DNA from: a virus
Lineage: Duplodnaviria > Heunggongvirae > Uroviricota > Caudoviricetes
Virus record (IMG/VR): IMGVR_UViG_3300031998_000037
Length of the DNA stretch: 64,000 bases
Reading direction: 5' to 3' (one strand)
Shown here: piece by piece, positions 1-64,000 of the stretch
Position numbering within the stretch: the first letter of the stretch is position 1
How the letters are laid out: each line of letters starts with the position of its first letter
The notes under the pieces: generated by a model
The model's database searches: none
Told to the model about the DNA's origin: nothing
What the model saw: only the letters and a program-made list of their open reading frames with translations
Made by a program: the position numbers and the translations under genes

Positions 1-119
1 TAGGTAAGAAGGGCAATGAACTAAAAACCTATAAGATACATGATTGCAAGGCTATACTCCGCGAATGTTTTGATGCGATACGTCAGCTCGGTCTTACTGA
101 TCTTGACGATAAGTTAAAA

Positions 120-413
120 ATGGAGGCACAAAAAGAATATCTTGGTTATGTTGATTTGACTACAGGCAAGGAAGAAGATAGGCGTAAGCTGCTTATTGAA
201 AACATTTATCCTTTACGAAAAGCTGGAGAAGAACCGTGGGGATATGCAGCATTCACTCGGTCAATAGGTTCAGGCAAATCCGCAAGGCTTACAGTACGGG
301 CAAGAGTTTATGACAGTGATCCTATAGAAAAAATGAATATTATATACGCAAAATCTGTAGAAAAAAACAGGTCAGGATATTGGTACTTACAGGACTATGA
401 TATTCTGTCCTGA
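120..413 (+). CDS. hypothetical protein
   Basis: ORF track; no recognisable motif. Confidence 0.3.
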   Translation: MEAQKEYLGYVDLTTGKEEDRRKLLIENIYPLRKAGEEPWGYAAFTRSIGSGKSARLTVRARVYDSDPIEKMNIIYAKSVEKNRSGYWYLQDYDILS

Positions 414-1704
414 GAAAGAGGTGAATATGAGTCTATTTGATATTGGTCAAGAGGTCTATATTAGAAAAGGTAAATTTGACCGTCCAGAAAAAGGCAGAAT
501 TATTGGCTGCACTATAGGCAGCGTACAACAGTATCAAGTTAAAACAGAACTTATATGTGATTTTTTAAGTCAAGATGATATCTATGCTATTCCTTCATTG
601 CAAGAAATTCGTGATAAGAAGATGACTTGCTTTGTTGAAGCCAGATGCCGTGACGATGTTATGAAAATGCAAAAGAGTTTACCTACATTTGATAACATAC
701 CTAATTATGCGGTAGATATATGGGATATGAATATTGGTTGTAAGAAATATGAAACAGCCATTTGTTTTATAATCCGTGAAGGCATAATTAATGGTTGGTG
801 TTATTGGGAGTTTTATGCAAAAGACCATGAGGAATATGGCAATGGCTATTTTCTGAGAGATGTTTTAAAGGCAAGCGGAGAATATGCAACTGGAGGAGTA
901 GTTTCCTATACAATAAAAGCAGAGGACTTTCCTGATGGACTACCTCACGATCTTAGCATTAAAGTTGGTCACTCTATATCATCAAAAGATATATGTGACT
1001 TTATAGCACGTACAAGTCAAGTATCAATACAAAATTTACAGGAGGATAACAAAATGAAATTTAAAGTTGGAGATAAGGTTATAGGTAATATAGAAGCAAA
1101 TTTATATTATGGCATTACAAGAGAAGGCTGGATTGGCGAAGTTACTAAAACTTATGATAACGGCAATATAAAGGTACGTGGAACAGATCGTTTTGATAAT
1201 ATCGCTGACTATGAGGTTAAAGAAGAATGCTTTGACCTTTATACAGGCAAAATACAAAAATCTCACAAGCTTCGCTTTGAAACAACCGAAGGTGAGCGTT
1301 ACGTATCTCATGGCAAGCATAAGGGTGAAACAATTCCTACAATAACAACTACAGCTTATGATGACACAATGGGTAATTCAGGTTCAGCAACTTGCGATAA
1401 GGCAGACTACAATAAACGTCAGGGTATTATTGAAGCTGTTGCAAACATGACTTATGGCAATTTTGACCGCGAGTACAATAAGTTCCTTAATCACCAGAAA
1501 GAAGTTGAAAATGCTCTTTGCAAGTGTTCAACTTGCGGCAAGACCTATAAGACTAAGGAAGAGGCAAGAGCTTGCGAACAGGCACACATTGACCGCAAGA
1601 AGGCAAAACGCGAAAACTATCTGATGCGTAAGGCTGCAAAGAAACGTGCTCGTGAAATGCAGATTGAACAGATGGCAAAGGATATGCTGAAAGGCGCAAA
1701 ATGA
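397..1704 (+). CDS. hypothetical protein with C-terminal CxxC...C..H zinc-ribbon-like motif and Lys/Arg-rich tail
   Basis: ORF; 'KCSTCGKTYKTKEEARACEQAH' followed by a basic tail; two internal SH3/KOW-like repeats by eye. Confidence 0.35.
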   Translation: MIFCPEKEVNMSLFDIGQEVYIRKGKFDRPEKGRIIGCTIGSVQQYQVKTELICDFLSQDDIYAIPSLQEIRDKKMTCFVEARCRDDVMKMQKSLPTFDNIPNYAVDIWDMNIGCKKYETAICFIIREGIINGWCYWEFYAKDHEEYGNGYFLRDVLKASGEYATGGVVSYTIKAEDFPDGLPHDLSIKVGHSISSKDICDFIARTSQVSIQNLQEDNKMKFKVGDKVIGNIEANLYYGITREGWIGEVTKTYDNGNIKVRGTDRFDNIADYEVKEECFDLYTGKIQKSHKLRFETTEGERYVSHGKHKGETIPTITTTAYDDTMGNSGSATCDKADYNKRQGIIEAVANMTYGNFDREYNKFLNHQKEVENALCKCSTCGKTYKTKEEARACEQAHIDRKKAKRENYLMRKAAKKRAREMQIEQMAKDMLKGAK

Positions 1705-1907
1705 GAAGTGCTGAAAGATTAGACAAGTTCTACGAAGAACTTAAAGAGATACACGCAAAATCTTTTCAGGACTGGCGTTTTGGGCAGCTCATGTTCAACT
1801 TTATTTGTGAGTACGGTGATCCGTTCTTTTTAGAAGAAGATGCCTTTATAGTTGAAATGAAAAAGTATGCAAATAAATACAGCCCGTACTATCATTGGGA
1901 GGTTTAG
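1701..1907 (+). CDS. hypothetical small protein
   Basis: ORF track. Confidence 0.3.
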   Translation: MRSAERLDKFYEELKEIHAKSFQDWRFGQLMFNFICEYGDPFFLEEDAFIVEMKKYANKYSPYYHWEV

Positions 1908-1946
1908 TATATCCTCACAAATAATATGTAGTGGGATTTTTAAAAA

Positions 1947-1959
1947 GGAACTCAGTTCC
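1947..1959. promoter_or_regulatory. GGAACTCAGTTCC 13-bp palindromic intergenic motif (copy 1), followed by CCAAAAAAAAA and the RBS of the SPFH gene
   Basis: exact palindrome seen; recurs at 16058, 16972, 20740, 20776, 20812 (AGAAC variant) and 54694. Confidence 0.6.
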
Positions 1960-1984
1960 AATTCCAAAAAAAAAGGAGAATACA

Positions 1985-2920
1985 ATGGGATTTTTTTACA
2001 ACACAGAAAAGGAAACAGTTCGTGCAGGTCGTATTGTCGGCACAGTAATAGCAGGTGTTGCAGCATTTCTATTACTTACAGGTTCAATCACAAGAGTTCC
2101 CGTAGGCTCAGTAGGCGTACAGACTAACATGGCTAAGGTTACAGGTAACACATATAGTTCTGGTTGGTATTTCAAGATACCGTTTGCCGAGCACATGATA
2201 GATATGTCGATTCAGCAGCAGTCAATTGAATATCCTTCTATTCAGGGCGAACTCTCAGGCAAAGAGCTTATTAACATGACGCTTAAACTTACATATTCCC
2301 TTAATGGTGATAAGGCAGCAAGTGTTTATGAAAACTATGGTGAGAACTATATAACCACACTCATGCCGCAAGAAGAAGTGTTTGATGTTGTAAAGGGTAT
2401 TGTAGCAACATATGACATAGAAGATATCAGAACAAACCGTGCCGCTATAATGCAGCAAGCCGCTGACGGTTTACGCGAAAGATTTGGTTCAAGAGGTATC
2501 ACTATCACTTCACTGGCACTTGCAAATTATGATTTTGGTGATCTTGAAGCCTCTATTGATGCTGAGGTCAAGGCAAAGCAAGAACGCAAAACAGTTGCGG
2601 AACAGAATGAACTTGCAATTGAGGTAGCTGAAAACGCAAAGAAAGTCGCTGAAATTGAAGCTGAAAAAGCAGCGGAGGTCAAGCGTACACAAGCACAGGC
2701 TGATGCGGACGCGGCTAAAATCAAAGCCGAGGGTGAAGCTAATGCCATTAAGATAAGGGGAGAAGCTGAGGCTGAGGCAAATGAAAAGCTTGCAGCGTCT
2801 TTAACCCCTGAACTTATAAAGGCTAAAGAAATTGAACAATGGAACGGATCAAAGGCAACTGTAATTCTTGGTGAAAGCACACAACCTATAGTTCCTATTC
2901 CCGAAACAACACAAGAATAA
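1985..2920 (+). CDS. SPFH/band-7 (HflK/C, prohibitin-like) domain membrane protein
   Basis: N-terminal TM helix, SPFH-like core, then Ala/Glu/Lys-rich coiled coil; start moved to the ATG at 1985 after AGGAG, because the track start at 1931 would run through the palindromic motif. Confidence 0.6.
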   Translation: MGFFYNTEKETVRAGRIVGTVIAGVAAFLLLTGSITRVPVGSVGVQTNMAKVTGNTYSSGWYFKIPFAEHMIDMSIQQQSIEYPSIQGELSGKELINMTLKLTYSLNGDKAASVYENYGENYITTLMPQEEVFDVVKGIVATYDIEDIRTNRAAIMQQAADGLRERFGSRGITITSLALANYDFGDLEASIDAEVKAKQERKTVAEQNELAIEVAENAKKVAEIEAEKAAEVKRTQAQADADAAKIKAEGEANAIKIRGEAEAEANEKLAASLTPELIKAKEIEQWNGSKATVILGESTQPIVPIPETTQE

Positions 2921-2931
2921 AGGAGGACGTT

Positions 2932-3285
2932 ATGAGTAAGTTTATACGTACAGAAACTTATACATATCTGAATGAAGAATATTTTGAAAAGGGCGGCATC
3001 TATTATATCTACAACACTTTTGGCATGGAGTATATCGCTGTATGCACTGGCAAGAAGCCTGATGGTATACATCTTGTAAAAGTTTATAATTTGCCTATAG
3101 AGCAAAAGGACGAGACAGTTATTATACCAGACGATGAGATTATAATGAATGACAGCAATGTTTCATCATTTAAGACCTGTGAGAGAATTGAGCTTAAAGA
3201 AGATACCGACAAGTATGATCGCACAATTTCTTTCTTCTTTAAATTCTCTGCAAAGAAAGACGAGAAAAAGTCTGATGATGAATAA
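2932..3285 (+). CDS. hypothetical protein
   Basis: ORF with RBS AGGAGG. Confidence 0.35.
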   Translation: MSKFIRTETYTYLNEEYFEKGGIYYIYNTFGMEYIAVCTGKKPDGIHLVKVYNLPIEQKDETVIIPDDEIIMNDSNVSSFKTCERIELKEDTDKYDRTISFFFKFSAKKDEKKSDDE

Positions 3286-3884
3286 GAAAGATTGGACAGG
3301 CAATAAGACTTCTGTATTCTCTACATTAGCTGCAAGTAGTCATTCAAAAGATGATAGAGCAAATGACGACTATTATTGTACCCCCCCCCTATGCGGTTGA
3401 GGAACTTCTAAAACGTGAGACATTCAGCACTTATGTTTTAGAGCCTTCCGTTGGCGGAGGGCATATTGCAGAAGTCCTTGAAAGAAACGGTCATAAGATA
3501 CAAGCCTTTGATATTGTAGATCGTGGATATAACAAAACAGAAGTAAGGGACTTCTTAAATGTATCAAAAGAAGATGTCAAGTTTTCCCCTGATATCATCA
3601 CAAATCCTCCATATGCTTTGGCAAAAGAATTTGTTGAACACGCACTTGATATTTCTATGGACAGCACAAAGGTTGCAATGTTTCTTAAAATACAGTTCCT
3701 TGAAAGCAAGAAGCGGTATGAATTATTTAAGAAATATCCACCACGAAAAATATACGTGTTTGTTAACCGCGTTAATTGTGGTAAGAATGGTGTTTTTGGC
3801 AAAGAGTCAAGTGCTGTATGCTATGCATGGTTTGTATGGGTAAAGGGTTATAAAGGCTGTCCACAGGTAGATTGGATAGCATAA
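3275..3884 (+). CDS. phage Dam-family N6-adenine DNA methyltransferase, interrupted by a frameshift at a C9 tract (3381-3389); C8 would give the intact protein
   Basis: N-part 'DDYYCTPP' is in frame 2 and the C-part '...DIITNPPYALAKEF...' in frame 0, joined only across the poly-C; close paralog of the intact ORF 14571-15167. Confidence 0.7.
3381..3389. repeat. poly-C homopolymer (9 nt) inside a methyltransferase gene; candidate slipped-strand phase-variation tract
   Basis: seen in sequence; GC homopolymers this long are otherwise very rare in this AT-rich window. Confidence 0.8.
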
Positions 3885-3895
3885 GGAGATATAAG

Positions 3896-4318
3896 ATGAA
3901 AGTTTATAGAGTTGAAAACCCAAGTGAAGAACATGGACTTTGGCGCAACTTTGACGGTTCTCCATGTGATGTTTTTGAAAAACTTAAAGTTGGCAAATGT
4001 CGTGAAATGCCGATGCCCGATAATGATTTTTATAGGCGAGAGGGAAAGCGTTGGTTTTCCGCAACTGATGCTCCTGAAAAATTAAAGGCATGGTTTGATG
4101 TCTTTGACGTTATACAACTTTGTGAATTAGGGTATAAGGTTTATGAATTTGAGGTTGAATATGCTAAACCTGTAAATGAGTTTGAAGTTGTTTTCACGCG
4201 AGATTTAATTACTTCGTCAACTGCCATTGAACCATCTACTATTTGGAATGATTATGATACGGCAAAAAAATTTTTGACTTGTTGTTGCTGTGACTGTGAG
4301 GATTGTTATGCAAATTAA
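3896..4318 (+). CDS. hypothetical protein (C-terminal Cys cluster CCCCDCEDC)
   Basis: ORF; start placed at the ATG after AGGAG. Confidence 0.35.
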   Translation: MKVYRVENPSEEHGLWRNFDGSPCDVFEKLKVGKCREMPMPDNDFYRREGKRWFSATDAPEKLKAWFDVFDVIQLCELGYKVYEFEVEYAKPVNEFEVVFTRDLITSSTAIEPSTIWNDYDTAKKFLTCCCCDCEDCYAN

Positions 4319-5453
4319 TTGTGATAATGCTGCACAAAAGCCTTTAACCGAATCAGTAAAGCGAACCATAGTTAACTTTATTGATAATGAATTTGGCAAT
4401 CCTTCATCTATATATTCTAAAGGGCGCAACGCTAAACGTGCTCTTGAAGAAGCAAGAAGTCAGATTGCAGAATCAATAGGGGCTGACACAGACGAAATTT
4501 ATTTTACAAGTGGTAGCACCGAGGCAATCAACTGGCTTTATCATTCAACCAACAAACATATTCTGATTTCACCTATAGAGCACAAAGCTATTCTAAAAGG
4601 GAATGAAAATTATGATGGTATCTCTTACGGTTTGGACGTTAAACAAAATGGCGTTATAGATATTGAAAAACTTAAATATCTTTGTAATTGGGTACATGAC
4701 GATGGGGTTGCTATCATAGGTTGGGTAAATAATGAGATCGGTACAATTCAGCCTATAAAAGAAATAGCTAATATTTGCCACGCAAAAGGCGTTGAACTAT
4801 TCGTTGATGCTTCACAAGCTATCGGGCATATACCAATTAATGTGCATGAAATCGGGATGGATTATATGTGCGGTTCATTTCAGAAAATAGGCGGTTTGGC
4901 TGGTAGCGGTTTCCTTTATATAAAAAAAGGCAAAGGGTTCAATCCTATGTTATCTGGCGGATCACAAGAACGCGGCATGAGAGCTGGGACTGAAAACCTT
5001 TTAGGGGTAATGTGTGGTGCAACCGCGATATCCGAAGCAACTAAAAATCTAAGTGATAAAGTCTCCAGACAAAAAGAAATTCAAAGCAAAATTATCTCTG
5101 AACTTCTGAAACTCCCCAAAACACATTTGAATGGCGACTTATGTAATAGAGTTGCAAGCAATGTGAATATATGCTTTGAGGGTATTGAGGCTGAAAGTCT
5201 TGTGCTTCTGCTTGATTTAGATAATATTTGTGTTAGCAGTGGCTCTGCCTGTAACTCAGGTGATGTTAAGCCCAGCCATGTTTTGAAGGCGATAGGTCTT
5301 AGTGATGATAATGCTAAAGCAAGTATACGTATCACCTTTGATGACATGACGGATGATGAAATTGATTATCTTGTAGAGCGAATAAAGGCAAGAGTTAGTC
5401 AGTTAAGAGATATGTCCCCTAAATGGAAGGAGATATTCAATGCAAGTAATTGA
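4308..5453 (+). CDS. cysteine desulfurase (IscS/NifS family, class V aminotransferase)
   Basis: aligns along its whole length with IscS as recalled from memory: 'FTSGSTEAINW', 'NNEIGTIQPI', PLP lysine in 'SFQKIGG', 'SGGSQERGMRAGTEN', catalytic Cys in 'SSGSACNSGDVKPSHVLKAIGL', 'SIRITFDD..EIDYLVERI'. Confidence 0.8.
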   Translation: MQINCDNAAQKPLTESVKRTIVNFIDNEFGNPSSIYSKGRNAKRALEEARSQIAESIGADTDEIYFTSGSTEAINWLYHSTNKHILISPIEHKAILKGNENYDGISYGLDVKQNGVIDIEKLKYLCNWVHDDGVAIIGWVNNEIGTIQPIKEIANICHAKGVELFVDASQAIGHIPINVHEIGMDYMCGSFQKIGGLAGSGFLYIKKGKGFNPMLSGGSQERGMRAGTENLLGVMCGATAISEATKNLSDKVSRQKEIQSKIISELLKLPKTHLNGDLCNRVASNVNICFEGIEAESLVLLLDLDNICVSSGSACNSGDVKPSHVLKAIGLSDDNAKASIRITFDDMTDDEIDYLVERIKARVSQLRDMSPKWKEIFNASN

Positions 5454-5871
5454 AAATAAATATAACTCTGAGTCGCAAAAGGTAAAGTGTGAAGGATGCT
5501 CCAGCACATTTATAATTGATGAGTCAGATTTGAATATAGGCACATACGGCTGCAAGTTCTGGTCTTGTCCATATTGCGGTCAACAAAACTTGATTGACGA
5601 CAGTATTGAACTTACAGAAAGCAACTTTCAATTCCCTCAACACTTTGCAAGTTATAAAAATGGCAAACAGATAAGTAAAGATACTTTGCAAAAATGGGCG
5701 CAAGAAGCTTTATCCTTGCTTGACAAAGATCACAGTTTTGCTCTTCATGCCAGTGGTAATAGTCTTGTGTTTGCCTTTAAATCAGATTATGACGCACATG
5801 AGGCATCTGTGATAGTTTGTGATAACGGCTATTACGAAACCTATGTTAGTTTGCCAGAGGATAGGTTTTAA
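5440..5871 (+). CDS. hypothetical zinc-ribbon protein
   Basis: CEGC...CPYCG motif. Confidence 0.35.
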   Translation: MQVIENKYNSESQKVKCEGCSSTFIIDESDLNIGTYGCKFWSCPYCGQQNLIDDSIELTESNFQFPQHFASYKNGKQISKDTLQKWAQEALSLLDKDHSFALHASGNSLVFAFKSDYDAHEASVIVCDNGYYETYVSLPEDRF

Positions 5872-5971
5872 TACACAAATTCCAGTTTATAATATGGCAA
5901 ACGCCATGTTATATAGGCGTGTGATATTCACACAAAACACAATTTCCATAGAAAGGGTATGGTGATACACA

Positions 5972-6634
5972 ATGAAGAACTATTCTTCTAAAATCCGAAG
6001 TCTCCTCGCAAGAGGGACGAAAGCATTAGCATTAACATCTGTCTTACTCGCTACTGTAAGCTGCTCTCACGGTAAGACGGACACAGACACTTCCAGCAGC
6101 AGAAATGAGGTGACAACGACTTGTACAACTTCTACAACGACATCTACCTCTACAACATCAACAACGTCCTCTACGACAACAAGCACCGAGACAACGACGG
6201 CTGCGACGACGATGCCGACAACAACAATGATGACTGTGCAGGAGAATATTCAAGTGACTGAGTCTGTATATGTTGCTCCTGTTCAAGAGTATATTGAACC
6301 TGTGAACAGCAATCTTCCTATTACTGAGCGTGAAAGGGTTTTACTTTGTAATATTGTTGCAAATGAATATGGCTCAGACTGGGTAAGCGTCTATGACAAA
6401 GCTTGTGTTGTGGCAACTGTTATGAACCGTGTAAATAGCTCGCAATTCCCAAATGATATAGAAAGTGTCCTGACACAACCTCGTCAATTTACTGGCTATT
6501 GGGCAAGCGATAGTTATTATAGCACTGTTACAGACAGTTGCATAGAGGCAGTTGATTATTACTTTGCTCATCAAAATGAATTTGGTAATTACTTATATTT
6601 TGAAGGCGATGGGCGAGTGAATTATTTTCATTAA
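5972..6634 (+). CDS. secreted/lipoprotein cell-wall hydrolase (SleB/Hydrolase_2-like) with a Thr/Ser-rich linker
   Basis: signal peptide with a lipobox-like 'LATVSC', ~60-aa T/S low-complexity stretch, and C-terminal 'VVATVMNRVNSSQFPNDIESVLTQPRQFTGYW' that resembles the SleB family. Confidence 0.5.
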   Translation: MKNYSSKIRSLLARGTKALALTSVLLATVSCSHGKTDTDTSSSRNEVTTTCTTSTTTSTSTTSTTSSTTTSTETTTAATTMPTTTMMTVQENIQVTESVYVAPVQEYIEPVNSNLPITERERVLLCNIVANEYGSDWVSVYDKACVVATVMNRVNSSQFPNDIESVLTQPRQFTGYWASDSYYSTVTDSCIEAVDYYFAHQNEFGNYLYFEGDGRVNYFH

Positions 6635-6680
6635 ACAAAAATCCCCGACTTATGTCGGGGAGAAAGGAACACAAAGATGC

Positions 6681-6899
6681 ATGACAGCTAAACGAATGTA
6701 TTTATGGTCTGTGCATTACAGGGACGAAGTTGAACGCAGCATTGAATACTATAACTACATAAATTTGAAACAACCTGTATGGACAAGACCTTTAACAGAG
6801 ATAGAAAAGAAAGAGATTTTCGGTGGCAATCCGAATTACATAAAGAACATAGGCAGAAATGACGGACACGAATGGAGGCTATTGAATGATAATAATTGA
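6681..6899 (+). CDS. hypothetical small protein
   Basis: ORF. Confidence 0.3.
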   Translation: MTAKRMYLWSVHYRDEVERSIEYYNYINLKQPVWTRPLTEIEKKEIFGGNPNYIKNIGRNDGHEWRLLNDNN

Positions 6900-7560
6900 C
6901 AAAGCAGACGTATGCGGCTGGCAATCCGCTATTCGTGGCATGAGAAATCCTATGAATAGTTGGGATAAGTCTGACAGCCTTTATATGACGGTAAATGATA
7001 TTGTAGGGCATCCATGTGATGATGGCATGAAAGAAGAATTTGTTGTTGGCAATGATGACTTAAATTTAATGAAACGTCTTGTTAAAGCTGGCTCAGATCA
7101 CAGCAAGTTTATGCGAATGATAAATGTAACTTGCGATATTACAGCTCCTTTGTATTGGTGGAAGGAATTTGATACTTATAAGGTAGGCACTGTCAGAAAT
7201 AGCTGCTCGACCATGCATAAGATACACGCAAAACAATTTGAAATTGATGATTTTTCTTGTGATAAGCTTGACTCAAAATCATTAAAAGTTCTTCATTATA
7301 TTATTAACTATCTTAATGGCATGAGAGAATGGCACAACAATACTGAACCAAGTTTAAAAAAAGATGCATGGTGGCAAATGATACAACTCCTTCCGAGTTC
7401 CTATAATCAAAAGGCTACAGTTCAGATAAATTATGCTGTGCTTAGAAATATGTATCATAGTCGTCGTACACATAAGCTTGACGAATGGCATACATTTTGC
7501 AAATGGGTTGAAGATTTACCATACAGTGAATTAATTACAATGGAGGATAAGAATGGCTAA
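6886..7560 (+). CDS. divergent ThyX-fold (flavin-dependent thymidylate synthase-like) protein lacking the canonical RHR motif
   Basis: by-eye alignment to ThyX: 'LMKRLVKAGSDHSKFMRMINVTCDITAPLYWWKEF' versus 'L..L.KHGHETPFEH..FTF.V.APIFVARQWFRHR', and C-terminal 'LRNMYHSRRTHKLDEWHTF' versus 'NLRADSHAQWEI'; the RHR position reads DTY/TYK. Confidence 0.4.
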   Translation: MIIIDKADVCGWQSAIRGMRNPMNSWDKSDSLYMTVNDIVGHPCDDGMKEEFVVGNDDLNLMKRLVKAGSDHSKFMRMINVTCDITAPLYWWKEFDTYKVGTVRNSCSTMHKIHAKQFEIDDFSCDKLDSKSLKVLHYIINYLNGMREWHNNTEPSLKKDAWWQMIQLLPSSYNQKATVQINYAVLRNMYHSRRTHKLDEWHTFCKWVEDLPYSELITMEDKNG

Positions 7561-8104
7561 ACCACTAATAGCAATACTTGGTGTTTCAGGCAGCGGCAAG
7601 ACCTCTCTCGTAAATAAGATTAGTAAGAAATATGGGCGCACTGTTTTGAAGTCTTATACAACACGTAAGCCGCGAGAGGGTGACGATACCGATTTAACAT
7701 CGCATGAGTTTATTACAATGCAAGAAGCTGCATTTATTGCAGAAAACGATAAGATTATAGCAAGCAATTGGTTTGATGGTAACTTTTATTTTGCCACTAA
7801 GAGTCAGCTTGATAAGGCAGACCTGTATGTGGTAGATGTTGCAGGATTAAAAGCTCTGTATCGTAACTATTTTGAGCGTCCAATTTTAAGTGTACTTCTT
7901 AGCGTTGACAGTTCTATTGTTGCTGAAAGAATGGCAAAGCGCGGCGATACAAACGAAGCCATTTTTAAACGCTTGCAGCACGACAGCGAAGCCTTTAAAG
8001 ACGCAACAGATTATGTTGATTTTGTATGCACTAACTTTAATCAAGATCAGTGCAATGACAATGTGGAGTTTATAGAGTTTTTATTTCGCAATTATAAGGG
8101 GTAA
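7553..8104 (+). CDS. P-loop nucleoside/deoxynucleoside monophosphate kinase-like protein
   Basis: Walker A 'GVSGSGKTS'; size 183 aa; sits among nucleotide-metabolism genes. Confidence 0.5.
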   Translation: MAKPLIAILGVSGSGKTSLVNKISKKYGRTVLKSYTTRKPREGDDTDLTSHEFITMQEAAFIAENDKIIASNWFDGNFYFATKSQLDKADLYVVDVAGLKALYRNYFERPILSVLLSVDSSIVAERMAKRGDTNEAIFKRLQHDSEAFKDATDYVDFVCTNFNQDQCNDNVEFIEFLFRNYKG

Positions 8105-8107
8105 GAG

Positions 8108-8311
8108 ATGGTAATAGGTTATTTTGACGGCTCATATGAGAGTTTTAATTTGGTACATCAATTAGATGATAGAGAGATACCCTATGAAGCCAAGAACCAG
8201 CAAGACGCACATGAGTTTGGCTTTTATGATTTGCCAATGCTGGTTGTCGGCAATAAGGTTTTGAATTATAAGAGAGCCTTGAAATGGTTAAAGAAACAAA
8301 AGGGGGATTGA
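8108..8311 (+). CDS. hypothetical small protein
   Basis: ORF. Confidence 0.3.
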   Translation: MVIGYFDGSYESFNLVHQLDDREIPYEAKNQQDAHEFGFYDLPMLVVGNKVLNYKRALKWLKKQKGD

Positions 8312-8312
8312 C

Positions 8313-8513
8313 ATGGTTACATTATATACAATAGACTGCCCTAAATGTAAAATTCTTGAAAAAAAACTTAACAATGCAAATATAAACTATCTTATAGTTA
8401 AGGACAGGGATGAAATAAAAGCAAAGGGTATGGACTTAATGCCAGTCTTAGAGGTCGATGATATTAGAATGAATTTTAAGCAAGCTTGCGATTGGGTTAA
8501 CGAGAGGAGCTAA
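8313..8513 (+). CDS. glutaredoxin-like protein (NrdH-like redoxin)
   Basis: 66 aa; CPKC active-site motif near the N-terminus; immediately upstream of nrdD. Confidence 0.55.
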   Translation: MVTLYTIDCPKCKILEKKLNNANINYLIVKDRDEIKAKGMDLMPVLEVDDIRMNFKQACDWVNERS

Positions 8514-8517
8514 GACT

Positions 8518-10479
8518 ATGGCAAAAAAACAAACATCTACTATAAACGTTGGTATTACTTTAGATAAAGATTTTATTACCCAATACAATAAACTTCAAGC
8601 TGAGTACGGCACAGACATAGCAAGACTTAATGGCTTCGGTGACGATCAGCTTTCATATACAGATTTTATTGATAATTTTATTGATGATGATACAATTGCA
8701 GACGTAAGTATTGACGGCAATAGTAATGTCAGAAGAAAAGATATCGTGACACTGATAACAGAAATGCCAAAACCACACAGAAAGCTTCTTGCCTATAATA
8801 AGATTTACTATGAGTTCAAGAAAAAGTATGGCTTTAAGGCAGCAAATACGTGGCTTGAATATGAATGGTCTGGCAAGCTTTATCTCCATGACGCTGACAC
8901 TTCTTCTATGAAGCCTTACTGTTTTGCCTATGACCTTAAAGACCTTGCTGAAAGAGGGTTGTATTTCTTAGGCATAAACAATACTCAGCCAGCACAGCAC
9001 CTTACTACATTTGTTGATTTTGTAAAGGAGTTTATCTCTTTTGCAAGCAACAGAAGTAGCGGTGCGGTAGGCTTACCAAATATAATCCCGTATATGTTCT
9101 ATTATTGGCGCAAAGATGTCAAGTCTGATTATCTCGGAGTAAGAACAAGCGGCAATGAAAAGAAGTATGCTATTCAGAATTTCCAGAGATTTATCTACGC
9201 TGTCAATCAGCCGTGTGTACGTGATGGTCAGCAGTCAGCCTTTACCAATACAACTGTCTTTGATCGTCCTTACTTTGAAGCTCTTTTCGGCGGAACTGAG
9301 TTTCCTGACGGATCGTTTATGATTGATGCCGAAGAAGAAATAATTGAGTTTCAGAAATGGTATATGGAGACAATGGCTGAAATACGCAGCGAGAATATGT
9401 TTACATTCCCCGTATCAACTATTTCTCTTATTCGCAAGAACGGTAAGTTTGAGGATGAGGAATTTGCACATTGGGCAATTCGCCACAATATGAAGTGGTG
9501 CGATAGCAATATGTTTATTGACAAGGACGTAACTTCACTGTCAAATTGTTGTCGCCTTAAATCTCAGATTGATAACCTCGGCTACTTTAACAGTATCGGT
9601 GGAACAGCTTTAAAGGTTGGTTCAGTCAAAGTTGGCACAATCAATCTGGCTCGTATTGCACTTGATACTGAAAATGAAACTGAGTATCTTACAGAACTTA
9701 AAAAGCGTACCCTTATTGACTTAAAGGTACTTGATATAATCAGAGGCATTATAAAGAGAAATGTTGACAAGGGGCTTCTGCCTAACTTTACTTATGGGCT
9801 AATTGACTTTAAACATTTATATAATACAGTGGGCTTTACTGGTGTATATGAGAGCATGAAAAAGTTTGGCTATATCTCACGCGACTTATTCAATAATGTT
9901 TCCTATACAGAACAAGCCGAAAAGTTTGGTAAGAAGATATTCGATACCATACGCAAGACCGCCGATAAGTTCCTTGAAGATAACACTTGCGATTATCTTG
10001 TTTCACTTGAACAATCACCTGTAGAACAAGCGGCAAGCAAACTGATTCGTAAGGACAAGTTCTTCTATCCTGAGTCTGACATCTACGATTTGCCCGTATA
10101 TGGTAATCAGTTTATGCCACTCGGCATCAAGTCAATCTTACAAGAGAGAATAAGGGTTCAGGCTTTATTTGATGGTTTCTGTTCTGGCGGCAGCATACTT
10201 CATGCCAACATTGAAACGCCTTTTGACAGTTATGAAAAGGCATTGGCAATGACAGAGTATGTCGCAGATCAGGGGGTAACATACTTTGCATGGAACACAA
10301 AGATTTCTGCCTGTGAACATAATCACGCATTTCATGGCAAGATTTGCCCAAAGTGTGGTAAGCCTGTAAAAACAGAGTATACCCGTGTAGTCGGTTTTTA
10401 TACGCCGATTGAAAGCTGGTCAAGTGACCGTAAGGCGGAATATAAATTAAGACAATGGGAGGTAGTGAATGAAACTTAA
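8518..10479 (+). CDS. nrdD: anaerobic ribonucleoside-triphosphate reductase (class III RNR)
   Basis: 653 aa; C-terminal Zn-ribbon 'CPKCGKP' followed by the glycyl-radical motif 'TRVVGFYTP'. Confidence 0.75.
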   Translation: MAKKQTSTINVGITLDKDFITQYNKLQAEYGTDIARLNGFGDDQLSYTDFIDNFIDDDTIADVSIDGNSNVRRKDIVTLITEMPKPHRKLLAYNKIYYEFKKKYGFKAANTWLEYEWSGKLYLHDADTSSMKPYCFAYDLKDLAERGLYFLGINNTQPAQHLTTFVDFVKEFISFASNRSSGAVGLPNIIPYMFYYWRKDVKSDYLGVRTSGNEKKYAIQNFQRFIYAVNQPCVRDGQQSAFTNTTVFDRPYFEALFGGTEFPDGSFMIDAEEEIIEFQKWYMETMAEIRSENMFTFPVSTISLIRKNGKFEDEEFAHWAIRHNMKWCDSNMFIDKDVTSLSNCCRLKSQIDNLGYFNSIGGTALKVGSVKVGTINLARIALDTENETEYLTELKKRTLIDLKVLDIIRGIIKRNVDKGLLPNFTYGLIDFKHLYNTVGFTGVYESMKKFGYISRDLFNNVSYTEQAEKFGKKIFDTIRKTADKFLEDNTCDYLVSLEQSPVEQAASKLIRKDKFFYPESDIYDLPVYGNQFMPLGIKSILQERIRVQALFDGFCSGGSILHANIETPFDSYEKALAMTEYVADQGVTYFAWNTKISACEHNHAFHGKICPKCGKPVKTEYTRVVGFYTPIESWSSDRKAEYKLRQWEVVNET

Positions 10480-10942
10480 AGGTTTGATTGACGAGGATTT
10501 TGTGAATTATAAAAAGCCCTCTATGTTTATATCAACCTATACTTGTTCATTCAAATGTTGCGAGGAATGTGGTCAAGCGGTATGCCAAAACTTACCGCTT
10601 GTATCACAGCCTACAATTGAGGTTGATAATGCAGATTTGGCTGTGCGCTACCTTAATAATGATATAACCCATGCTGTTGTTATCGGCGGACTTGAACCAT
10701 TTGACGACTTTGCAGATTTAAACCGTTTTGTCACTTGTTTTCGTTCTTTCTGCAATGACGATATAGTGATCTATACTGGCTACAATGAAGATGAAATAAA
10801 GCATTATGTTGATAAGCTTAGATGGGTTCACAACCTTTACATTAAATATGGCAGATATATCCCTAATCAGCAGCCGCATTATGATGCCGCCCTCGGTGTT
10901 AAGCTTGCAAGCGACAACCAGAAAGGAGTTAAGGTATGCTGA
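10469..10942 (+). CDS. nrdG: anaerobic RNR activating protein (radical SAM)
   Basis: 157 aa directly downstream of nrdD, overlapping it; Cys cluster 'CSFKCCEEC' and 'GGLEP' motif. Confidence 0.6.
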   Translation: MKLKGLIDEDFVNYKKPSMFISTYTCSFKCCEECGQAVCQNLPLVSQPTIEVDNADLAVRYLNNDITHAVVIGGLEPFDDFADLNRFVTCFRSFCNDDIVIYTGYNEDEIKHYVDKLRWVHNLYIKYGRYIPNQQPHYDAALGVKLASDNQKGVKVC

Positions 10943-11133
10943 GAATAATAAAGAACCCCGATGAAGAAATGTTCAAAGAAGTTCTGACAGCAGTTAAGGC
11001 TAACGATTTATACTGTCCGTGCCGTTTGGAGCGCACACCAGATACTAAATGTCCGTGCAAAGAGTTTCGCGATCAGCGAACAGAAGGGGAGTGCAACTGC
11101 GGGCTTTATGTAAAGGTGCAAGAAGATGATTGA
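10936..11133 (+). CDS. small Cys-rich protein
   Basis: CPC...CPC...CNC. Confidence 0.3.
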   Translation: MLRIIKNPDEEMFKEVLTAVKANDLYCPCRLERTPDTKCPCKEFRDQRTEGECNCGLYVKVQEDD

Positions 11134-11329
11134 TGATACTGTTGCAAACTATTTCCCAATAAACAATAACTTCTTGCTTTGGGTAACACATAAAACAACC
11201 GATGGTCAGTTGTGGTATGTCGTTTCAGATTTGTTTCGGAATGAGTATTACTTATTTAAAGGTAAGCGGCAGTTAAGATATAAAAGTGAAAATCCATTAG
11301 ACCTATACAAATATATAAAGGAGAAATGA
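11126..11329 (+). CDS. hypothetical small protein
   Basis: ORF. Confidence 0.3.
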   Translation: MIDDTVANYFPINNNFLLWVTHKTTDGQLWYVVSDLFRNEYYLFKGKRQLRYKSENPLDLYKYIKEK

Positions 11330-11330
11330 T

Positions 11331-11570
11331 ATGAGCTATTACTGCGAAGTTTGCGGTCATATAGGTGGTCACGCTTACGGCTGCCCAGAAGCACCATCGC
11401 CCAAACCTGTAACATATTGTACCTACTGCGATGAGCCTTTATATATCGGTGATGAAGCTTATCAAGCTGGTAATGATATTTATTGTGCTCAGTGCTGCGG
11501 TAGGATTGAAATAGAAGAGCCTGAAAGAGACTGGGATTTTGAGATAGATAAAAGGAGAGAGAATGAGTAA
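11331..11570 (+). CDS. small zinc-binding protein (multiple CxxC)
   Basis: CEVCGH, CTYCDE, CAQCCG. Confidence 0.35.
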   Translation: MSYYCEVCGHIGGHAYGCPEAPSPKPVTYCTYCDEPLYIGDEAYQAGNDIYCAQCCGRIEIEEPERDWDFEIDKRRENE

Positions 11571-12515
11571 CGAAAATCTAAGAATGGCACGAAAGATTAA
11601 GAATGATGAGTTCTATAGCCGCTATGAAGATATAGAAAAAGAGCTTGTCCATTACAAAGATCAGCTACGCGGCAAGATTGTTTATTGCAACTGTGATATT
11701 CCTGAGAGCAACTTTGTCAAGTTCTTGAATGATGTCAAAGACGAATGGGGCATTCAAGATGTATGGCATACCTCGCTTGACGAGGGTATAAGCTTTGATA
11801 GTGATTATGCGAAAGACTTACTAAGCAAATGTGATGTGGTCATAACAAATCCTCCATTTTCAATCACAAGAGAAAGGTTCGTTCCTATGCTTGAAGAAAG
11901 CGGCAAACAGTTTCTCTTTATAGGCAATCTAAATATGGCAACTATGCGAGAAATATTTCCGCTGATCCGTGACGGCAAACTATGGACAGGCTATACGCAC
12001 CCTAAAGAGTTCCTACAGCCAGATGGCACATACAAAAAGTTTGGTAATTGTTTATGGTGGACTAATATGCCTGTAGAAAAAGAGTTTAGGCTTGACACAT
12101 CAAAAAAGTATTATGGTAATGAAAGTAAATATCCTCACTATGATAATTATGATGCCATTAATGTTGATAGAGTTGCTGATATTCCTTCAGATTATTCAGG
12201 CGTGATTGGCGTACCCGTTACGTTCATTGAACATTATACCCCCACCCCGACAAGATAGGAGGGGACTTCGGCTCAGTATTGTCGGATTTAGAAAGGGAGC
12301 AGACGGCAAAGACCTTCACGCCAACGGAAGATATTATTACGGCAGATACCTTATCGTTATTGGATCATAGATGTGATCTATATAACGAAGTAGGTAGGGG
12401 GGGGTACGACATACATACTTCCATCGCTTGCTCATTAAGAGTCGTTGACGCATTGAACTGTCCAAGTTTAAATAATGAAAAGATATTTAAAAGATTAATG
12501 ATAAGGAGATTATAA
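11563..12515 (+). CDS. N6-adenine DNA methyltransferase (NPPF motif), split by a frameshift at a C5AC4 tract (12239-12248); also carries an in-frame G8 tract (12397-12404)
   Basis: 'CDVVITNPPFS' motif IV. The frame-1 ORF stops at 12258, but frame 0 is open from 12231 to 12515, so a +1 C would fuse them to ~317 aa. Confidence 0.55.
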
Positions 12516-12517
12516 GA

Positions 12518-13044
12518 TTGAGCTTTTCAGAGTCGATAAAGACAAGCTTAGGAGGAGATGAATATTATACTCCTTCTAATGCGGTAGAAATGATTTTACC
12601 TGTGCTGCGCAAGCATAATTTTTCAAAAGTCTGGTGTCCATTTGATACTGCCGAAAGTAATTTTGTTGTAAAACTCAGCAAAGAATTTGAAGTAGTATAC
12701 GGTCATATTTATACTGGACAAGATTTCTTTGAATATGATACCCCCCCGAAGGTGTGGAATGTGTAGTAAGCAATCCGCCATTTAGTAAAAGAAATGATAT
12801 ATTTAAGAGGCTGTTTGAATGGGATATACCTTTTGCTCTTATTATGAATATGAACGGCATCTTTGATAGCAAAGAAAGATATGATTTGTTTAAAGATAAA
12901 CAGGTTGAGTTCTTTATACCAAAGGGTAGAATGAAATTCTTTACGCCTGATGGTGTTACAAAAAACTCGCCTAATTTTCAGAGTATTTATATTTGCAGTA
13001 AATTATTAGATAAACAACTTGAATTTTCTGAAAGTGAATTTTAA
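12518..13044 (+). CDS. phage Dam-family N6-adenine DNA methyltransferase, interrupted at a C7 tract (12741-12747); C8 would restore the frame
   Basis: N-part 'EYYTPSNAVE...YDTPP' (frame 2) and C-part 'ECVVSNPPFSKRNDIF' (frame 1) meet only across the poly-C. Confidence 0.65.
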
Positions 13045-13769
13045 AGGAGATGTAATGAGTAATATACAACTTTTTCAAGGGGACTGCTTGGAACTTATGA
13101 AAGATATACCAGACAAAAGTGTGGATTTAATTTTGACAGATTTACCTTACGGAACAACAGCTTGTAAGTGGGACAGCATAATTCCATTTGATTTACTATG
13201 GGGGGGGGTACGACCGTATCATAAAAGACGATGGTTGCATTGCTTTGTTTGGTAGCGAACCATTTTCTACGATGTTAAGATATAGCAATCTGAAGCATTT
13301 TAAATATGATTGGATATGGGAGAAAGAACAGGGTGCTAATTTTATGCTTTGTAAATATCAGCCCTATAAAGTACATGAAGTCATTTCTATCTTTGGCAAT
13401 AAGAAGATGCGTTATTATCCGCAAATGACCGCTGGCAAACCTTATATATCAGGCAAGGGTACAAGTGGTGATATTACAAACAATGTACCAAAGATACAGA
13501 CAGTTAATTCGGGTACAAGATATCCGCGAAGCATTCAAAAATTTAACACTCAAAAAAATCACTCGGTTCATCCAACTCAGAAGCCAGTGCCACTACTTGA
13601 ATACCTTATTAAGACCTATACAATTGAGGGTGACACAGTATTAGATAGTTGCATGGGCAGTGGCAGCACGGGCGTAGCTGCCGTCAATACAAATCGCAAC
13701 TTTATTGGCATGGAACTTGATGAGAAATATTTTCAGATTGCACAAACCAGAATTAAGGAGGCAACATAA
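13019..13769 (+). CDS. beta-class N6A/N4C DNA methyltransferase, interrupted at a G9 tract (13200-13208); G8 would restore the frame
   Basis: 'LILTDLPYG' motif IV first, then 'HPTQKP', then 'CMGSGSTG' motif I at the C-terminus. N-part 'FDLLWGG' is in frame 2 and C-part 'GGGYDRIIKDDG' in frame 0. Confidence 0.7.
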
Positions 13770-14011
13770 TGAAAGACTATTTCGGGCATAAGATAAATAT
13801 AGGCGACATTGTTCTATACAACGAACGCGGCTCAAAAGGATATCGCTCTTCCTTTAGTGAAGGAACTGTGATTGAATTTGTTGGCAAAACAAAAGTAAAA
13901 ATTAAAAACGATTCAAGCTTTTGGGCAGCAACTAAATATCCAGAAAACACAGTTGATCTTACAGCTCTTGATATAAGACAAAAGGTAACACTTAATGAAG
14001 ATAGCGTTTGA
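13769..14011 (+). CDS. hypothetical protein
   Basis: ORF. Confidence 0.3.
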   Translation: MKDYFGHKINIGDIVLYNERGSKGYRSSFSEGTVIEFVGKTKVKIKNDSSFWAATKYPENTVDLTALDIRQKVTLNEDSV

Positions 14012-14570
14012 TTTAGATAGTGTTTGCGTAAATACAGTTGACGCGATTATAGAGTACATAAATGAGCGAGTGCCTGTAAATCTGAAAGTTGATGATATCA
14101 CTTCCTACAATATTGAATCAGCTTTACCAGAGCAATTTCAATGGATTGTAGACGCAGGTTTCCGTGACTCAAAAATGTGGAAGAAAGTAAAACTGTTGCC
14201 GCGATGTGCCGAAATCATGGAGAAGCTTTACAAAGAGGGCTATGAGATTTGGTTTGCCACATCATCGCTGCCTGAGAATATGCGCAAGAAGATAAAACAC
14301 TTGGCTCGTAATATGCAATTCTTTCCTGAGCATTATGTGTGGCAGCACACTATCAATATTCAGGACAAGTATTTGCTTAATGTTGATGTGCTTGTAGACG
14401 ATTGCCTGAAACACGCAATTCACCCTGATAGATTGTATTGGTCTATTATCATGGACTACCCGTGGAATAGATTATCTGAGCCTGTAGAACGCACAGTACG
14501 AGCATATGATTGGGATTGGATATATGAAAAGATACATATGATAGACAACATACTAAAGGAGGATAAGTAA
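13995..14570 (+). CDS. HAD-family 5'(3')-deoxyribonucleotidase-like (NT5C-type)
   Basis: N-terminal 'IAFDLDSVC' (DxD nucleophile motif) and a later 'LVDDC'. Confidence 0.45.
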   Translation: MKIAFDLDSVCVNTVDAIIEYINERVPVNLKVDDITSYNIESALPEQFQWIVDAGFRDSKMWKKVKLLPRCAEIMEKLYKEGYEIWFATSSLPENMRKKIKHLARNMQFFPEHYVWQHTINIQDKYLLNVDVLVDDCLKHAIHPDRLYWSIIMDYPWNRLSEPVERTVRAYDWDWIYEKIHMIDNILKEDK

Positions 14571-15167
14571 ATGGGCTTAACCGCAGCGAAGCTTGCTGGC
14601 AGTGATCCGACAAGAGGCAGAATGAAGAACGATTATTATGCTACCCCTCCCATTGCGACTGAACTTCTTTTGAAAGAAGTGAAACTATATGATGATACTA
14701 TTTTAGAACCAGCAGCAGGTGAAGGTCATATTGTTAAAGTGCTGAAAGAATTTTACCCTTATAATGAGATAACAGCTAATGATTTAGTTTACCGCAGTAG
14801 TCGTATAGGCATTGATGTGAACGGCGGCATAGATTTCCTTACATATGAACCACACCGCAAATTTGATACTATCATTACAAACCCACCTTTTAATCAGGCA
14901 AAAGAGTTTATTGAGAAAGCATTGACGCTTGCAAATCATTACGTCATTATATTTGCCAAGCTTCAATTTCTGGAGACTGTTGAACGCCGCAAGCTGTTTG
15001 ACGAATATCCACCTAAGTATGTTTATGTACATAGCCGTCGTGTTAGCCCGTATATAAATGGTGATCCTGTAGATGAAAAGGGTAAGCCGTGGGCAAGTCC
15101 TATGGCGTTTGCTTGGTTTGTGTGGGAGATAGATTATGAAGGAGAGACAACATTAAGATGGTTATAA
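14571..15167 (+). CDS. phage Dam-family N6-adenine DNA methyltransferase (intact)
   Basis: 'DYYATPP' and 'TIITNPPFNQAKEF'; paralog of the 3275-3884 gene. Confidence 0.7.
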   Translation: MGLTAAKLAGSDPTRGRMKNDYYATPPIATELLLKEVKLYDDTILEPAAGEGHIVKVLKEFYPYNEITANDLVYRSSRIGIDVNGGIDFLTYEPHRKFDTIITNPPFNQAKEFIEKALTLANHYVIIFAKLQFLETVERRKLFDEYPPKYVYVHSRRVSPYINGDPVDEKGKPWASPMAFAWFVWEIDYEGETTLRWL

Positions 15168-15439
15168 AAGGATTTAGCCCATATATAAAAGAAATTCCTG
15201 AGTTTGCTGATCCCGAAGGCTCTATAAGATATTGCAATGTTGATATTATGCATGAACAGATTGAGTGTAAACATAATGAGGTCACGTTCTATGATAATAT
15301 TTGCAAAGACAATACCTTTATAATTGAGGACAAGTCCCCTGATTATTCAGGATATCAATGCCGTTACTTTAAAGGTTACGTTCTTAAAGAAAAGGATGGT
15401 GATTATTCATGGTGGATGAAGCCGATACAAAAACAGTAA
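15158..15439 (+). CDS. hypothetical Cys-rich protein
   Basis: ORF. Confidence 0.3.
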   Translation: MVIKGFSPYIKEIPEFADPEGSIRYCNVDIMHEQIECKHNEVTFYDNICKDNTFIIEDKSPDYSGYQCRYFKGYVLKEKDGDYSWWMKPIQKQ

Positions 15440-15550
15440 TATGTACTAACGAGGATTGTAAATATAATAGCTCTTGCATCTGTACCGCAGATGTTATTTG
15501 GATAAGCAAAACTGGGAATTGTCGCACATTTAAAACAAAGGAGAACAATA

Positions 15551-16045
15551 ATGAATAAGTTTGAGAAAGTAAGTTACGATCAGTTTGAAAAGGATTTAAG
15601 TGGCGACGCTTGGGTTGAGCCTATAATAAACATTATGTATGAGCAAATCAAATTGCCACAGAGAGCCACAAAGTTCTCTGCTGGCTATGATATATACGCT
15701 CCATATGATTTAGTAATACCGCCTAAAGGCACGGTCAAAGTTCCTACAGGTATTAGGGTTCAGCTTGATGATGATAAGTTCCTCGCTGTTTATCCGCGTT
15801 CAGGATTAGGCTTTAAGTTTAAGATGCAGTTATATAATAGTGTCGGCATTATTGACAGCGACTATTACAATTCAGATAATGAGGGGCATATCTGGTGTAA
15901 GTTCTATAATGACAGTCCTGACGGTAAGACGATTACTATTAAGCAAGGCGAAGCAATGTGTCAAGGTATTATTCAGCAATATTTTAAGATAAATGGTGAT
16001 GAGACAGACGGTGTACGCAATGGGGGCTTTGGCAGCACAACGTAA
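15551..16045 (+). CDS. dut: dUTP diphosphatase (trimeric dUTPase)
   Basis: motifs 'ATKFSAGYDIYA', 'YPRSGLG', 'GIIDSDY', 'RNGGFGST'. Confidence 0.85.
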   Translation: MNKFEKVSYDQFEKDLSGDAWVEPIINIMYEQIKLPQRATKFSAGYDIYAPYDLVIPPKGTVKVPTGIRVQLDDDKFLAVYPRSGLGFKFKMQLYNSVGIIDSDYYNSDNEGHIWCKFYNDSPDGKTITIKQGEAMCQGIIQQYFKINGDETDGVRNGGFGSTT

Positions 16046-16057
16046 AATTTTGGTCTG

Positions 16058-16070
16058 GGAACTCAGTTCC
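16058..16070. promoter_or_regulatory. GGAACTCAGTTCC palindromic motif (copy 2), between dut and the HNH gene
   Basis: exact match, followed by TTTTCCAAAAAAA. Confidence 0.6.
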
Positions 16071-16111
16071 TTTTCCAAAAAAATGATATAGGAGGGATAT
16101 GTAAAAACAAA

Positions 16112-16699
16112 ATGAGTTATAGATTAAACGAAGAACAGACAAGGAAATACACAGCTAAGTTTACGGTTAATGAATGGCTCGCGTTTAGAGAACGTCTTAA
16201 TAAATTAATTGAACTTAATTTAATTTCAGAAAGAGACAGAAAACTTTTAACTGAAATAATAATAAATAATAAGTCTACTGAACAACTTGCGTATTTGGCA
16301 AAAACTGATGAAGAGTACAATTGGCTGGTATCTAACCAGAATAAACCTATGAGTTCTCGAAGAATACTTCAAATACTCACTCAGTATTTTCCAGAGTTTC
16401 ATATACAAAAATCGCACAAGCAAAACCGTAAAAACCAAAAAATCAGAACTGAGCAAACCAGATTGCGCAAAGTAATGATAACTCCTGATTCGTGTTGTGG
16501 CAAATGTGGCTCTAAGGATAATTTAGAAATACATCATATGCTGCCAGTTATTCTTGGCGGTGATAATATCGACGATAACTTGCTTATTCTTTGCAGAGAT
16601 TGTCACCAAAAAGTCACAACTATTTATGACGAATGGTTAAGAAAATATCCACAAATTAAGGACTTTTTCAAAAACACAGAAATTAATCCTTCTGAATAA
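16112..16699 (+). CDS. HNH endonuclease
   Basis: 'CCGKCGS...EIHHMLPVILGGDNIDDNLLILCRDCHQ'. Confidence 0.7.
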   Translation: MSYRLNEEQTRKYTAKFTVNEWLAFRERLNKLIELNLISERDRKLLTEIIINNKSTEQLAYLAKTDEEYNWLVSNQNKPMSSRRILQILTQYFPEFHIQKSHKQNRKNQKIRTEQTRLRKVMITPDSCCGKCGSKDNLEIHHMLPVILGGDNIDDNLLILCRDCHQKVTTIYDEWLRKYPQIKDFFKNTEINPSE

Positions 16700-16971
16700 A
16701 GTTTCGCAAAAGGTTCTCCAAATTTCCTCAAATATGAATTTGGTGCAACTTTGGTGCAACTCTTGACAAACCGCTTTCCCCGTACTATAATATACATAAG
16801 GTCACAGGTTTGTCGGACTTCTGTGACTGTCAAGCCACTTGCAAATGTAGTAACCAACTGCGTTTGCATAAAGGAACCCCAAGAGATCACGGCTCTTGGG
16901 GTTTTATCTATAACTCATAATAATACAAAAGTCAACTAATTTATTAGCCATAGCTTTCATTTTTTTGGCTT

Positions 16972-16984
16972 AGGAACTCAGTTC
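16972..16984. promoter_or_regulatory. GGAACTCAGTTCC palindromic motif (copy 3), at the convergent junction between the + module and rep
   Basis: exact match, flanked by TTTTTTT and AATTCAAAAATTTT. Confidence 0.6.
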
Positions 16985-16988
16985 CAAT

Positions 16989-18062
16989 TCAAAAATTTTC
17001 TCTTTGTTTATCACGTTCAGCCTTTAACATAGCCCTAAAATAACTGTAACGGTTAGCGATATTTTGCTGTTCAGATATAGCATTAAAGTGAGTATATTGT
17101 TCCTGTAAATAATGATACCTTGCAAACCCAATGCCAAGAGGATGTTCAGGCATATCCGTAGAAAATACAATTGCAAGCAGACTTTCCATTTCTTTTACTG
17201 AAAATTCATTATTACAAGCACCTGAGAAAAAGTCAAGTTCAACATCTTGTGTCTCTATTTCTTCTTTAATCTTGTCAACATCAATTAAATCTGAAAATCC
17301 CTCAAAGATAGGAATTTGTTTTTGAGCTGGTTCATTTTTAGTGATAGTAAACACAATAGATATCCACCTACCACCTGCACCTGTCTTGCCGCGCTCATAG
17401 GTATAGCTAATGTCTGTAAGTTCCTTTAAAGCCTTTTGACAGCTATCGAGTACATACTTTTTAAATAAAGACCAACCATTTTTATTTGAATATTCAGTTT
17501 CGGCAATACCGAGCAATTCTCTAAGTTCTTTTACAGGTATCTCTCTCTTCCCTATATTCTCGTATTGTTTTAAAATTTCATACATTCTAATTTGATTTGC
17601 TGATTTAAGGATCAGTGCATTCCAAAGTTCGTACTTAAAATATCTCTCTTTAAAATCAAACATTAAAGGCAATGCTTTATCGTGGGCATCTATCTGAACA
17701 TACCATTCGCCGTCCTCATTCTTATCAACTTCACATTCTTTAAAAAGCTGAAATCCAGAATATCCGCCACTCTCTTTTGGTATATTGACAACCTTACAAA
17801 GTAAGCTATTAGTGCTTGATTTAAGTTGCTGAATATTCATTCTACTAAACCCCATGATCTTCTGGAAGTCAGACAGTGGGAATCGAACAATTCTTGTTGA
17901 CTCATCTCTGGGGTTTATCTTAGATAGATAAATCGAAAAAAAGCGTAACTCTTGTAAGGATAGATTATTGGCTCTAATCTCGTTAAGGATATTTCTTTTT
18001 TCTACTATAGCTCCCTCATAAATAGTAGACATATATATCACCTCAATATTATTATAACACAC
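16989..18062 (-). CDS. rep: plasmid-type replication initiator (RepA_N-like)
   Basis: 357 aa whose N-terminal region resembles Firmicute theta-plasmid RepA_N; iterons lie immediately upstream. Confidence 0.6.
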   Translation of the reverse strand: MCYNNIEVIYMSTIYEGAIVEKRNILNEIRANNLSLQELRFFSIYLSKINPRDESTRIVRFPLSDFQKIMGFSRMNIQQLKSSTNSLLCKVVNIPKESGGYSGFQLFKECEVDKNEDGEWYVQIDAHDKALPLMFDFKERYFKYELWNALILKSANQIRMYEILKQYENIGKREIPVKELRELLGIAETEYSNKNGWSLFKKYVLDSCQKALKELTDISYTYERGKTGAGGRWISIVFTITKNEPAQKQIPIFEGFSDLIDVDKIKEEIETQDVELDFFSGACNNEFSVKEMESLLAIVFSTDMPEHPLGIGFARYHYLQEQYTHFNAISEQQNIANRYSYFRAMLKAERDKQRENF

Positions 18063-18063
18063 A

Positions 18064-18215
18064 TTCTATAGATTGTCAATGCTATCTATAGTATTATGCA
18101 ATGAAATCTATAGAATCGTGCAATACAATCTATAGTATCTTGCAATGAAATCTATAGAATTGTGCAATACAATCTATAGAATTGTGCAATACAATCTATA
18201 GAATCGATTCCGCAA
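18064..18215. repeat. iteron array: ~7 tandem 22-bp repeats (consensus AATCTATAGAATYGTGCAATAC)
   Basis: counted by eye at 22-bp periodicity, directly upstream of rep; 2 further copies at 18411-18448. Confidence 0.8.
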
Positions 18216-18410
18216 AGGTGCTATTTTAGGTCGTTTACGATAACCGAAAATATATATAAAATAAATAAAATACTTCTAAAACATCTTTCAAACTATCATG
18301 GAGCAAAAACTGATATTAATTTAAGACTTAAAGAAATAAAATTGGCAAAACAACCAAAACATAAATATAAAATTCATTATCAAACGAATTATAAAGTACA
18401 ATTCAATCAT
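18216..18410. other. AT-rich spacer between iteron groups (putative DNA unwinding element/origin)
   Basis: extreme AT content between the two iteron sets. Confidence 0.5.
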
Positions 18411-18448
18411 CTATAGAATTGTGCAATCAAATCTATAGAATTGAAAAT
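18411..18448. repeat. two additional iterons (ATCTATAGAATTG...)
   Basis: same repeat family as 18064-18215. Confidence 0.7.
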
Positions 18449-18652
18449 TAATGTCCGTAATTTAGAAAATCAATGTCCGTAATTAAAACTTTATGTTAAA
18501 ATTAAATGGCATTATTTGATGACTAAATTTGTCTTTTGCAGATAAATGTCCTATTTTATTATACGCAAAATAGGCAAGAAAAACACTTTGCAGAAATCTG
18601 TCCTATTTAGAAAATCAATGTCCGTAATTAAGAAAATTTATGTCCGTAATTA
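18447..18652. repeat. parS-like repeats: 4 copies of ATGTCCGTAATTA plus 2 degenerate TGTCCTATTT copies, downstream of parB
   Basis: copies at 18447, 18469, 18617 and 18639; the pairs are spaced 22 bp apart. Confidence 0.6.
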
Positions 18653-18664
18653 ATCTTGTTTAAC

Positions 18665-19867
18665 TTACGAGCAATGATTATTCCTATAACTATCCATCAA
18701 TTCCTGAATAGTTTTAAGTTCCTCAGCAGGGTTCATATCCAGCAATCTTTTGATTGCGGTATCAACGGCTTGAACTTCCTTGATAATCTTTTTGCTTTGA
18801 GCGATCTTGCCAGACTTATCCTTCTGAGCATCGTCAAGTCCCTTTTCGGCAGAGAAGATAGTATTCGTAAATATCTTCTTTACCTCACTATTTTGCTTTT
18901 GAGTTTTGAGATCAATGTCGCGGTCAAGCTGTTCAAGAGCTGCATTGTACTTAGCAACACTCTTTTCAATACTTGCCTTACGGGATTCAAGCTCAGGCGA
19001 TTGTTCTATATCAAGCTCCTTGTTGATATTTGCAAGCTCCTCATTTGCTTGTAAAAGCCTTCCATTATAATACATACGCGAGGTTTTATCTTTTGAAAGA
19101 GAAGTGTTTGTCTTTGAAATAATATTCTTAGCCTGTTTTGCAAAAGCGAGTGTGTGCTCGATAGCATATTTCTTAGTCTCAGGATCAGCGTTGTCCGCAG
19201 CCTTTAGAATATCATTGGCATAGTTCTGATATTCTTCTGGGAGCTGCGCAAGTGAAGCAGCCGTGTTGATATCAATAGCATCCGCATAGAGCAATTCCTT
19301 TAAAGGATTGATAAGCTCAGACGTAATGGCGATAAGCTTATTAGCCTGACGTTCACTGACATTAAAAGCCTGTGAAACATACTCTTTAAATTTTTGAGCC
19401 GCCTCTCGTTCAGCGGTTTCATCAAACTGCTTTATCTTAGCGAGAAAGCCTTCAATGATTTGAACCTTTTCTTCAATGCTATATTCTCTTGTTTCACTAT
19501 TGGCAAAGAAAAGCATTTTGAGAATTTCGAGCTGAGAAAGATTGCTTCTTACAGTCGCCTTAATCTTATCGCGTCCGAGGTACTTGACAGCCTTTGTGCG
19601 GCGTTCTCCAGATATGAGCAAGTATTTCGTAGGCTCTATCTTTGCAACCACAATATTATGCAGCAAGCCGTTCTCTTTGATATTCTCAGCAAGTTCTGCA
19701 ATGCCCTCGTCAGAGTCGCCCATATTGAAAATGTTATCCTGATTAAAAACGATTTGATCTATGGGGATAATATCAGTTGTCTCGATAGACTCCTGTTCCT
19801 TTTTGACGCTATCAGCAAGCTCATTAAAGCGGCTCAACGCCTTGTCGGTGTTTAACTTCTTAGCCAT
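18665..19867 (-). CDS. parB: ParB-family partition protein
   Basis: N-terminal ParB/Srx-like box ending in 'GERRTKA'; long helical C-terminus; translationally coupled to parA. Confidence 0.7.
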   Translation of the reverse strand: MAKKLNTDKALSRFNELADSVKKEQESIETTDIIPIDQIVFNQDNIFNMGDSDEGIAELAENIKENGLLHNIVVAKIEPTKYLLISGERRTKAVKYLGRDKIKATVRSNLSQLEILKMLFFANSETREYSIEEKVQIIEGFLAKIKQFDETAEREAAQKFKEYVSQAFNVSERQANKLIAITSELINPLKELLYADAIDINTAASLAQLPEEYQNYANDILKAADNADPETKKYAIEHTLAFAKQAKNIISKTNTSLSKDKTSRMYYNGRLLQANEELANINKELDIEQSPELESRKASIEKSVAKYNAALEQLDRDIDLKTQKQNSEVKKIFTNTIFSAEKGLDDAQKDKSGKIAQSKKIIKEVQAVDTAIKRLLDMNPAEELKTIQELMDSYRNNHCS

Positions 19868-20664
19868 TAATTAACGCCCCCTAAAATGATATTTTCAAGC
19901 TCCTCAGCGACAGCCAGATAATCAGCCGTGACTTTTTCATTCTTGGCATAATTTATCAATGGGTTGTGATCCGTAAGGCTCTTCTCTACAATGGTCGTCT
20001 TTCTGATCTCGGTATTAAAGAAATGGTATGATGTAAGATTAGCCTTGAATTGTTCAAGGTAAAAGTTCTGAGCTGCCGTGTTCTCCTTCTTTGTAAAAAG
20101 CAGCCCAGCGATTTTGAGATTTGGGTTGACATATTGCTGAATGTTTGTGATAAATTCATTCATGGCGAAGATACTGTCAATGCCGTACTCAGTCGCCTCG
20201 CAAGGCAGCACGGTATAGTTACTTGCTGTGAGGGCGTTTGTGGTTAAATTATTACGTGCAGGTGGGCAGTCGATAAAAACATATTCATATTCATCCTGTA
20301 TCTCTGTAAGCTTATTCTTTAAAATAAACTCTCTTGCTATTGGCAAAGCTGATAATTCAGTATCAGCCTTATCCAGATTGACGTTAGACGGCAGCAAATC
20401 AAGCCCGTCAATGTCAGTACCTATGGTAGCTTTACGGACGCTTAAATCGCCACATATGACATTGTAGACGCTTACCTCGTCTTTGCTGAGAAACTTTCCG
20501 AGGTAAGTTGTGGCATTTGCTTGCGGATCAAGGTCAACAAGTAGCACCTTTTTGTTTTTAATTTTAGCAAATATTGCAGCAAGGTTTACACTCGCCGTGG
20601 TTTTGCCAGCACCACCTTTACGGTTCAATAAAGAAATCGTAATCATTAATTTTGCTCCTTTCAC
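19867..20664 (-). CDS. parA: ParA/Soj-family partition ATPase
   Basis: deviant Walker A 'NRKGGAGKTT', 'VLLVDLDPQ'. Confidence 0.85.
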   Translation of the reverse strand: MKGAKLMITISLLNRKGGAGKTTASVNLAAIFAKIKNKKVLLVDLDPQANATTYLGKFLSKDEVSVYNVICGDLSVRKATIGTDIDGLDLLPSNVNLDKADTELSALPIAREFILKNKLTEIQDEYEYVFIDCPPARNNLTTNALTASNYTVLPCEATEYGIDSIFAMNEFITNIQQYVNPNLKIAGLLFTKKENTAAQNFYLEQFKANLTSYHFFNTEIRKTTIVEKSLTDHNPLINYAKNEKVTADYLAVAEELENIILGGVN

Positions 20665-20739
20665 TGTTTGAGTGTTTGACTGTTTGCTTCTTTCATTATA
20701 TCACACTTTATTTTAAAATGCAAGAGTTTTTTTGAAAAA

Positions 20740-20824
20740 GGAACTCAGTTCCTAAGCCAAAATTTTTTTGAAAAAGGAACTCAGTTCCCAGAGCAAAATT
20801 TTTTTGAGAAAAGAACTCAGTTCC
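20740..20824. promoter_or_regulatory. three tandem copies of the palindromic motif (GGAACTCAGTTCC x2, AGAACTCAGTTCC x1), each between T- and A-runs; upstream of parAB and downstream of the lysis genes
   Basis: copies at 20740, 20776 and 20812, ~36 bp apart. Confidence 0.65.
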
Positions 20825-20880
20825 TAAGCCAAAAAAATAGGGTACAGCAAGTCCATAATAAGACCTGTTGTACCCTAAGT

Positions 20881-21237
20881 TTACTTAGCAAGTGCAAGTA
20901 TGACCGCACCTGCAATACCAGTGGCGACCATAGTAACTACCGCCGTAATTGCAGCTATTTTTATCTTTTTAAAGTTTGCGAGTGTTTCTTGTGCTGGAGC
21001 GTTTTCAAGTTCAGACACTTTTCTTGAAAGTGACTTTTGATTTTCCTTAACCTCAACCACATCGTTCTCAACGTGCTTTAGCGACTGAGCCATCAAGGAT
21101 AAGCTTTTACTTATATCGTAGAGAGCTTCTTGTCTGTGTTCAATATCATTTACTCGCACGGCAAGATTATCAATTGACTTGCCATGCGACAATACATTCG
21201 CTTTTACTTCATAAAATTCCTTGTCAGATATTGGCAT
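20881..21237 (-). CDS. coiled-coil protein with C-terminal transmembrane helix
   Basis: hydrophobic C-terminus 'IAAITAVVTMVATGIAGAVILALAK'. Confidence 0.35.
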   Translation of the reverse strand: MPISDKEFYEVKANVLSHGKSIDNLAVRVNDIEHRQEALYDISKSLSLMAQSLKHVENDVVEVKENQKSLSRKVSELENAPAQETLANFKKIKIAAITAVVTMVATGIAGAVILALAK

Positions 21238-21251
21238 GGCTGTCCTCCTCT

Positions 21252-22034
21252 CTACAGATTATATATATCGCAAAGTGCCATGAACATTGATTTTGTAAAG
21301 GCACTATCATTCTTGCCATTAACCTCACAGTTATATCCTTTATCTTTAAGGGTATTCTGTAAAGTCTTGATATCATTTTCATTATCTATACTTAAAGTCG
21401 CCAGTTTTAAATCTGACATTTTTATAGGCGACTGAATATTTCGTGTCTTTGTTTTGTTCTGACCAAGCACAACTCTATCCCCTGAGACAGACGACACGTA
21501 CCATTTATCTTCTTTTACCCAATCGGGAATAGTTTGACCATCGTAATACTTAGCATCGGCACTGATCTTTACGAGGTCGCCAACTGCAACTTTAACAGTT
21601 TGCTTTGGTCTGTAGCCGTCGTCATAAGTTCCTCCCTGATTATTTGGAATGCCTGAAAGAGAGCAAACATTGACGACCTCAGCACCTTTATAAAATGCCT
21701 TACGCACTTCATAATGGCAATGGCTGCCTGTAGAATAACCTGTTGAACCTTCTACGCCAATAACATCTGTGATCTTTACAGAGTCGCCAGTCTTAACTTT
21801 AAGCTGGCTCATATGACCAAAATAATAAAACAGATTATCAACGCCTTTAATACAAACGTAAAGTCCAAAACCTTGTGAATGATTTGCTGGATTTTCCCAG
21901 CCAGCATAATGCACTACACCTTTTTGGGTTGCATGAATATTCTTGCTATCTTTTCCAACAAGGTCAAGTCCGTCATGGCGTTTCGGATAATAACCTTGTG
22001 AGATATAGAAATTTCCTTCATATGGGCTATTCAT
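21252..22034 (-). CDS. endolysin: M23 (LytM-type) peptidase plus SH3-like binding domain
   Basis: 'HDGLD' and 'GSTGYSTGSHCHYEV' zinc-peptidase motifs; follows the holin. Confidence 0.7.
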   Translation of the reverse strand: MNSPYEGNFYISQGYYPKRHDGLDLVGKDSKNIHATQKGVVHYAGWENPANHSQGFGLYVCIKGVDNLFYYFGHMSQLKVKTGDSVKITDVIGVEGSTGYSTGSHCHYEVRKAFYKGAEVVNVCSLSGIPNNQGGTYDDGYRPKQTVKVAVGDLVKISADAKYYDGQTIPDWVKEDKWYVSSVSGDRVVLGQNKTKTRNIQSPIKMSDLKLATLSIDNENDIKTLQNTLKDKGYNCEVNGKNDSAFTKSMFMALCDIYNL

Positions 22035-22038
22035 AATA

Positions 22039-22248
22039 TCACTCCTTTCTTATTTCATCTTCCGATTCTGTGCGCTTGTCGCGCTGAAAACTAAAGTAAA
22101 ATGTAAATGCCATAGTGCAGACTGTCAGATAATCCTTTACATCTACACGACCATCAAGAAAACCTATAGACAAGCATACCGCAAACAATAGTGATATGAT
22201 ACTTTTTACGTCTATAAGCTTTGCAATTTTCTGCCAAAACATTTTCAT
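22039..22248 (-). CDS. holin-like small membrane protein
   Basis: 69 aa, two TM segments, charged C-terminus, immediately upstream of the endolysin. Confidence 0.55.
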   Translation of the reverse strand: MKMFWQKIAKLIDVKSIISLLFAVCLSIGFLDGRVDVKDYLTVCTMAFTFYFSFQRDKRTESEDEIRKE

Positions 22249-22336
22249 AAAACCACCTCGTCATTAAAAAAGAGGCGGCAGTCGCTAAACCGCCGCCGTA
22301 TCTATCTGATATATCAGACGAAGGTCGTCACAACAA

Positions 22337-22774
22337 TTATCTCATTTCTGAGAGCATACGCTCAAATTTCTTGCGTGTGTGCTCGTCTGGAGCTTTCTCC
22401 ATAAGCTCTTCTATCTCTTCAATAAAATCCTCTTTAGACTCATCTCTGCTATAGCGTCTGTTAGCATATGAATTGCGTCCGCGATAGGAGTTTCCGCCGC
22501 GATTGATACCGCGACCTCCTCTGCCATCCATAGCCATACTTCCGTCATAGTAGTATCTGCCATCCCAGTAATATCCTGAGTAGCCTTCTTCCTCGGCTTC
22601 AATCATGCCGATTGTCATTTTAATATTTTTCATTGTAGAGGATAACTTCTGTAAGTATTCTACGTCGCCTTGTGAAAGTTCTCCACCACTCATTTTGATT
22701 TTCTCATTTGCCGACTCTATGTCGTGATATACAAGATCACAAAGTTCATAGAGTGTATTGAGCTTGTTATTCAT
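22337..22774 (-). CDS. hypothetical protein with Gly/Arg/Tyr-rich (RGG-like) region
   Basis: 'GRGGRGINRGGNSYRGRNSYANRRYSRD'. Confidence 0.35.
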   Translation of the reverse strand: MNNKLNTLYELCDLVYHDIESANEKIKMSGGELSQGDVEYLQKLSSTMKNIKMTIGMIEAEEEGYSGYYWDGRYYYDGSMAMDGRGGRGINRGGNSYRGRNSYANRRYSRDESKEDFIEEIEELMEKAPDEHTRKKFERMLSEMR

Positions 22775-22790
22775 CGCTTATCATCACTCC

Positions 22791-23252
22791 TTATGCAATG
22801 CGGTTTATTACGAGATTTGCGTTTTGCACATCAATTACAGGTGCAGGATCAACAGTAGGATCGGTTGAAGCTGGCACTGCCTCTATAGCAAGTGAGAAGC
22901 AACAACCACGAGGCACTTTGATTATTGCCGTGCTCGTTACATTACCAAGTTCCTCAACAGCCGCAGGACTAAAGATAGCCTTGCTTGTTGGGCGTTCTTC
23001 ACCGTTAACCCCTATTGCAATTGCTATAGGGGTTACAGTGCCACCAGTAGGAATTTGGATATTGCCATTGAATGTTACCTGATATGTTGCAAAATTAGCG
23101 CATGGGTTGTTTACGATACCACGGAGAATAAAAATCCCAGTGCCGTCCTCGTGATAAACATATCCTTTAGTGCATGGGATAGAAGCTGTAAAAACAATTG
23201 CAGAGTTGTTATTAACAGACTGCAATGCATTTGCTAAATATTCTGCTGCCAT
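22791..23252 (-). CDS. hypothetical protein
   Basis: ORF. Confidence 0.3.
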   Translation of the reverse strand: MAAEYLANALQSVNNNSAIVFTASIPCTKGYVYHEDGTGIFILRGIVNNPCANFATYQVTFNGNIQIPTGGTVTPIAIAIGVNGEERPTSKAIFSPAAVEELGNVTSTAIIKVPRGCCFSLAIEAVPASTDPTVDPAPVIDVQNANLVINRIA

Positions 23253-23264
23253 GATATCACCACC

Positions 23265-24140
23265 TTAGAATGAGCCGCATCCGCAAGATGTTACGTTGCT
23301 GCAACAATTAGGGTTCTGAACTACATAAGCTGGCATTGCCTTTGGAGCAACATACTGCTCAACTTCATTTGCAAGTGCTCTTTGACCTGCCTGAATAGCG
23401 GCTGTCTGAACATCTTGTGAAGCCTGTCCACGAGCAAACATAAGCTCTGAACGAAGCTGTGCAATGATGTCATTCTTGCTTTCAATTTTGTCTGCACAAA
23501 GCTGATCCTTGATTGACTGAATGCCATTGTTTACAGCATTGAGAAGTGCGGTTGTGTTCTGAGTGTCAGTTGCTCTTGTTGCGCAAGCCTCTGTTGCAAG
23601 AGTATACTTTACATCTGCTGTGTTAGCAGACTGATTACAACAGCACTGTGCAAGTTGAGCCTGTAATGAATTTAAGCCCTGAGTGTTAGCTGTTTGTGCT
23701 GCAAAGCTTCTTTCAAGGTCTGCAAGCTGATTGGTATAGAGTTGCTGTGAGAGTGCGTTCTGTGCGCTGTTTACAGTTGCATTTACACCTGCGAAACCGC
23801 CGCAAAGTGATGTCTGTACATCGCCAAAGCCGCTTGTGATAGCGTTCTGAATACCGCCTATTTGAGTTGAGAGCTGCTGGTCGCGGAAACCATCATTAAT
23901 GTTCTGGCTATTGTTGAGCCACGGATAGAGATAATCCATGCCCATCATACCTGCGCCCATCATAGCACCGTAACCGCCGCCGAAGCCGCCAAAGCCAAAG
24001 CCGCCGTTGCAGAGTGCGATAAGGAATAAGATACCGAGCCATGAGTCGCCGTTGTTGCCGAACAGACCGCCGCCATTAGCAAGTCCGTTAGCTGGAGATA
24101 AGAGCATTGTTGTGTTTATTCCTTCTTCTGTAAGAGCCAT
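23265..24140 (-). CDS. low-complexity Gly-rich then Gln/Ala/Asn-rich protein with N-terminal TM segment and C-terminal Cys cluster
   Basis: 'GGFGFGGFGGGYGAMMGAGMMG', long Q/A/N tract, ends 'NPNCCSNVTSCGCGSF'; start placed at 'MALTEEG' after AGGAGAG. Confidence 0.35.
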   Translation of the reverse strand: MALTEEGINTTMLLSPANGLANGGGLFGNNGDSWLGILFLIALCNGGFGFGGFGGGYGAMMGAGMMGMDYLYPWLNNSQNINDGFRDQQLSTQIGGIQNAITSGFGDVQTSLCGGFAGVNATVNSAQNALSQQLYTNQLADLERSFAAQTANTQGLNSLQAQLAQCCCNQSANTADVKYTLATEACATRATDTQNTTALLNAVNNGIQSIKDQLCADKIESKNDIIAQLRSELMFARGQASQDVQTAAIQAGQRALANEVEQYVAPKAMPAYVVQNPNCCSNVTSCGCGSF

Positions 24141-24244
24141 AATAACTCTCCTTTCTCCCCATAATTGGTAGGGGTGAGCGTTTACATCCATTATGTGTAA
24201 ACGGGGTTTATAACTATTTATATCAAGGCGTAAGCCTCAATATC

Positions 24245-24463
24245 TTACTTATTGCCGAGCATTGCAGCCACACGATCACGTAACATCGGAGGCACTTTGC
24301 CCATAGTGTAGTAATATTGTAATGCCTGTTGAGGCGTAGTTATATTAGAAGGTAAGTTAAGATATTTATTAGGGTTCTGTTTGAATTGCTCAAACAAAGC
24401 GTTCAAATCGGGTTGCTGCTGTTGCTGACGCATCCCGACATTTAAAGGATTACCCATTGCCAT
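24245..24463 (-). CDS. small Gln-rich protein
   Basis: QQQQQ tract. Confidence 0.3.
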   Translation of the reverse strand: MAMGNPLNVGMRQQQQQPDLNALFEQFKQNPNKYLNLPSNITTPQQALQYYYTMGKVPPMLRDRVAAMLGNK

Positions 24464-24869
24464 TCAGCTCCTTTGCTATCTTTTGCATTTCATTTATGAT
24501 ATCTTTATATGGTTCAAACTCAGCTTTTGTCATATAGTCGTCAAGATTAACCTGCGACTTTTCTTCTGGCTGAGATTGGGGAGTCTGCGATATATCCTCT
24601 TCTTCAAGACGAAACCTTTTGAAAACAGGAGGTTCAAGCATTGAGCCGCCCATAGTTTTTGTGTAGCAATAAGGCGCATTGTCATCTATAAAGGTCATTG
24701 ATGTATTAGGAGCAACCGCCCATTCACGAGCTTGTGCTTCTGATTGTACATGAATGAATACGCTGCTTTGAGTTTGTGTTGGCTGCTGCATAGGTATACT
24801 TTGTTGATACTGTTGCATTGCCATTTGTGGATATGAAGAATATCCTTGCGGATAGTAAGGGTAGCCCAT
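24450..24869 (-). CDS. Gln/Tyr/Pro-rich low-complexity protein
   Basis: 'YPYYPQGYSSYPQMAMQQYQQSIPMQQPTQTQ'; start placed at the ATG after AGGAG. Confidence 0.35.
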   Translation of the reverse strand: MGYPYYPQGYSSYPQMAMQQYQQSIPMQQPTQTQSSVFIHVQSEAQAREWAVAPNTSMTFIDDNAPYCYTKTMGGSMLEPPVFKRFRLEEEDISQTPQSQPEEKSQVNLDDYMTKAEFEPYKDIINEMQKIAKELNGNG

Positions 24870-24873
24870 TAAA

Positions 24874-25251
24874 TCACTCCTTTGTGTAATAATAGATTGG
24901 ACGTTCCGAGCCGCTATCCCAAGAGTCGTAGTAGTCGCCTGAAATGACAGCAACCACATGAGAGCCAGTTGCGGCTATGTATTTTCCTGTTTGATGATCT
25001 TCTGCAAAGTCTGCTATCGAATAGCAGTAAGGACAGTCATTCGGGCAGATATAACGCTTGAATCCACGACTGCGCAAGTATGCATCCCAGACTGCATTAT
25101 TGTTGCCCCAATCACCGTAAGCAAAACCTTCTGCGCAAAGGTCTGTATAAATCTTTTCCCACGGATCGTCTGTAACAACTGAGATTGCCCTGATAACACA
25201 ATCGCCAGCACGATAGTTTCTTTGTGGGTTTTCGTTATAGTTTACATACAT
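24874..25251 (-). CDS. putative papain-like/transglutaminase-like Cys-His-Asp fold protein
   Basis: 'GDCVIRAIS' ... 'TGSHVVAVISGDYYDSWDSG'; assignment is tentative. Confidence 0.3.
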   Translation of the reverse strand: MYVNYNENPQRNYRAGDCVIRAISVVTDDPWEKIYTDLCAEGFAYGDWGNNNAVWDAYLRSRGFKRYICPNDCPYCYSIADFAEDHQTGKYIAATGSHVVAVISGDYYDSWDSGSERPIYYYTKE

Positions 25252-25307
25252 ATTAGCTCCCTTCGGATATAATTAAAGCGCGACCATTAGGTTGATCGCG
25301 CTGTTTT

Positions 25308-25745
25308 TTATTCAATTAACGTTCCGCCCGTGACTTGACAGTTAGACGGGAATGATGTTGAGTAGTAAGTCGTTGCATTATTGGGAATATTAACTTTTTT
25401 AAGTGCCGACTCAGCAAACGCATATGCTCCGATACTTTCAAGAGACATTGGCAGTGTGATTTCTCTCAATCGCTTTGCACGAACAAACGCACCCATTTTC
25501 ATATAGTCAAGTTCTCCACCATGAACAACATCATTATTATCTACGTACCAAAAGGCAGAAGGATAGGGGAGATCAAAACAAGGCGAAATATAATTAAGCT
25601 CACCTAAATGAATAACATCATCATTTGTTTGGTTCACGTACCAGAAAGCAGAAGGGTAAGGAGCTTCAAAGCAAGTATGAAGATTGCCCTGTACTGTATC
25701 TTCTGTATAGATATCTGGTATTGTAGTATCAAGTACCCATCCCAT
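25308..25745 (-). CDS. tail-fibre-associated protein with an internal tandem duplication and BspA-like LRR segment
   Basis: 'CFEAPYPSAFWYVNQTNDDVIHLGELNYI' is repeated as 'CFDLPYPSAFWYVDNNDVVHGGELDYM'. Confidence 0.4.
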   Translation of the reverse strand: MGWVLDTTIPDIYTEDTVQGNLHTCFEAPYPSAFWYVNQTNDDVIHLGELNYISPCFDLPYPSAFWYVDNNDVVHGGELDYMKMGAFVRAKRLREITLPMSLESIGAYAFAESALKKVNIPNNATTYYSTSFPSNCQVTGGTLIE

Positions 25746-26764
25746 TATGGTATCACCTGACCTACTAAGAAACCAGCATTAGACAGGTTTTCAGCATTGT
25801 AAATATAATTAGTTTGTGTTGAGTCAGTCTCTTGCATTGGTATACCATTAGTTATGTATTGAATACCTGTAATTCTGCTTGTATTAACAAGAATATGATT
25901 GTTACCTACATCAACTGTTCCTTCTTGAATACTTCCAGTTATATACATCTTAAAATAATTATAAGTGGTTGAATATTTACTTCCACTTGATGCTACAGTC
26001 ATAACAAGTTTAGGTCTTGGTGTTCCATTTCCAAGTGCTAATGGATTTGTAGAGGAATTGGTAAACACGCAATTATCCAAAACTACACTCTTACATAAAT
26101 ATGCAGCATAGTTATACTCTGTTGGAATTTTTCCTGAAATACAAATAGTGCAATTAGACATCTCTACAGGATAACTACCGCTACCTTGGAATATAACCAA
26201 CTCAGTATTATTAGCTACAACAGTTGTATTAAAATTAAGATTGAAAGTGCAATCTTTAAATGCTAAACTGTTCCATGCATCACCGCCTATTATACAAGTG
26301 CTGTTGCCACGAGGACGACCCTTAAATATACCAGTAAAATTACAATTTTTAAAGAACTTAGTGTGTCCTTGATAATTACTACCTGCATCGGCTATAAATT
26401 TAGCGAGATGCCATGCGTCAGAAGTTAAGATACACATATTATAAAAATTTATGTTATATACATCTATTGTATAACCTGATGAGGTAGTTTGAAAATATAT
26501 TAGAATTGAATTTGAATTTTGAGTGAACAGATTTCTTATATTAGTTCCTTTTCCATCTATGTATTTGCATCGGAATACTACTCTTGTAATAACCCCATTA
26601 TTAGCATCAAAATTTAAATTTGGCTCACCAGCTTCTATGTATGACTCAGTAACCGCAATCGCTTCTACGAATCCTTCTTCTGTAGTATAAATATAAGGGT
26701 CAGCTTGTGTGCCTGTACCAGTACAATGTGGTAATGTATCTCCTACATTTGCCATAAACCTCAC
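25745..26764 (-). CDS. putative receptor-binding/tail fibre protein (beta-helix-like, N/T/S-rich)
   Basis: composition and position in the tail-tip module. Confidence 0.4.
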   Translation of the reverse strand: MRFMANVGDTLPHCTGTGTQADPYIYTTEEGFVEAIAVTESYIEAGEPNLNFDANNGVITRVVFRCKYIDGKGTNIRNLFTQNSNSILIYFQTTSSGYTIDVYNINFYNMCILTSDAWHLAKFIADAGSNYQGHTKFFKNCNFTGIFKGRPRGNSTCIIGGDAWNSLAFKDCTFNLNFNTTVVANNTELVIFQGSGSYPVEMSNCTICISGKIPTEYNYAAYLCKSVVLDNCVFTNSSTNPLALGNGTPRPKLVMTVASSGSKYSTTYNYFKMYITGSIQEGTVDVGNNHILVNTSRITGIQYITNGIPMQETDSTQTNYIYNAENLSNAGFLVGQVIP

Positions 26765-26890
26765 TCCTTTCGTTCATAGTAAAAGGCGCGACCATTAATC
26801 AGACCGCGCCTTGTAAAAAATATAATTTTGTTAAGTTACTGTCATTCTGAAAAGTCATCTCTAACCAGATAAAATTACCTTTTTATTGGG

Positions 26891-27193
26891 TTAGTCCCAA
26901 ATTCCTAATTTAGCATAAAAAGAAATTTTCTGTTGTCTTTCCTCTATTATGCTATCTTTGATTTGTTCGTCTTTAACTTCTGTGATAATCATAGGATAAA
27001 AAGCACCGATATCTGATGTACCTTTTTTCGATAAATCGTGCGCCCACAAAACAGATGCTATATCCATTAAATTACCATATCCTATGGTTTCACCAAGTTT
27101 TTTTACTTGCTGTATCTGTATCTTGTAAAGTTCATCATTCATGAATAATTCCTCCTTAATCCCACTGACCGTTTTCACGCTCATGAACTCCAC
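26891..27193 (-). CDS. hypothetical protein
   Basis: ORF. Confidence 0.3.
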   Translation of the reverse strand: MEFMSVKTVSGIKEELFMNDELYKIQIQQVKKLGETIGYGNLMDIASVLWAHDLSKKGTSDIGAFYPMIITEVKDEQIKDSIIEERQQKISFYAKLGIWD

Positions 27194-28001
27194 TCACAGG
27201 ATGCCACCCACTAAACCCTGCCGTAACCTCAGACGGTGCAACCGTAGTGTCAACATCAAAGCTATTTTCTCCTGCTGTTACTGTAAATGTCGGCATTGTT
27301 ATCTGTGTCACAACAGGAGTTGCAAGCACAGAGCCGTCACTGTCAACACGCTGAGTAAGTGTGCCGTCAGCGTCAAGCGTATCATAAGCAGTACCGTCAA
27401 GGGACTTGCGCAAAGGGTTTTCTCCGATATAAATATTGGTTGTATTACCATTTATTAAAATTGGGATTTTATAGCCGTATGGTTCGACTGGTAGAGATGT
27501 TTCACCGACATTAAGCATAGGCATAGTAGCACCAGAATTAACTCGAAATGTTACGTATCCTGTAATTGGTGCTGTGAAAGTTTGTGCAGCAAAAGCCATA
27601 CGCTGTCCGTTATAGCTGCGTGAACCAATTACAGGTTTGCTTGTAAAAAAACCGCCTGTGATACTTGCTGACGCGGTGTATGTTACCCCTTGCTCAATTT
27701 TAGCAATGTACATATCAAATGAAGAATTGCTTATAAGATAGCCGTTTGCATCTATACTGCAATTAGCGATTTTATCCTCAAAAAGCTGTGCTGTCCTCTC
27801 CCCTGTACCATTCACATCAACAGGATTACTCGGTGTCGGCGTACCCGACTGCGTAGTGTTGCCCTTGATGCCGACTGTCACTGACGTATCATTGGGATAT
27901 ATCGTTGTCGGGAGCTGAGAGAGTGTGTCGGTATCTGTACCCATGATATAGTGACTATCAGTCCATGAATTATCACTCTCGTTGTATCGTTTAAAATTCA
28001 T
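27156..28001 (-). CDS. putative tail fibre protein
   Basis: T/S/G-rich composition; position. Confidence 0.4.
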   Translation of the reverse strand: MNFKRYNESDNSWTDSHYIMGTDTDTLSQLPTTIYPNDTSVTVGIKGNTTQSGTPTPSNPVDVNGTGERTAQLFEDKIANCSIDANGYLISNSSFDMYIAKIEQGVTYTASASITGGFFTSKPVIGSRSYNGQRMAFAAQTFTAPITGYVTFRVNSGATMPMLNVGETSLPVEPYGYKIPILINGNTTNIYIGENPLRKSLDGTAYDTLDADGTLTQRVDSDGSVLATPVVTQITMPTFTVTAGENSFDVDTTVAPSEVTAGFSGWHPVSGVHERENGQWD

Positions 28002-28016
28002 GTTTCATCAACTCCT

Positions 28017-28790
28017 TTACCAGCCTACCCCGACACTTCCATCGGGAATATTGCCTGTAGGAGCTGTGCTGCTGACGTATAATCTTATACCGTTAATGAG
28101 AGCGTAGCCGTTGCCACCAGAAGCCGTAGTATTCTGCTGACCGTCAATGTTATTCTGGTTTACATCAACACGCTTTTCTACTTTGCCTATAGCCTGATTG
28201 AGTGTATCAGATGTCGTAATTGCAGAACCAGTTGAAGCCTTTTCATAACCAGTCATTGCAGTGACTTTATTTGAGGCGTGGTCTACAGGAGTACGAGCGT
28301 CAGTAAGTCTTGTATCATTACCCATAACGACCTGAGATGAACTTGCGTTACCACTTGTAGGAACATCTTTATATGCGGCAGTACCAAGACCACTCATATC
28401 ACCAAATTCATGCCATTTTGTGCCATCAAATAAAAATTCCTTATTACCATAAAGCACCGCATCATTAGGTTGCGCGGTATAAGACTGACCGTCAATCGTA
28501 ATAGGATTTGTAGTCGCACCATCTGTAAGAGTAGTAGTAGTTTCACCGACAAGCTTTATGCCGCCTCCACCACCGCCGCCAAGTGAGACTTCATACCAAG
28601 TCGCATTTGCAGCGTCAAACATATATGTCTTGCCAGTGTCAATTTCTGTATACACTGAGCCATTTGGTATTCCCATACCATCTATAGTTATAGTGGGCTT
28701 ACTGTCTCTGCTGAGTCCGTCAATATACATTTGATTGACATTATACTTTTCTCCGCCAGACAATGCCCCGTATTTAATAAGCGTTACCAT
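28017..28790 (-). CDS. putative tail fibre protein (poly-Gly hinge)
   Basis: GGGGGGG hinge; its N-terminal domain is shared with the 28800-29018 ORF. Confidence 0.4.
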   Translation of the reverse strand: MVTLIKYGALSGGEKYNVNQMYIDGLSRDSKPTITIDGMGIPNGSVYTEIDTGKTYMFDAANATWYEVSLGGGGGGGIKLVGETTTTLTDGATTNPITIDGQSYTAQPNDAVLYGNKEFLFDGTKWHEFGDMSGLGTAAYKDVPTSGNASSSQVVMGNDTRLTDARTPVDHASNKVTAMTGYEKASTGSAITTSDTLNQAIGKVEKRVDVNQNNIDGQQNTTASGGNGYALINGIRLYVSSTAPTGNIPDGSVGVGW

Positions 28791-28799
28791 TCAATCACC

Positions 28800-29018
28800 T
28801 CACACTTCATTCCAAGTTTGATTTTCCTCGTCATAAAGGTATTTCTTATCCGTGTTCATTTCTATGTAAAGAGAGCCGTTTGCGATACCAATACCATCAT
28901 ACTGAATGATAGGTTTAGTGTCAGTTGATAAACCGCAAAGCTCGCAGTAAGTTGTGTTATATTTCGCGCCGTACTTTCGCAATGTTTCTGCCATACTCTC
29001 GCTCCTTTCTTTATTCAA
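28800..29018 (-). CDS. short paralog of the tail-fibre N-terminal anchor domain
   Basis: 'KYGAKYNTTYCELCGLSTDTKPIIQYDGIGIANGSLYIEMNTDKKYLYDEENQTWNEV' against 'KYGALSGGEKYNVNQMYIDGLSRDSKPTITIDGMGIPNGSVYTEIDTGKTYMFDAANATWYEV'. Confidence 0.4.
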   Translation of the reverse strand: MNKERSESMAETLRKYGAKYNTTYCELCGLSTDTKPIIQYDGIGIANGSLYIEMNTDKKYLYDEENQTWNEV

Positions 29019-29847
29019 TTACAGTTACACCTTCTGGGATTATAACGCCTTCAATGTCAGTGTCAGCAAATGTAGTCATGCCTATAACGTTTAATGGCAA
29101 ATCCTCAAAAGTTGTAGGCATTAAGATGTATTTGTAAGCACTCTTATAGTAGATCGTATCAGAATTTGTGCTATTCAATTTATATACATAGTCATCTTCA
29201 TTAGTAACAAGATAAGCTGAACTCTGCAAATCTTGTCCAAAAATATATGCTTTACTCTGAATAACAGTGCAATCTCCTACACCAGCAATTCTAATAAGAT
29301 GCATTCCTGAATCATATATTTCAATAGGAATAGTGAAAGAACAATTATCGTAGCCTTCTGCTGCAACTGTACCGATTATTGAAAAATCCTGTAGAACATT
29401 ATCTACATATATTGTAAAGGTATAATTACTACCTTCTTCCGAAGAAAGTACTGCATTAAAAACCAGATTTATAGTTGTCTCATCTTTATTCTCAAACAAT
29501 ATTTCTGAAACCGATGATACAGTCTCAATTGAAATATTTGATTTGTCAGTTCCATAAAAATACCTAATCTTATTGCCGTCACTCTTGTTAAGCGAAGCCC
29601 CTATGAATGCACTCTTAGACGATACGCCACCACCGCGATAGAACACCTGCACATTCTCATCAACATTAAGGGACGATCCGCTAAAGTTTACAAGATTAAA
29701 TTTGCTCTTACTTGTTATTAACTCAACTGTATAAAACTCATTTCCTAAGTTTTCAATGACTTTAGCTGGTAAAGAGGAAATGAGAACTGAGTTTGCTATT
29801 TCTTTTTCAAATTCATTTTGTATAATCTGTTCTAATGCATCCATCAA
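29011..29847 (-). CDS. tail/baseplate protein
   Basis: position. Confidence 0.35.
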   Translation of the reverse strand: MMDALEQIIQNEFEKEIANSVLISSLPAKVIENLGNEFYTVELITSKSKFNLVNFSGSSLNVDENVQVFYRGGGVSSKSAFIGASLNKSDGNKIRYFYGTDKSNISIETVSSVSEILFENKDETTINLVFNAVLSSEEGSNYTFTIYVDNVLQDFSIIGTVAAEGYDNCSFTIPIEIYDSGMHLIRIAGVGDCTVIQSKAYIFGQDLQSSAYLVTNEDDYVYKLNSTNSDTIYYKSAYKYILMPTTFEDLPLNVIGMTTFADTDIEGVIIPEGVTVIE

Positions 29848-31655
29848 TCCTCACTCTCCTCTCCAAGTAATTCCGAAGTTCCTTCGTATTGCATATCATT
29901 TGGCAGCCAGTTTATATTTGTTGCCGACACGTTCATCGCATTTGAACTTAGTGGTATTGTAATGCTCTGTAAAACAAAAATGCCGTTTGCAATATCTGCA
30001 TATTTATCTGTAATCTCAATAGTTTTATTTACATCTAAGTGGGGGATAATAGGACAACTAAAAGTAAGTTGCATACCAAGCATAGAGTTTCTTTTAAGAT
30101 AATAGGTTGCCGCAGAACGACAGTCTTTAATTTGTTGTATCTCATTTGCGTGCTCTGCATCATAAAGATTTTGTTGTGCTATAGCCAAAGCACCGTCTTT
30201 ACCTACATAATGCATTGCTATGCCAGTATGTATAGCAGTTTCGCCAGCATCGGCAATAAGGTCTTTAACCAATACTCCATCAATTTCAAGTCCTACAACA
30301 TCTGCTGCAAGTAAATCTTCTTTTGTCCAATCTTCATCAAGAGCCGAAATTAATGTTTCTATGTAACTATAAACTACATCTGATATAAGTAAAACCGCAC
30401 CATTAGCAGTTTGTAGCATTGGGGAGAAAGCGATTTCAACACCATCAAATTCTGTTGACATACCAATGATTGTAGAAAAAGAGCCTTCTTCTGGTTCTTC
30501 ATCCCATGATGCAAGTTCATCTGCATACAATGTAAGATTATCCTGAGTCCAAACAAGCTTTTGCCTATTGTTGGTATCAATATTTCCATAAACAGTTTGG
30601 TTAATATCAATATTATATTGTATAATATCATATTCAACCTTTTTTAAATCTTCTTGACACTGTTTAATTTCTTCCGAATTATCTTTGAGATAGTATGGGA
30701 TTTCAATATCTTGCGCTCTATGAATACCAATAGATATATTAAGAGGGGACAAAGGGTTTGTGTTATATGCCGTATACGCAACATTGACTATTCCTTCACC
30801 ACTGGCATTTGTGAATGCACAAACAGCATTTTCACCCTCAAAAGAATATTGATAATTAGGATTTTCAAAAGACGAGCTTAAATCAGAAAAGCTCCATTGT
30901 GTAGGAACATAATTATATCCATAGTTATCAATTACAGGCTCGAATATAAAATTGCCATTGGCATCGTAATAAGCCTCAGCATTATACAAATCTGTAAGTT
31001 GTAAGATAAGTTCGCTCATATAAGTATTAGTATCAATCGTAAGCTCATTTTGAATGATTTCATTTTTATAAATTGTATTAATTCGCGGCGGTATTACATC
31101 CATAGGCTTGCCGCCGCCCATACGCATTGCTCCTCTTGATGTAATATCTATACTTCCTGTGCTTTCAGACAAAATTTGCTTCAATGTCTCAGGAAGATTT
31201 GAACCTTGATATATCACATACTGAGCATTTGTCATATTGACTTTAAGAGCACCGTCTAATGCACCGCCCTTATCAACAGCTTCAATATTGACAACATTAT
31301 TTGTTGAGGACGCTGATCTTGTATAGTACACGCCTTGCGACCACCAGTATACATTTTCCCTTACAACAAGACCGATCCAAAGCTTAAATTTTCTGTTAAA
31401 CCAAAATGCGCTATTTTTACTGGGGAGATACTTCTGATTAACATTAACAAGTGCAAGGCTGCATGACCTGCGAGTTATTTGCGCATAGTTAATATTTATT
31501 TGTCCGACAGTCGCATCTAAGTCCTGTACGATATCACCAATTGACTTTTCATCATCAGATAATAGTTCAAGGCGCAAAAGATACCTATTGTCATAGTTGT
31601 ATAAGGCAGCAATATACTCATTCGTATAAGTATTGAAATACTCCATACATATCAC
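29844..31655 (-). CDS. tail-associated (Tal-like) baseplate protein
   Basis: 603 aa, second gene downstream of the TMP. Confidence 0.4.
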   Translation of the reverse strand: MICMEYFNTYTNEYIAALYNYDNRYLLRLELLSDDEKSIGDIVQDLDATVGQININYAQITRRSCSLALVNVNQKYLPSKNSAFWFNRKFKLWIGLVVRENVYWWSQGVYYTRSASSTNNVVNIEAVDKGGALDGALKVNMTNAQYVIYQGSNLPETLKQILSESTGSIDITSRGAMRMGGGKPMDVIPPRINTIYKNEIIQNELTIDTNTYMSELILQLTDLYNAEAYYDANGNFIFEPVIDNYGYNYVPTQWSFSDLSSSFENPNYQYSFEGENAVCAFTNASGEGIVNVAYTAYNTNPLSPLNISIGIHRAQDIEIPYYLKDNSEEIKQCQEDLKKVEYDIIQYNIDINQTVYGNIDTNNRQKLVWTQDNLTLYADELASWDEEPEEGSFSTIIGMSTEFDGVEIAFSPMLQTANGAVLLISDVVYSYIETLISALDEDWTKEDLLAADVVGLEIDGVLVKDLIADAGETAIHTGIAMHYVGKDGALAIAQQNLYDAEHANEIQQIKDCRSAATYYLKRNSMLGMQLTFSCPIIPHLDVNKTIEITDKYADIANGIFVLQSITIPLSSNAMNVSATNINWLPNDMQYEGTSELLGEESED

Positions 31656-33442
31656 TCCCTATCACTATATCTTACAGGCAAAGAGTCACCTGTGAGAATG
31701 TCACCAACACTACAGCACTCAGCCCACGAGAAGTTAAACCTTGTAGGTATGCTTGCCGTTTTTTCATCATATTCAGTTGTAGGGTTGTCTGTAATATTGA
31801 CTATCCAAACATCACCCTTTTGTGATCTTAAAATAAATTGGCAGTTTTGAGTTATGAAATTTCTCCAAGCCTCAACTACCTTTATGTCATCATTAAACTT
31901 TTTTCCGCTACAATCCATAGTTCCAAGCATTCCTGAAACACTACCACTCATATAGTTCACATTAGTTGATGTTATTGAGCTATACCTTCCAAAACCAACA
32001 TGAAGTGTTTTGTCAGTGTTTTGAGTAACGGTTGTATTATCTATGTCAGCCATAAATATCCATGTATCACCAATCAAATAAAATGGTTTGCCGTTTACAT
32101 CTTTGCCGCTGTCTGTGATAGCTGTGATAGAATATCCAGATTTGTTTACAATTGCAACGTCAGATAAAACAGCATTGTCAATTTCTGTACTGCTTGACAC
32201 CCACCCATTATATGGGACTACCATATATTTATATCGCTTCTGTGTACTTGCGGTCAGATCAAAGAAGCCAGTAGCACTTCGTATATCCGCAACAAGAAGC
32301 TTTTGAGGATTAACGCCATAATTCTCGTCAGCATCAATTCGATAAACTCTATAATTTCGATAAACTTGTTGTGTTACAGTCCAGTCAACATAAATAGCAT
32401 TATAACTCACATTTGAATTTACACTTATGCTGTCTATGATATCAGTATCAGTTCTTTCGGGAGCTGTAATATCACTTGAAACGCCTGATATCATTACGCC
32501 GTCCTGAGATACCGTATTAACTATAAAGCGATACTTCCTTGTTGTATCATTGCCGCCAATACCTGCAAAGTCATAGTCATCAACAAAATCATATTTAATA
32601 TCAACTGAATAGATGTTTTCGGTTTGTGCGATAGTATGATAAACGCCAGAGTCAGTCTTTTTCTGCATTGTTATATTGTAATATTTGAGTGGTAAATTTT
32701 GCGGTTGAGAGTAACTTGCTGTAAAGTGAATACCATAAGCATCAAAAGTGGCGTTCATGTTTGTAACTTGTGGCAGGGGAGCAGTGCTAAAATAATATTG
32801 ACTTGTAATAAGATAATTGCAATATATTTGATACGGAGTTCCTTTTGGTATATTATTGTAAAAACCTTGCGCTAAAGTTATATCGCCCGTGTTATAATCA
32901 TAGCTTGTGATCTTTGCAGTTACACCATTTATTTTTATAAACATGACATTAAGATCATAAACGTTTCCGCTTTCAGTTACAGAAAACGGACTACGTATGT
33001 TTGTCACATTCAAATCCCATTCGTAAATGTTATTAATTTTGTCCTCTAAAGTCATAGAAGTTGAGCCAGACACGTAGTCATCTTGCAAAGTTCCCCTTAA
33101 AACGAACCTGTCTGCCTGTACGCCAGCACCGCTGTTTGTGCCAGCAATAAGCATCATTTGCATAACATAATTGCCTACGCTTGGTAAAAGAGGAATTAGA
33201 CCGCCATGTGTTACAGTGTCATTATTAAACGCTAATTTCCTGAATACTAAATTCTCGGAGTCAAAATCATAAACAGGAGCGTCATTTGTAACCACATTCC
33301 CCGTATCGTAATTTATAAATCGCACCACATAAGCCTTCAATATATCACCTTTAAATGTGTAATGTATTGAGCGATCATTGTGACTATCAGCTTTATCAAT
33401 AGTTACATTATCAGGATATACATTAATAGGATATTGAAGCAT
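31652..33442 (-). CDS. distal tail (Dit-like) protein
   Basis: 596 aa immediately downstream of the TMP. Confidence 0.4.
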   Translation of the reverse strand: MLQYPINVYPDNVTIDKADSHNDRSIHYTFKGDILKAYVVRFINYDTGNVVTNDAPVYDFDSENLVFRKLAFNNDTVTHGGLIPLLPSVGNYVMQMMLIAGTNSGAGVQADRFVLRGTLQDDYVSGSTSMTLEDKINNIYEWDLNVTNIRSPFSVTESGNVYDLNVMFIKINGVTAKITSYDYNTGDITLAQGFYNNIPKGTPYQIYCNYLITSQYYFSTAPLPQVTNMNATFDAYGIHFTASYSQPQNLPLKYYNITMQKKTDSGVYHTIAQTENIYSVDIKYDFVDDYDFAGIGGNDTTRKYRFIVNTVSQDGVMISGVSSDITAPERTDTDIIDSISVNSNVSYNAIYVDWTVTQQVYRNYRVYRIDADENYGVNPQKLLVADIRSATGFFDLTASTQKRYKYMVVPYNGWVSSSTEIDNAVLSDVAIVNKSGYSITAITDSGKDVNGKPFYLIGDTWIFMADIDNTTVTQNTDKTLHVGFGRYSSITSTNVNYMSGSVSGMLGTMDCSGKKFNDDIKVVEAWRNFITQNCQFILRSQKGDVWIVNITDNPTTEYDEKTASIPTRFNFSWAECCSVGDILTGDSLPVRYSDRE

Positions 33443-33490
33443 CTATTCACCTCCTTAAAATATTAGAGCCGCCATAAAGACGGCTCATTA

Positions 33491-36400
33491 TTATGAACGC
33501 GAAGTATAATTCTGCGTCAGTTTAGTTTGAAAATATCTGTCAAGTTCTTTATCAAGTCCTCTCGAAAGTTCAGCAGGGTTGTTAGCATAAACGTTGATGC
33601 TGTCAATATTGACGGATGATGTATTAGTAGTGCTGCCAACCTTAGCCATATTAAATTGAGACAGTTTAGTTGCCTTATCAATCATATCCGCCATTAAGTT
33701 AGGTGTGCCATGAACTAACTCATACAGTTTTGCAGAGTCGCTTGCATTAAAGATTACTTCTGGAGCATCCTTACGTCCATGCAACATCGCAAGACCTGTA
33801 TAATCAGCTACGCCACCAGACGAGTAAAGACCTATTCTGTTAAGTATATCCTTAACTGTATCAGCGATGTCATCAGCACTTTGAAAAATTGGACTATTCG
33901 CTATTGCCATAACACCACCAACGCCCACCATAGCTCCGCCTACACCTGTCATGCCAGCAGTAGTCGCAATGACAGTTGCCGCAGCCGCAGCTTGTTTTAG
34001 CTCGTCTAAACCGTTTACATGAACATCATAATTAATTTCTCCGCCATTATTATCAAGTTGATTTTGCAAATCAATAGCTGTTTGCAAAGCACCACTATAC
34101 GCATTTTTGAAATTGTTTAAGTTCTCAGTTCTTGTTTGAAGATCAGACGTTTCATTAATCGTGACAGTATCAAGAAGTTCAATATAACCCTCAGTAGCGT
34201 CTTTGATGTCCTTTGCGGCAGTTTGAACCTCGGTCTTGTACGCCTTCCATATTTTGATTTGCTCTTCCTTAGATTTGATTTCAGCATCCTTTGCTTCGAT
34301 GGCTGCCTCTTTTAATTTAATCTCCGTATTAGTGAGATTATTCAAAGCAACATTGTGATTGCGATATTCAGACCTAAACTTGTCCATAACAGCAGTGTCT
34401 TTTTGAGCAATCTTTTCGCGCCAGTCCGCACCAAGAATTTGTTCGGCAAGAAGTTCATCTTCCTCTGTTTGAATTTCTTCGGCAATCTCTTTCCATATAT
34501 CTTCATAATCTTTGTAACTGTCAATCTGGTCATCAATTCCCTTAGTAAGTTCATCACGTTCTTTTTCAAGCTTTTTGATTTCCTGAGAAGTCTGAAATTC
34601 AGCGAGTTCATTCTCGGCTTTCTTTACATCTTCCTTTACAGACTCATAACGCCAGCCACGGGTTTCGTCATAAACACGACGTTTATTTTTCTTTGCATTT
34701 TCAAGATTGGCAAGTTTTTCAGCATATTCCAGAGCATCACTACGTTCCTCGTTCTCAGCCTTTAACGCATCAATACGAGCATTGTAAGTGTCCTCGATAG
34801 CTTGCTTTTGTTCTTCAAGGGAGTCTATTTCTTTCTCAACTGTTTTCTGTACAAGCTTATTTACAGTATCATAGTTGCTAATTATATCCTCAATAGCATC
34901 CTTTTGATCGTTGAGAATATCAAGCTCATCTTGTAAAGCTTCTTTCTCTTTTTCAAGAGCTTCTTTTTCAGCCTCGTGACTATCTATGATCTGGTCAATG
35001 CGGTGCTCCTGAGCTTTAAGCAGATTGTCAGCATAATTTTCGGCTTTCTCGACCAAAGCTTTTTGCTGCTCAACCGTATAATCAAGTTGTGCATTTAACT
35101 GTTGCAACAATAACTTATCACGATAAACCTCAGCACTATATTTCTTTTGAACCTCAACGAGTTCGTTAACCTTTTTCTTAGCATCAGATAACGCTTTGAG
35201 GTTTGCTTCGTTAGGCTTTGAGTTACCCATAGTCTTAGCAATGATTTCCTGTTGCTTATCAATGATTGCATACTGTGCGCTAATTTGATTATCAAGATCG
35301 GCAATTTGAGTTTGAGCTAATTTTAAATCTGCCTCAACCTGTTCACGGCTAAGTCCAATAAGTCTTTCCTTTAAAGCGACAAGCTGTTCAGATTGCATTA
35401 TCCATTCACCGTTTGCCTCTATTACAGGCGTAAGAATACCCGTAGTATCTAATTCAAGAAGTTCCCAAGCCTCAGTTGCAGACAAGCCTTCCCCACTAAA
35501 TGCCTTAGTGATAGCATCGTTGATCTTATCAACCTTTTTAAAAACGCCATCTTCCATTTCGTCAAGAGTGTCAAAGAAATTCTTTCTAAGAAGCTCTGCG
35601 CTCTCTGAAACGTCCTCAGACTGCAAGCCGATAGTTGAAAAAATAAGCTCAAAACGCTTTTGGAGTTCAGGACTTGATTTAGCAAGTTCCTCCAGTTCGG
35701 TTCTTATTTGATTAAGCTGCCTTGAATATGTATACACATCCGCTGGCAATGCACCCTCAGCATTCATCTTACGGGACGCATCACTGGCAGCCTCAGCAAG
35801 TTCGTTGAACTTTTTTACCGTGCCGTCAATAGCAATAGCAGTATTATCAAAAAGCTCATTATTAATCTCTTCATTTTTGTGTAGGAGTCCGAGATACTTT
35901 TCCCAGTCAGAGATAGATTGGTCGAGGGAGTCTGAGTCATCCGTGCCTTTAACCCAATTGAAGTCTATATACGAATAATTATCAAGCTGCTCATATAACT
36001 CTCTAAATGACTTTAAAATATCTGGAATTATGTCTTTATCCAAACCGTCTTTAAGTTTAAAGCCATAAGACTTAACAGCATAACCTGCTTTGTCTATTGT
36101 TACTTCTTCTACAATATCTAAATAATTCCATAAATCCGCATCATTTTCATTAATCAGATGCTTCATTCGCTCAAAGTAAAATTTTGCTTCTTTAATAGCA
36201 TCACTATAATTTTCACGAGTATTAGCATAGCTGGCTGAAAAATCAGCAACAACACTTGTAGAATTATCAGCAACATATTTTGTCGCTTCATCAATATTGT
36301 CCTTATTGTCTCTCTGCCATTGTTTATCTAATTCTAATTGTTGTTCACGAATAAGTTGTATATTTTCACTTAAAGAGCCATTAACTAAATCAATCTGGGT

Positions 36401-39400
36401 TTTCTCACTACCAAGTTTTTTATTTAATTCATCAGTGATACTTGTGAGAGATTCTTTCGCATTTTCTATGTCGGAAGTTGTATTCAATAAAGCTGTATAT
36501 TTTTTGGTTATGCCGTCTATACTGTCTTGTTCATCTTCAAAACTTTTTAACTCATTTATAGTTGTTTCAAGATTTTGCTGACGTTCTTCTTCGAGCCTTT
36601 TAGCTTCGACAATAGCCTCTTGTCTTTTATTTTTTAAGTGAGATATACCTATTCCTAACAGTGTAATAGCGGTAACTATTGCACCAATTGGGTTTGCAGC
36701 TATTGCTGCACCTAATCCTTTAAGAGCACCAGCTAATGTGAACGTAGATGCTGTTGCGCCTGTCTCTGCGACAGCTAACCCATTAGTAGCAATAGTCTGA
36801 CTACGAACTGCCAACTGCGCTTGAATTTGTTCTTGGGTAAAACCACGAGCAGTCATCATTGCTTCTAATTGAGCATTGGTTAAACTTTTTGTAGATAGCA
36901 CAAGCTCAAACTGTTTATTAGTCAACGCCTTAGACGCAATAGAAAGTTGTTCTAAGGTTAAAAGTTGACCACCGCCACCGCCTGAACCAACAGTGTCCAT
37001 TATAGTGCTAAATGCCGCAAGAGAAGTACCTAATGTTTTAACTTTATTTATTAATGCAGGAATAGCTTTGAAAATAGCCAAGCTACCAAATCCAGTAAGA
37101 ATACCTTGTAAGATTCCTGTCTTGGTAATTATAAAATCTAATCCCTTTAAAACACGCGAACCGAAGTCAATGACTTCTTTTACAAATCCACTTTTTACAA
37201 CATCAGAGGCAAGCGTTTGGTATACAGCCTTAAAACTATTGATTGAGTATTGAATTGACTGTGAGAACTTTTCTTGTTCTTTTGTAGCCGAGCCGATTGA
37301 ATGTTCAGCAGTTTCATATACATTTTGTAGTAAGTCACCGTTTTCAAGAATAGCTGCACCGATATTAGCTTGACGTTTTCCAAAAAGCTGTTCAAGCAAA
37401 CTTGCTTGTGAAATATCGCTTAACTCACTCCATACTCTTGATATTTCAAGTAAGATATCATAAGACGACTTATAGGTGTTTTCGTCAAGTTGAATATCAA
37501 CTTTATTCTTAGTAAGCGCAAGAACCTGTTCTCTAAGTTTTGAAACATTTTCTGCCGCACCCTCAGCATCCTCGCCCATTTCTTCAAGCTCGGTCTTTGT
37601 AGAACGCAGACGTAAAGCCATTGTTTTCAAACCTGTACCAACAGCTTCAGGATCTTGTGCTACTGTATTTGCGGTTGTAATGATAGCAATGGTTTGCGAT
37701 AAGGTGTTGTTAGCAGATGCCATTGCCGAAGCTGATCTTAACAAGGCTTGTCCGATACCGCCTGAAGAAATTGCAAAGTTATTACCAACCTCATTTAACT
37801 TATCTACAATTTGAATAGCATCTGTAGCTTCGTCATTAAATTCTGGAAAGGCTTTAAGTGTACTTACCAGAGTTTCAGATGCAGTTGAGACATCTATGCC
37901 GTCACCGACATTCTTATATAATGTTGCTATCTCACCAAGCTTTTGAGCGTCACTCAAACTATATCCTACACGGCTGAATGTTGATGTCGCATCTACAAGG
38001 TCTGTAACACTCGAACCCAAATATTGTGCGGATTGCTTTGCTGTCTCCAGAAACTTATTAAATTCTGGTTCAGTTGCTTCAGTAACTTTTCTTAATTCTG
38101 TCATAGCAGAATCAAGATTGACAACTTCCTGTATCATATTCTGCACTTGGCGTTTAAAGATATTAAACACCATATTTGCAGTGATATATGACGAAAACGT
38201 TTTAAATGTTCCTAAGAATTTTTCCCATGCAGTCTTACCTTTAAGACCAGCCGCCTCAGCTTCTTTACCAAATATAGTAAAGCGTTCCTGTAAATGTCTG
38301 AGTTCATCAGGGGAGAGGTTGCCCTTTGTAAGAGCATTAGATATTTCTTGCCATTCCTGAGCGAACGTCTTACCAGTTGACATTAACTGAACCGATCTTA
38401 CAGCACGTTCATTTTTTTCAGCAAATACAGACATTGTAGCTGAAAGCTTTTCAATTCTGCTTTTTAAGGTCTTTTCAAATGACACCTTCTTAGCCGCTGA
38501 GTCAAGAGAGGTAAACTCACCTCTAAGTTTATTTAGCTCATCCCTTGCGGTTTTGATACCTTTAGAGTCGCCAACTTTATCAAGAGATTTTTTAATTTTC
38601 TCCGCGCTCTTGATTATACTGTCTGGATCATCTATACTCGATTTTGAAACCTGAGTGACAAATTTGGTAATCTGTCCACTTAATGCAGACTTGGCAGATG
38701 CGATATCATTTGAAGCCAAACTTGTTGCCGTATTTTCAGCATCCCTTAGAGACTTGCCAAGCGTATCATAAGCTGTTATAGCTTTATTAGCATCAGATAC
38801 TACTTTGTCAAATGTCTCAGAAGAAGAAGTTTTAATTCTTTTAATTATCTTGTCCGTTTCATCAAATTTAGAATTAAGCTGTTTAATGTTATCCTCATCA
38901 AGAATAGGACGAGGAGCATTTTTATTTTCAAAGCCAGCTCTAAGTTTTTCTAATTTCTGAGTAAGCTTTTCAACCTCTGAAGCTTGTTTGTTTACGAGCT
39001 GAATTGCACCCTTATCATTAGTACGACTTCCGATAGCCTTAATTTCAAAATAATCGTCTTTAGTATTTTTGTTTTTCTTCTGATTGACTTTATAGTTATA
39101 AGTCTCGACTTGACCTTGTAACCTTGTAACTTCAAGACTAAAGTTTTTGATTTGACCTTTTGCATTTTCAATTGTTCGGGTGATTATTTTAGAAGCGTCT
39201 ACCCCAAGCTTTTTAGCCAGATTGTTTTTGATTTCGTCTATCTTATCATCAACAGTCTCAGCAATATGAGTGACGTTACTCACCACTGCATTATTCTTGC
39301 CAATACCATTTGATAAATCTATGCCGCCCTCAGTAAGTTTAGCCAAACCTTCTAATACGTGTTTGATATTATTTATACAATCATTATCTAAGCTGCACTT

Positions 39401-39514
39401 TATTGTAAGCCCCTTGATTTTATCTTGCAGTATAGGAATATCAGTATTATTAATTTGATTTGCACTATCGTCTACATTTAGCGATGCGACCAACTCTATC
39501 ATATTATCTGCCAT
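33491..39514 (-). CDS. tail tape measure protein
   Basis: 2007 aa, long coiled-coil regions and hydrophobic glycine-rich segments, downstream of the G/T chaperone pair. Confidence 0.8.
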   Translation of the reverse strand: MADNMIELVASLNVDDSANQINNTDIPILQDKIKGLTIKCSLDNDCINNIKHVLEGLAKLTEGGIDLSNGIGKNNAVVSNVTHIAETVDDKIDEIKNNLAKKLGVDASKIITRTIENAKGQIKNFSLEVTRLQGQVETYNYKVNQKKNKNTKDDYFEIKAIGSRTNDKGAIQLVNKQASEVEKLTQKLEKLRAGFENKNAPRPILDEDNIKQLNSKFDETDKIIKRIKTSSSETFDKVVSDANKAITAYDTLGKSLRDAENTATSLASNDIASAKSALSGQITKFVTQVSKSSIDDPDSIIKSAEKIKKSLDKVGDSKGIKTARDELNKLRGEFTSLDSAAKKVSFEKTLKSRIEKLSATMSVFAEKNERAVRSVQLMSTGKTFAQEWQEISNALTKGNLSPDELRHLQERFTIFGKEAEAAGLKGKTAWEKFLGTFKTFSSYITANMVFNIFKRQVQNMIQEVVNLDSAMTELRKVTEATEPEFNKFLETAKQSAQYLGSSVTDLVDATSTFSRVGYSLSDAQKLGEIATLYKNVGDGIDVSTASETLVSTLKAFPEFNDEATDAIQIVDKLNEVGNNFAISSGGIGQALLRSASAMASANNTLSQTIAIITTANTVAQDPEAVGTGLKTMALRLRSTKTELEEMGEDAEGAAENVSKLREQVLALTKNKVDIQLDENTYKSSYDILLEISRVWSELSDISQASLLEQLFGKRQANIGAAILENGDLLQNVYETAEHSIGSATKEQEKFSQSIQYSINSFKAVYQTLASDVVKSGFVKEVIDFGSRVLKGLDFIITKTGILQGILTGFGSLAIFKAIPALINKVKTLGTSLAAFSTIMDTVGSGGGGGQLLTLEQLSIASKALTNKQFELVLSTKSLTNAQLEAMMTARGFTQEQIQAQLAVRSQTIATNGLAVAETGATASTFTLAGALKGLGAAIAANPIGAIVTAITLLGIGISHLKNKRQEAIVEAKRLEEERQQNLETTINELKSFEDEQDSIDGITKKYTALLNTTSDIENAKESLTSITDELNKKLGSEKTQIDLVNGSLSENIQLIREQQLELDKQWQRDNKDNIDEATKYVADNSTSVVADFSASYANTRENYSDAIKEAKFYFERMKHLINENDADLWNYLDIVEEVTIDKAGYAVKSYGFKLKDGLDKDIIPDILKSFRELYEQLDNYSYIDFNWVKGTDDSDSLDQSISDWEKYLGLLHKNEEINNELFDNTAIAIDGTVKKFNELAEAASDASRKMNAEGALPADVYTYSRQLNQIRTELEELAKSSPELQKRFELIFSTIGLQSEDVSESAELLRKNFFDTLDEMEDGVFKKVDKINDAITKAFSGEGLSATEAWELLELDTTGILTPVIEANGEWIMQSEQLVALKERLIGLSREQVEADLKLAQTQIADLDNQISAQYAIIDKQQEIIAKTMGNSKPNEANLKALSDAKKKVNELVEVQKKYSAEVYRDKLLLQQLNAQLDYTVEQQKALVEKAENYADNLLKAQEHRIDQIIDSHEAEKEALEKEKEALQDELDILNDQKDAIEDIISNYDTVNKLVQKTVEKEIDSLEEQKQAIEDTYNARIDALKAENEERSDALEYAEKLANLENAKKNKRRVYDETRGWRYESVKEDVKKAENELAEFQTSQEIKKLEKERDELTKGIDDQIDSYKDYEDIWKEIAEEIQTEEDELLAEQILGADWREKIAQKDTAVMDKFRSEYRNHNVALNNLTNTEIKLKEAAIEAKDAEIKSKEEQIKIWKAYKTEVQTAAKDIKDATEGYIELLDTVTINETSDLQTRTENLNNFKNAYSGALQTAIDLQNQLDNNGGEINYDVHVNGLDELKQAAAAATVIATTAGMTGVGGAMVGVGGVMAIANSPIFQSADDIADTVKDILNRIGLYSSGGVADYTGLAMLHGRKDAPEVIFNASDSAKLYELVHGTPNLMADMIDKATKLSQFNMAKVGSTTNTSSVNIDSINVYANNPAELSRGLDKELDRYFQTKLTQNYTSRS

Positions 39515-39528
39515 TTAATCACCCTCTT

Positions 39529-40149
39529 TCATTTATAAGCTTTTCCATTAAAGAAATCATCGGCATTAATTTTGATACCGAGTTTATTGTTTTTATTAAA
39601 ATCTGCTATGCCGCGTTCGACAGCATGAATACCTTCAAAGTATGTCAAACGATATACACTTCTACCAATCATCGAAGCAAGGTTAGGGGACTCCCATCCA
39701 AGTTCCATCATCAAAGGAACAAAAGTCTCATGCTTTCCCTTTATAGGAATCCAACCTTCGGTGTATTCGTCAGCCCAATATACATTTGTAAGATTAGGAT
39801 GCATAGAAAGGTCGTTATTAAAAACCACCCCTATGCGTAAAGTATTTCCAACAACCCGAATAGCTGCAATATCCTCTGCAAATAAAGCACCCTGAAATCT
39901 ATATGTACGATCATAGACTTTAGGATTATAGCTCTTATAATACTCATCTATATATTTCTGAATGCAGTCATAAAGCCTTCGGGCTTCGTTTGCCATTGTT
40001 TCAGCAAGCGTTTCACCGTTTGAAAGTTTAACCCTCTTCAGGGCTATCTTGCTTAGTTGTTCTCTTAGACTTTTTACCATTTTTATCACCGCCCTTATTC
40101 TTAGCGATGTTCTGGTCAATAACCTCCTTAACAAACGCCTTCTGGTCAA
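39529..40149 (-). CDS. tail assembly chaperone T-extension, presumably made as a G-T fusion by -1 frameshift
   Basis: overlaps the 3' 122 nt of the upstream ORF in the -1 frame; classic position before the TMP. Confidence 0.55.
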   Translation of the reverse strand: MTRRRLLRRLLTRTSLRIRAVIKMVKSLREQLSKIALKRVKLSNGETLAETMANEARRLYDCIQKYIDEYYKSYNPKVYDRTYRFQGALFAEDIAAIRVVGNTLRIGVVFNNDLSMHPNLTNVYWADEYTEGWIPIKGKHETFVPLMMELGWESPNLASMIGRSVYRLTYFEGIHAVERGIADFNKNNKLGIKINADDFFNGKAYK

Positions 40150-40630
40150 CCTTACTCAAAGCATCAAAAATTTCTTTAAGCTCATTAAAGTTACCTGAAT
40201 TACCAACCTTGATTATATCCGACAAATCAGAACATAGATTGTCAAATGCTGTAGGTCTTGTGGATATAACATATTCAACCTGTTTGTCTATGGCAAGATC
40301 AATCTCACCCCAAAGAGGAGACTTAGTTACCTCACGGTAAATATCCGCGTACCAGTTACCGCATTGAGTTGCAACAAATATATCTGCAATTTTATCTTCC
40401 TCAACCTCTATATCAGTCAGGTACTTTAAGATAGCAAAACGACTTGCAATCTCCCTGTTTTCAGCACGATACTCGCTACCCTGAAAGCACGATTTTGCGA
40501 CTGTCTGTACTATATTACCAAAAGTATCAATGTCAATACAAAGTTTTATTTCAACAGGCACTCCATTAATTCTTTTTGTCATAGACTTTATAGACGGATT
40601 TCTTTCAGTGATTTCGCTAAATGTACTCAT
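40028..40630 (-). CDS. tail assembly chaperone (G-like)
   Basis: 200 aa directly upstream of, and overlapping, the T ORF; A-rich candidate slip sites near its 3' end, none a perfect X_XXY_YYZ heptamer. Confidence 0.55.
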   Translation of the reverse strand: MSTFSEITERNPSIKSMTKRINGVPVEIKLCIDIDTFGNIVQTVAKSCFQGSEYRAENREIASRFAILKYLTDIEVEEDKIADIFVATQCGNWYADIYREVTKSPLWGEIDLAIDKQVEYVISTRPTAFDNLCSDLSDIIKVGNSGNFNELKEIFDALSKVDQKAFVKEVIDQNIAKNKGGDKNGKKSKRTTKQDSPEEG

Positions 40631-41178
40631 TGTTCATTCTCCTTTTCTTTAATACAGGCGTATGTGCCTATGGCTATTGCATCAGTTATATCGTCCTTTT
40701 TTATATCAAGACCATAGCGGTCATTCATTTTCTTCATAATATCTGCTTTGCGTTCTGGGCGCGATATCTTAAAACTATAATTGCCCAATGCGTTAATCCA
40801 TTTGTTTTCTTCAACTATCACATAGCGTATTTTCAGCTTATGACAAAGATGTGCGATAAATCCTTGAAGTCTTGCTAAACTACGAAACCCTGCAATATTA
40901 CGTGCAGCATATATCTCTTCAAAGTAAACCACATCTGGTTTTTCTTTTTGCAATATAGTTTCAAGAACATCAACTGTTTCGGTAATGCGCAGCAACGTTG
41001 TGCCGTAATCATCTTCCGTCATCTTAATTTCATAATGATGTGGGGAGTATTCAATAGTAGTGTAACCCACCTTTTTGCTAACCTTTGGTTCTATAAGCAT
41101 ATAATTTAAAAGTTCTTCATCATCAAAGACACTAACCCCTGTAGATGTAGAACTTTGATCTATTCCGATTATTCTCAT
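40627..41178 (-). CDS. RuvC-like Holliday junction resolvase
   Basis: 'MRIIGIDQSSTSTGVSVFDD' N-terminal catalytic Asp motif and acidic residues later. Confidence 0.5.
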   Translation of the reverse strand: MRIIGIDQSSTSTGVSVFDDEELLNYMLIEPKVSKKVGYTTIEYSPHHYEIKMTEDDYGTTLLRITETVDVLETILQKEKPDVVYFEEIYAARNIAGFRSLARLQGFIAHLCHKLKIRYVIVEENKWINALGNYSFKISRPERKADIMKKMNDRYGLDIKKDDITDAIAIGTYACIKEKENEQ

Positions 41179-41240
41179 TATTCCTCCTCATAAAATAAAA
41201 TAAGGGCAAGCCTGTTATTACAAATGACTTGCCCCTTTCT

Positions 41241-41561
41241 TTATTCAAATAATTTAGATTTAATATTCGTTTTCTTTGTGGTTTTAGTGGTCTTTTCTTT
41301 ATCTCCAATTATTTCACGGACTTGCTTTTCTATATGAGGGCGAAGCCATGAAAGATCATTTTCTGGGTAAACATCAAGATTAGCCAATGTTTCAACTGCA
41401 TCTTTTTGTTCCTTTACACCAGATTGAAATTCATTTATAGTTATGTAAATCTGATAACACTTAGGAGTGTCAGCTACATATCTCCACCCATTAGTCTGTC
41501 CGCAAGTAGGGCAATAGTCATGCTCCTTACCACAAACCCAACATTTTAACATTTTACTCAT
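41241..41561 (-). CDS. small zinc-ribbon protein
   Basis: 'CWVCGKEHDYCPTCG'. Confidence 0.35.
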   Translation of the reverse strand: MSKMLKCWVCGKEHDYCPTCGQTNGWRYVADTPKCYQIYITINEFQSGVKEQKDAVETLANLDVYPENDLSWLRPHIEKQVREIIGDKEKTTKTTKKTNIKSKLFE

Positions 41562-41563
41562 AA

Positions 41564-42418
41564 TTAGTTATTCCAAGTAAAGTCCTCATCAGCAACAGTA
41601 ATCTCGTAGAAGCTCTTATCAGTATCGCAGTAAGAGTATGCAAGATCAAGAGTTACACTAATAGTATCTTCAAGATTGAAACCTATTGTATTACCAGTTT
41701 CAGGTTTTGCATTCTTTGCGGTAATCCAAAGAGCACGAACCTTAGACTGGTCGCAAAGGTCTACTGCAAGAACAAGGAAACGAACCTTTGCAGCGTCAGG
41801 GAACTTATCAGCAGCATTAACAACCTTAACACCAGCAGTTACTTCATATTCATAAATAACTTCAACTCTTGTGCCAACGGCAAGGATTACGTCACCTGCT
41901 GCTGCACCAGATACATTATTAGTAGGGAGCATAACTTTAGTACCAGTTGCCTCATACTTAAATGTAGTCTTAGTTGTTTCTGAATCTTGTGCATAGTTAG
42001 TATCAAGTGAACCGTCTGTAGTAAGCACATGGAAAGAAATTTTAGCACTTGCACCGCCAGTAGGTGTCTTTGTCAATGTTACATACTTATTTGTATTTAC
42101 ATCAGTAGAGTTAAGAGTAAATCTTTCAATATAAGGTACTTTGATTGTAGAAAGAGTTGTTGCATCAATTCTTTCAGTACCATTAAGTGCAGCAATAAGT
42201 GAAAGATCAAGAACAGATGAGTCAAAGCTTATCTGACAGGACTTATTTCTATCAATTGAGAAGATAGTTGAACCGTTAGCATCTTGCTTTTCGGTTGTCT
42301 CTCCGTCCTGTGTAATCTGGAGATTTTCAACCTGTGAACACATCCACTTGATTTCTTCCGAACTATCAAATGCCCATGCGCCTATAATCTGCTTAATAGC
42401 AATAGAATTTATAGCCAT
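41564..42418 (-). CDS. putative major tail protein
   Basis: 284 aa, upstream of chaperones/TMP; T/S-rich beta-type composition. Confidence 0.45.
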   Translation of the reverse strand: MAINSIAIKQIIGAWAFDSSEEIKWMCSQVENLQITQDGETTEKQDANGSTIFSIDRNKSCQISFDSSVLDLSLIAALNGTERIDATTLSTIKVPYIERFTLNSTDVNTNKYVTLTKTPTGGASAKISFHVLTTDGSLDTNYAQDSETTKTTFKYEATGTKVMLPTNNVSGAAAGDVILAVGTRVEVIYEYEVTAGVKVVNAADKFPDAAKVRFLVLAVDLCDQSKVRALWITAKNAKPETGNTIGFNLEDTISVTLDLAYSYCDTDKSFYEITVADEDFTWNN

Positions 42419-42434
42419 ATACTACCACCTTTCT

Positions 42435-43175
42435 TTATAATGTTTTTGTTTTTATTGGTCGCATCCAATCTAAATCTGATTTATGTATATTCTTTATGGA
42501 GACAGTGCCAGCATAAAGACCACGATAAAGATTGTTTGCATTTTGCTTATAGCCCATACGTAAGATAGCATCAAAGAACTGACCTACCCGTAGACTAAAT
42601 ACTTTGTCATAATCGTGCCATTCACAAGCAAGCGAGGATATTAGTGATGCGTAATGCGAGTTGTCACCAAACAACTCTTTCTTGCGTTGTGCTCTATCAA
42701 TTTCCTTTTTCTGTTGTCTTATCATTAAATCATGCGTAAACTTATTTTCGCATGACGTTAATATATTTTTAGGTAAACAGTGCATACGCCGCACATTATC
42801 TGCTATTCTTTCACGAGTCATTGAGTCTATAATAACTCCTTGTTGATTTATCATTATAAGTTCATCGCCCTTTATTACAACTTTAAACTTTGTAAAGTCA
42901 AGATCACCAAACAAGAGTCTTGAAGTTGACTGAGGTATTCCCGAAACTAATATACAAAATAATTCAAAAGGTTTAATTTCTTCAAAATCAATACCCATCT
43001 GGTCAAGATAATACGGCATATCAAAAGGTTCAGATGTTAATGCACTTACCAAACTTAAATATTCGCCCTCGCCAAACTGAGCTATTTCAGATATCGTTGG
43101 TTGACGTAGAGTTATGCCAACCCCAATATCAAATGGTTGCCCTGTAAGTAATCGAATTTCATCTACAGCAAACAT
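42435..43175 (-). CDS. hypothetical structural (head-tail joining region) protein
   Basis: position. Confidence 0.3.
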   Translation of the reverse strand: MFAVDEIRLLTGQPFDIGVGITLRQPTISEIAQFGEGEYLSLVSALTSEPFDMPYYLDQMGIDFEEIKPFELFCILVSGIPQSTSRLLFGDLDFTKFKVVIKGDELIMINQQGVIIDSMTRERIADNVRRMHCLPKNILTSCENKFTHDLMIRQQKKEIDRAQRKKELFGDNSHYASLISSLACEWHDYDKVFSLRVGQFFDAILRMGYKQNANNLYRGLYAGTVSIKNIHKSDLDWMRPIKTKTL

Positions 43176-43179
43176 TCAA

Positions 43180-43671
43180 TCACCCACAAACTCCGTTTAT
43201 ATCCACCGCCTCAAATATCAGTTGTCTAAATCTGTATGTTGTGTTTACACTTCCAGCGATATCGGACTTTAATAATAAAGTTCCTACGCCAAAATCTTGT
43301 CTGCCTTGATACTTGTCCTCTATAAGCTCTGCAAGATAATCCATGCGAGTACCACTTTCACCAACTAAATTCATACGCATATCCTCTTGATGAGTCAATA
43401 CATAAAATATAATAGTAGGGTGTACCCATATCGGACTTTCAGTTGTACCATAACGCAATCTACGTTCTGGGATATCAATTTCAACAAGTATATACGTCTT
43501 GACATCTTCTTCGGTTTGTGGAATATAATAGTGTGGATATAGTCTTACCCACACCAAATCGTCAGGAGACTCGTCGGGATTAAGACCAAGTGCATTTACA
43601 ATAATATCGTCTTGTGAAAGCTCAGACATTATCTTATCTTTCCATTGACGTATACAATCACTTTTTGCCAT
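43180..43671 (-). CDS. putative tail terminator/completion protein
   Basis: position and size. Confidence 0.3.
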   Translation of the reverse strand: MAKSDCIRQWKDKIMSELSQDDIIVNALGLNPDESPDDLVWVRLYPHYYIPQTEEDVKTYILVEIDIPERRLRYGTTESPIWVHPTIIFYVLTHQEDMRMNLVGESGTRMDYLAELIEDKYQGRQDFGVGTLLLKSDIAGSVNTTYRFRQLIFEAVDINGVCG

Positions 43672-43683
43672 CCTGACACCTCC

Positions 43684-44670
43684 TTATACTGCACCTATAA
43701 TATTGACAAGCAACTCACTACTTTGTCCGCCGCCAGTCGCTACGACTTTAAAGCTTGCACCGACCATTGCTGGCTCATTTGCACATTTGACTACACACTT
43801 ATTTCCAGTCTGCGTCTTTGTTATCTTGCCTTCCCACATCGCAGCATACACTAAAGTAAACACTAAGTCGTCTGCTTCTGTCGCTGCTGTAAAGGTCTTA
43901 CGTCCGCCTATTCTAATTTCGGGACTGCCAGCATATGTTATGAGGATGGGGGATGTAGGCTGAGGAACGCTGTTAGGATCAACATAGTCACATAACATTA
44001 AGTCAGGTCTGTCAACATCAGGATTATATTCTGTTTCGGTCAAAATCAAAAGTATGCAACCCTTACCGTCGTATCTCGGTTCAGCAACGCCGTCATAACC
44101 CATAGTTACAGTATCAACACGGGTTACATCATAGCACTTAGGGCTTGTGGTATTGAAGTCAACCATCAATCTCATATTAGCTCTAAGTTGTAACGTGTCA
44201 GTATCAATGGGCAAATAAACCATTAATTGGTTAGAGCCGACAACAATAATGTTGTTATATTTTTCACCATTGTTATACTTTGATGCTGAAAGGATTACAG
44301 ACCATCGTTCAATGGTAGTAGCATTTTTATCTTGCCATTTGAGAACGTAATTACATTGTTGCATTTTGCCGTATGTATATACTTCCTTATCCCAGTCGCA
44401 CGAAACGACAATCCACATACTATCAGCATATTCAACATAATTGCCAGCCTCAAAATATTCATCGGGTAAGCTTTTGACCTCTTTATAGTAAGGGAGTGTA
44501 CCATCGTCTATAATTAGAAGCTGATCCACTCCATTAACCTTACAGCTTTTGCAACTGAGGGAGTTTACAGCAAGTTCTTTAACATATTGTTTCTCATAAA
44601 ACAAGGTGCGATCTCTCATAGTGTTTCCACGTTGATGCACCCTTGCTTTATATAAATCAAAGGTTGCCAT
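43684..44670 (-). CDS. hypothetical structural protein
   Basis: position. Confidence 0.3.
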   Translation of the reverse strand: MATFDLYKARVHQRGNTMRDRTLFYEKQYVKELAVNSLSCKSCKVNGVDQLLIIDDGTLPYYKEVKSLPDEYFEAGNYVEYADSMWIVVSCDWDKEVYTYGKMQQCNYVLKWQDKNATTIERWSVILSASKYNNGEKYNNIIVVGSNQLMVYLPIDTDTLQLRANMRLMVDFNTTSPKCYDVTRVDTVTMGYDGVAEPRYDGKGCILLILTETEYNPDVDRPDLMLCDYVDPNSVPQPTSPILITYAGSPEIRIGGRKTFTAATEADDLVFTLVYAAMWEGKITKTQTGNKCVVKCANEPAMVGASFKVVATGGGQSSELLVNIIGAV

Positions 44671-44671
44671 A

Positions 44672-44992
44672 TTATCCCTCCTTTACAATATCTTTATTTA
44701 TTCTTTCAATAAGGTGTATAGCCTTAAATACTTCACGCTTGCAAGTAGATATATCATATTCTTCCGAGGACAGATATTTAACGATATGTATTACTGCTAC
44801 AAACTGAGAATTGTCATTTAAAATATCCCATAATTTATAACAACCTATAAGTTCATTTTCCAAGCTAAGAAGATAAGATGTAAGTGTTTCGCACTGTTCT
44901 TCACGCATTGGTAAAATCTTATACACCTTATTTATCAAATTTCGCAAATAGCTTTTCAACGCCCTATATGGCAGTCTGCATTCATTGCTCAT
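44672..44992 (-). CDS. hypothetical protein
   Basis: ORF. Confidence 0.3.
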   Translation of the reverse strand: MSNECRLPYRALKSYLRNLINKVYKILPMREEQCETLTSYLLSLENELIGCYKLWDILNDNSQFVAVIHIVKYLSSEEYDISTCKREVFKAIHLIERINKDIVKEG

Positions 44993-45414
44993 TTCAATTC
45001 TCCTATATTGTTATATCTGTAAGAATATTCATTTATCATTGAACGTGCTCTTTTATGAGCCGCCTCATACGATTCACGATTTTCTTTGTGCAGATTAGCA
45101 GGGGAGAATGTTGTAAAATCTTTTGTGCTAAGTTGATTTCGCAAAAGCTCATTAAAGTTGACGCGCGGTTTGAACCACGCCTCAACCATAAGCTCCGCTA
45201 AAATTTCAATCTCATAATCGGTAAGGTCATCTTCCCAACCTGTAGATGTAACCACAGATAAATCTTTTTTACAAGACTCACTAAAGATTACAACACCATA
45301 TTTGAGCAAGTCAGATAAAACGCTATTTGCTTCTTCTTGTGTCATATCTGATAAATCGGTATCAGTTACTTTACCCAGAAAGCAATTATATACAGCGTCA
45401 AATTCTGTTGCCAT
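44989..45414 (-). CDS. putative head-tail connector/adaptor
   Basis: position and size. Confidence 0.3.
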   Translation of the reverse strand: MATEFDAVYNCFLGKVTDTDLSDMTQEEANSVLSDLLKYGVVIFSESCKKDLSVVTSTGWEDDLTDYEIEILAELMVEAWFKPRVNFNELLRNQLSTKDFTTFSPANLHKENRESYEAAHKRARSMINEYSYRYNNIGELK

Positions 45415-45416
45415 GA

Positions 45417-45890
45417 TTACACCTCATCAAAATCAATATCAAGCATTTTTTCAAGTGCGGCGACCTTTGTCTTGGAATCCATACGCGGATCGCCGTCCTG
45501 ATACAATCTCTTAGCATAAGAAGCAAAAGTTTCACGATAATCCGTACTCATTCCTTTAAGATAGTCAGCAATCTCTTTGGGCTTCATTGATATAAGAACA
45601 CTTACATCCTTAAATTTATCAGCATCGGGATAATATTCTTTTACGCCAAGTGCAGTATAAAGTTGCGCAGCAGTATATTCTTTTGTAGGTTCAAGAACAA
45701 TCCAGTTCCTTTCAAAAGTTTTTCTGCCATACTTTCTGATATCCTTTATGCCACTCCACGGCATCTCAACAATGTCACCTATGCCATACCATGTTTCGTT
45801 CCAACCATTGTCGTTGAATGAAAGTGTACCATCGAAATTTGACTTTACAGGAACAATATAATTATCGTCTATCATAACTCTTTCTTCCAT
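45417..45890 (-). CDS. hypothetical head-associated protein
   Basis: position. Confidence 0.3.
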   Translation of the reverse strand: MEERVMIDDNYIVPVKSNFDGTLSFNDNGWNETWYGIGDIVEMPWSGIKDIRKYGRKTFERNWIVLEPTKEYTAAQLYTALGVKEYYPDADKFKDVSVLISMKPKEIADYLKGMSTDYRETFASYAKRLYQDGDPRMDSKTKVAALEKMLDIDFDEV

Positions 45891-45917
45891 TTGTTTTACT
45901 CCTTTTATTCATATAAA

Positions 45918-46895
45918 TTAAAGCTGATAAATACCAACCTTGCCAGCCATTACAACTGATACACCATATGTGCGCTCAACCTGAAGCTCTTGTGTCTTGT
46001 CAGCAGTCTCAGTAAAGTTGTGTGCGATTGTAAGTGTATCGCCTTCATCAAACATCTTGATGAACTTTTCATCAGAACCGATTACAAAGAGCTTGTCTGT
46101 AGGTACATTCTTGCCTGAGATACGGAATGTATCATAACCGTTGAACTTGCCCATATAACCGAAGTTATAATAGTCGTCCTTTACCTTTTCACCAGCCATT
46201 CCGCTTGTGGTCATGTTAAGACCGCGAAGTGCCTGAAGTGAACCAAATATCTTAGGTGTATTACCATCATTCTCAACAGTTGTAAGAAGGTCAATCATAT
46301 CCTTTTCGCTAAGTGCCTGACCAGCGATACCCTTTGAGTAATCTGCACCAGAAGAAGGAATGTTAGCAAATGCAGAAGCAACGGCATTAAATCTGTCGTT
46401 GTCAAATGACTTACCAACCTTCTCAACAAACTTAGCCCAGTTAAGTCTACCAGCAGCAAGTCTAACCATTTCTTCATAAATCTTGATTGCCTTTGTTGTT
46501 GTTTCAACAGAGATTTCTCTGCCCAGCATACGCTGTCTGTGTACACCCTGAGTACCATGTGTTATAACATCAACATGAAGCAGATCGTTACCCTCTACAA
46601 TAAACTTGTTCTTGTCGCCAAGTGCAGCTGACTTAAACTCAACAAAATTCCAAACTTCTGAATTTTCGTTTGCTGACAGGTCAATAGCCACATCAATGAT
46701 CTCATTGATTATCTCAAAGTCAACCTTGTTATAAGCAATTGCATTTCTAATTGCTTTGCCGTCTGTCAGGCTAATGCCATTAAATGCTTTATTAAGAGCG
46801 TTGCGAATCATATCTTCGCCAGTTTCGCCGTTTTCAAACTTTACATCAACGCCATTGTAAACGTCAATTGCAAGCTGTCTTAATTCCTTACTCAT
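45918..46895 (-). CDS. putative major capsid protein
   Basis: 325 aa, downstream of the portal/scaffold genes. Confidence 0.45.
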   Translation of the reverse strand: MSKELRQLAIDVYNGVDVKFENGETGEDMIRNALNKAFNGISLTDGKAIRNAIAYNKVDFEIINEIIDVAIDLSANENSEVWNFVEFKSAALGDKNKFIVEGNDLLHVDVITHGTQGVHRQRMLGREISVETTTKAIKIYEEMVRLAAGRLNWAKFVEKVGKSFDNDRFNAVASAFANIPSSGADYSKGIAGQALSEKDMIDLLTTVENDGNTPKIFGSLQALRGLNMTTSGMAGEKVKDDYYNFGYMGKFNGYDTFRISGKNVPTDKLFVIGSDEKFIKMFDEGDTLTIAHNFTETADKTQELQVERTYGVSVVMAGKVGIYQL

Positions 46896-46918
46896 ATTAT
46901 TACCTCACTTTCCTAAAA

Positions 46919-47395
46919 TTAAAGAACCTGAAATCTGTAGAATGTTACGCCATCCTGTACATCAGAACCAAGATATGTAGCAAATGCCTTTGTAGAGGAG
47001 CTTGATACTGTCCACTGAGCTGTGCCAGCGGCAATATACTTATCGTTTGCGTCAGGAGTTGCAGAAAGAACTTCAGATGTTACTGAGAAAATATCATACT
47101 TTTCCATAGCAACTGCTCTGCCGATTGCACCACTTGCATTTGTGAAATCACTAAGAGTATACTTCTCATAATCAAGTTCAGGGGTTGTTACTACCCATAC
47201 ATCAGCAGCATTTGCGCCTGTTGCAGCGGCTGTTGTGAATACCTCTCTTTCACCAGCATACTTGCCAGTTGAAGCAAGTGCGCCAAGAGTAATTGGTGCT
47301 CCGTTATCTATATTTGCATAAGTCTGAATTGTTCTGATCTTTGCAGGATCATGTGTATAAGTGCAATTATCACTTCTAAAAATTCCGTGTGCCAT
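46919..47395 (-). CDS. putative head decoration/Ig-like protein
   Basis: position between scaffold and capsid genes; Ala/Thr-rich. Confidence 0.3.
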   Translation of the reverse strand: MAHGIFRSDNCTYTHDPAKIRTIQTYANIDNGAPITLGALASTGKYAGEREVFTTAAATGANAADVWVVTTPELDYEKYTLSDFTNASGAIGRAVAMEKYDIFSVTSEVLSATPDANDKYIAAGTAQWTVSSSSTKAFATYLGSDVQDGVTFYRFQVL

Positions 47396-47414
47396 ACCTT
47401 TACCTTCCTTTCAT

Positions 47415-48851
47415 TTATTTGGTTTTGTAAGTTTCATATACTTCGCCGTAGCGATTTACTGTTTGTTCAAATGTGTTGTCAAGTGCAAATGTGATTGTAG
47501 GCTCTACTTCAGGCTCTACAGGTTCATCGTTTGATACGTTCATTGCGAACTTACCAACAAGAATAAGACATTCTCTTTCAAGTTCCTCAATGCTATATTC
47601 GCCTGACTTTGATTTAAGCTCTAAATATTCTTGCATTGTTCCAATGCGCGAATTATATTTTGAGAATACCTCGTTTTCAGCTTTTTCTCTTTCGGCTTTT
47701 TCAGCCGCAAGTTTGTAAGGACGGAGTGTCTCCACTTCATTCTTAACTTCCTCATAGTTGTCTCTTGCTTCTTCTAAAGATGATGCTTCATCAAGTGTAA
47801 GCCACATAAGTCTCATTTCTTCAAATTCTGTATTGATAGCCACATTGTTGTCAACGAAACCATAACCAAATCTGCCATACTGTCTTGTCATATTGCCGTC
47901 ATTGTAGGTATAAGTATACTTTTCAACATAAGCAAAGCTATCATCAAAATCTGAAAGATAAAACCAAGTGTCGGTTTCGTTTGTTACCAAACCCATTGCC
48001 TTTACAGCCGAACCTATCTTATCCCACTTTTCATTAGCTGTAAGCTGAAATTCTGAAACCGTTAGCTCAGGTTCAGGATCAGCAGGTGTTTCAACAATAG
48101 GCTCTGTCTGCTCAATAGTTTCATCTGTAAATTCTGTTGTTACAGGCTCAGTTATTTCTTTGTTGTTATCCAATTCTCCACCCTCTTTCTGTAAATTAAA
48201 GCATTCGTTCATAGCGGTTTTTAACTCTTCAAGTTTAGCTGTAAAGTCATCAGCACTAAAATTGATCGGCTCAACATGAGCAGATATAAAACAAGGTTCT
48301 ACATTTTCCTCTGGCTTATCTGACTTATTGAGTAAACAAAGTGCATCAAACGAAAAGTCAAGCAATTCAACAAAGTTTGAATCTTCTTCTAAAACGCGGT
48401 ATTGCGAAACATTAAGCTCCATAGACTGATTGAAATAGATTTCATCTGAATATATTGCCTCTTTCAATTCAGGATAACGCCCTGTCCAAAGAACAGCATT
48501 TGCAGTTAAATACTCAACTTCAGTGCCGTATTCATTAACTGTTTCCCAATCAAAAGAGTTTTCCATTACCACGCCAAAAGGAACGCAAAGTGAAACAAAT
48601 TTGTAATTATCATCAAGAACAACATCATGTCCGCCTAAGCGATAATTGCCTTCTTCATCTTTAAATAGATGTCCAACTACTGGTGCATAGTTTAAAGAAT
48701 TTAAGTTTGCTTCAACTCTGTCTTTCCCGATATATGACATATTTCGATTTTTACCACAAGCCATTACATAAACCTTTGTCAGAGTAAACTCGCTATTAAG
48801 TTCCTTTATTACAGAAAACTTTGTGCAAGCATTTACGTTAAATTTCTCCAT
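47415..48851 (-). CDS. putative scaffolding protein (acidic C-terminal half)
   Basis: 478 aa between portal and capsid genes; Glu-rich helical C-terminal segments. Confidence 0.35.
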   Translation of the reverse strand: MEKFNVNACTKFSVIKELNSEFTLTKVYVMACGKNRNMSYIGKDRVEANLNSLNYAPVVGHLFKDEEGNYRLGGHDVVLDDNYKFVSLCVPFGVVMENSFDWETVNEYGTEVEYLTANAVLWTGRYPELKEAIYSDEIYFNQSMELNVSQYRVLEEDSNFVELLDFSFDALCLLNKSDKPEENVEPCFISAHVEPINFSADDFTAKLEELKTAMNECFNLQKEGGELDNNKEITEPVTTEFTDETIEQTEPIVETPADPEPELTVSEFQLTANEKWDKIGSAVKAMGLVTNETDTWFYLSDFDDSFAYVEKYTYTYNDGNMTRQYGRFGYGFVDNNVAINTEFEEMRLMWLTLDEASSLEEARDNYEEVKNEVETLRPYKLAAEKAEREKAENEVFSKYNSRIGTMQEYLELKSKSGEYSIEELERECLILVGKFAMNVSNDEPVEPEVEPTITFALDNTFEQTVNRYGEVYETYKTK

Positions 48852-48886
48852 TTGCCTTACCTCCTTTCTTATGATTTCTCAAAAAC

Positions 48887-49093
48887 TCAGAAGAACAGAC
48901 GATTACTTTTTATGTAATACCATTCCTCGTCACTATAACGTTGAGAAAGATATTTCTGAAGCTCGTCTGTATCGGCAAAGGCGTAAACAGTCTTGCCATT
49001 GATTTCTGTTTTAGTATAAGTAAAGCCTAAAGCTAACAGTTCTTCCTGTGCTTTAGGCTCAACTACCTTTATAAAATTAGTCACAACTCCCAC
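48887..49093 (-). CDS. hypothetical small protein
   Basis: ORF. Confidence 0.3.
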   Translation of the reverse strand: MGVVTNFIKVVEPKAQEELLALGFTYTKTEINGKTVYAFADTDELQKYLSQRYSDEEWYYIKSNRLFF

Positions 49094-49094
49094 C

Positions 49095-50621
49095 TCACTT
49101 ATAATCTGAATTTGAATTAGGGTTGTCTACAGTGTTTTCAGAAGGTGAGTCCGTTTGTGGTCTGCCTCCCTCGTTACCGACTTCGCCGTTACTAAGCGTA
49201 TTACTACTTATAAGTGGGCGGTTGTATATATCAACGCCGCATTTGAGAATTGTGTTCTCCAGATAGCTTGCCGTATATGCATCTATCGGTTCTTGACCAA
49301 GTGCGGCAGCGTACCATAATTTCGACGGCAGCCCATACATTGCTGATTTCTGTAGTCTGTTTGCAACCTCATCTTTATTGAAACTATATTGTTCAAGAAA
49401 ATAGATTTCAAATAAATAATCATCATGTATCGACATTTCTCTTTGATATTTTACATTAAATACTCTTTCAATTTGACGTAGCAACTTCATCATCATAGTC
49501 GCATCAACTATGAGTGACAATTCAATTACCTTATAAGTAGGATTTGCACCTACGCCAAACAAAAGAGGGGATATACCAACATTATTGAATAAGTCTTTAG
49601 TCGCATCTTCCGTATAGTCTTTTTGAGCGTTAGTTGTATCTTTGAGAGTAATGCCTTGTGCCTTAAATGGATTGACGGCAATTCCAATTCCTTCTGGAAC
49701 TGCGCCAGCTATCTGCGTCCAATACTTTTGAATTTGTTCAAATGAAAGGGCTGGGTTGCCGTCGCTATCAGTCTCAACAGTATAATTGATAAGTTTATAG
49801 TTATCAAGAATAGCACCGTCCTTCTGAATTTCTTCATAAGTCTGAAGGTCTATGATAGCCTTGAAACAACCAGCAAGAGGTGGAATGATAAAGGGATATT
49901 CCTCATCAAACTTTACACAAATTTGTTTCTTAGGAATAAACCACCGCAGCGTTCTATCACCAGTAATACCCTTTTCTTCATCACCTTTATATAATGAATA
50001 TGCTTTTATAAATTCTCTACCATAAGAGGGGAGCAGTGCCTTAGTCTTTTTAGTGTCAAAATAACTAAGATCAAATGCAAATCGCCACACTCCGTTTTCA
50101 ACAGCCGCTAACTTACAGAACTTATGCAATAGAGGTTTTAAAAAGAAGCTGCGCTTATCCTCAATCATAAGACCATAATACACGCCATCTACAAGTGTGC
50201 GCAACATAACTTGTGGGTTAATATCCTTAAACTTAAAACGACTGCATTGTAAAGCATAGTTGATATATTCTTGCTCAAAATCATCTTTATCAATATTCTT
50301 TATATTTGCAATGGGGCGAATAACATAATTGTTAGTTAGGATTGTTGCAAGCATTATAATTGCTCTGCGGTAATGCGGCGAGATAGCAAAATAAAAACGG
50401 CTTACCTCTCGCAATACTTCTTCTGATCTGGGATTTGTAGGATCAGCTAATGCACCAAGAATAATCTTGCGTGGGTATTTTTTAAGGAACACGCACACTT
50501 CATCCATACTTTGTTTCAGATCAAGAAGCACATCTGAACGTAGCTTTGCAAATCTTTTGAGACTATATATCTCTTTTAATTCATCTCTTTCTTCCAAATA
50601 ATTCACCCCTTTCTTAATCAT
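49095..50621 (-). CDS. putative portal protein
   Basis: 508 aa immediately downstream of the large terminase. Confidence 0.45.
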   Translation of the reverse strand: MIKKGVNYLEERDELKEIYSLKRFAKLRSDVLLDLKQSMDEVCVFLKKYPRKIILGALADPTNPRSEEVLREVSRFYFAISPHYRRAIIMLATILTNNYVIRPIANIKNIDKDDFEQEYINYALQCSRFKFKDINPQVMLRTLVDGVYYGLMIEDKRSFFLKPLLHKFCKLAAVENGVWRFAFDLSYFDTKKTKALLPSYGREFIKAYSLYKGDEEKGITGDRTLRWFIPKKQICVKFDEEYPFIIPPLAGCFKAIIDLQTYEEIQKDGAILDNYKLINYTVETDSDGNPALSFEQIQKYWTQIAGAVPEGIGIAVNPFKAQGITLKDTTNAQKDYTEDATKDLFNNVGISPLLFGVGANPTYKVIELSLIVDATMMMKLLRQIERVFNVKYQREMSIHDDYLFEIYFLEQYSFNKDEVANRLQKSAMYGLPSKLWYAAALGQEPIDAYTASYLENTILKCGVDIYNRPLISSNTLSNGEVGNEGGRPQTDSPSENTVDNPNSNSDYK

Positions 50622-52470
50622 AACGTTTGGCTGGTCGAGCCATAAATAGTGTTGTTATATCCTGAACAGGCTGTTGTTTAACAACACTGCCTCTTCTTAA
50701 TTCATATAACCTATGTGCTAAAAGTATCAACACATAAAATCTATCATCGTGCATACGTGTTTCTTTTTCCTTAGATAGAGCATAATTTACAGTTGTCTTT
50801 TCAGCGTTTTGTGTTTTATGAATTGATGTTACTTCTGTTTTCATTAGGTCAATTTGAACTAATGCCATTTTTTCATCATCCGATAGCTCATGGTTTTCCC
50901 ATGTCTCATTACCATCTTTATCAACGCCAGTTATAACCTTTAATGAATCTTGCCCTGAGTATTCATAAGGGAATCTGATTACACCCAAATCCATTAACTC
51001 AATCATTTCTTCAACCATTTGAGTTCTGTATTTCTTTGGGCTAATAACTCTTAATTTATCACAAGCATTAGGGTAACGGTTGACAAAGCTTTGATACAAC
51101 TCATTGGTCTTATCAATAAAGCCTCGATGCTTCTTTCCAAATTTATCTGTATAATCATTCAGCAAGCCGTCAGCATATGTACTTACGCCGCCGCCAGCCG
51201 CACCAGCATCAACATTCAAAACATCTATATATTCATAATCTGGGTTTTGACCGTTATAGCATATTATCAATTTGCGCAGCTCTTCTAATTGCCTATTGGA
51301 GTCCAGCTTGTATTTTTGCTTTGTGAAAGTATCTACCATATTAACGCAATTTATTATATCTCCGCACCATCCAAGCTCTTTATCCTTATATATATTCATA
51401 ACACCCACAATTGAATTATCGTTTGTTCGCGCTGGATCAAACGCCAAAGCTATTCTGCTATTGGGCTGCCATTTAAGTGTAGGCAAATAGAACTTTTCAT
51501 TTCTGCGAATTACGTCCCACTTTATTATCTGACTACTTCCGCCGTCAGCAGTAGGCTGGTTGAAATACTCTCTAAGGGCTTTTTCTTTATTGCTCTTCAA
51601 AGCTGTCTCAACCTTGCTTCTTGTAAGCAGAGGAATATATGGCTCACCATTCATGTATGTCTGAATTGCAACATCGCATATCATATCACATACAAAATAG
51701 TCCCTATCTCCAGCAAGCATTCTCTTAGCATAATATTTGTAATGCTTATAGAATGTCTTATCCATCTGATCTTGCGATGATGCATATACCAGTTGTGTAG
51801 GTACTCTTCTCTTTTCAGTCTCAGGGTTAAAGTCATCTTCGGTAGAAGTTATAAAGTCTGTATTTTGCATAGCAAATGCTTCACAAACACTTATAAGCTC
51901 GTCAGAACAGAATGCGGCTTCATCAAAGAAAACAAGAGTTGCACGGCGGCTTCTTGCGGAGTCTGGTTTACTGTTCAGGGTATGAATTGTACTGCCATTA
52001 TAAAACTCTACTGAATAACCTGCTGGGTTGTGGCTAAAGCCTGTTTTATTCGTTGCAGATTTTGTTGTTTCCTTTTCAACAATATCCTTTAATGAACGAA
52101 TAGAGGCAGCCGTCTTTCCCATGCGTGTAACAATTTCTTCTATCTTTGTAAAGGTTTCCTTAGACTGATCTCCGACAGACGATATGATATATATAGCCTG
52201 ATTTTCATAAAGGACTGCTTTGAGTATCATAAATATTGCGCCCAAAAATGATTTACCAAAGTTACGACTACAGCACCATACACTATGTTGGGCATTCCAT
52301 GTACTTTGCAATATCCATTTCTGCGCATCAATCAAACGAATGCCGAGTAAGTCCTCACACGCAATACAAGGATTTCGCCTATAAAAAGCTATAGACTCAG
52401 CATCTAATTCATATATTCTTTTTTTTATCGGTGTGAGAATGATTTTACGCCTCTTCATCACTATCACCAT
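50614..52470 (-). CDS. terL: terminase large subunit
   Basis: 618 aa; Walker-B-like 'TLVFFDEAAF'; position in front of the portal. Confidence 0.65.
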   Translation of the reverse strand: MVIVMKRRKIILTPIKKRIYELDAESIAFYRRNPCIACEDLLGIRLIDAQKWILQSTWNAQHSVWCCSRNFGKSFLGAIFMILKAVLYENQAIYIISSVGDQSKETFTKIEEIVTRMGKTAASIRSLKDIVEKETTKSATNKTGFSHNPAGYSVEFYNGSTIHTLNSKPDSARSRRATLVFFDEAAFCSDELISVCEAFAMQNTDFITSTEDDFNPETEKRRVPTQLVYASSQDQMDKTFYKHYKYYAKRMLAGDRDYFVCDMICDVAIQTYMNGEPYIPLLTRSKVETALKSNKEKALREYFNQPTADGGSSQIIKWDVIRRNEKFYLPTLKWQPNSRIALAFDPARTNDNSIVGVMNIYKDKELGWCGDIINCVNMVDTFTKQKYKLDSNRQLEELRKLIICYNGQNPDYEYIDVLNVDAGAAGGGVSTYADGLLNDYTDKFGKKHRGFIDKTNELYQSFVNRYPNACDKLRVISPKKYRTQMVEEMIELMDLGVIRFPYEYSGQDSLKVITGVDKDGNETWENHELSDDEKMALVQIDLMKTEVTSIHKTQNAEKTTVNYALSKEKETRMHDDRFYVLILLAHRLYELRRGSVVKQQPVQDITTLFMARPAKRYD

Positions 52471-53572
52471 TCTTTAATTTTTGAATTTCCAAAAGCAGTT
52501 GCCTTTTTTCCTCTTGTAAATCATCTACCTTTTCCTGAAGTTTAGTAACCATTTCTCTTTTTATTCCATCAATTTCACGCAAGTCATTTTCATCAAAGAA
52601 TGTATTTTTCTGTATTGCATTCATTGATACTTCTGCCGCCCATCTTGTGCCAGCAGATTTAAGTTGATCGTAATAATCTGCCTCAGCTCTATCAAAATTC
52701 TTCTCGCGCAGATTTCGCATGAGATAAGTAAGAGTTGATTTGCCAGCATCTTTATTTGACCTGTTCTTTACAGATATCTCATTTTCCTTTGCAATCTTAT
52801 CATTTGACATAACAAGCCTGCTTTTTAATTCATTAAGGGCTTGGATATCTTTGCTATCACTTAAAGGTTTAAGTTGTGCAATCAGCAAGTCATACTGTCT
52901 GATCTGATTATTATTATTTACTATCTGAATTATCTGAGACATCTTATAGTTATCTTCTACGACCTCATCATCATCAAGATACTTAACAAGCTCGCTAAAC
53001 AGATAACGCCTGTCCGACGATTGATAACCTGCAAACGGATCATAGCCTATAACCTCAATTACTGTTTGCATATTATTCTGTTCTTCCTCAGTCCAGTTTG
53101 CCTCAAACATTTCGTCAGTTTCTTGCTTTGACCTCAAAAACTTTTCATTATTAATTGACGACATAATATAGTCAACAAAAGTTTTATTTTTGTTTTGCGA
53201 TAGGTTAAGCCGCTTTATATATTCCCCAAGTCGTATATCCTCACGGCTTTTCTCTTTCATTTGCAGATATGTTTTTTCTGAGAAGAACCAACCCATTTCA
53301 CAACAAGTTACCAATAAAGCAACTTCTTCGTCCTGATATTTCTCTTTCATTCTGCCAAAGAAATCATCACAGCAGCAAGCACATATTGTACTGTAATTTT
53401 CATTTCCATTATATAGTGCATTCTGTGCAACCTTGAAAAACTTGCCTTCAGGATCTTGGACAAGCTTGCCGCAGCAAGAGCACTTATATAATGGCGGCAA
53501 TGTCTCCAAATCTACCTTTGCATATTTAGGCTGCTTTTTTCTTGTTGAAGTTTGTTTTGTACTTCTTGCCAA
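52445..53572 (-). CDS. putative terminase small subunit/DNA-binding protein with zinc ribbon and C-terminal coiled coil
   Basis: position upstream of terL; 'CSCCGK...' motif; larger than a typical TerS. Confidence 0.3.
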   Translation of the reverse strand: MARSTKQTSTRKKQPKYAKVDLETLPPLYKCSCCGKLVQDPEGKFFKVAQNALYNGNENYSTICACCCDDFFGRMKEKYQDEEVALLVTCCEMGWFFSEKTYLQMKEKSREDIRLGEYIKRLNLSQNKNKTFVDYIMSSINNEKFLRSKQETDEMFEANWTEEEQNNMQTVIEVIGYDPFAGYQSSDRRYLFSELVKYLDDDEVVEDNYKMSQIIQIVNNNNQIRQYDLLIAQLKPLSDSKDIQALNELKSRLVMSNDKIAKENEISVKNRSNKDAGKSTLTYLMRNLREKNFDRAEADYYDQLKSAGTRWAAEVSMNAIQKNTFFDENDLREIDGIKREMVTKLQEKVDDLQEEKRQLLLEIQKLKNGDSDEEA

Positions 53573-54534
53573 ACTGAACTCACTCCTTTAACTCGATCAC
53601 GCAATAAATTTAAAAAATCCACAAAAGTTATATTAGGAATATAAGAAAAATCTTTCATTATACGACAATAGATTGTGGTAATTAAATCATCTGAAACATT
53701 TTGAACAAACGGTTCGCAGTAATTCCAGTATTGTTTACATACTTGCAGATAGTCATTTTTGTTCTCAGGGCAATCGTCAAGCACTATATTAAAGTATTGA
53801 TAAATAACCACAAGATTTTGTAATGCACGAAAAGTAATTTTATCACCTGACATATTTCTGGCAAGACATTCTTCTAAATAATACATTATTGCAAGAACGT
53901 ATGTTCGCTTATTTTCGTATAATGATTGATGCGTCACAGACTTAGGATTGTCCCTCCACATTAATGTTGTTATCGGTTCTTCAATTATCTTAGCCCCTAA
54001 ATCAATAAGAATTTGATGGAACTTAACATCTTCATTAATGCGCAATCTTTCATCAAAATATAGGTTGTTGTCCAACAAATATTGACGTTTATAAACTCGA
54101 CCATGACACCATGTAGGTGATTTACTAATCTTTCTAATCGCAATACCATTAGGCTGTCTTATCTCACTTTCAAATCCGCTGACAAGCATATCCGCATCTT
54201 CTAACTTAATTCGATTGTACAATATCTCTAATGCAAGACAATTTGTAAAACAATCATCAGCATCCAAAAACATTATATAATCAGATGTAGAGTTTTTAAT
54301 TCCTGTATTCCTTGAAGCACCGCAGCCACCATTTTTATCTCGCACTATATATTTAATGTGCAGTTCACCAAAACTTGCCGTGTCAATAATAGCATCATAA
54401 TTTATACCATCACAATCATTAACAATTATGACCTCTATCTCGTTAGAAATACTTTGCATTGCGATTGAATGAAGTGACTTTGCAATAGTGTCTTTAGCTT
54501 TATAGCAAGGTATTACAACACTTAATTTATACAT
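53512..54534 (-). CDS. family 2 glycosyltransferase
   Basis: 'LSVVIPCYKA', 'IIVNDCDG', DxD 'FLDADD'. Confidence 0.7.
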   Translation of the reverse strand: MYKLSVVIPCYKAKDTIAKSLHSIAMQSISNEIEVIIVNDCDGINYDAIIDTASFGELHIKYIVRDKNGGCGASRNTGIKNSTSDYIMFLDADDCFTNCLALEILYNRIKLEDADMLVSGFESEIRQPNGIAIRKISKSPTWCHGRVYKRQYLLDNNLYFDERLRINEDVKFHQILIDLGAKIIEEPITTLMWRDNPKSVTHQSLYENKRTYVLAIMYYLEECLARNMSGDKITFRALQNLVVIYQYFNIVLDDCPENKNDYLQVCKQYWNYCEPFVQNVSDDLITTIYCRIMKDFSYIPNITFVDFLNLLRDRVKGVSSVWQEVQNKLQQEKSSLNMQR

Positions 54535-54596
54535 AATATCAATCCTTTAATTCAAAATGGTGCAGCCCTTGTCTCGTGCAACTCAGGCTACATAAT

Positions 54597-54616
54597 GGGG
54601 GAGTGCGACACTCCCC
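54597..54616. other. GC-rich hairpin GGGGAGTG-CGAC-CACTCCCC upstream of the late operon
   Basis: perfect 8-bp stem, seen in sequence. Confidence 0.5.
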
Positions 54617-54693
54617 AGTAGGAGGAAATAAAAAAGTAAATGTGCAGAGTTTAAGGGAAGTTTATTAATTCCATCCCTTAAAATTTTGCGAAA

Positions 54694-54706
54694 GGAACTG
54701 AGTTCC
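54694..54706. promoter_or_regulatory. GGAACTGAGTTCC palindromic motif (reverse-orientation copy) followed by AATTCAAAAAAAA, upstream of the GT2-terminase operon
   Basis: exact reverse complement of the other copies. Confidence 0.6.
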
Positions 54707-54934
54707 AATTCAAAAAAAACGGTGTAGGGGTTCGCACACCGCAAAGCGAAAATTGTATCATTCGCTCATGCCCACGTACTTTGCATACGTTTAGACGTAA
54801 ATCGGGGTTATGAGCTATACAGCAGTTTTATGTCCTCTGCAAGACATGGTGACGATTGCGAGACTTGAACTCAGCATTGCGCCCGTGAAAGGGGCGTGTC
54901 CTACCTTTAGACGAAACCGCCACAATAATGCGCA

Positions 54935-54956
54935 CGTTTGCATTGTCCTGCAAACG
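54935..54956. repeat. inverted repeat CGTTTGCA-N6-TGCAAACG, flanked by direct repeats ATAATGCGCA (54925-54934 and 54959-54968)
   Basis: seen in sequence. Confidence 0.6.
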
Positions 54957-54986
54957 GTATAATGCGCATTGTTGCAAGCCGAAAAT

Positions 54987-55020
54987 CAAAGTATCGTTTG
55001 TGCGCACAAACGATACTTTG
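54987..55020. repeat. 34-bp perfect palindrome CAAAGTATCGTTTGTGC|GCACAAACGATACTTTG
   Basis: seen in sequence; both halves are exact reverse complements. Confidence 0.85.
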
Positions 55021-55284
55021 CAAGAGGTGCTTACAAAGCTCTTTTCATGGTTATTAAAGTAAACCTCAATAACCTTTCAACAATATCTTCCTTGAACTGG
55101 CAAGGACACCAATCTAAATGCTCGTAAAGAGCTGAGTATTAAAGACCTTGCGTGGGACACTTCTACGAGAGGTGTGCAAGGTTCTTCTCAGTGAGCTTTT
55201 TTATTTTTATAAGGACGTGGCTCTACGTCCTTATCTTCTGAGAAAACATAGCTTTTGCAATATAACGTGTTCGATGTTATACTA

Positions 55285-55358
55285 TTGGTTGCAGCTCTTA
55301 GAATCGAACTAAGAACATAAGGGTATGAACCTTATATGATACCATTTCACCAAACTGC
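55285..55358 (-). tRNA. tRNA-Met/fMet-like (anticodon CAT) with a C1-A72 mismatch
   Basis: manual fold: acceptor CGCAGTT/AGCTGCA, D-arm GTGA-AATGGTA-TCAT, anticodon arm TAAGG-TTCATAC-CCTTA, 4-nt variable loop, T-arm CTTAG-TTCGATT-CTAAG, then ACCA. Confidence 0.6.
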
Positions 55359-55416
55359 GGCATGACAGGTTAGTTATAGTCCAACCTTCACGAATGACTT
55401 CTCCCGTCAGGAGGAG

Positions 55417-55492
55417 TGGTGTCAAAAGCAGGGGTTGAACCTGCGACCTTCGCCTTATCAAGACGCTGCTCTGCCAACTGAGCTATTCTGAC
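55417..55492 (-). tRNA. tRNA-Ile (anticodon GAT)
   Basis: manual fold: acceptor GTCAGAA/TTTTGAC, D-arm GCTC-AGTTGGCA-GAGC, anticodon loop TTGATAA, T-arm GCAGG-TTCAACC-CCTGC, then ACCA; 76 nt. Confidence 0.75.
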
Positions 55493-55545
55493 ATCGCCTC
55501 TTTCGAGGCGTTTGCTATTTGTAAAGCGCGGCACATTTCGCGCAT

Positions 55546-55965
55546 TTATTTGCATTCAATCCGAAAAGGGATTTTATTGCCTGAAATATCATAATCCATA
55601 GCAGATATTGCATCATATTCAATATAAAACGCTCCGCTATAATCATACATAGGTTTTTTCATAAAGATCGGAGCTACACATATAATTGCTCCAGTCTCAA
55701 AAACAGTTATCATCATATTGTCATCATTCATCCGAGCAGTGTTTATTTCATCATCAAAGGAATATCCACTCTCAGTATCAAGAGCAAAACTCTCACCGTT
55801 AATCGTTCTTTCAAACAAAGATGAGAGAATACCTTGTGTATCTTGCCAATGACATATAATTGAAGCATAACCGTCTGACATCACTACAAATATAAAGTCT
55901 CTCACAAAATCCTCAAAAGACTTATACTTCCGAATAATATTATTCATCTCCGCCACCGCCAACAA
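55546..55965 (-). CDS. hypothetical protein
   Basis: ORF. Confidence 0.3.
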   Translation of the reverse strand: MLAVAEMNNIIRKYKSFEDFVRDFIFVVMSDGYASIICHWQDTQGILSSLFERTINGESFALDTESGYSFDDEINTARMNDDNMMITVFETGAIICVAPIFMKKPMYDYSGAFYIEYDAISAMDYDISGNKIPFRIECK

Positions 55966-56311
55966 GCTTTATTGTGCTGCCAGCGAACACAAAGCTTTCT
56001 GGATCGCAGTCACCAATAGCATCTTTGTCTATGATATAATAACCGTCACCACAGAATGGCATACCATCACCTTCGATGTTGATTGCTTTTTGACAATAGA
56101 TTTTTTTATCCTCACATATATCAATAAGCCAAGCTTCATCATAGTCATCCAAATCTGGAGGGCTAAGTTCTATACTACGAATTTTAGTATCTGGCAGACT
56201 TATAAACTGTTTAAGTATTTTCTTTGCCTTGTTATAACTGGTAACTATACTAACAGGTTCACCAGTATAAAATTGTTCAAGAGCTAATGCAAAAATATTT
56301 TTAGCCTTCAT
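55940..56311 (-). CDS. hypothetical protein
   Basis: ORF. Confidence 0.3.
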   Translation of the reverse strand: MKAKNIFALALEQFYTGEPVSIVTSYNKAKKILKQFISLPDTKIRSIELSPPDLDDYDEAWLIDICEDKKIYCQKAINIEGDGMPFCGDGYYIIDKDAIGDCDPESFVFAGSTIKLVGGGGDE

Positions 56312-56323
56312 AATTACTCTCCT

Positions 56324-57394
56324 TTAATTCAGAACTATATTATAGAATTGACAAAGTTCATCGTCCTCAGCAATTGCCATGAGCTGAGTGGGCTTACCCT
56401 TTAATCGCTTTTCAATTGTGTAGTCATTTCCGCTGCCACACAGACTTCCACCGCGACATATCTTTACATCATAACAATCATCAACTGCAAAACTATGAAG
56501 ATGTCCCATAAAAATAGCAGTAGGTTTATATCCCTTAGCGAGAACAAGGTTAGATAATCCCGACTTGCTGAAAGAATCATTGTCGCCATGTACAAACCAG
56601 TAACCGCCAATTTCAGCAAATGTAGTGTCATTTGGTTTTACATAAGTGAAGTTAGAATAACCATCTAAATGAGTTGAGACAAACCAACCTATAAGGTTGT
56701 CCATACGCTCATCTTTAATAGCTTCATCTTTCTTATCCATACGAGAATGATTTCCGCAGATATTTGTAAAGGTAACAAAGAAGCCCTTAGTTAAAAATGC
56801 CTTTACAAATCCAAGCATCAGTTCACTTGCAAGCATAATCTGTTGAATAACATTTTCTCTGTTTGTAACAGCTATGCTTCTATGTATGTTCCCACTAACC
56901 AGATCACCTAAGCCAGCTATAATTACATTAGTTACACCCTCTGAATGACATCTTTGAATAGCCTTACTTGCATATTCACTTATGCGATCACGGGCTATTT
57001 CTGAGCTATAGTTTCCCCATTCATTATTAAAGCATTCGCCTATATGCCAGTCAGAACAAGTAATGATTGCAGTCTTTTGGGTATTATTCTTTCGGACTGT
57101 AATCTGTAAATCTGTCGGGTTGTTTTTTTTGATTACCCCTTCAAGATAGTCAAGCTTCTGTTCAACTCTTGCGGTGTTATAATTCTGCTTTTGCCAAGCG
57201 TTACGCTCATCACGGAACTGTATTTTTGCTCTTTCAAGTTCACGCTTCTGCAAGTCAATTTCCTTACAGGCATCAGTGCTTGTAGCAAAGATATCTTTGC
57301 AAGCTGAATACATACGATCAAAATATTGCCAAGTTTTTCTGAAACAGCTTTCAGAATATGATGTGCCAAATCTCTTATTAAGTAAATCCGCCAC
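56324..57394 (-). CDS. calcineurin-like metallophosphoesterase
   Basis: 'IIAGLGDLVSGNIHR', 'GNHSRMD', 'FMGHLHSF' metal-ligand motifs. Confidence 0.6.
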   Translation of the reverse strand: MADLLNKRFGTSYSESCFRKTWQYFDRMYSACKDIFATSTDACKEIDLQKRELERAKIQFRDERNAWQKQNYNTARVEQKLDYLEGVIKKNNPTDLQITVRKNNTQKTAIITCSDWHIGECFNNEWGNYSSEIARDRISEYASKAIQRCHSEGVTNVIIAGLGDLVSGNIHRSIAVTNRENVIQQIMLASELMLGFVKAFLTKGFFVTFTNICGNHSRMDKKDEAIKDERMDNLIGWFVSTHLDGYSNFTYVKPNDTTFAEIGGYWFVHGDNDSFSKSGLSNLVLAKGYKPTAIFMGHLHSFAVDDCYDVKICRGGSLCGSGNDYTIEKRLKGKPTQLMAIAEDDELCQFYNIVLN

Positions 57395-57523
57395 CTCATT
57401 CCAGTCCTTATATAATTCTTTTCTGGAACATACTTCATATATTGTACGTAACTGCTCTGTAGTAAATTTAGCCTTAATAGCCCATTCCTCCCTTTTACTG
57501 AATCTTGATTCACTAAATCATAA

Positions 57524-57712
57524 TTAGGCAAGATCAAGCGATTCAGTTATGCTCATTGAAACTTCAGCACCATCAAACTCAGCCAGCACTTCACCAAGCT
57601 CTCTTGCCTCGTCATCCTCTAATTCAACAAGTATAGCATTATTGCTTTTATCAACATTTAGAATGCCAACAATACTAACGCTACGCTTGTGTTTAATTCC
57701 TAATTTTCCCAT
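57524..57712 (-). CDS. small acidic protein
   Basis: ORF. Confidence 0.3.
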   Translation of the reverse strand: MGKLGIKHKRSVSIVGILNVDKSNNAILVELEDDEARELGEVLAEFDGAEVSMSITESLDLA

Positions 57713-57721
57713 ATTATCTCC

Positions 57722-59146
57722 TTATATTTCAAACCTATCTCCCATTACAGGTGTGTGTACTTTTGAACTTCTATCCGCAAAACTTAAACTTTTGCGGAGC
57801 ATTTTTGAAAACTCTATCTTACCAGCCTTTTCCCCATGAACAAGATATATTTTGTCATATGGCATATCTGTATATCTTTGCAATAATTCCTTTTGGCAAG
57901 CATGACTTGAAAAGGAGTTGAGACAAACTACATTTGCATTGTTCTTAACCTTTACGCCGTCAATCTCTACATAGCGTTTATTATGTTGTATTTGATATGC
58001 TACAGATTTTTCATCACCAGCATAACCGCAAAAACATAATCTGTTTTCACTATCTGGTAGAATAGATTTAAGCCATCCAATAATACGACCTGCCTTTAAA
58101 AAGTTAGAAGTCGATATTACAACCTGACTTGTTTTGAGCTGCTGCCATGCGATGCTATCCTCAGATGTGTCAACCCATTCTATATTTTTCCATGATATTA
58201 CTTTTTTCCAAAGGTCATAATCCTTTTCAATAACCCTATCCCAAACATTGCTTACCTTTTTTGCAAGCGGTGCATCTATGACAATAGGTGTGCTGAAAGT
58301 TTCATCATGCCCATATATCTTATAAAGCTCGGTCAAAATTTCCTGAGTACGCTGTAAGCTGAATGCACCAAACACAACCTTTTTTGTGTTTTGTTGACAG
58401 CATTGATCTATAACCGTTTTTATCTTTTCAATATCTTTATCTCTATCCTTTTGCTTGTGTGACTTTGTGCTGCCACCATATGTACATTCAGCTATGACGG
58501 CATTTGCATAAGGCATAGGTTCATAAGGCAGAATATAGTCTTTATTAATATCACTGCCAATGTCGCCTGTATAATTCAGATACTTTATTGTTTCACCAAG
58601 CTTAAAGGTAAGCCTGATTTGTGCCGCATTGACGATATGTGCGGCGTGATAAAAACGTAAAGTGAGATCATCAAAAAGAACTATCTCCTCATTAAATGGC
58701 AGCTCGGTAAGATGCTCATATGCCATATCTATATCAGATTGCTCATATAAAGGCGTTGCTTTTATACCATGACGCTTTTCAAGCTTTACACAATCAGATT
58801 GAAATATCTTTGCGCTATCCTCCCACATGATTTTAGCAAGCGGCTTTGAATTTTGAGGCACGTAAACGTTGCCTCTATATCCACGCTTGAACAGATAGGG
58901 GACAAGCCCCCAGTGGTCAAGATGTTGATGCCCTATAATAACGGCATCTAAATCTGCAAAGGGGACTTTATAGTTTCGCTTATTCACTGTATATTGGGTA
59001 AGGACATCATCACCAGAAGTCTGGTACAAGCCAGCATCAAGCAAAATCTGCTTATCATTAAAGGTAATGTAATACATTGAACCTGTAACGCCATCGCCAG
59101 ATTTGCCAACGATTTCAACCCTTACCTTGTTTTTGCTTTTGCTCAT
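57722..59146 (-). CDS. MBL-fold beta-CASP-type nuclease/hydrolase
   Basis: 'IIGHQHLDHWG' HxHxDH motif; 474 aa. Confidence 0.6.
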   Translation of the reverse strand: MSKSKNKVRVEIVGKSGDGVTGSMYYITFNDKQILLDAGLYQTSGDDVLTQYTVNKRNYKVPFADLDAVIIGHQHLDHWGLVPYLFKRGYRGNVYVPQNSKPLAKIMWEDSAKIFQSDCVKLEKRHGIKATPLYEQSDIDMAYEHLTELPFNEEIVLFDDLTLRFYHAAHIVNAAQIRLTFKLGETIKYLNYTGDIGSDINKDYILPYEPMPYANAVIAECTYGGSTKSHKQKDRDKDIEKIKTVIDQCCQQNTKKVVFGAFSLQRTQEILTELYKIYGHDETFSTPIVIDAPLAKKVSNVWDRVIEKDYDLWKKVISWKNIEWVDTSEDSIAWQQLKTSQVVISTSNFLKAGRIIGWLKSILPDSENRLCFCGYAGDEKSVAYQIQHNKRYVEIDGVKVKNNANVVCLNSFSSHACQKELLQRYTDMPYDKIYLVHGEKAGKIEFSKMLRKSLSFADRSSKVHTPVMGDRFEI

Positions 59147-59775
59147 ATTATCAAATCCAAATCTGTAAGTATTTCATCAACACAGCCAAGTTCAAGCTGT
59201 TGATCCACAGACAAATACCAGTCGCGGCTCTGGTTCTTTTTCATAAGGTTCTTATCAATCTTTGTCTTACTGATAATAAGCTCACGCATTTCCTCAACCA
59301 TTTTCTTATACGATTTAGCGTTTTCCTGAACTTCTTCAAAAGTTCCTGATATACCACTTGCACTACCACTATGAATAAGTACCTGAGAACGCGGCATACA
59401 ATATCTCTTATGTCCTGCAATAAGCAGAAGTCCAGCCGCACTATAAGCGCAATTTGTATTGACTGTGTAAACTGGTGTCTTTGAAGCCTCTATAATTGCA
59501 ACAGTTGCATATGTAGAGTCAAGGCATCCGCCGCATGAGTTTATAAGAATTACTACAGGTTTTCTCTTTTCTACAGGCAAGCCCTTGTCCTTACGGTTGT
59601 ACTCTATAATCTGTCTGCCGACATCACGCATAAGCTCTTCGTCAATATCATAGTCAATATAAATGACGCGATTTTGTCTGTCCTCATAGACATCTAAAAG
59701 TTCAGGGGAGGGGAGCTTTAAATCCCCAATATCCTTTGGTATGATAATATCTAATAACTGTAAGCTTTCTCCCAT
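59143..59775 (-). CDS. ClpP-family (S14) serine protease
   Basis: 'VILINSCGG', 'CAYSAAGLLLIAG', 'LIHSG' and a later Asp match ClpP's INSPGG / GxAASMG / MIHQP; the Ser-His-Asp positions align. Confidence 0.7.
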   Translation of the reverse strand: MGESLQLLDIIIPKDIGDLKLPSPELLDVYEDRQNRVIYIDYDIDEELMRDVGRQIIEYNRKDKGLPVEKRKPVVILINSCGGCLDSTYATVAIIEASKTPVYTVNTNCAYSAAGLLLIAGHKRYCMPRSQVLIHSGSASGISGTFEEVQENAKSYKKMVEEMRELIISKTKIDKNLMKKNQSRDWYLSVDQQLELGCVDEILTDLDLII

Positions 59776-59840
59776 TTTTAATTTCCTCGCTTATTTAAAA
59801 TTACAGTCGTCCGACTGCCCCCTATATTTCATAGAGGATA

Positions 59841-60059
59841 TTAGTTGTTAGGGTATGTCTCAACAACCTTAATAGTCTTGCGGTAGCTTTCCAGCAAGTC
59901 TAAGATGTGCTTATCGTCGGGGCAGTAATACTTGCCGCGTGACTTCCCCTTACGCTTTAATCTGCAAGTCCGAGTGCATATAATGCCGTGGTCTGCTAAG
60001 AACTTTGCTTCATCGCGTGTAATTTGATTCATTATTTTTTCACTACTTTCTCTTGACAA
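59841..60059 (-). CDS. small basic protein
   Basis: ORF. Confidence 0.3.
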   Translation of the reverse strand: MSRESSEKIMNQITRDEAKFLADHGIICTRTCRLKRKGKSRGKYYCPDDKHILDLLESYRKTIKVVETYPNN

Positions 60060-60264
60060 ATATATGTCTTTTATGATATGATAAAAAGAGAAGTTTACGC
60101 ATTTATATAATTAAATAAAATAATAAAAACAAGGAGTATAAGTTGAACGTGTCTTATACTCCCTTCGTTTTTATTGAGTTGCTAATGCGGTGATAGCCTC
60201 TCCTTCATATTGCCCCAACTTTTTATAGAACAGATGTTCTTTTACGGCGAGTTATAGGCAATAA

Positions 60265-62904
60265 TTAAATGTTTTCGGTTGCAATCATTTGGCTTCTTCT
60301 AATTCTGTTTCCTTGAACATTGTATTTTATTCTGTATTTTCTTTGACATTCAGCACACCTGCACTTGCCATTAACCTTGTTTATTTCTACGCCACAATCG
60401 ACACACACATACCCATACTTGGGTTTGTTTGCCAGAATGTTCTCATAAACAATATCCCCATAAACGTTAAAAAAGAACTCTTTAAATCTTCTGTCCTTAA
60501 AAACCGTATGCTCTTTAAACATATCCTTTACCAGCATATCACAAATCTCATACTGAGCATAGTCAAGCTTCTGCATCGCCACAATGATCTCACTGATAGC
60601 AGGGGAGTTATAATTCTCTTCCTTGCCTATTTTCAGTTTAACCTTTGATACCACATCACTATATGCCTTTAAAACAGTCTCGTCAACTTCAATGTCGGGA
60701 TTGTTCATCAACATTCTATAATCAAAGCGTTTCCTGTCCTCAAAAGTAAGTTTGAAGTCTGATTCAGGATAAAGCTTATATATGCGATTTACGATACAAT
60801 CATTTACAGGCTCAACCTGATCCGCCGTCTTATCCTTTGCATAAACAAAGAAGGCTGGCAGTTTTTTGTTGACATACTTTGATATAAGTTCCTTAATATC
60901 ATTTGGCGGAACAGACTTATATAATGTCTTAGCATAATCAATGACCTCATTATTTACCATACATAGATACTTCAAACAATCCATAGCCTCTTGCTTAGTG
61001 TCGGGATTTATTATCTCGGTACTATTTTTTATCTTGCTGATATTGTTTGAAACAATACCTATATTGCCGCCCGTGAACGCATTTGATAGTCCGCGATATC
61101 TACTGTCCGCCGTAATAGCTTCTTTTGCAGCCTTACGCATATTGTAATATAGCGGCACAACTCCGACCTGATTACGCTTGGCAAGATCAATTATATTTTG
61201 ATCCTGTATAATTAAAGTCTTATCTCCGTCAACATCATACATGAGGATTTTACTTATAACATCATGCGTACTTGCATAGCAGCCGTCAGTAATAAACCAT
61301 CTTTCAAGTTCCTGACTTGTGACGTTGTTGCGTATAGCGTGTTCAAAGTAGAGGTGTGGACTACGCAGACAATCAACCTCTTTGCCAAATTCATGTAACC
61401 TACAATAAACCTCACCGTCAGCAAGGAGTCCCGTAGGTACTTTATCCCCCAAAAAGAGCCATTGACAAAAAGCGTAATAGTCTGGCAGCAAGAATGTATA
61501 ATAGCCGTTAACTCTGAACTTTGCTGAATATAAATCCTTGACCGATTTTTTATAGAAGTCTTTTAGCTGCTCTCTGAAATAACTATCCTTTAACAGACCA
61601 TTGTATTCTATGAGGCATTTCTGCATACCATTATATTTACTCTTGGGCTTATTTGGCTTAATCCCAAAAGTTTCAAGCTGTACATTTTTATCTGAGCAGA
61701 TGCCGTTAATAAAATTCACGCTATCCGAGCACATCTGTTTAAGCTCCGCGTCTTTGTAATCAATGAAGCTCTGGAGCATCTGATAGTTCAGATGAGACTT
61801 TTTGAAATAGTCCTCCTCCACATTACACGTTCCAGCACAGCAGCCGTTTTTCTTAAAGCGTTCCTTATAGTCGTCCCAACTATCAAAGTAGGCATACATT
61901 TTGAGCTGACTTTTTGTAAAGATGATTTGAATATTATCCTCGAATATATCCCATTCTTTGCCCCATATATCTTTTATTTTAGAGGAACAACCATACTCAC
62001 GCACAAAGCCTTTAAAGTCAAATACACCAAGTAATCCCTTTGTCCACGGCATACGTACCATGAAATTCTTTTTGCTCAGTTCAGGGCTTATCATACCTGC
62101 GCCGTCTGTATGAGGAATAGTAACGGGCATAGTCTGACGAGTAATGCTATAGTCTCTGTCATCTACATAGTCAACCTCGGTCACAACATTTGTCTCAAAG
62201 TCATCAACCACTATGCACCGATCTATGTCAAAGTCTTTCCATTCTTCGGTTGCAGAGTTGCAAAGAGCCAGATATGCATTATATTTATTTAGGTTCATAC
62301 CGCCCTTTGCGTTTACCTCATCAACTGTAAGACCACAGGTAAGCTTGCCCCAACACTTGTCTAATAAATCCTCACGCACAAACACAGCCTTCTTAGTTCG
62401 GATTTGACCAGCACTACTTGCAAAATATACATAACGACAGCCATTGTGACAAAAGCCTTTGTGTATAAGATTTTCAAGCACTTCAAAGTAAAAGACCGAA
62501 ACAACCATCATTTGTTCATTTACTGTAGTATTCTCGGCTGTTTGTCGCACGTTCAGATTTAACGGGATCATATCAAGGCTACGAGTAAGCTCACTGCTGA
62601 ATACGGATATTCTGCTGCGCTCAGTAAGTTTTCTTTCATTAATGTGCCTGTATCGTTGCATATTGCCCTTCATCATTGAAAGAAGAGTTTCTTTTAAAGA
62701 AGTAAGTTCCTTAGAGACAGCCTTATATTTTTCTTCTATAACGAAACTTACAGCCGCACTCATTCCATTATCTTTTAAGATAGCCTTATATGCTGACTTT
62801 AAGCCGCGAAGCGTATACATCTTACGCTCGACCTCGCGCTCATCATCAAAGTAGAAAGCCGAAGTATCAATCCCATAAATGCAATATTGTTTATCTAACG
62901 CCAA
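60265..62904 (-). CDS. large hypothetical protein (879 aa) with C-terminal Cys4 zinc ribbon; no P-loop or polymerase motif recognised
   Basis: 'CVDCGVEINKVNGKCRCAEC' at the C-terminus. Confidence 0.35.
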   Translation of the reverse strand: MALDKQYCIYGIDTSAFYFDDEREVERKMYTLRGLKSAYKAILKDNGMSAAVSFVIEEKYKAVSKELTSLKETLLSMMKGNMQRYRHINERKLTERSRISVFSSELTRSLDMIPLNLNVRQTAENTTVNEQMMVVSVFYFEVLENLIHKGFCHNGCRYVYFASSAGQIRTKKAVFVREDLLDKCWGKLTCGLTVDEVNAKGGMNLNKYNAYLALCNSATEEWKDFDIDRCIVVDDFETNVVTEVDYVDDRDYSITRQTMPVTIPHTDGAGMISPELSKKNFMVRMPWTKGLLGVFDFKGFVREYGCSSKIKDIWGKEWDIFEDNIQIIFTKSQLKMYAYFDSWDDYKERFKKNGCCAGTCNVEEDYFKKSHLNYQMLQSFIDYKDAELKQMCSDSVNFINGICSDKNVQLETFGIKPNKPKSKYNGMQKCLIEYNGLLKDSYFREQLKDFYKKSVKDLYSAKFRVNGYYTFLLPDYYAFCQWLFLGDKVPTGLLADGEVYCRLHEFGKEVDCLRSPHLYFEHAIRNNVTSQELERWFITDGCYASTHDVISKILMYDVDGDKTLIIQDQNIIDLAKRNQVGVVPLYYNMRKAAKEAITADSRYRGLSNAFTGGNIGIVSNNISKIKNSTEIINPDTKQEAMDCLKYLCMVNNEVIDYAKTLYKSVPPNDIKELISKYVNKKLPAFFVYAKDKTADQVEPVNDCIVNRIYKLYPESDFKLTFEDRKRFDYRMLMNNPDIEVDETVLKAYSDVVSKVKLKIGKEENYNSPAISEIIVAMQKLDYAQYEICDMLVKDMFKEHTVFKDRRFKEFFFNVYGDIVYENILANKPKYGYVCVDCGVEINKVNGKCRCAECQRKYRIKYNVQGNRIRRSQMIATENI

Positions 62905-63249
62905 TCAAAATCCCCCTTTTATAGCATCTTGTTCTTTAATCTTTTGGCGGTACTGGTAATGGCACCAAAAATGTATTAATTCTTTTCCCCACCAATGCCC
63001 TGAACTACTCCACGGCATAGTGTCTGCAAAATCACTATTATATTTTGCGATGTAAAACTGATTATCAAAATATATCAATACCGTTTGACCGTTATCTGGT
63101 AACGCTTTGTCAACGCTTATCCACCTATCAACAGGCTGTACGTTTGTGACTTTATCTGCACAAAAGGTCAACGCTTCATCTAAATGCCCTTCTAATCCAC
63201 ATACACCATCATGTATACAGTTACCGCATATCATCATATCACTCCCCAT
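62905..63249 (-). CDS. DUF551-like phage protein
   Basis: 'DRWISVDKALPDNGQTVLIYF' is the typical DUF551 signature. Confidence 0.4.
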   Translation of the reverse strand: MGSDMMICGNCIHDGVCGLEGHLDEALTFCADKVTNVQPVDRWISVDKALPDNGQTVLIYFDNQFYIAKYNSDFADTMPWSSSGHWWGKELIHFWCHYQYRQKIKEQDAIKGGF

Positions 63250-63279
63250 CTAATAAAATTTCATTTTGCAATCTAAATT

Positions 63280-63645
63280 TTAATCATTCCAATCAGACAG
63301 CATTTCATCAGTTGATTTGAATGATTTTATAAGATACTCCCACCATTCTTTATCTATTCCACCGTCAAGCCTACTTGCATTAAGTAAATAGAATAAACAT
63401 ATTCTTTGTTCAAATGTCAGTTGCAAAAGCAATTCGCAAATTGTTCTGCTAAGTTCTTTGTCTATATGGTCGTTATCATCTTTTTGACAATATTCTATTA
63501 CCCATTTCAAATCATCGTCATCTATATTGTCATCATCTGTAACAATATGACAACAACCGCCAGCCCCACACTCAGGCAAATCGTATAAAATATGTATTAA
63601 TTCTACTATTATTTGCATTTTGGGGTGATATTGCACATCATTCAT
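63280..63645 (-). CDS. hypothetical acidic protein
   Basis: ORF. Confidence 0.3.
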   Translation of the reverse strand: MNDVQYHPKMQIIVELIHILYDLPECGAGGCCHIVTDDDNIDDDDLKWVIEYCQKDDNDHIDKELSRTICELLLQLTFEQRICLFYLLNASRLDGGIDKEWWEYLIKSFKSTDEMLSDWND

Positions 63646-63647
63646 TT

Positions 63648-63857
63648 TCAGTCCTCCTTTAACAACTTCTCAGCTTCATCGGCAAAACGCCACCTAAACT
63701 CTATGCCGTAGCAGCCCTCGTCTTTGCCAGCTACATATAATGTTTCCATATCTTCCACAGCGGCTTTCAATAGCTTTTTAGCTTTTTCATACTTTTTTAG
63801 TATTCTTATGCTATCAGCAATGTACTGTTCTTGAATGTATTCAAATGGTACTGGCAT
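63648..63857 (-). CDS. hypothetical small protein
   Basis: ORF. Confidence 0.3.
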   Translation of the reverse strand: MPVPFEYIQEQYIADSIRILKKYEKAKKLLKAAVEDMETLYVAGKDEGCYGIEFRWRFADEAEKLLKED

Positions 63858-64000
63858 TTATATCACTCCAATCAATAAAATTTCTTTTTTCAAAATCCAA
63901 CATTACATTTGATCCAGTGTTGCCCAAGATATTTCATTGCAGCCTTGCTGTCATAGTAGTCCAGCACATCAGAAAGCGACATATCTACTCTCTGATATGT

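What the first reader, a model, noticed from the sequence alone, without database searches (positions are those of the whole stretch)
18064..18448. Iteron architecture: 7 + 2 copies of a 22-bp repeat flanking an AT-rich spacer
AATCTATAGAATYGTGCAATAC recurs at exact 22-bp phasing (about two helical turns) directly upstream of rep. Two more copies lie ~200 bp away across an A/T-rich stretch. This is the classic origin/auto-repression layout of iteron plasmids.
Basis: seen in the sequence. Interest (0 to 1): 0.55.

Follow-up and report, generated by a model that had tools for sequence, protein, structure and literature searches.

The report
Iteron replication origin of a phage-plasmid
The repeats are the binding sites of a plasmid-type replication origin and its self-repressing promoter; this is a textbook design, found here in the plasmid-maintenance module of a large uncultured gut or rumen phage.

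Summary
The window has nine CTATAG-core repeats: seven at 18063-18204 and two at 18398-18441. They lie directly upstream of a Rep_3 (WH1+WH2) initiator gene on the minus strand.

The reading as an iteron origin with auto-repression is supported, with four refinements:
- Five copies are full 22-bp direct iterons.
- The sixth carries the -35 box of a perfect sigma-70 promoter. The "seventh" is an inverted half-site, 20 bp away rather than 22. Together they form an inverted-repeat operator around the -35 box.
- Part of the "AT-rich spacer" (18205-18300) is an unwinding-element block conserved across 21 related origins, although their iterons differ completely.
- The second distal copy is only a half-site.

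In relatives the iteron sequence changes together at the array, the operator and the distal pair. It follows Rep, not ParB.

The host element is a tailed phage carrying parAB and rep, so it is a phage-plasmid. It belongs to a 55-150 kb family linked to Ruminococcus/Oscillospiraceae that is absent from curated phage and plasmid collections. Its rep/ori module has been swapped between siblings.

Next to the origin (18442-18652) lie six iteron-like repeats of the types used by sibling phage-plasmids. They are either relics of module exchange or incompatibility decoys.

Verdict: a new member of a known kind, of modest interest.

The parts
16989..18032 (-). rep: 347-aa Rep_3-family initiator (WH1 + WH2 plus a C-terminal helical extension of about 85 aa). 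It starts at the ATG at 18032, preceded by GAGGTG.
   Evidence: Pfam Rep3_N 2.1e-23 and Rep3_C 1.1e-7. PHROG 4402, replication initiation protein. Profile match to RepE 1rep/2z9o at E = 6-8e-4. AlphaFold model with pLDDT 73, whose Foldseek top hits are RepE, pi and RctB. It is the only Rep_3 ORF in the window.
18051..18079 (-). rep promoter: -35 TTGACA (18079-18074), a 17-nt spacer, and an extended -10 TGTTATAAT (-10 hexamer at 18056-18051).
   Evidence: It is the only 12/12 consensus match in 16800-20900 and has TG before the -10. The sequence was read directly.
18063..18073 (+). Inverted iteron half-site inside the promoter spacer (reads ATTCTATAGAT on the + strand). With I6 it forms an inverted repeat with 11-nt arms and a 10-nt spacer that holds the -35 box. 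This is the putative operator for Rep dimers.
   Evidence: It matches the iteron 5' half 11/11 and appears as inverted repeats I4, I5 and I9-I11. The same arrangement is seen in L004, L007 and L010 with their own iteron sequences. An inverted own-iteron 10-mer with at most 1 mismatch occurs in 10/20 loci, against 44/380 cross-locus controls.
18073..18094 (-). Iteron I6: the 5' half is intact and the 3' half is replaced by the -35 box. It is the second arm of the operator.
   Evidence: ATACTATAGATAGCATTGACAA, 16/22 to consensus.
18095..18204 (-). Five contiguous full 22-bp direct iterons, I5-I1 (consensus ATTCTATAGATTGTATTGCACA). These are the putative binding sites for Rep monomers.
   Evidence: 18-22/22 identity with exact 22-bp phasing. 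Enrichment is 6 observed against 0.08 expected. Arrays of 21-22 bp lie upstream of rep in 21 of 26 related loci.
18205..18300 (-). Conserved origin block next to the iterons. It holds degenerate AT-rich repeats of about 12 nt, then TTTTCGGTTATCGTAAACGACC...GCGGAATC. It is the putative DNA unwinding element plus a possible host-factor site.
   Evidence: It aligns across 21 origins whose iterons differ. nhmmer recovers it in relatives at E down to 2e-13. Repeats of 11-12 nt are detected here in most relatives. The core is 19.6% GC.
18301..18397 (.). AT-rich spacer (20% GC) that is not conserved.
   Evidence: Composition. It does not align between lineages.
18398..18441 (-). Distal iteron pair in the same orientation as the array: D1 (18441-18420, 20/22) and D2 (18419-18398, 5' half only). 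These are putative copy-control or looping sites.
   Evidence: Distal pairs of each replicon's own iteron type occur in L004, L007, L010 and L012. An exact 14-mer distal copy is found in 7/20 loci, against 4/380 controls.
18442..18652 (-). Six heterologous iteron-like 22-bp repeats. Type B is TAATTACGGACATTGATTTTCT, four copies: 18652-18631, 18630-18609, 18485-18464 and 18463-18442. Type B' is AAATAGGACAKWTTTCTGCAAA, two copies: 18608-18587 and 18556-18535. They are relics of a replaced origin or decoy sites, and probably not part of the working origin.
   Evidence: Type B is 19/22 identical to the L023 iteron and 18/22 to the L035 iteron. It matches the iteron arrays of siblings L050 and L052 by blastn (E down to 5e-11). 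Type B' is 18/20 identical to the L049 iterons by my reading.
18665..19867 (-). parB (400 aa, ParB_N domain).
   Evidence: Pfam ParB_N 4e-12. PHROG 4715.
19867..20646 (-). parA (259 aa, Walker-type partition ATPase).
   Evidence: Pfam AAA_31 5e-50 and CbiA. PHROG 164. Start codon read.
20727..20834 (.). Three 36-bp tandem repeats upstream of the parA promoter, each holding the palindrome GGAACTCAGTTCC. These are the candidate centromere or par operator.
   Evidence: GAACTNAGTTC occurs 7 times in the window against 0.02 expected. The same palindrome lies upstream of parA in all four sibling loci, whatever their iteron type.

Best explanation
The region is the plasmid-mode (theta-type) replication origin and control region of a phage-plasmid.

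**Shown by sequence.**
- A Rep_3 initiator gene (16989-18032, minus strand) is preceded by a consensus promoter.
- An inverted repeat of two iteron half-sites brackets the -35 box of that promoter.
- Five full 22-bp direct iterons follow.
- Next comes an AT-rich block that is conserved across the Rep clade.
- About 200 bp further on lies a distal iteron plus a half-iteron.

**Inferred by analogy with pPS10 RepA, F RepE and R6K pi.**
- Rep monomers bind the five or six direct iterons cooperatively, one every two helical turns.
- They bend the DNA and melt the adjacent unwinding element at 18205-18300. The host helicase and replisome then load there.
- Rep dimers bind the inverted repeat across the -35 box and repress rep.
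- The distal pair supplies extra Rep sites across the unwinding element. These could limit copy number by looping in cis, by handcuffing in trans, or by titrating Rep.

The neighbouring parAB genes partition the prophage-plasmid. Their probable centromere is the GGAACTCAGTTCC repeats upstream of parA, not the iterons.
For: **Repeats are real and non-random.**

**Rep identity.** Pfam domains, a profile match to RepE, and fold matches to RepE-operator (2z9o), RepE-iteron (1rep), Rep-DUE ssDNA (8ac8) and pi-iteron (2nra).

**Promoter and operator.** A perfect promoter whose -35 box lies between two half-sites.

**Comparative evidence.**
- Rep relatives at 60-72% identity (L004, L007, L010, L012, L014, L017) keep the order distal sites, conserved AT-rich block, 2-6 tandem 22-bp iterons, TTGACA, inverted half-site, TATAAT, rep. 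Their iteron sequences are unrelated to one another.
- 21 of 26 related loci have a 21-22-bp array within about 300 nt of rep.
- Each locus's own iteron recurs inverted in the promoter and direct at the distal site far more often than iterons of other loci do.

**The repeats follow Rep, not ParB.** Sibling L049 has ParA 89% and ParB 71% identical, but Rep only 20% identical and entirely different repeats. Small plasmid-like contigs without parAB have the same layout.

**Published model.** Rep dimers at the operator, Rep monomers at the iterons, and handcuffing are described for pPS10 (PMC4857107). The roles of the unwinding element and its 13-mers are reviewed in PMC4980987.
Against: - No binding, unwinding or origin-mapping data exist for this element or for any member of its Rep clade. 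The closest Rep in curated plasmid or phage records is under 35% identical.
- No DnaA box within 1 mismatch lies in 17900-18800. Host-initiator involvement, common in Gram-negative iteron plasmids, is therefore unsupported.
- The -10 box is only 6 nt from the Shine-Dalgarno sequence, so the leader would be unusually short (about 12 nt).
- The 12-mer periodicity of the unwinding element is degenerate in this window. It is clear only by alignment with relatives.
- The distal pair is not universal in the clade: 7/20 loci, not all of them independent.
- Whether this origin also serves lytic replication of the phage is unknown.
Confidence: 0.85

Rival explanations
1. The repeats are only a transcriptional operator array that auto-regulates rep. 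Replication starts elsewhere, for example at a separate phage lytic origin, and this region has no origin function.
For: The operator and promoter overlap is the best-defined feature. No DnaA box was found. The phage is large and may carry other replication functions outside the window. An exonuclease, NrdD and dUTPase are present.
Against: Five additional full direct iterons are not needed for repression. A conserved AT-rich block with 11-12-nt repeats abuts the iterons in 21 origins. The same module occurs on 4-18-kb plasmid-like contigs where rep is the only replication-initiator gene among the genes called around it. Known Rep_3 initiators fire at their iterons (PMC4980987, PMC4857107).
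Confidence: 0.06
2. The 22-bp repeats are the partition centromere (parS or sopC-like) bound by the adjacent ParB, not Rep-binding iterons.
For: They lie downstream of parAB on the same strand, as sopC does in plasmid F and parS does in P1 (my own knowledge). They are tandem repeats.
Against: The repeats follow Rep, not ParB. L049 has ParA 89% and ParB 71% identical but unrelated repeats and a Rep only 20% identical. Contigs without parAB carry the same architecture. A separate conserved palindrome, GAACTNAGTTC, sits upstream of parA in the window and all four siblings. It occurs 7 times in the window against 0.02 expected.
Confidence: 0.03
3. This rival concerns only the neighbouring type B and B' repeats (18442-18652). 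They would be functional parts of this origin, acting as low-affinity sites for the resident Rep that set copy number. The working control region would then be larger than the first reader drew it.
For: They share the family-wide iteron frame (AATT-6N-A-TT..ATT..C) and the same orientation as the type A copies. They directly abut the distal pair. The four B copies are 19-22/22 identical to each other. P1 incA, F incC and RK2 carry auxiliary iteron clusters (my own knowledge).
Against: They differ from type A at the six core positions that are repeated in the operator half-site (ACGGAC against CTATAG) and are only 12/22 identical overall. They match the iterons of sibling replicons much better: 19/22, and blastn E = 5e-11. 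The B4-to-D1 spacing is 20 bp rather than 22. One copy is missing in L001 and L002 with no other change.
Confidence: 0.15

Closest known systems
pPS10 (Pseudomonas) RepA / oriV
   Same: It has a Rep_3-type WH1-WH2 initiator and contiguous 22-bp direct iterons next to an AT-rich region. The rep promoter carries an inverted-repeat operator that shares half of the iteron. Dimers repress, monomers initiate, and handcuffing limits copy number (PMC4857107).
   Different: pPS10 has four iterons and a DnaA box, and no distal pair (my own knowledge). Here there are five full iterons plus one hybrid, a distal pair across the unwinding element, and no DnaA box. Sequence similarity to solved Rep_3 proteins is detectable only with a profile. 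This Rep has an extra C-terminal helical domain of about 85 aa. The host is a Firmicute and the replicon is a phage.
Mini-F RepE / ori2 (incB and incC iterons)
   Same: It is the best structural match: 2z9o is the RepE dimer on its operator and 1rep is the monomer on an iteron. Iterons lie upstream of rep, the operator is an inverted repeat of half-iterons overlapping the promoter, and a second iteron cluster controls copy number (my own knowledge). Partition genes are adjacent.
   Different: F iterons are 19 bp, and its second cluster (incC) lies downstream of repE (my own knowledge). Sequence identity is about 15-18%.
Prophage P1 oriR (repA with incC and incA iterons, then parAB-parS)
   Same: P1 is a phage-plasmid maintained by an iteron origin with auto-repressed rep, an auxiliary iteron cluster and an adjacent parAB (my own knowledge; phage-plasmids are reviewed in PMC7969092).
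   Different: P1 RepA is not close in sequence, its iterons are 19 bp, and it has DnaA boxes and GATC sites (my own knowledge). No GATC and no DnaA box occur here. The phage backbone is unrelated: the best portal matches are Brevibacillus and Bacillus siphoviruses at about 28-31% identity.
RK2 oriV (clusters of 5 + 3 + 1 iterons, unwinding element with 13-mers)
   Same: A main iteron cluster next to an unwinding element made of short repeats, plus extra iterons that act in copy control (PMC4980987 for the unwinding element and iterons; the split into clusters is my own knowledge).
   Different: RK2 has 17-bp iterons, a TrfA initiator of different sequence, and DnaA boxes.
Lactococcal and enterococcal theta replicons of the pCI305 / pUCL287 type
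   Same: They are Firmicute Rep_3 replicons with 22-bp iterons (typically 3.5 copies) downstream of an AT-rich region, and with inverted repeats at the repB promoter (my own knowledge; 22-bp iterons in such plasmids are mentioned in PMC3387028 and PMC3138775, which I listed but did not read in detail).
   Different: No PLSDB plasmid Rep exceeds about 35% identity to this Rep. This clade is known only from metagenomes and MAGs of Ruminococcus, Oscillospiraceae and other Clostridia.

Membership tests
Iteron-type theta replicon with a Rep_3 (WH1-WH2) initiator | The initiator has Rep3_N (WH1) and Rep3_C (WH2) domains and the RepE/pi fold. | tested here: met
   Pfam 2.1e-23 and 1.1e-7, both above the curated cut-offs. 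Profile match to RepE at 6e-4. Foldseek matches to RepE, pi and RctB at probability 1.0 and target TM-score about 0.5.
Iteron-type theta replicon with a Rep_3 (WH1-WH2) initiator | Tandem direct repeats of about 17-22 bp next to rep, phased at whole helical turns. | tested here: met
   Five full units and one hybrid unit at exact 22-bp spacing, 18073-18204. 6 matches against 0.08 expected.
Iteron-type theta replicon with a Rep_3 (WH1-WH2) initiator | An AT-rich DNA unwinding element flanks the iterons. | tested here: met
   18205-18300 has a core of 19.6% GC. It aligns across 21 origins and carries 11-12-nt repeats in relatives. Actual unwinding was not testable.
Iteron-type theta replicon with a Rep_3 (WH1-WH2) initiator | An inverted repeat of iteron half-sites overlaps the rep promoter (auto-repression operator). 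| tested here: met
   The arms are the 5' half of I6 and 18063-18073 (10/11 complementary), and the 10-nt spacer holds the -35 TTGACA. The arrangement recurs in relatives.
Iteron-type theta replicon with a Rep_3 (WH1-WH2) initiator | Iteron sequence co-varies with the Rep lineage (cognate specificity). | tested here: met
   Different iteron sequences go with different Reps in one common register. Matches to a locus's own iteron exceed cross-locus matches. The repeats change with Rep, not with ParA or ParB.
Iteron-type theta replicon with a Rep_3 (WH1-WH2) initiator | DnaA box or boxes in the origin (frequent but not universal). | tested here: not met
   No TTATCCACA within 1 mismatch in 17900-18800. 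Only two 2-mismatch sites exist, both inside the type B region.
Iteron-type theta replicon with a Rep_3 (WH1-WH2) initiator | Rep binds the iterons, and the fragment supports Rep-dependent autonomous replication. | not testable with these tools
   This needs EMSA or footprinting and a replication assay.
Phage-plasmid | One replicon carries virion, packaging and lysis genes together with plasmid replication and partition genes. | tested here: met
   Terminase, portal, a 2007-aa tape measure protein, a tail protein and an M23 endolysin, plus rep, parA and parB. The same synteny is found on 55-150-kb contigs.
Phage-plasmid | Extrachromosomal maintenance: no integration module, and a circular or linear plasmid prophage. 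| tested here: inconclusive
   No integrase appeared among the roughly 30 ORFs scanned. The scan was not exhaustive, and the window covers about 64 kb of a genome of about 100 kb or more.
ParABS centromere | The repeats follow the ParB lineage and are shared by ParB relatives. | tested here: not met
   ParB relatives at 58-71% identity have different 22-bp repeats but share the GAACTNAGTTC palindrome upstream of parA.
CRISPR array | Repeats are separated by unique spacers of similar length. | tested here: not met
   The units are contiguous with no spacers. No Rfam family reaches its threshold in 17900-18800.
pCI305/pUCL287-type lactic-acid-bacteria theta replicons | The Rep protein clusters with the RepB proteins of those plasmids. 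| tested here: inconclusive
   The best PLSDB matches are 27-35% identical and come from Mediterraneibacter, Clostridium, Bacillus and Priestia plasmids. No direct comparison with pCI305 RepB was made.

The most novel reading that the evidence does not exclude
The six heterologous repeats at 18442-18652 are not debris. They would be decoy iterons, that is, binding sites for the initiators of the two sibling phage-plasmid replicon types (L050/L052-type ATTACGGAC and L049-type AAATGGAACA). Those siblings co-occur in the same samples. By titrating or handcuffing a rival's Rep, the resident element would block a superinfecting or co-resident sibling from establishing or maintaining itself as a plasmid. 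This would be superinfection exclusion by incompatibility. The resident's own type A Rep and iterons would be unaffected.
Probability: 0.2. Interest if true: 0.7.

Novelty: new member of a known kind. Interest (0 to 1): 0.36.

Why it matters
As an origin, this is textbook biology: its layout matches pPS10, F and P1. Its value lies in the context.

- It marks the plasmid-maintenance module of an uncultured family of 55-150-kb phage-plasmids linked to Ruminococcus/Oscillospiraceae from gut and rumen samples. That family has no counterpart in curated phage or plasmid collections.
- It defines a compact rep-ori cassette of about 1.5 kb (16989-18441). The cassette could serve as a shuttle-vector replicon for Clostridia that are hard to manipulate genetically.
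- The comparative set gives about 20 natural Rep/iteron specificity pairs in one common register. These could be used to study how WH-domain initiators read DNA.
- Siblings have exchanged the rep-ori module while keeping parAB and the phage genes. This element also retains iteron-like sites of its siblings' types. Together these facts make replicon incompatibility between related phage-plasmids directly testable.

Tried and rejected
- **Nucleotide similarity.** blastn in distant mode with 16900-20700 against INPHARED phages and PLSDB plasmids gave no match.
- **IMG/VR.** Rep and ParB searches found no relatives. The type B pattern gave only two single, unrelated hits there, which I did not follow.
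- **Solved structures.** phmmer with the single Rep sequence against PDB gave nothing at E < 0.01. Only the family profile and the fold search reached RepE.
- **Structured RNA or CRISPR.** Rejected, because only sub-threshold microRNA noise appeared.
- **Second rep gene.** I looked for one that might own the type B repeats. None exists in the window.
- **Type B as centromere.** Rejected, because the siblings use these sequences as the iterons of their own origins, and a different conserved palindrome marks parA.
- **DnaA boxes and GATC sites in the origin.** None found.
- **GTG at 18062 as the rep start.** Rejected, because it lies inside the promoter spacer. The ATG at 18032 has a Shine-Dalgarno sequence, and relatives start at the equivalent position.
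- **Which winged-helix domain reads the variable half of the iteron.** The Rep alignment was uninformative: WH2 is the more conserved domain overall.
- **Divergence between the window and L001/L002.** At 97% column identity it is too low to distinguish constraint on type B copies from neutrality.
Full report
**1. The observation**

Reading 17500-20200 shows the repeat family directly. CTATAG cores lie at 18066, 18086, 18108, 18130, 18152, 18174 and 18196, and again at 18411 and 18433.

- Tandem Repeats Finder reports a 22-bp period with 6.6 copies (score 183) at 18061-18204, and 1.9 copies at 18404-18443.
- The 19-mer core with up to 3 mismatches occurs six times, only here. Shuffles give 0.08 on average, and none of 100 reached six.
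- The interval between the two groups is 19-22% GC, against 37.7% for the window.

So [quoted passage not shown] is correct.

Laid out in register on the minus strand, which is the strand of rep:
- I1-I5 (18204-18095) are full units, 18-22/22 identical to ATTCTATAGATTGTATTGCACA.
- I6 (18094-18073) keeps the 5' half, but its 3' half is ...TTGACA.
- The last "copy" (18063-18073) is an inverted 11-nt half-site, 20 bp rather than 22 bp from I6.
- Distal D1 (18441-18420) is 20/22.
- Distal D2 (18419-18398) keeps only the 5' half.

**2. What is next to it**

- The ORF at 16989-18032 (minus strand) starts at the ATG at 18032, which lies 6 nt after GAGGTG. It encodes a 347-aa protein with Pfam Rep3_N (WH1, 2e-23) and Rep3_C (WH2, 1e-7).
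- A profile of 24 family members reaches RepE of plasmid F in the PDB (E = 6e-4).
- An AlphaFold model (pLDDT 73) has as its top 47 Foldseek matches RepE (dimer on operator 2z9o, monomer on iteron 1rep, Rep with DUE ssDNA 8ac8), pi of R6K (2nra) and RctB.
- The only 12/12 sigma-70 match in the neighbourhood is on the minus strand: TTGACA (18079-18074), 17 nt, TGnTATAAT (-10 at 18056-18051).
- The -35 box lies in the 10-nt spacer between the 5' half of I6 and the inverted half-site. The two half-sites therefore form an inverted repeat centred on the -35 box. This is the arrangement described for the repA operator of pPS10 and the repE operator of F (PMC4857107; PDB 2z9o title).
- On the same strand upstream lie parA (19867-20646) and parB (18665-19867).

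**3. Context: a phage-plasmid**

The window encodes the following:
- virion and packaging genes: large terminase, portal, a 2007-aa tape measure protein and a tail protein;
- lysis genes: an M23 endolysin and an XhlA-like protein;
- nucleotide metabolism genes: NrdD and dUTPase;
- DNA methylases and an exonuclease.

It is therefore a tailed-phage genome carrying a plasmid replication and partition module.

- A 99%-identical Rep lies on contigs of 66-106 kb with the same gene order.
- ParB relatives at 58-71% identity lie on 55-150-kb contigs with conserved synteny: endolysin, XhlA-like, parA, parB, ori, rep, HNH, dUTPase.
- Rep relatives in GTDB genomes are mostly from Ruminococcus, Oscillospiraceae or other Clostridia MAGs and isolates, for example R. 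flavefaciens YAD2003.
- Curated collections hold nothing close. There is no nucleotide match, the best Rep identity is under 35%, and the best portal matches are at 28-31% to Brevibacillus and Bacillus siphoviruses.

**4. Comparative test of the iteron reading**

I took the DNA upstream of rep from 25 related loci.

*(a) Arrays are the rule.* A 21-22-bp tandem array of 2-6.6 copies lies within about 300 nt of rep in 21 of 26 loci, counting the window. L007 has two copies, found by another method.

*(b) The sequences differ but share one register*. Examples:
- ATTACTGTAACGTCATTTCTCA in L004
- ATTGAATACATTGCATTGCAAG in L007
- ATAGACTACTTTCATTTGCACG in L010
- ATTGACTACTTTTCATCCCTCA in L012
- ATTACGGAGATTGTATTTCTT in L023

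*(c) The whole layout recurs with each replicon's own iteron.*
- L004 reads AATTACTGTAAA-ctaccTTGACA-TTTACAGTAATT...TATAAT.
- L007 and L010 are analogous.
- L004, L007, L010 and L012 have a distal pair about 180-240 bp upstream.

*(d) Quantification*.
- An inverted 10-mer of a locus's own iteron, with at most 1 mismatch, lies between the array and rep in 10/20 loci. With iterons taken from other loci the figure is 44/380.
- An exact 14-mer distal copy occurs in 7/20 loci, against 4/380.
- The window and L001 are not independent, so these counts are indicative rather than formal tests.

*(e) A conserved block sits beside the first iteron.* All lineages share it even though their iterons differ (nhmmer). 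Its consensus is roughly TGATTGATAGATTGATTTAAAAG..GTGATTTAA..GTGATTTCGG..AAAC..CGGAATC. In most relatives the AT-rich part consists of 2.3-4.7 copies of an 11-12-nt unit. This resembles the 13-mers of the oriC and RK2 unwinding elements (PMC4980987). In the window this block is 18205-18300.

*(f) The repeats follow Rep, not ParB.*
- L049 has ParA 89%, ParB 71% and endolysin 71% identical, but Rep only 20% identical and unrelated repeats.
- L050, L051 and L052 have Rep 49-54% identical, with ParA 69-78% identical.
- The nearest Reps (68-72%) sit on small plasmid-like contigs that carry resolvase, toxin-antitoxin, NikA or MobA genes and no phage genes.

The rep-ori cassette is thus a mobile module that has been exchanged within this phage-plasmid family.

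**5. Mechanism**

Shown: the parts list above.

Inferred from the studied Rep_3 systems (PMC4857107, PMC4980987):
- Rep monomers occupy I1-I5 (and I6) on one face of the helix.
- They open the adjacent unwinding element, and the host helicase loads there.
- Rep dimers on the I6/inverted half-site repeat occlude the -35 box and repress rep.
- D1 and D2, on the far side of the unwinding element, could pair with the main array in cis or in trans (handcuffing), or could titrate Rep, to limit copy number.

No DnaA box or GATC site is present. If a host factor acts here, the semi-conserved TTTCGG..AAAC..CGGAATC segment is the candidate site.

I put the probability that this is a working Rep-dependent origin and operator at about 0.85.

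**6. Rivals**

- *Operator only.* This does not explain the five extra direct units, the conserved unwinding-element block, or the module's presence as the only initiator gene among the genes called on small plasmid-like contigs.
- *Centromere.* This is contradicted by point (f) above. It is also contradicted by a separate candidate centromere: three 36-bp repeats upstream of the parA promoter (20727-20834), each carrying GGAACTCAGTTCC. The same palindrome lies upstream of parA in all four siblings. It occurs seven times in the window against 0.02 expected.
- *CRISPR or RNA.* Both are excluded.

**7. An unexpected neighbour**

A second family of repeats lies between parB and the distal pair at 18442-18652, all in the same orientation as the type A units:
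- four copies of TAATTACGGACATTGATTTTCT (type B);
- two copies of AAATAGGACAKWTTTCTGCAAA (type B').

They fit the clade's iteron frame but are only 12/22 identical to type A.
- Type B is 19/22 identical to the iteron of L023 and 18/22 to that of L035.
- Type B matches the iteron arrays that siblings L050 and L052 use in their own origins, by blastn at 80-95% identity and E down to 5e-11.
- Type B' is 18/20 identical to the iteron of sibling L049 (read).
- There is no second rep gene in the window and no second unwinding-element block.
- The B4-to-D1 spacing is 20 bp, not 22.
- L001 and L002 lack one B copy.
- Some small plasmids also carry foreign-type iteron fragments upstream of their unwinding element. 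L014 has an L012-type distal pair, and L010 has L004-type fragments.

The simplest reading is that these are relics of rep-ori module replacement, perhaps by recombination in or near the conserved origin sequences (about 50%).

Alternatives:
- They are auxiliary sites for the resident Rep (about 15%).
- They are decoy sites for the initiators of sibling phage-plasmids (about 20%). L001, L051 and L052 come from the same sample, ERZ27256958. I found no paper describing such decoys, but those searches were narrow.

**8. Verdict**

- The feature is a new member of a known kind: a Rep_3 iteron origin with an inverted-repeat operator.
- What is new is the context: an uncharacterised Rep clade in a family of Ruminococcus-associated phage-plasmids, modular exchange of the replicon, and foreign-type iterons beside the origin.
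- Interest is modest (0.36). The decoy reading would raise it if shown.

Noticed in passing
window 18442-18652: Six iteron-like 22-bp repeats of two foreign types lie between parB and the origin: four copies of TAATTACGGACATTGATTTTCT and two of AAATAGGACAKWTTTCTGCAAA. They match the working iterons of sibling phage-plasmids (L050/L052 and L049) and of Ruminococcus plasmid-like contigs (L023, L035). They match the resident type A iterons poorly.
   Followed up: partly
window 20727-20834; also 1948, 16059, 16974, 54695: The palindrome GAACTNAGTTC occurs 7 times, against 0.02 expected. Three copies sit in 36-bp tandem repeats just upstream of the parA promoter, and the same palindrome precedes parA in all four sibling loci. 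It is a candidate parS or par operator, or the site of a phage repressor.
   Followed up: partly
window 16989-18441 compared with L049-L052: The rep-ori module is exchanged among otherwise syntenic phage-plasmids. L049 has ParA 89% and ParB 71% identical, but its Rep is only 20% identical (271 aa, a different Rep_3 lineage). The nearest Reps to the window's (68-72%) are on small plasmid-like contigs without phage genes.
   Followed up: yes
L014 upstream of rep (about 2560-2610); L010 (about 390-640); L004 (about 4555-4575): Small plasmid-like relatives also carry iteron fragments of another lineage's type upstream of their conserved unwinding-element block. This is what recombination inside that block would produce.
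   Followed up: partly
window 60265-62904 (-): An 879-aa protein matches Pfam PF05183 (RdRP, 1.7e-13) and PHROG 8308 (5e-230, unknown function). It is probably a YonO-like single-subunit RNA polymerase, as in SPbeta-type phages; that link is from my own knowledge.
   Followed up: no
window 54847-55492 (-): Three tRNA genes (Glu-TTC, Met-CAT, Ile-GAT) and an Rfam 6A sRNA motif (55186-55236; 48.7 bits against a 41.2-bit gathering score) lie in a stretch with few long ORFs between the terminase region and the exonuclease cluster.
   Followed up: no
window 18551-18575: An 8-bp inverted repeat, CCTATTTT-9 nt-AAAATAGG, lies between the two B' copies and overlaps one of them. It has no T-run, so it is not a typical terminator.
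   Followed up: no
window 16989-17250 (Rep residues about 262-345): Rep has a confidently predicted C-terminal helical extension of about 85 aa beyond WH1-WH2. RepE, pi and RepA lack it. A low-confidence linker at residues 236-262 joins it to WH2. It may be a host-replisome or helicase interaction domain.
   Followed up: no

Follow-up and report, generated by a model that had tools for sequence, protein, structure and literature searches.

The stretch from 54535 to 55545 of the 64,000-nucleotide phage DNA analysed here (the window) is a tightly packed RNA-gene cluster and not an intergenic spacer, for it holds three tRNA genes together with several structured small RNAs. ARAGORN, Rfam and fold analysis place all RNA elements of this island on the minus strand, the sense strand of the genes, and an ORF scan found no frame longer than 59 aa inside it. 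Read 5' to 3' along this strand, two GC-rich hairpins are followed by tRNA-Ile, tRNA(CAU), one 6A repeat and an abiF-like hairpin, then by a four-helix module, tRNA-Glu, a DUF3800-I-like RNA with its terminator and a structured leader that opens onto the late genes (Table 1). Terminator-like hairpins are enriched (five found in the scan against 1.2 expected). Sigma-70/SigA promoters, defined as -35 and -10 hexamers spaced by 16-18 bp upstream of a transcript start, are not enriched: 11 consensus-like sites were counted in 54000-56000 against 7.1 +/- 3.3 expected, and the promoter scan detected none on the minus strand inside the island. A first-pass annotation had rightly called the region unusually structured for a phage intergenic region, which it is because it is an RNA-gene cluster. 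The ncRNA that it offered as one of several possible contents emerges stronger than proposed, since every structure listed there can be assigned, on the gene-sense strand, to an RNA gene or an RNA helix.

Table 1. Elements of the RNA island, in the order in which they are read on the minus strand (positions in the window)
Element	Position	Strand	Remarks
Two GC-rich hairpins	55495-55543	-	Follow the stop codon of the 139-aa ORF upstream; GCGCG-N8-CGCGC at 55526-55543; CGCCUC-GAAA-GAGGCG at 55495-55510, ending 2 nt before tRNA-Ile
tRNA-Ile(GAT)	55417-55492	-	ARAGORN; Rfam 61.7 bits; CCA end encoded
Trailer hairpin CUCC-UCCUGAC-GGGAG	55401-55416	-	Directly 3' of the tRNA-Ile CCA end
tRNA(CAT)	55286-55359	-	ARAGORN; Rfam 55.0 bits; C1/A72 mismatch; CCA end encoded
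Single 6A RNA repeat	55186-55236	-	Rfam RF02925, 48.7 bits
abiF-like hairpin, 37 nt	55145-55181	-	6 bp, bulged A, 3 bp, loop CUCUC...
Three small hairpins	55049-55140	-	Phage-specific: GCUC-UUUAC-GAGC, UCCUUG-N6-CAAGGA, GGUUAUU-N12-AAUAACC
Four-helix module, ~120 nt	54925-55045	-	Ends 3 nt before tRNA-Glu
Helix 1	55028-55035 with 54971-54978	-	Encloses helix 2
Loop CUUUGAUUUUCG	Between helices 1 and 2	-	Conserved
Helix 2	54987-55020	-	The 34-bp palindrome
Helix 3	54963-54968 with 54929-54934	-	Two UGCGCA stretches of the direct repeats
Helix 4	54935-54956	-	CGTTTGCA/TGCAAACG inverted repeat
tRNA-Glu(TTC)	54847-54921	-	ARAGORN; Rfam 44.8 bits; CCA end encoded
DUF3800-I-like RNA with 3' intrinsic terminator	54707-54847	-	Rfam RF02969, 44.0 bits, full-length match
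13-bp near-palindrome GGAACTCAGTTCC	54694-54706	.	One copy of a dispersed site
Late-operon leader	54558-54682	-	Hairpins; fold z = -3.95 and -2.86
Leader hairpin UUUAAGGGA-N15-UCCCUUAAA	54650-54682	-	
Leader GC hairpin GGGGAGUG-N3-CACUCCCC	54598-54616	-	Kept with the following sequence in L001

Judged from its genes, the best reading of the window is an SPbeta-like phage-plasmid, of the type carrying a YonO RNA polymerase, from a Bacillota host. Its YonO orthologue (60265-62904) is 41.8% identical over 97% of the length, and the phage genes have strong Shine-Dalgarno sequences. An iteron array (22 bp x 6.6, at 18061-18204) adjoins a Rep3 initiator gene. Bacteroidota-type promoters (TAnnTTTG), suggested by a recurring TACTTTG, were dropped because the Shine-Dalgarno sites and the YonO orthology indicate Bacillota. 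In SPbeta, transcription of the entire late operon is initiated by YonO at a single site, which precedes an unannotated ncRNA, and the enzyme is devoid of the flap domain that serves in hairpin-dependent termination (Forrest et al. 2017, PMC5467207). Both phages have a large non-coding stretch that separates the polymerase gene from the genes for terminase and structural proteins. The 1.7-kb SPbeta gap that contains the YonO promoter, however, shows no resemblance to the island in sequence and is free of tRNAs; relative to the exonuclease gene, this gap is upstream and the island downstream.

Used as a DNA query against 50,697 phage records, the island returned generic tRNA similarity only. 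Its relatives were compared locus by locus (L001, L003 and similar numbers label the compared phage loci or contigs). Among phages with 82-93% identical terminases, island length ranges from 0.77 to 3.3 kb and content differs strongly: relatives carry zero to two tRNAs of varying identity where the window has three, 6A is present in some of them only and the order of the blocks is shuffled from locus to locus. The block AGCUCUUUACGAGCA, in the stretch of the three small hairpins, is shared with L066, L071, L076 and L109. The closest relative, L001, retains tRNA-Glu and DUF3800-I and is devoid of both 6A and the canonical four-helix module; therefore, no single element of the island is indispensable. 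A TnpB-like ORF is located downstream of the island of L031.

A tRNA gene was accepted when it formed a cloverleaf with an anticodon and scored above the threshold of the covariance model, the Rfam gathering score being 29. ARAGORN and Rfam agree on three such genes. The tRNA-Ile(GAT) and tRNA(CAT) of the first-pass annotation are thereby confirmed by the Infernal/Rfam check that it had proposed, and a third gene, tRNA-Glu(TTC), had been missed; the GC-rich hairpin announced at 54881-54899 is a real structure but corresponds to the anticodon arm of this tRNA. tRNA(CAT), about 89% identical to its L001 counterpart, had been termed initiator-like. Bacterial initiator tRNA-fMet is characterized by an unpaired 1:72 position, three G-C pairs at the bottom of the anticodon stem and A11-U24. 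The C1/A72 mismatch is flagged in the Rfam alignment and the homologues in L001 and L009 are likewise unpaired at 1:72 (G/A). Because the gene has two of the three initiator-typical G-C pairs and an elongator-like U-A at 11:24, the term is supported only in part, and this tRNA may instead be an elongator Met or a lysidine-modified Ile2. The trailer hairpin behind tRNA-Ile shares a 23-nt exact match with L003 and is also found behind ACCA-ending helices in L001, L003, L031 and L084.

The 34-bp palindrome, the CGTTTGCA inverted repeat and the ATAATGCGCA repeats constitute the four helices of one RNA motif. As described earlier, the palindrome is exact (17+17, with a chance expectation in 64 kb of about 64000/4^17, roughly 4e-6) and the inverted repeat, CGTTTGCA at 54935-54942 and TGCAAACG at 54949-54956, is bracketed by direct repeats ATAATGCGCA at 54925 and 54959. 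The TATAAT-like boxes attributed to these repeats fare less well: TATAAT is present in the second repeat, but on the plus strand, antisense to every gene here, and most relatives have CATAAT. The motif corresponds to no Rfam family and is kept in at least 10 related phages. In an alignment of 10 distinct phage loci (A2), 88% of the cells are paired, against 23-51% in controls with slid partners; 12 base pairs have changed on both sides, and G-U cells number 32 on the tRNA-sense strand versus 2 on the opposite strand. The window copy folds at -50.2 kcal/mol (z = -6.9) and scores 129 bits with covariance model R1. Mean column identity reaches 88%, and the module is conserved even where the flanking proteins are only 20-45% identical.

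Searches with R1 returned at most one module per phage, each time in the same slot, flanked by the YonO/exonuclease module on one side and by the glycosyltransferase-terminase genes on the other, and no canonical copy in L001 and L010. A pattern search of 185,579 representative bacterial genomes gave 41 matches, about the number expected by chance, and no true module. The motif ends 0-3 nt before a tRNA-Glu, a tRNA-Met, another tRNA or an ACCA-ending (tRNA-like) helix, and homology among relatives breaks off exactly at GCGCATTAT, beyond which the RNA genes differ. In relatives, the palindrome is imperfect as DNA and pairs only as sense-strand RNA. As far as the alignments tell, the palindromes of the module behave as strand-specific RNA helices and not as symmetric DNA sites, and the module may be either a stable RNA produced by processing or a leader that aids late transcription. 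Its conserved TTTACA-18-CATTAT would put a transcription start inside the tRNA. Three other candidate signals were rejected: TGCGCATTAT as a dispersed phage promoter or operator (only two copies in the window, both in the island, and one-mismatch matches at the chance level), AATGCGCATT as a symmetric operator (its right half is invariant in relatives, its left half is not) and a template-strand hairpin promoter in the style of phage N4 (the strand that carries the wobble pairs is the non-template one).

The 6A repeat exceeds the RF02925 gathering score of 41.2, which applies over the full model, and aligns to model positions 1-52. It comprises a hairpin of 8-10 bp, with GUAGAGCC as its loop, together with an A-rich linker and AAAGCUCACUGAGA (fold z = -4.95), and keeps all the columns that are invariant among toxin-linked repeats. 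Its hairpin, AAGGACGT/ACGTCCTT, had been correctly recognized and placed about 18 nt off, at ~55228-55250 instead of 55209-55234. No second, degenerate copy was found beside it at E <= 10, and no toxin homologue was detected in the window (tblastn best E = 0.31) or in L031 and L055, two phages whose single 6A is nearly identical to that of the window despite different flanks.

In seven other loci (L012, L016, L021, L035, L037, L046 and L052), two tandem 6A repeats are followed by a homologous ORF of ~140 aa. An intrinsic terminator separates repeats and ORF in 5/5 loci read (L012, L016, L021, L037, L052); in L016, a promoter TTGACT-17-TATAAT precedes the repeats, and L012, L037 and L052 have similar -10 boxes. 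The source annotation names two members of this ORF family 'AbiQ'. Since the protein has no sequence match in Pfam, PADLOC or PDB, its fold was predicted. The AlphaFold2 model of one family member (pLDDT 94) has ToxN, ToxN(Bt), E. coli ToxN and AbiQ as its four best PDB matches, followed by MazF/Kid, with modest Foldseek values (best E 3.9e-3, TM about 0.5), and the protein is predicted on this model to adopt the ToxN/AbiQ fold. A predicted pseudoknot stem of 6A, GAGC:GCUC, is paired in 14/14 repeats (0-48% in slid controls); GGAC:GUCC in one repeat is a double compensatory change and the sole covariation event for this pseudoknot.

Type III systems are defined by tandem RNA repeats, a terminator and then a gene for an endoRNase of the ToxN/AbiQ fold. 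Taking the modelled fold at face value, 6A elsewhere is the tandemly repeated RNA in an operon resembling type III toxin-antitoxin systems; the literature searched contained neither a function for 6A nor a link between 6A and type III systems. The toxin-linked form shares with the type III antitoxins ToxI, AntiQ, CptI and TenpI the tandem repeats (~51 nt) and a gene for a protein of predicted ToxN/AbiQ fold, along with a promoter and an intrinsic terminator in the loci that were read. CptI is a two-repeat H-type pseudoknot with an A-rich loop (PMC4627078), and 6A likewise combines a hairpin with a predicted H-type pseudoknot and an A-rich loop. The 6A-linked protein family has no sequence match to ToxN, CptN or TenpN, and what it has in common with such toxins is the fold only. 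The window copy differs from all these antitoxins, being a single repeat without its own promoter, adjacent terminator or toxin gene or homologue, and looks like an orphan antitoxin-like RNA rather than a toxin-antitoxin system. PhiTE pseudo-ToxI is an ncRNA locus made of antitoxin-like repeats and unaccompanied by a toxin gene; the PhiTE genome also encodes tRNAs. With the 1.5 repeats of the wild type, PhiTE was unprotected until the repeats were expanded (PMC3475682). Both are antitoxin-like RNAs without a toxin gene, and a decoy role for the window copy would follow from this analogy.

The DUF3800-I motif was named after an associated DUF3800 gene (Weinberg et al. 2017, PMC5737381), and the only description of DUF3800 proteins in the literature searched is that of RNase H-like accessory proteins of CRISPR loci; for the skipping-rope and DUF3800-I RNAs, no function was found there after 2017. 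The window RNA falls just short of the RF02969 gathering score of 44.2 and shares with the family a multi-stem core, conserved UAA-containing junctions and a 3' intrinsic terminator, here an 8-bp stem followed by U8 at 54719-54742. It follows tRNA-Glu directly on the 3' side both in the window and in L001, whose syntenic full-length copy scores 43.0 bits, 1.2 bits below the threshold. Six pairs have changed on both sides between the two copies, four in the outer stem and two in the inner hairpin. Unlike typical DUF3800-I RNAs, that of the window is fused 3' of a tRNA inside a phage, and a Pfam scan found no DUF3800 protein gene among the 56 ORFs of the 64-kb window. A degenerate DUF3800-I pattern run against viral sequences recovered L001 again and chance matches only.

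The abiF motif is RCd22, the RNA antitoxin of AbiF (PMC12373285). The hairpin of the window has the same length as the abiF RNA (RF03085), the same layout of helix, bulge and loop and the same CUCU loop start, and aligns without gaps to all 37 positions of the model; at 15.2 bits against a gathering score of 37, it resembles abiF in architecture alone. The corresponding hairpins of relatives show compensatory changes and the L003 copy reaches 28.9 bits. In L055, the hairpin is duplicated, with one copy on each side of its 6A. The window yielded no AbiF (Abi_2) protein.

We favour, with modest confidence, a co-oriented RNA-gene cluster at the middle/late junction that supplies tRNAs and possibly anti-defence RNA decoys. 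The island sits between the YonO RNA polymerase/repair module and a late block of ~38 kb (packaging, structural and lysis genes). Its transcription would run in the gene sense and give a single precursor or a small number of them, from which cuts by RNase P and RNase Z at the tRNA borders would free the intervening small RNAs ('tRNA punctuation'). The transcript layout is uncertain because the DUF3800-I-like terminator lies between the island and the late genes. The tRNAs would aid late translation or stand in for tRNAs cleaved by the host. By analogy with PhiTE pseudo-ToxI, the orphan 6A RNA would bind a host ToxN-like abortive-infection RNase and keep it inhibited, and the DUF3800-I-like and abiF-like RNAs may do likewise for their usual protein partners. 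Several observations weigh on the other side: the decoy role has to accommodate a single 6A repeat, fewer than the 1.5 that left PhiTE unprotected, and a toxin model with modest Foldseek values and no sequence match; the RNA-island reading has to accommodate a DUF3800-I score just below the Rfam threshold, an abiF-like score far below it and the lack of 6A and the canonical module in L001. A dedicated RNA anti-defence locus, in which one tRNA-punctuated transcript would carry several orphan partner RNAs (the 6A repeat, the DUF3800-I RNA, the abiF-like hairpin and perhaps the four-helix module), each silencing a different RNA-regulated host nuclease of abortive infection, is possible though doubtful; the tRNAs would then replace those cleaved by such host systems.

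We hold it rather unlikely that the four-helix module is a late-transcription control element instead of a stand-alone RNA, with the tRNAs and small RNAs as passengers of the leader. It would act either as the promoter or initiation region of the YonO-type polymerase, with a start at the G just after GCGCATTAT, or as a cis-acting leader RNA, like put of HK022, that allows read-through of 54719-54742 into the 38-kb late operon. The presence of at most one module per phage in one fixed slot, with a conservation (88%) far above that of the flanking proteins, speaks for such an element, and the stop of homology at GCGCATTAT, with different RNA genes beyond, fits a promoter/gene boundary. The single YonO start upstream of an ncRNA in SPbeta and the missing flap domain point the same way (PMC5467207). 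The two long stem-loops of the module, upstream of a terminator, resemble the put RNA of phage HK022. The wobble pairs confined to the sense strand (32 vs 2) nevertheless favour an RNA that is itself transcribed, so that the promoter version needs a second, upstream promoter or a DNA hairpin of the non-template strand. Moreover, the SPbeta gap with the YonO promoter shows no similarity, L001 has the same late genes without a canonical module, and the sigma-70-like TTTACA-18-CATTAT would start transcription inside the tRNA.

The variation in island length, tRNA set and 6A presence among close phages, the shuffled blocks and the TnpB-like ORF behind the L031 island would also suit a recombination hot spot gathering mobile RNA cassettes (tRNAs, tRNA-like helices and toxin-antitoxin or defence fragments from hosts or other phages), whose non-tRNA elements would be decaying hitch-hikers without function for the phage. 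We regard this as improbable: decaying DNA is not expected to keep base-pairing through compensatory and wobble changes, the orphan 6A keeps all nucleotides invariant in toxin-linked repeats, and three phages share a nearly identical 6A although its flanks differ among them. Least credible, and in our opinion very remote, is a DNA-level role of the palindromes, as a pac/cos site next to the terminase genes or as the second origin that had also been suggested. The large terminase gene is about 2 kb downstream, a perfect 34-bp palindrome could extrude as a cruciform and the island contains one copy of the dispersed 13-bp palindrome. Against it stand the imperfect palindromes of relatives, which pair as sense-strand RNA only, and the unchanged GC skew at the island. 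In SPbeta-like phages, packaging starts on the upstream side of yonO rather than in the interval that separates yonO from the late genes, and by analogy the pac site of this phage would lie upstream of yonO as well. The second origin finds no support: an iteron-type origin is an array of direct repeats adjacent to, or bound by, an initiator, and Tandem Repeats Finder detected no tandem repeats or iterons in 54535-55545, the iteron origin being located at 18.1 kb, beside the Rep3 gene.

The favoured RNA-gene cluster recalls the tRNA clusters of large phages that also encode small stable RNAs, such as phage T4, whose tRNA region combines a tRNA cluster with two stable RNAs, C and D. As in such clusters, the tRNAs of the island point the same way and have structured non-tRNA RNAs between them, over a gene-free stretch, and release by tRNA-processing enzymes is plausible. 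Unlike T4-type clusters, the island is positioned exactly at the middle/late gene junction of a YonO-type phage, and its non-tRNA elements come from families that elsewhere go with toxin or defence proteins of bacteria. Clusters of tRNA genes in phages were already known, and so was one RNA mimic of an antitoxin, PhiTE pseudo-ToxI. What appears new, on the modelled fold, is that 6A has the characteristic features of a type III antitoxin whose partner would be a currently unannotated ToxN-fold toxin family. From sequence comparison, it also appears new that a complete, toxin-less 6A resides in the RNA islands of several SPbeta-like phages, here beside a DUF3800-I-like RNA also separated from its usual protein partner, and that a four-helix RNA of ~120 nt marks the middle/late junction in YonO-polymerase phages, always abutting a tRNA or tRNA-like helix. 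As 6A elsewhere would neutralize a bacterial suicide toxin, the lone copy may help the phage to disarm host defences. These results bear on the role of the 6A and DUF3800-associated RNAs and on how YonO-type phages start or protect late transcription. If the dedicated anti-defence locus were true, it would give the long-orphan 6A and DUF3800-I motifs a first functional interpretation, as toxin or nuclease inhibitor RNAs, and imply that phages stack RNA decoys as they do anti-CRISPR proteins.

The borders of the island are structured as well. The GC-rich hairpins at its upstream end are terminator-like (-20.2 kcal/mol, z = -3.3), and the one with the GAAA loop is also found upstream of a tRNA-like helix in L084. 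On the late side, the leader GC hairpin had been reported at 54597-54616 and is indeed present, and an ACCA-ending helix, GUAGCC...GGCUGC-ACCA (54558-54591), may tentatively be drawn from the sequence immediately ahead of the glycosyltransferase gene's ribosome-binding site. The 13-bp near-palindrome next to the leader has 8 sites in the window against 0.05 expected, including an array of 3 x 36 bp at 20727-20834, upstream of parA, and is a DNA-level site, possibly for a partition or regulatory protein.

Genes are encoded on the + strand in the first 16.7 kb or so of the window and on the - strand between 17 and 64 kb, and most are preceded by strong ribosome-binding sites of the AGGAGG type. 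The presence of a Rep3 initiator, an iteron array, ParA and ParB gives the element the look of a phage-plasmid. Homologues were found in Lachnospiraceae-type Bacillota and in viromes of rumen or digester origin. The RNA-rich island occupies the gap at 54535-55545, flanked upstream by a 139-aa ORF and downstream by a family-2 glycosyltransferase gene, which is followed by a 375-aa ORF, the large terminase, the portal and structural genes. Upstream are encoded an exonuclease, a beta-CASP/RMMBL ribonuclease-like protein, ClpP and an 879-aa protein. The latter carries an RdRP-type Pfam match and is orthologous (41.8% identity over 97%) to YonO, the single-chain, two-barrel RNA polymerase responsible for late-gene transcription in phage SPbeta (PMC5467207). 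Related proteins are also encountered in Clostridium botulinum and Enterocloster phages.

The island represents a known general type, the phage RNA-gene island, and not a new kind of element. Its interest nevertheless exceeds that of a generic structured spacer. Its content is unusual and testable: an orphan type III antitoxin-like RNA, a DUF3800-I-like RNA devoid of its protein and an undescribed conserved four-helix RNA. All the repeats listed by the first-pass annotation are present. The two tRNAs that it recognized, Ile(GAT) and a CAT species, are genuine; ARAGORN and Rfam add a third, tRNA-Glu(TTC), whose anticodon arm had been taken for a separate GC-rich hairpin at 54881-54899. The three are on the minus strand and all encode their CCA end. 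The CAT tRNA, described as initiator-like, does have an unpaired C1/A72, the remaining initiator marks being incomplete; its homologues in two relatives carry G1/A72. Short hairpins ending in ACCA were read by eye where other relatives carry full tRNAs, and may be tRNA-like mini-helices or tRNA remnants. The one in the window lies directly in front of the first late gene's ribosome-binding site.

In 10 phage contigs related by their terminase, the island is found in the identical slot. Its content is mosaic among these relatives, with lengths of 0.77-3.3 kb and zero to two tRNAs of varying identity against three in the window, and a single block is conserved, corresponding to window 54925-55045. 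Pattern searches recovered this module in further contigs and brought the set to 10 distinct sequences, whose alignment resolves the previously noted palindrome and repeats into four helices. Helix 1 encloses helix 2, the 34-bp palindrome, and leaves a conserved loop CUUUGAUUUUCG with an invariant core TTGATTTTCG; the self-complementary TGCGCA stretches in the two supposed direct repeats pair to give helix 3, and the CGTTTGCA inverted repeat makes up helix 4. Pairing is observed in 88% of the alignment cells, a share that falls to 23-51% on sliding the partners by 1-3 columns, and 12 pairs have changed on both sides. In the relatives, pairing is sustained by G-U wobbles in 32 cells when read on the tRNA-sense strand and in 2 on the opposite strand. 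One contig, L066, has lost the palindromic DNA core (TGTGTGCATA) and retains U-G and G-U pairs. The window copy folds at -50.2 kcal/mol (z = -6.9). The excess of paired cells, the sense-strand wobbles, the L066 sequence and the fold score together argue for a gene-sense RNA (or single-stranded) structure and against a cruciform or a symmetric site for a protein.

With a covariance model derived from this alignment, the window copy scores 129 bits and no phage yields more than one module; none is detected in L001 and L010. Where present, the module follows the homologue of the 139-aa ORF and precedes the glycosyltransferase and terminase genes, even alongside flanking proteins of just 20-45% identity. 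Homology among the loci ends exactly after GCGCATTAT, and a tRNA (Glu, Met, or another in L084) starts 0-3 nt further; in L003 and L006 an ACCA-ending hairpin takes its place. The module has no match in Rfam, and a search of 185,579 representative bacterial genomes did not recover it, its 41 matches being equal to the chance expectation.

The AAGGACGT hairpin, which lies at 55209-55234 and not at 55228-55250 as first reported, belongs to a 6A RNA (RF02925; score 48.7 bits, threshold 41.2). Searching viral contigs with the conserved 6A core revealed two kinds of loci. In seven contigs (L012, L016, L021, L035, L037, L046 and L052) two adjacent repeats of about 51 nt precede an ORF that encodes 135-151 aa and is homologous in all seven. 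An intrinsic terminator separates repeats and ORF in the five loci whose sequence was read; L016 displays a clear TTGACT-17-TATAAT promoter, and the arrays of L012, L037 and L052 have similar -10 boxes upstream. The protein family has no sequence match in Pfam, PADLOC or PDB, and two members are labelled 'protein AbiQ' by their source annotation. The four best PDB matches of a confident AlphaFold2 model (pLDDT 94) are ToxN, Bacillus thuringiensis ToxN, Escherichia coli ToxN and AbiQ, followed by MazF and Kid. Tandem 6A repeats with a ToxN/AbiQ-fold protein of about 140 aa have the appearance of a type III toxin-antitoxin family that is not yet annotated, and the protein database holds at least 83 homologue clusters. 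Judged from sequence, 6A has the makings of an H-type pseudoknot: loop GAGC is predicted to pair with a downstream GCUC over an A-rich linker in 14 of 14 repeats, one of which substitutes GGAC:GUCC. The organization resembles that of CptI, a solved antitoxin consisting of a two-repeat pseudoknot with an A-rich loop (PMC4627078). No paper in the literature searched links 6A to type III antitoxins, although the link may have been noticed earlier. L016 and L035 also carry a skipping-rope RNA (RF02924, 64 bits), placed some 150 nt beyond the 3' end of the toxin gene, so that a single putative defence locus groups two orphan RNA motifs. Skipping-rope was tied to the DUF3800 set by its discoverers (PMC5737381).

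The second kind of locus, found in the window, L031 and L055, comprises a single repeat, near-identical among the three despite differing flanks, which retains every column invariant in the toxin-linked repeats; none of the three encodes a toxin homologue. L031 carries 6A, module and tRNA-Glu in the same order as the window, more compactly. An antitoxin-like RNA without toxin recalls phage PhiTE, which evades ToxIN through expressed pseudo-ToxI repeats (PMC3475682); 1.5 repeats were insufficient in that system (PMC3475682), which calls for caution regarding a single 6A copy. A neighbouring hairpin has the length and layout of the abiF motif, a demonstrated RNA antitoxin (PMC12373285), and scores only 15.2 bits (28.9 in L003) against a threshold of 37; its homologues covary.

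The 141 nt immediately 3' of tRNA-Glu match DUF3800-I (RF02969) over its full length, terminator included, at a relaxed threshold (44.0 bits against 44.2). In L001, the closest relative found via the terminase (93% identical), the same tRNA-Glu precedes a match of 43.0 bits, and 4 of 6 outer-stem pairs plus 2 inner-hairpin pairs differ on both sides with pairing kept. The element is therefore treated as a genuine, if borderline, DUF3800-I relative. The motif is named after a nearby DUF3800 protein gene (PMC5737381), and none is present among the 56 window ORFs scanned.

The analysis establishes which RNA genes and motifs are present and on which strand, their structural conservation and the toxin-antitoxin context of 6A. 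Beyond this, we propose that the island would be transcribed in gene sense and that tRNA-processing enzymes would free the RNAs lying between the tRNAs. Such processing is suggested by the module and hairpins exactly abutting tRNA 5' ends and by the conserved trailers after CCA. The beta-CASP/RMMBL protein of RNase J/CPSF type, encoded a few genes upstream, is a candidate processing enzyme. The 6A RNA would act as a decoy for host RNA-regulated nucleases, as might the DUF3800-I-like and abiF-like RNAs.

The main rival explanation, control of late transcription by the module, draws on the constant placement of this element in front of the late genes and on SPbeta, whose YonO-driven late operon starts with an ncRNA (PMC5467207). 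The 1.7 kb without annotated genes between yonN and yonK in SPbeta, reported to contain the YonO start site and this unannotated ncRNA (PMC5467207), holds no tRNAs and shares no similarity with the island. The pac/cos site or second origin envisaged by the first-pass annotation finds no support: the iterons sit at 18.1 kb, SPbeta-type packaging begins upstream of yonO and the 34-bp palindrome behaves as RNA.

Coordinates of features in the window and in compared viral contigs
Feature	Sequence	Position	Strand	Remark
Rep3 initiator	window	16989-18062	-	
22-bp iterons x 6.6	window	18061-18204		with Rep3 initiator
further 22-bp repeats	window	18404-18653		
ParB	window	18665-19867		
ParA	window	19867-20664		
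36-bp x 3 array	window	20727-20834		
portal	window	49095-50621		
large terminase	window	50614-52470		
glycosyltransferase	window	53512-54534		
ACCA-ending hairpin	window	54558-54591		read by eye
tRNA-Glu(TTC)	window	54847-54921	-	ARAGORN, Rfam
module	window	54925-55045	-	
abiF-like hairpin	window	55145-55181		
6A	window	55186-55236	-	
139-aa ORF	window	55546-55965		
beta-CASP/RMMBL protein	window	57722-59146	-	metallo-beta-lactamase
YonO orthologue	window	60265-62904	-	879 aa
GGAACTCAGTTCC sites	window	1947, 9292, 16058, 16973, 20740, 20776, 20812, 54694		island copy 54694-54706
ACCA-ending hairpin	L003	5646-5690		read by eye
ACCA-ending hairpin	L006	3585-3635		read by eye
ACCA-ending hairpin	L084	near 4520-4560	-	read by eye
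skipping-rope	L016	6255-6327		
skipping-rope	L035	1860-1932		
~130-nt CACCA stretch with the TnpB-like ORF after it	L031	10707-10560 and about 10440-10300	-	downstream of tRNA-Glu
yonN-yonK gap	SPbeta (L225)	10025-11706		

The CACCA-ending stretch of L031 is structured-looking and followed by an ORF whose N-terminus (MFKSYKFRLYPN...) resembles IS200/IS605-type TnpB. Finally, a 13-bp near-palindrome, GGAACTCAGTTCC, occurs at eight window sites against 0.05 expected by chance. Seven fall between genes or where a gene begins, with T-runs and A-runs on their flanks; the eighth (9292) lies within the NrdD gene without such flanks. Three copies make up the 3 x 36-bp array upstream of parA. The motif is a DNA-level site, probably unrelated to the island RNAs, and may be bound by a partition or regulatory protein or act as a weak bidirectional terminator.
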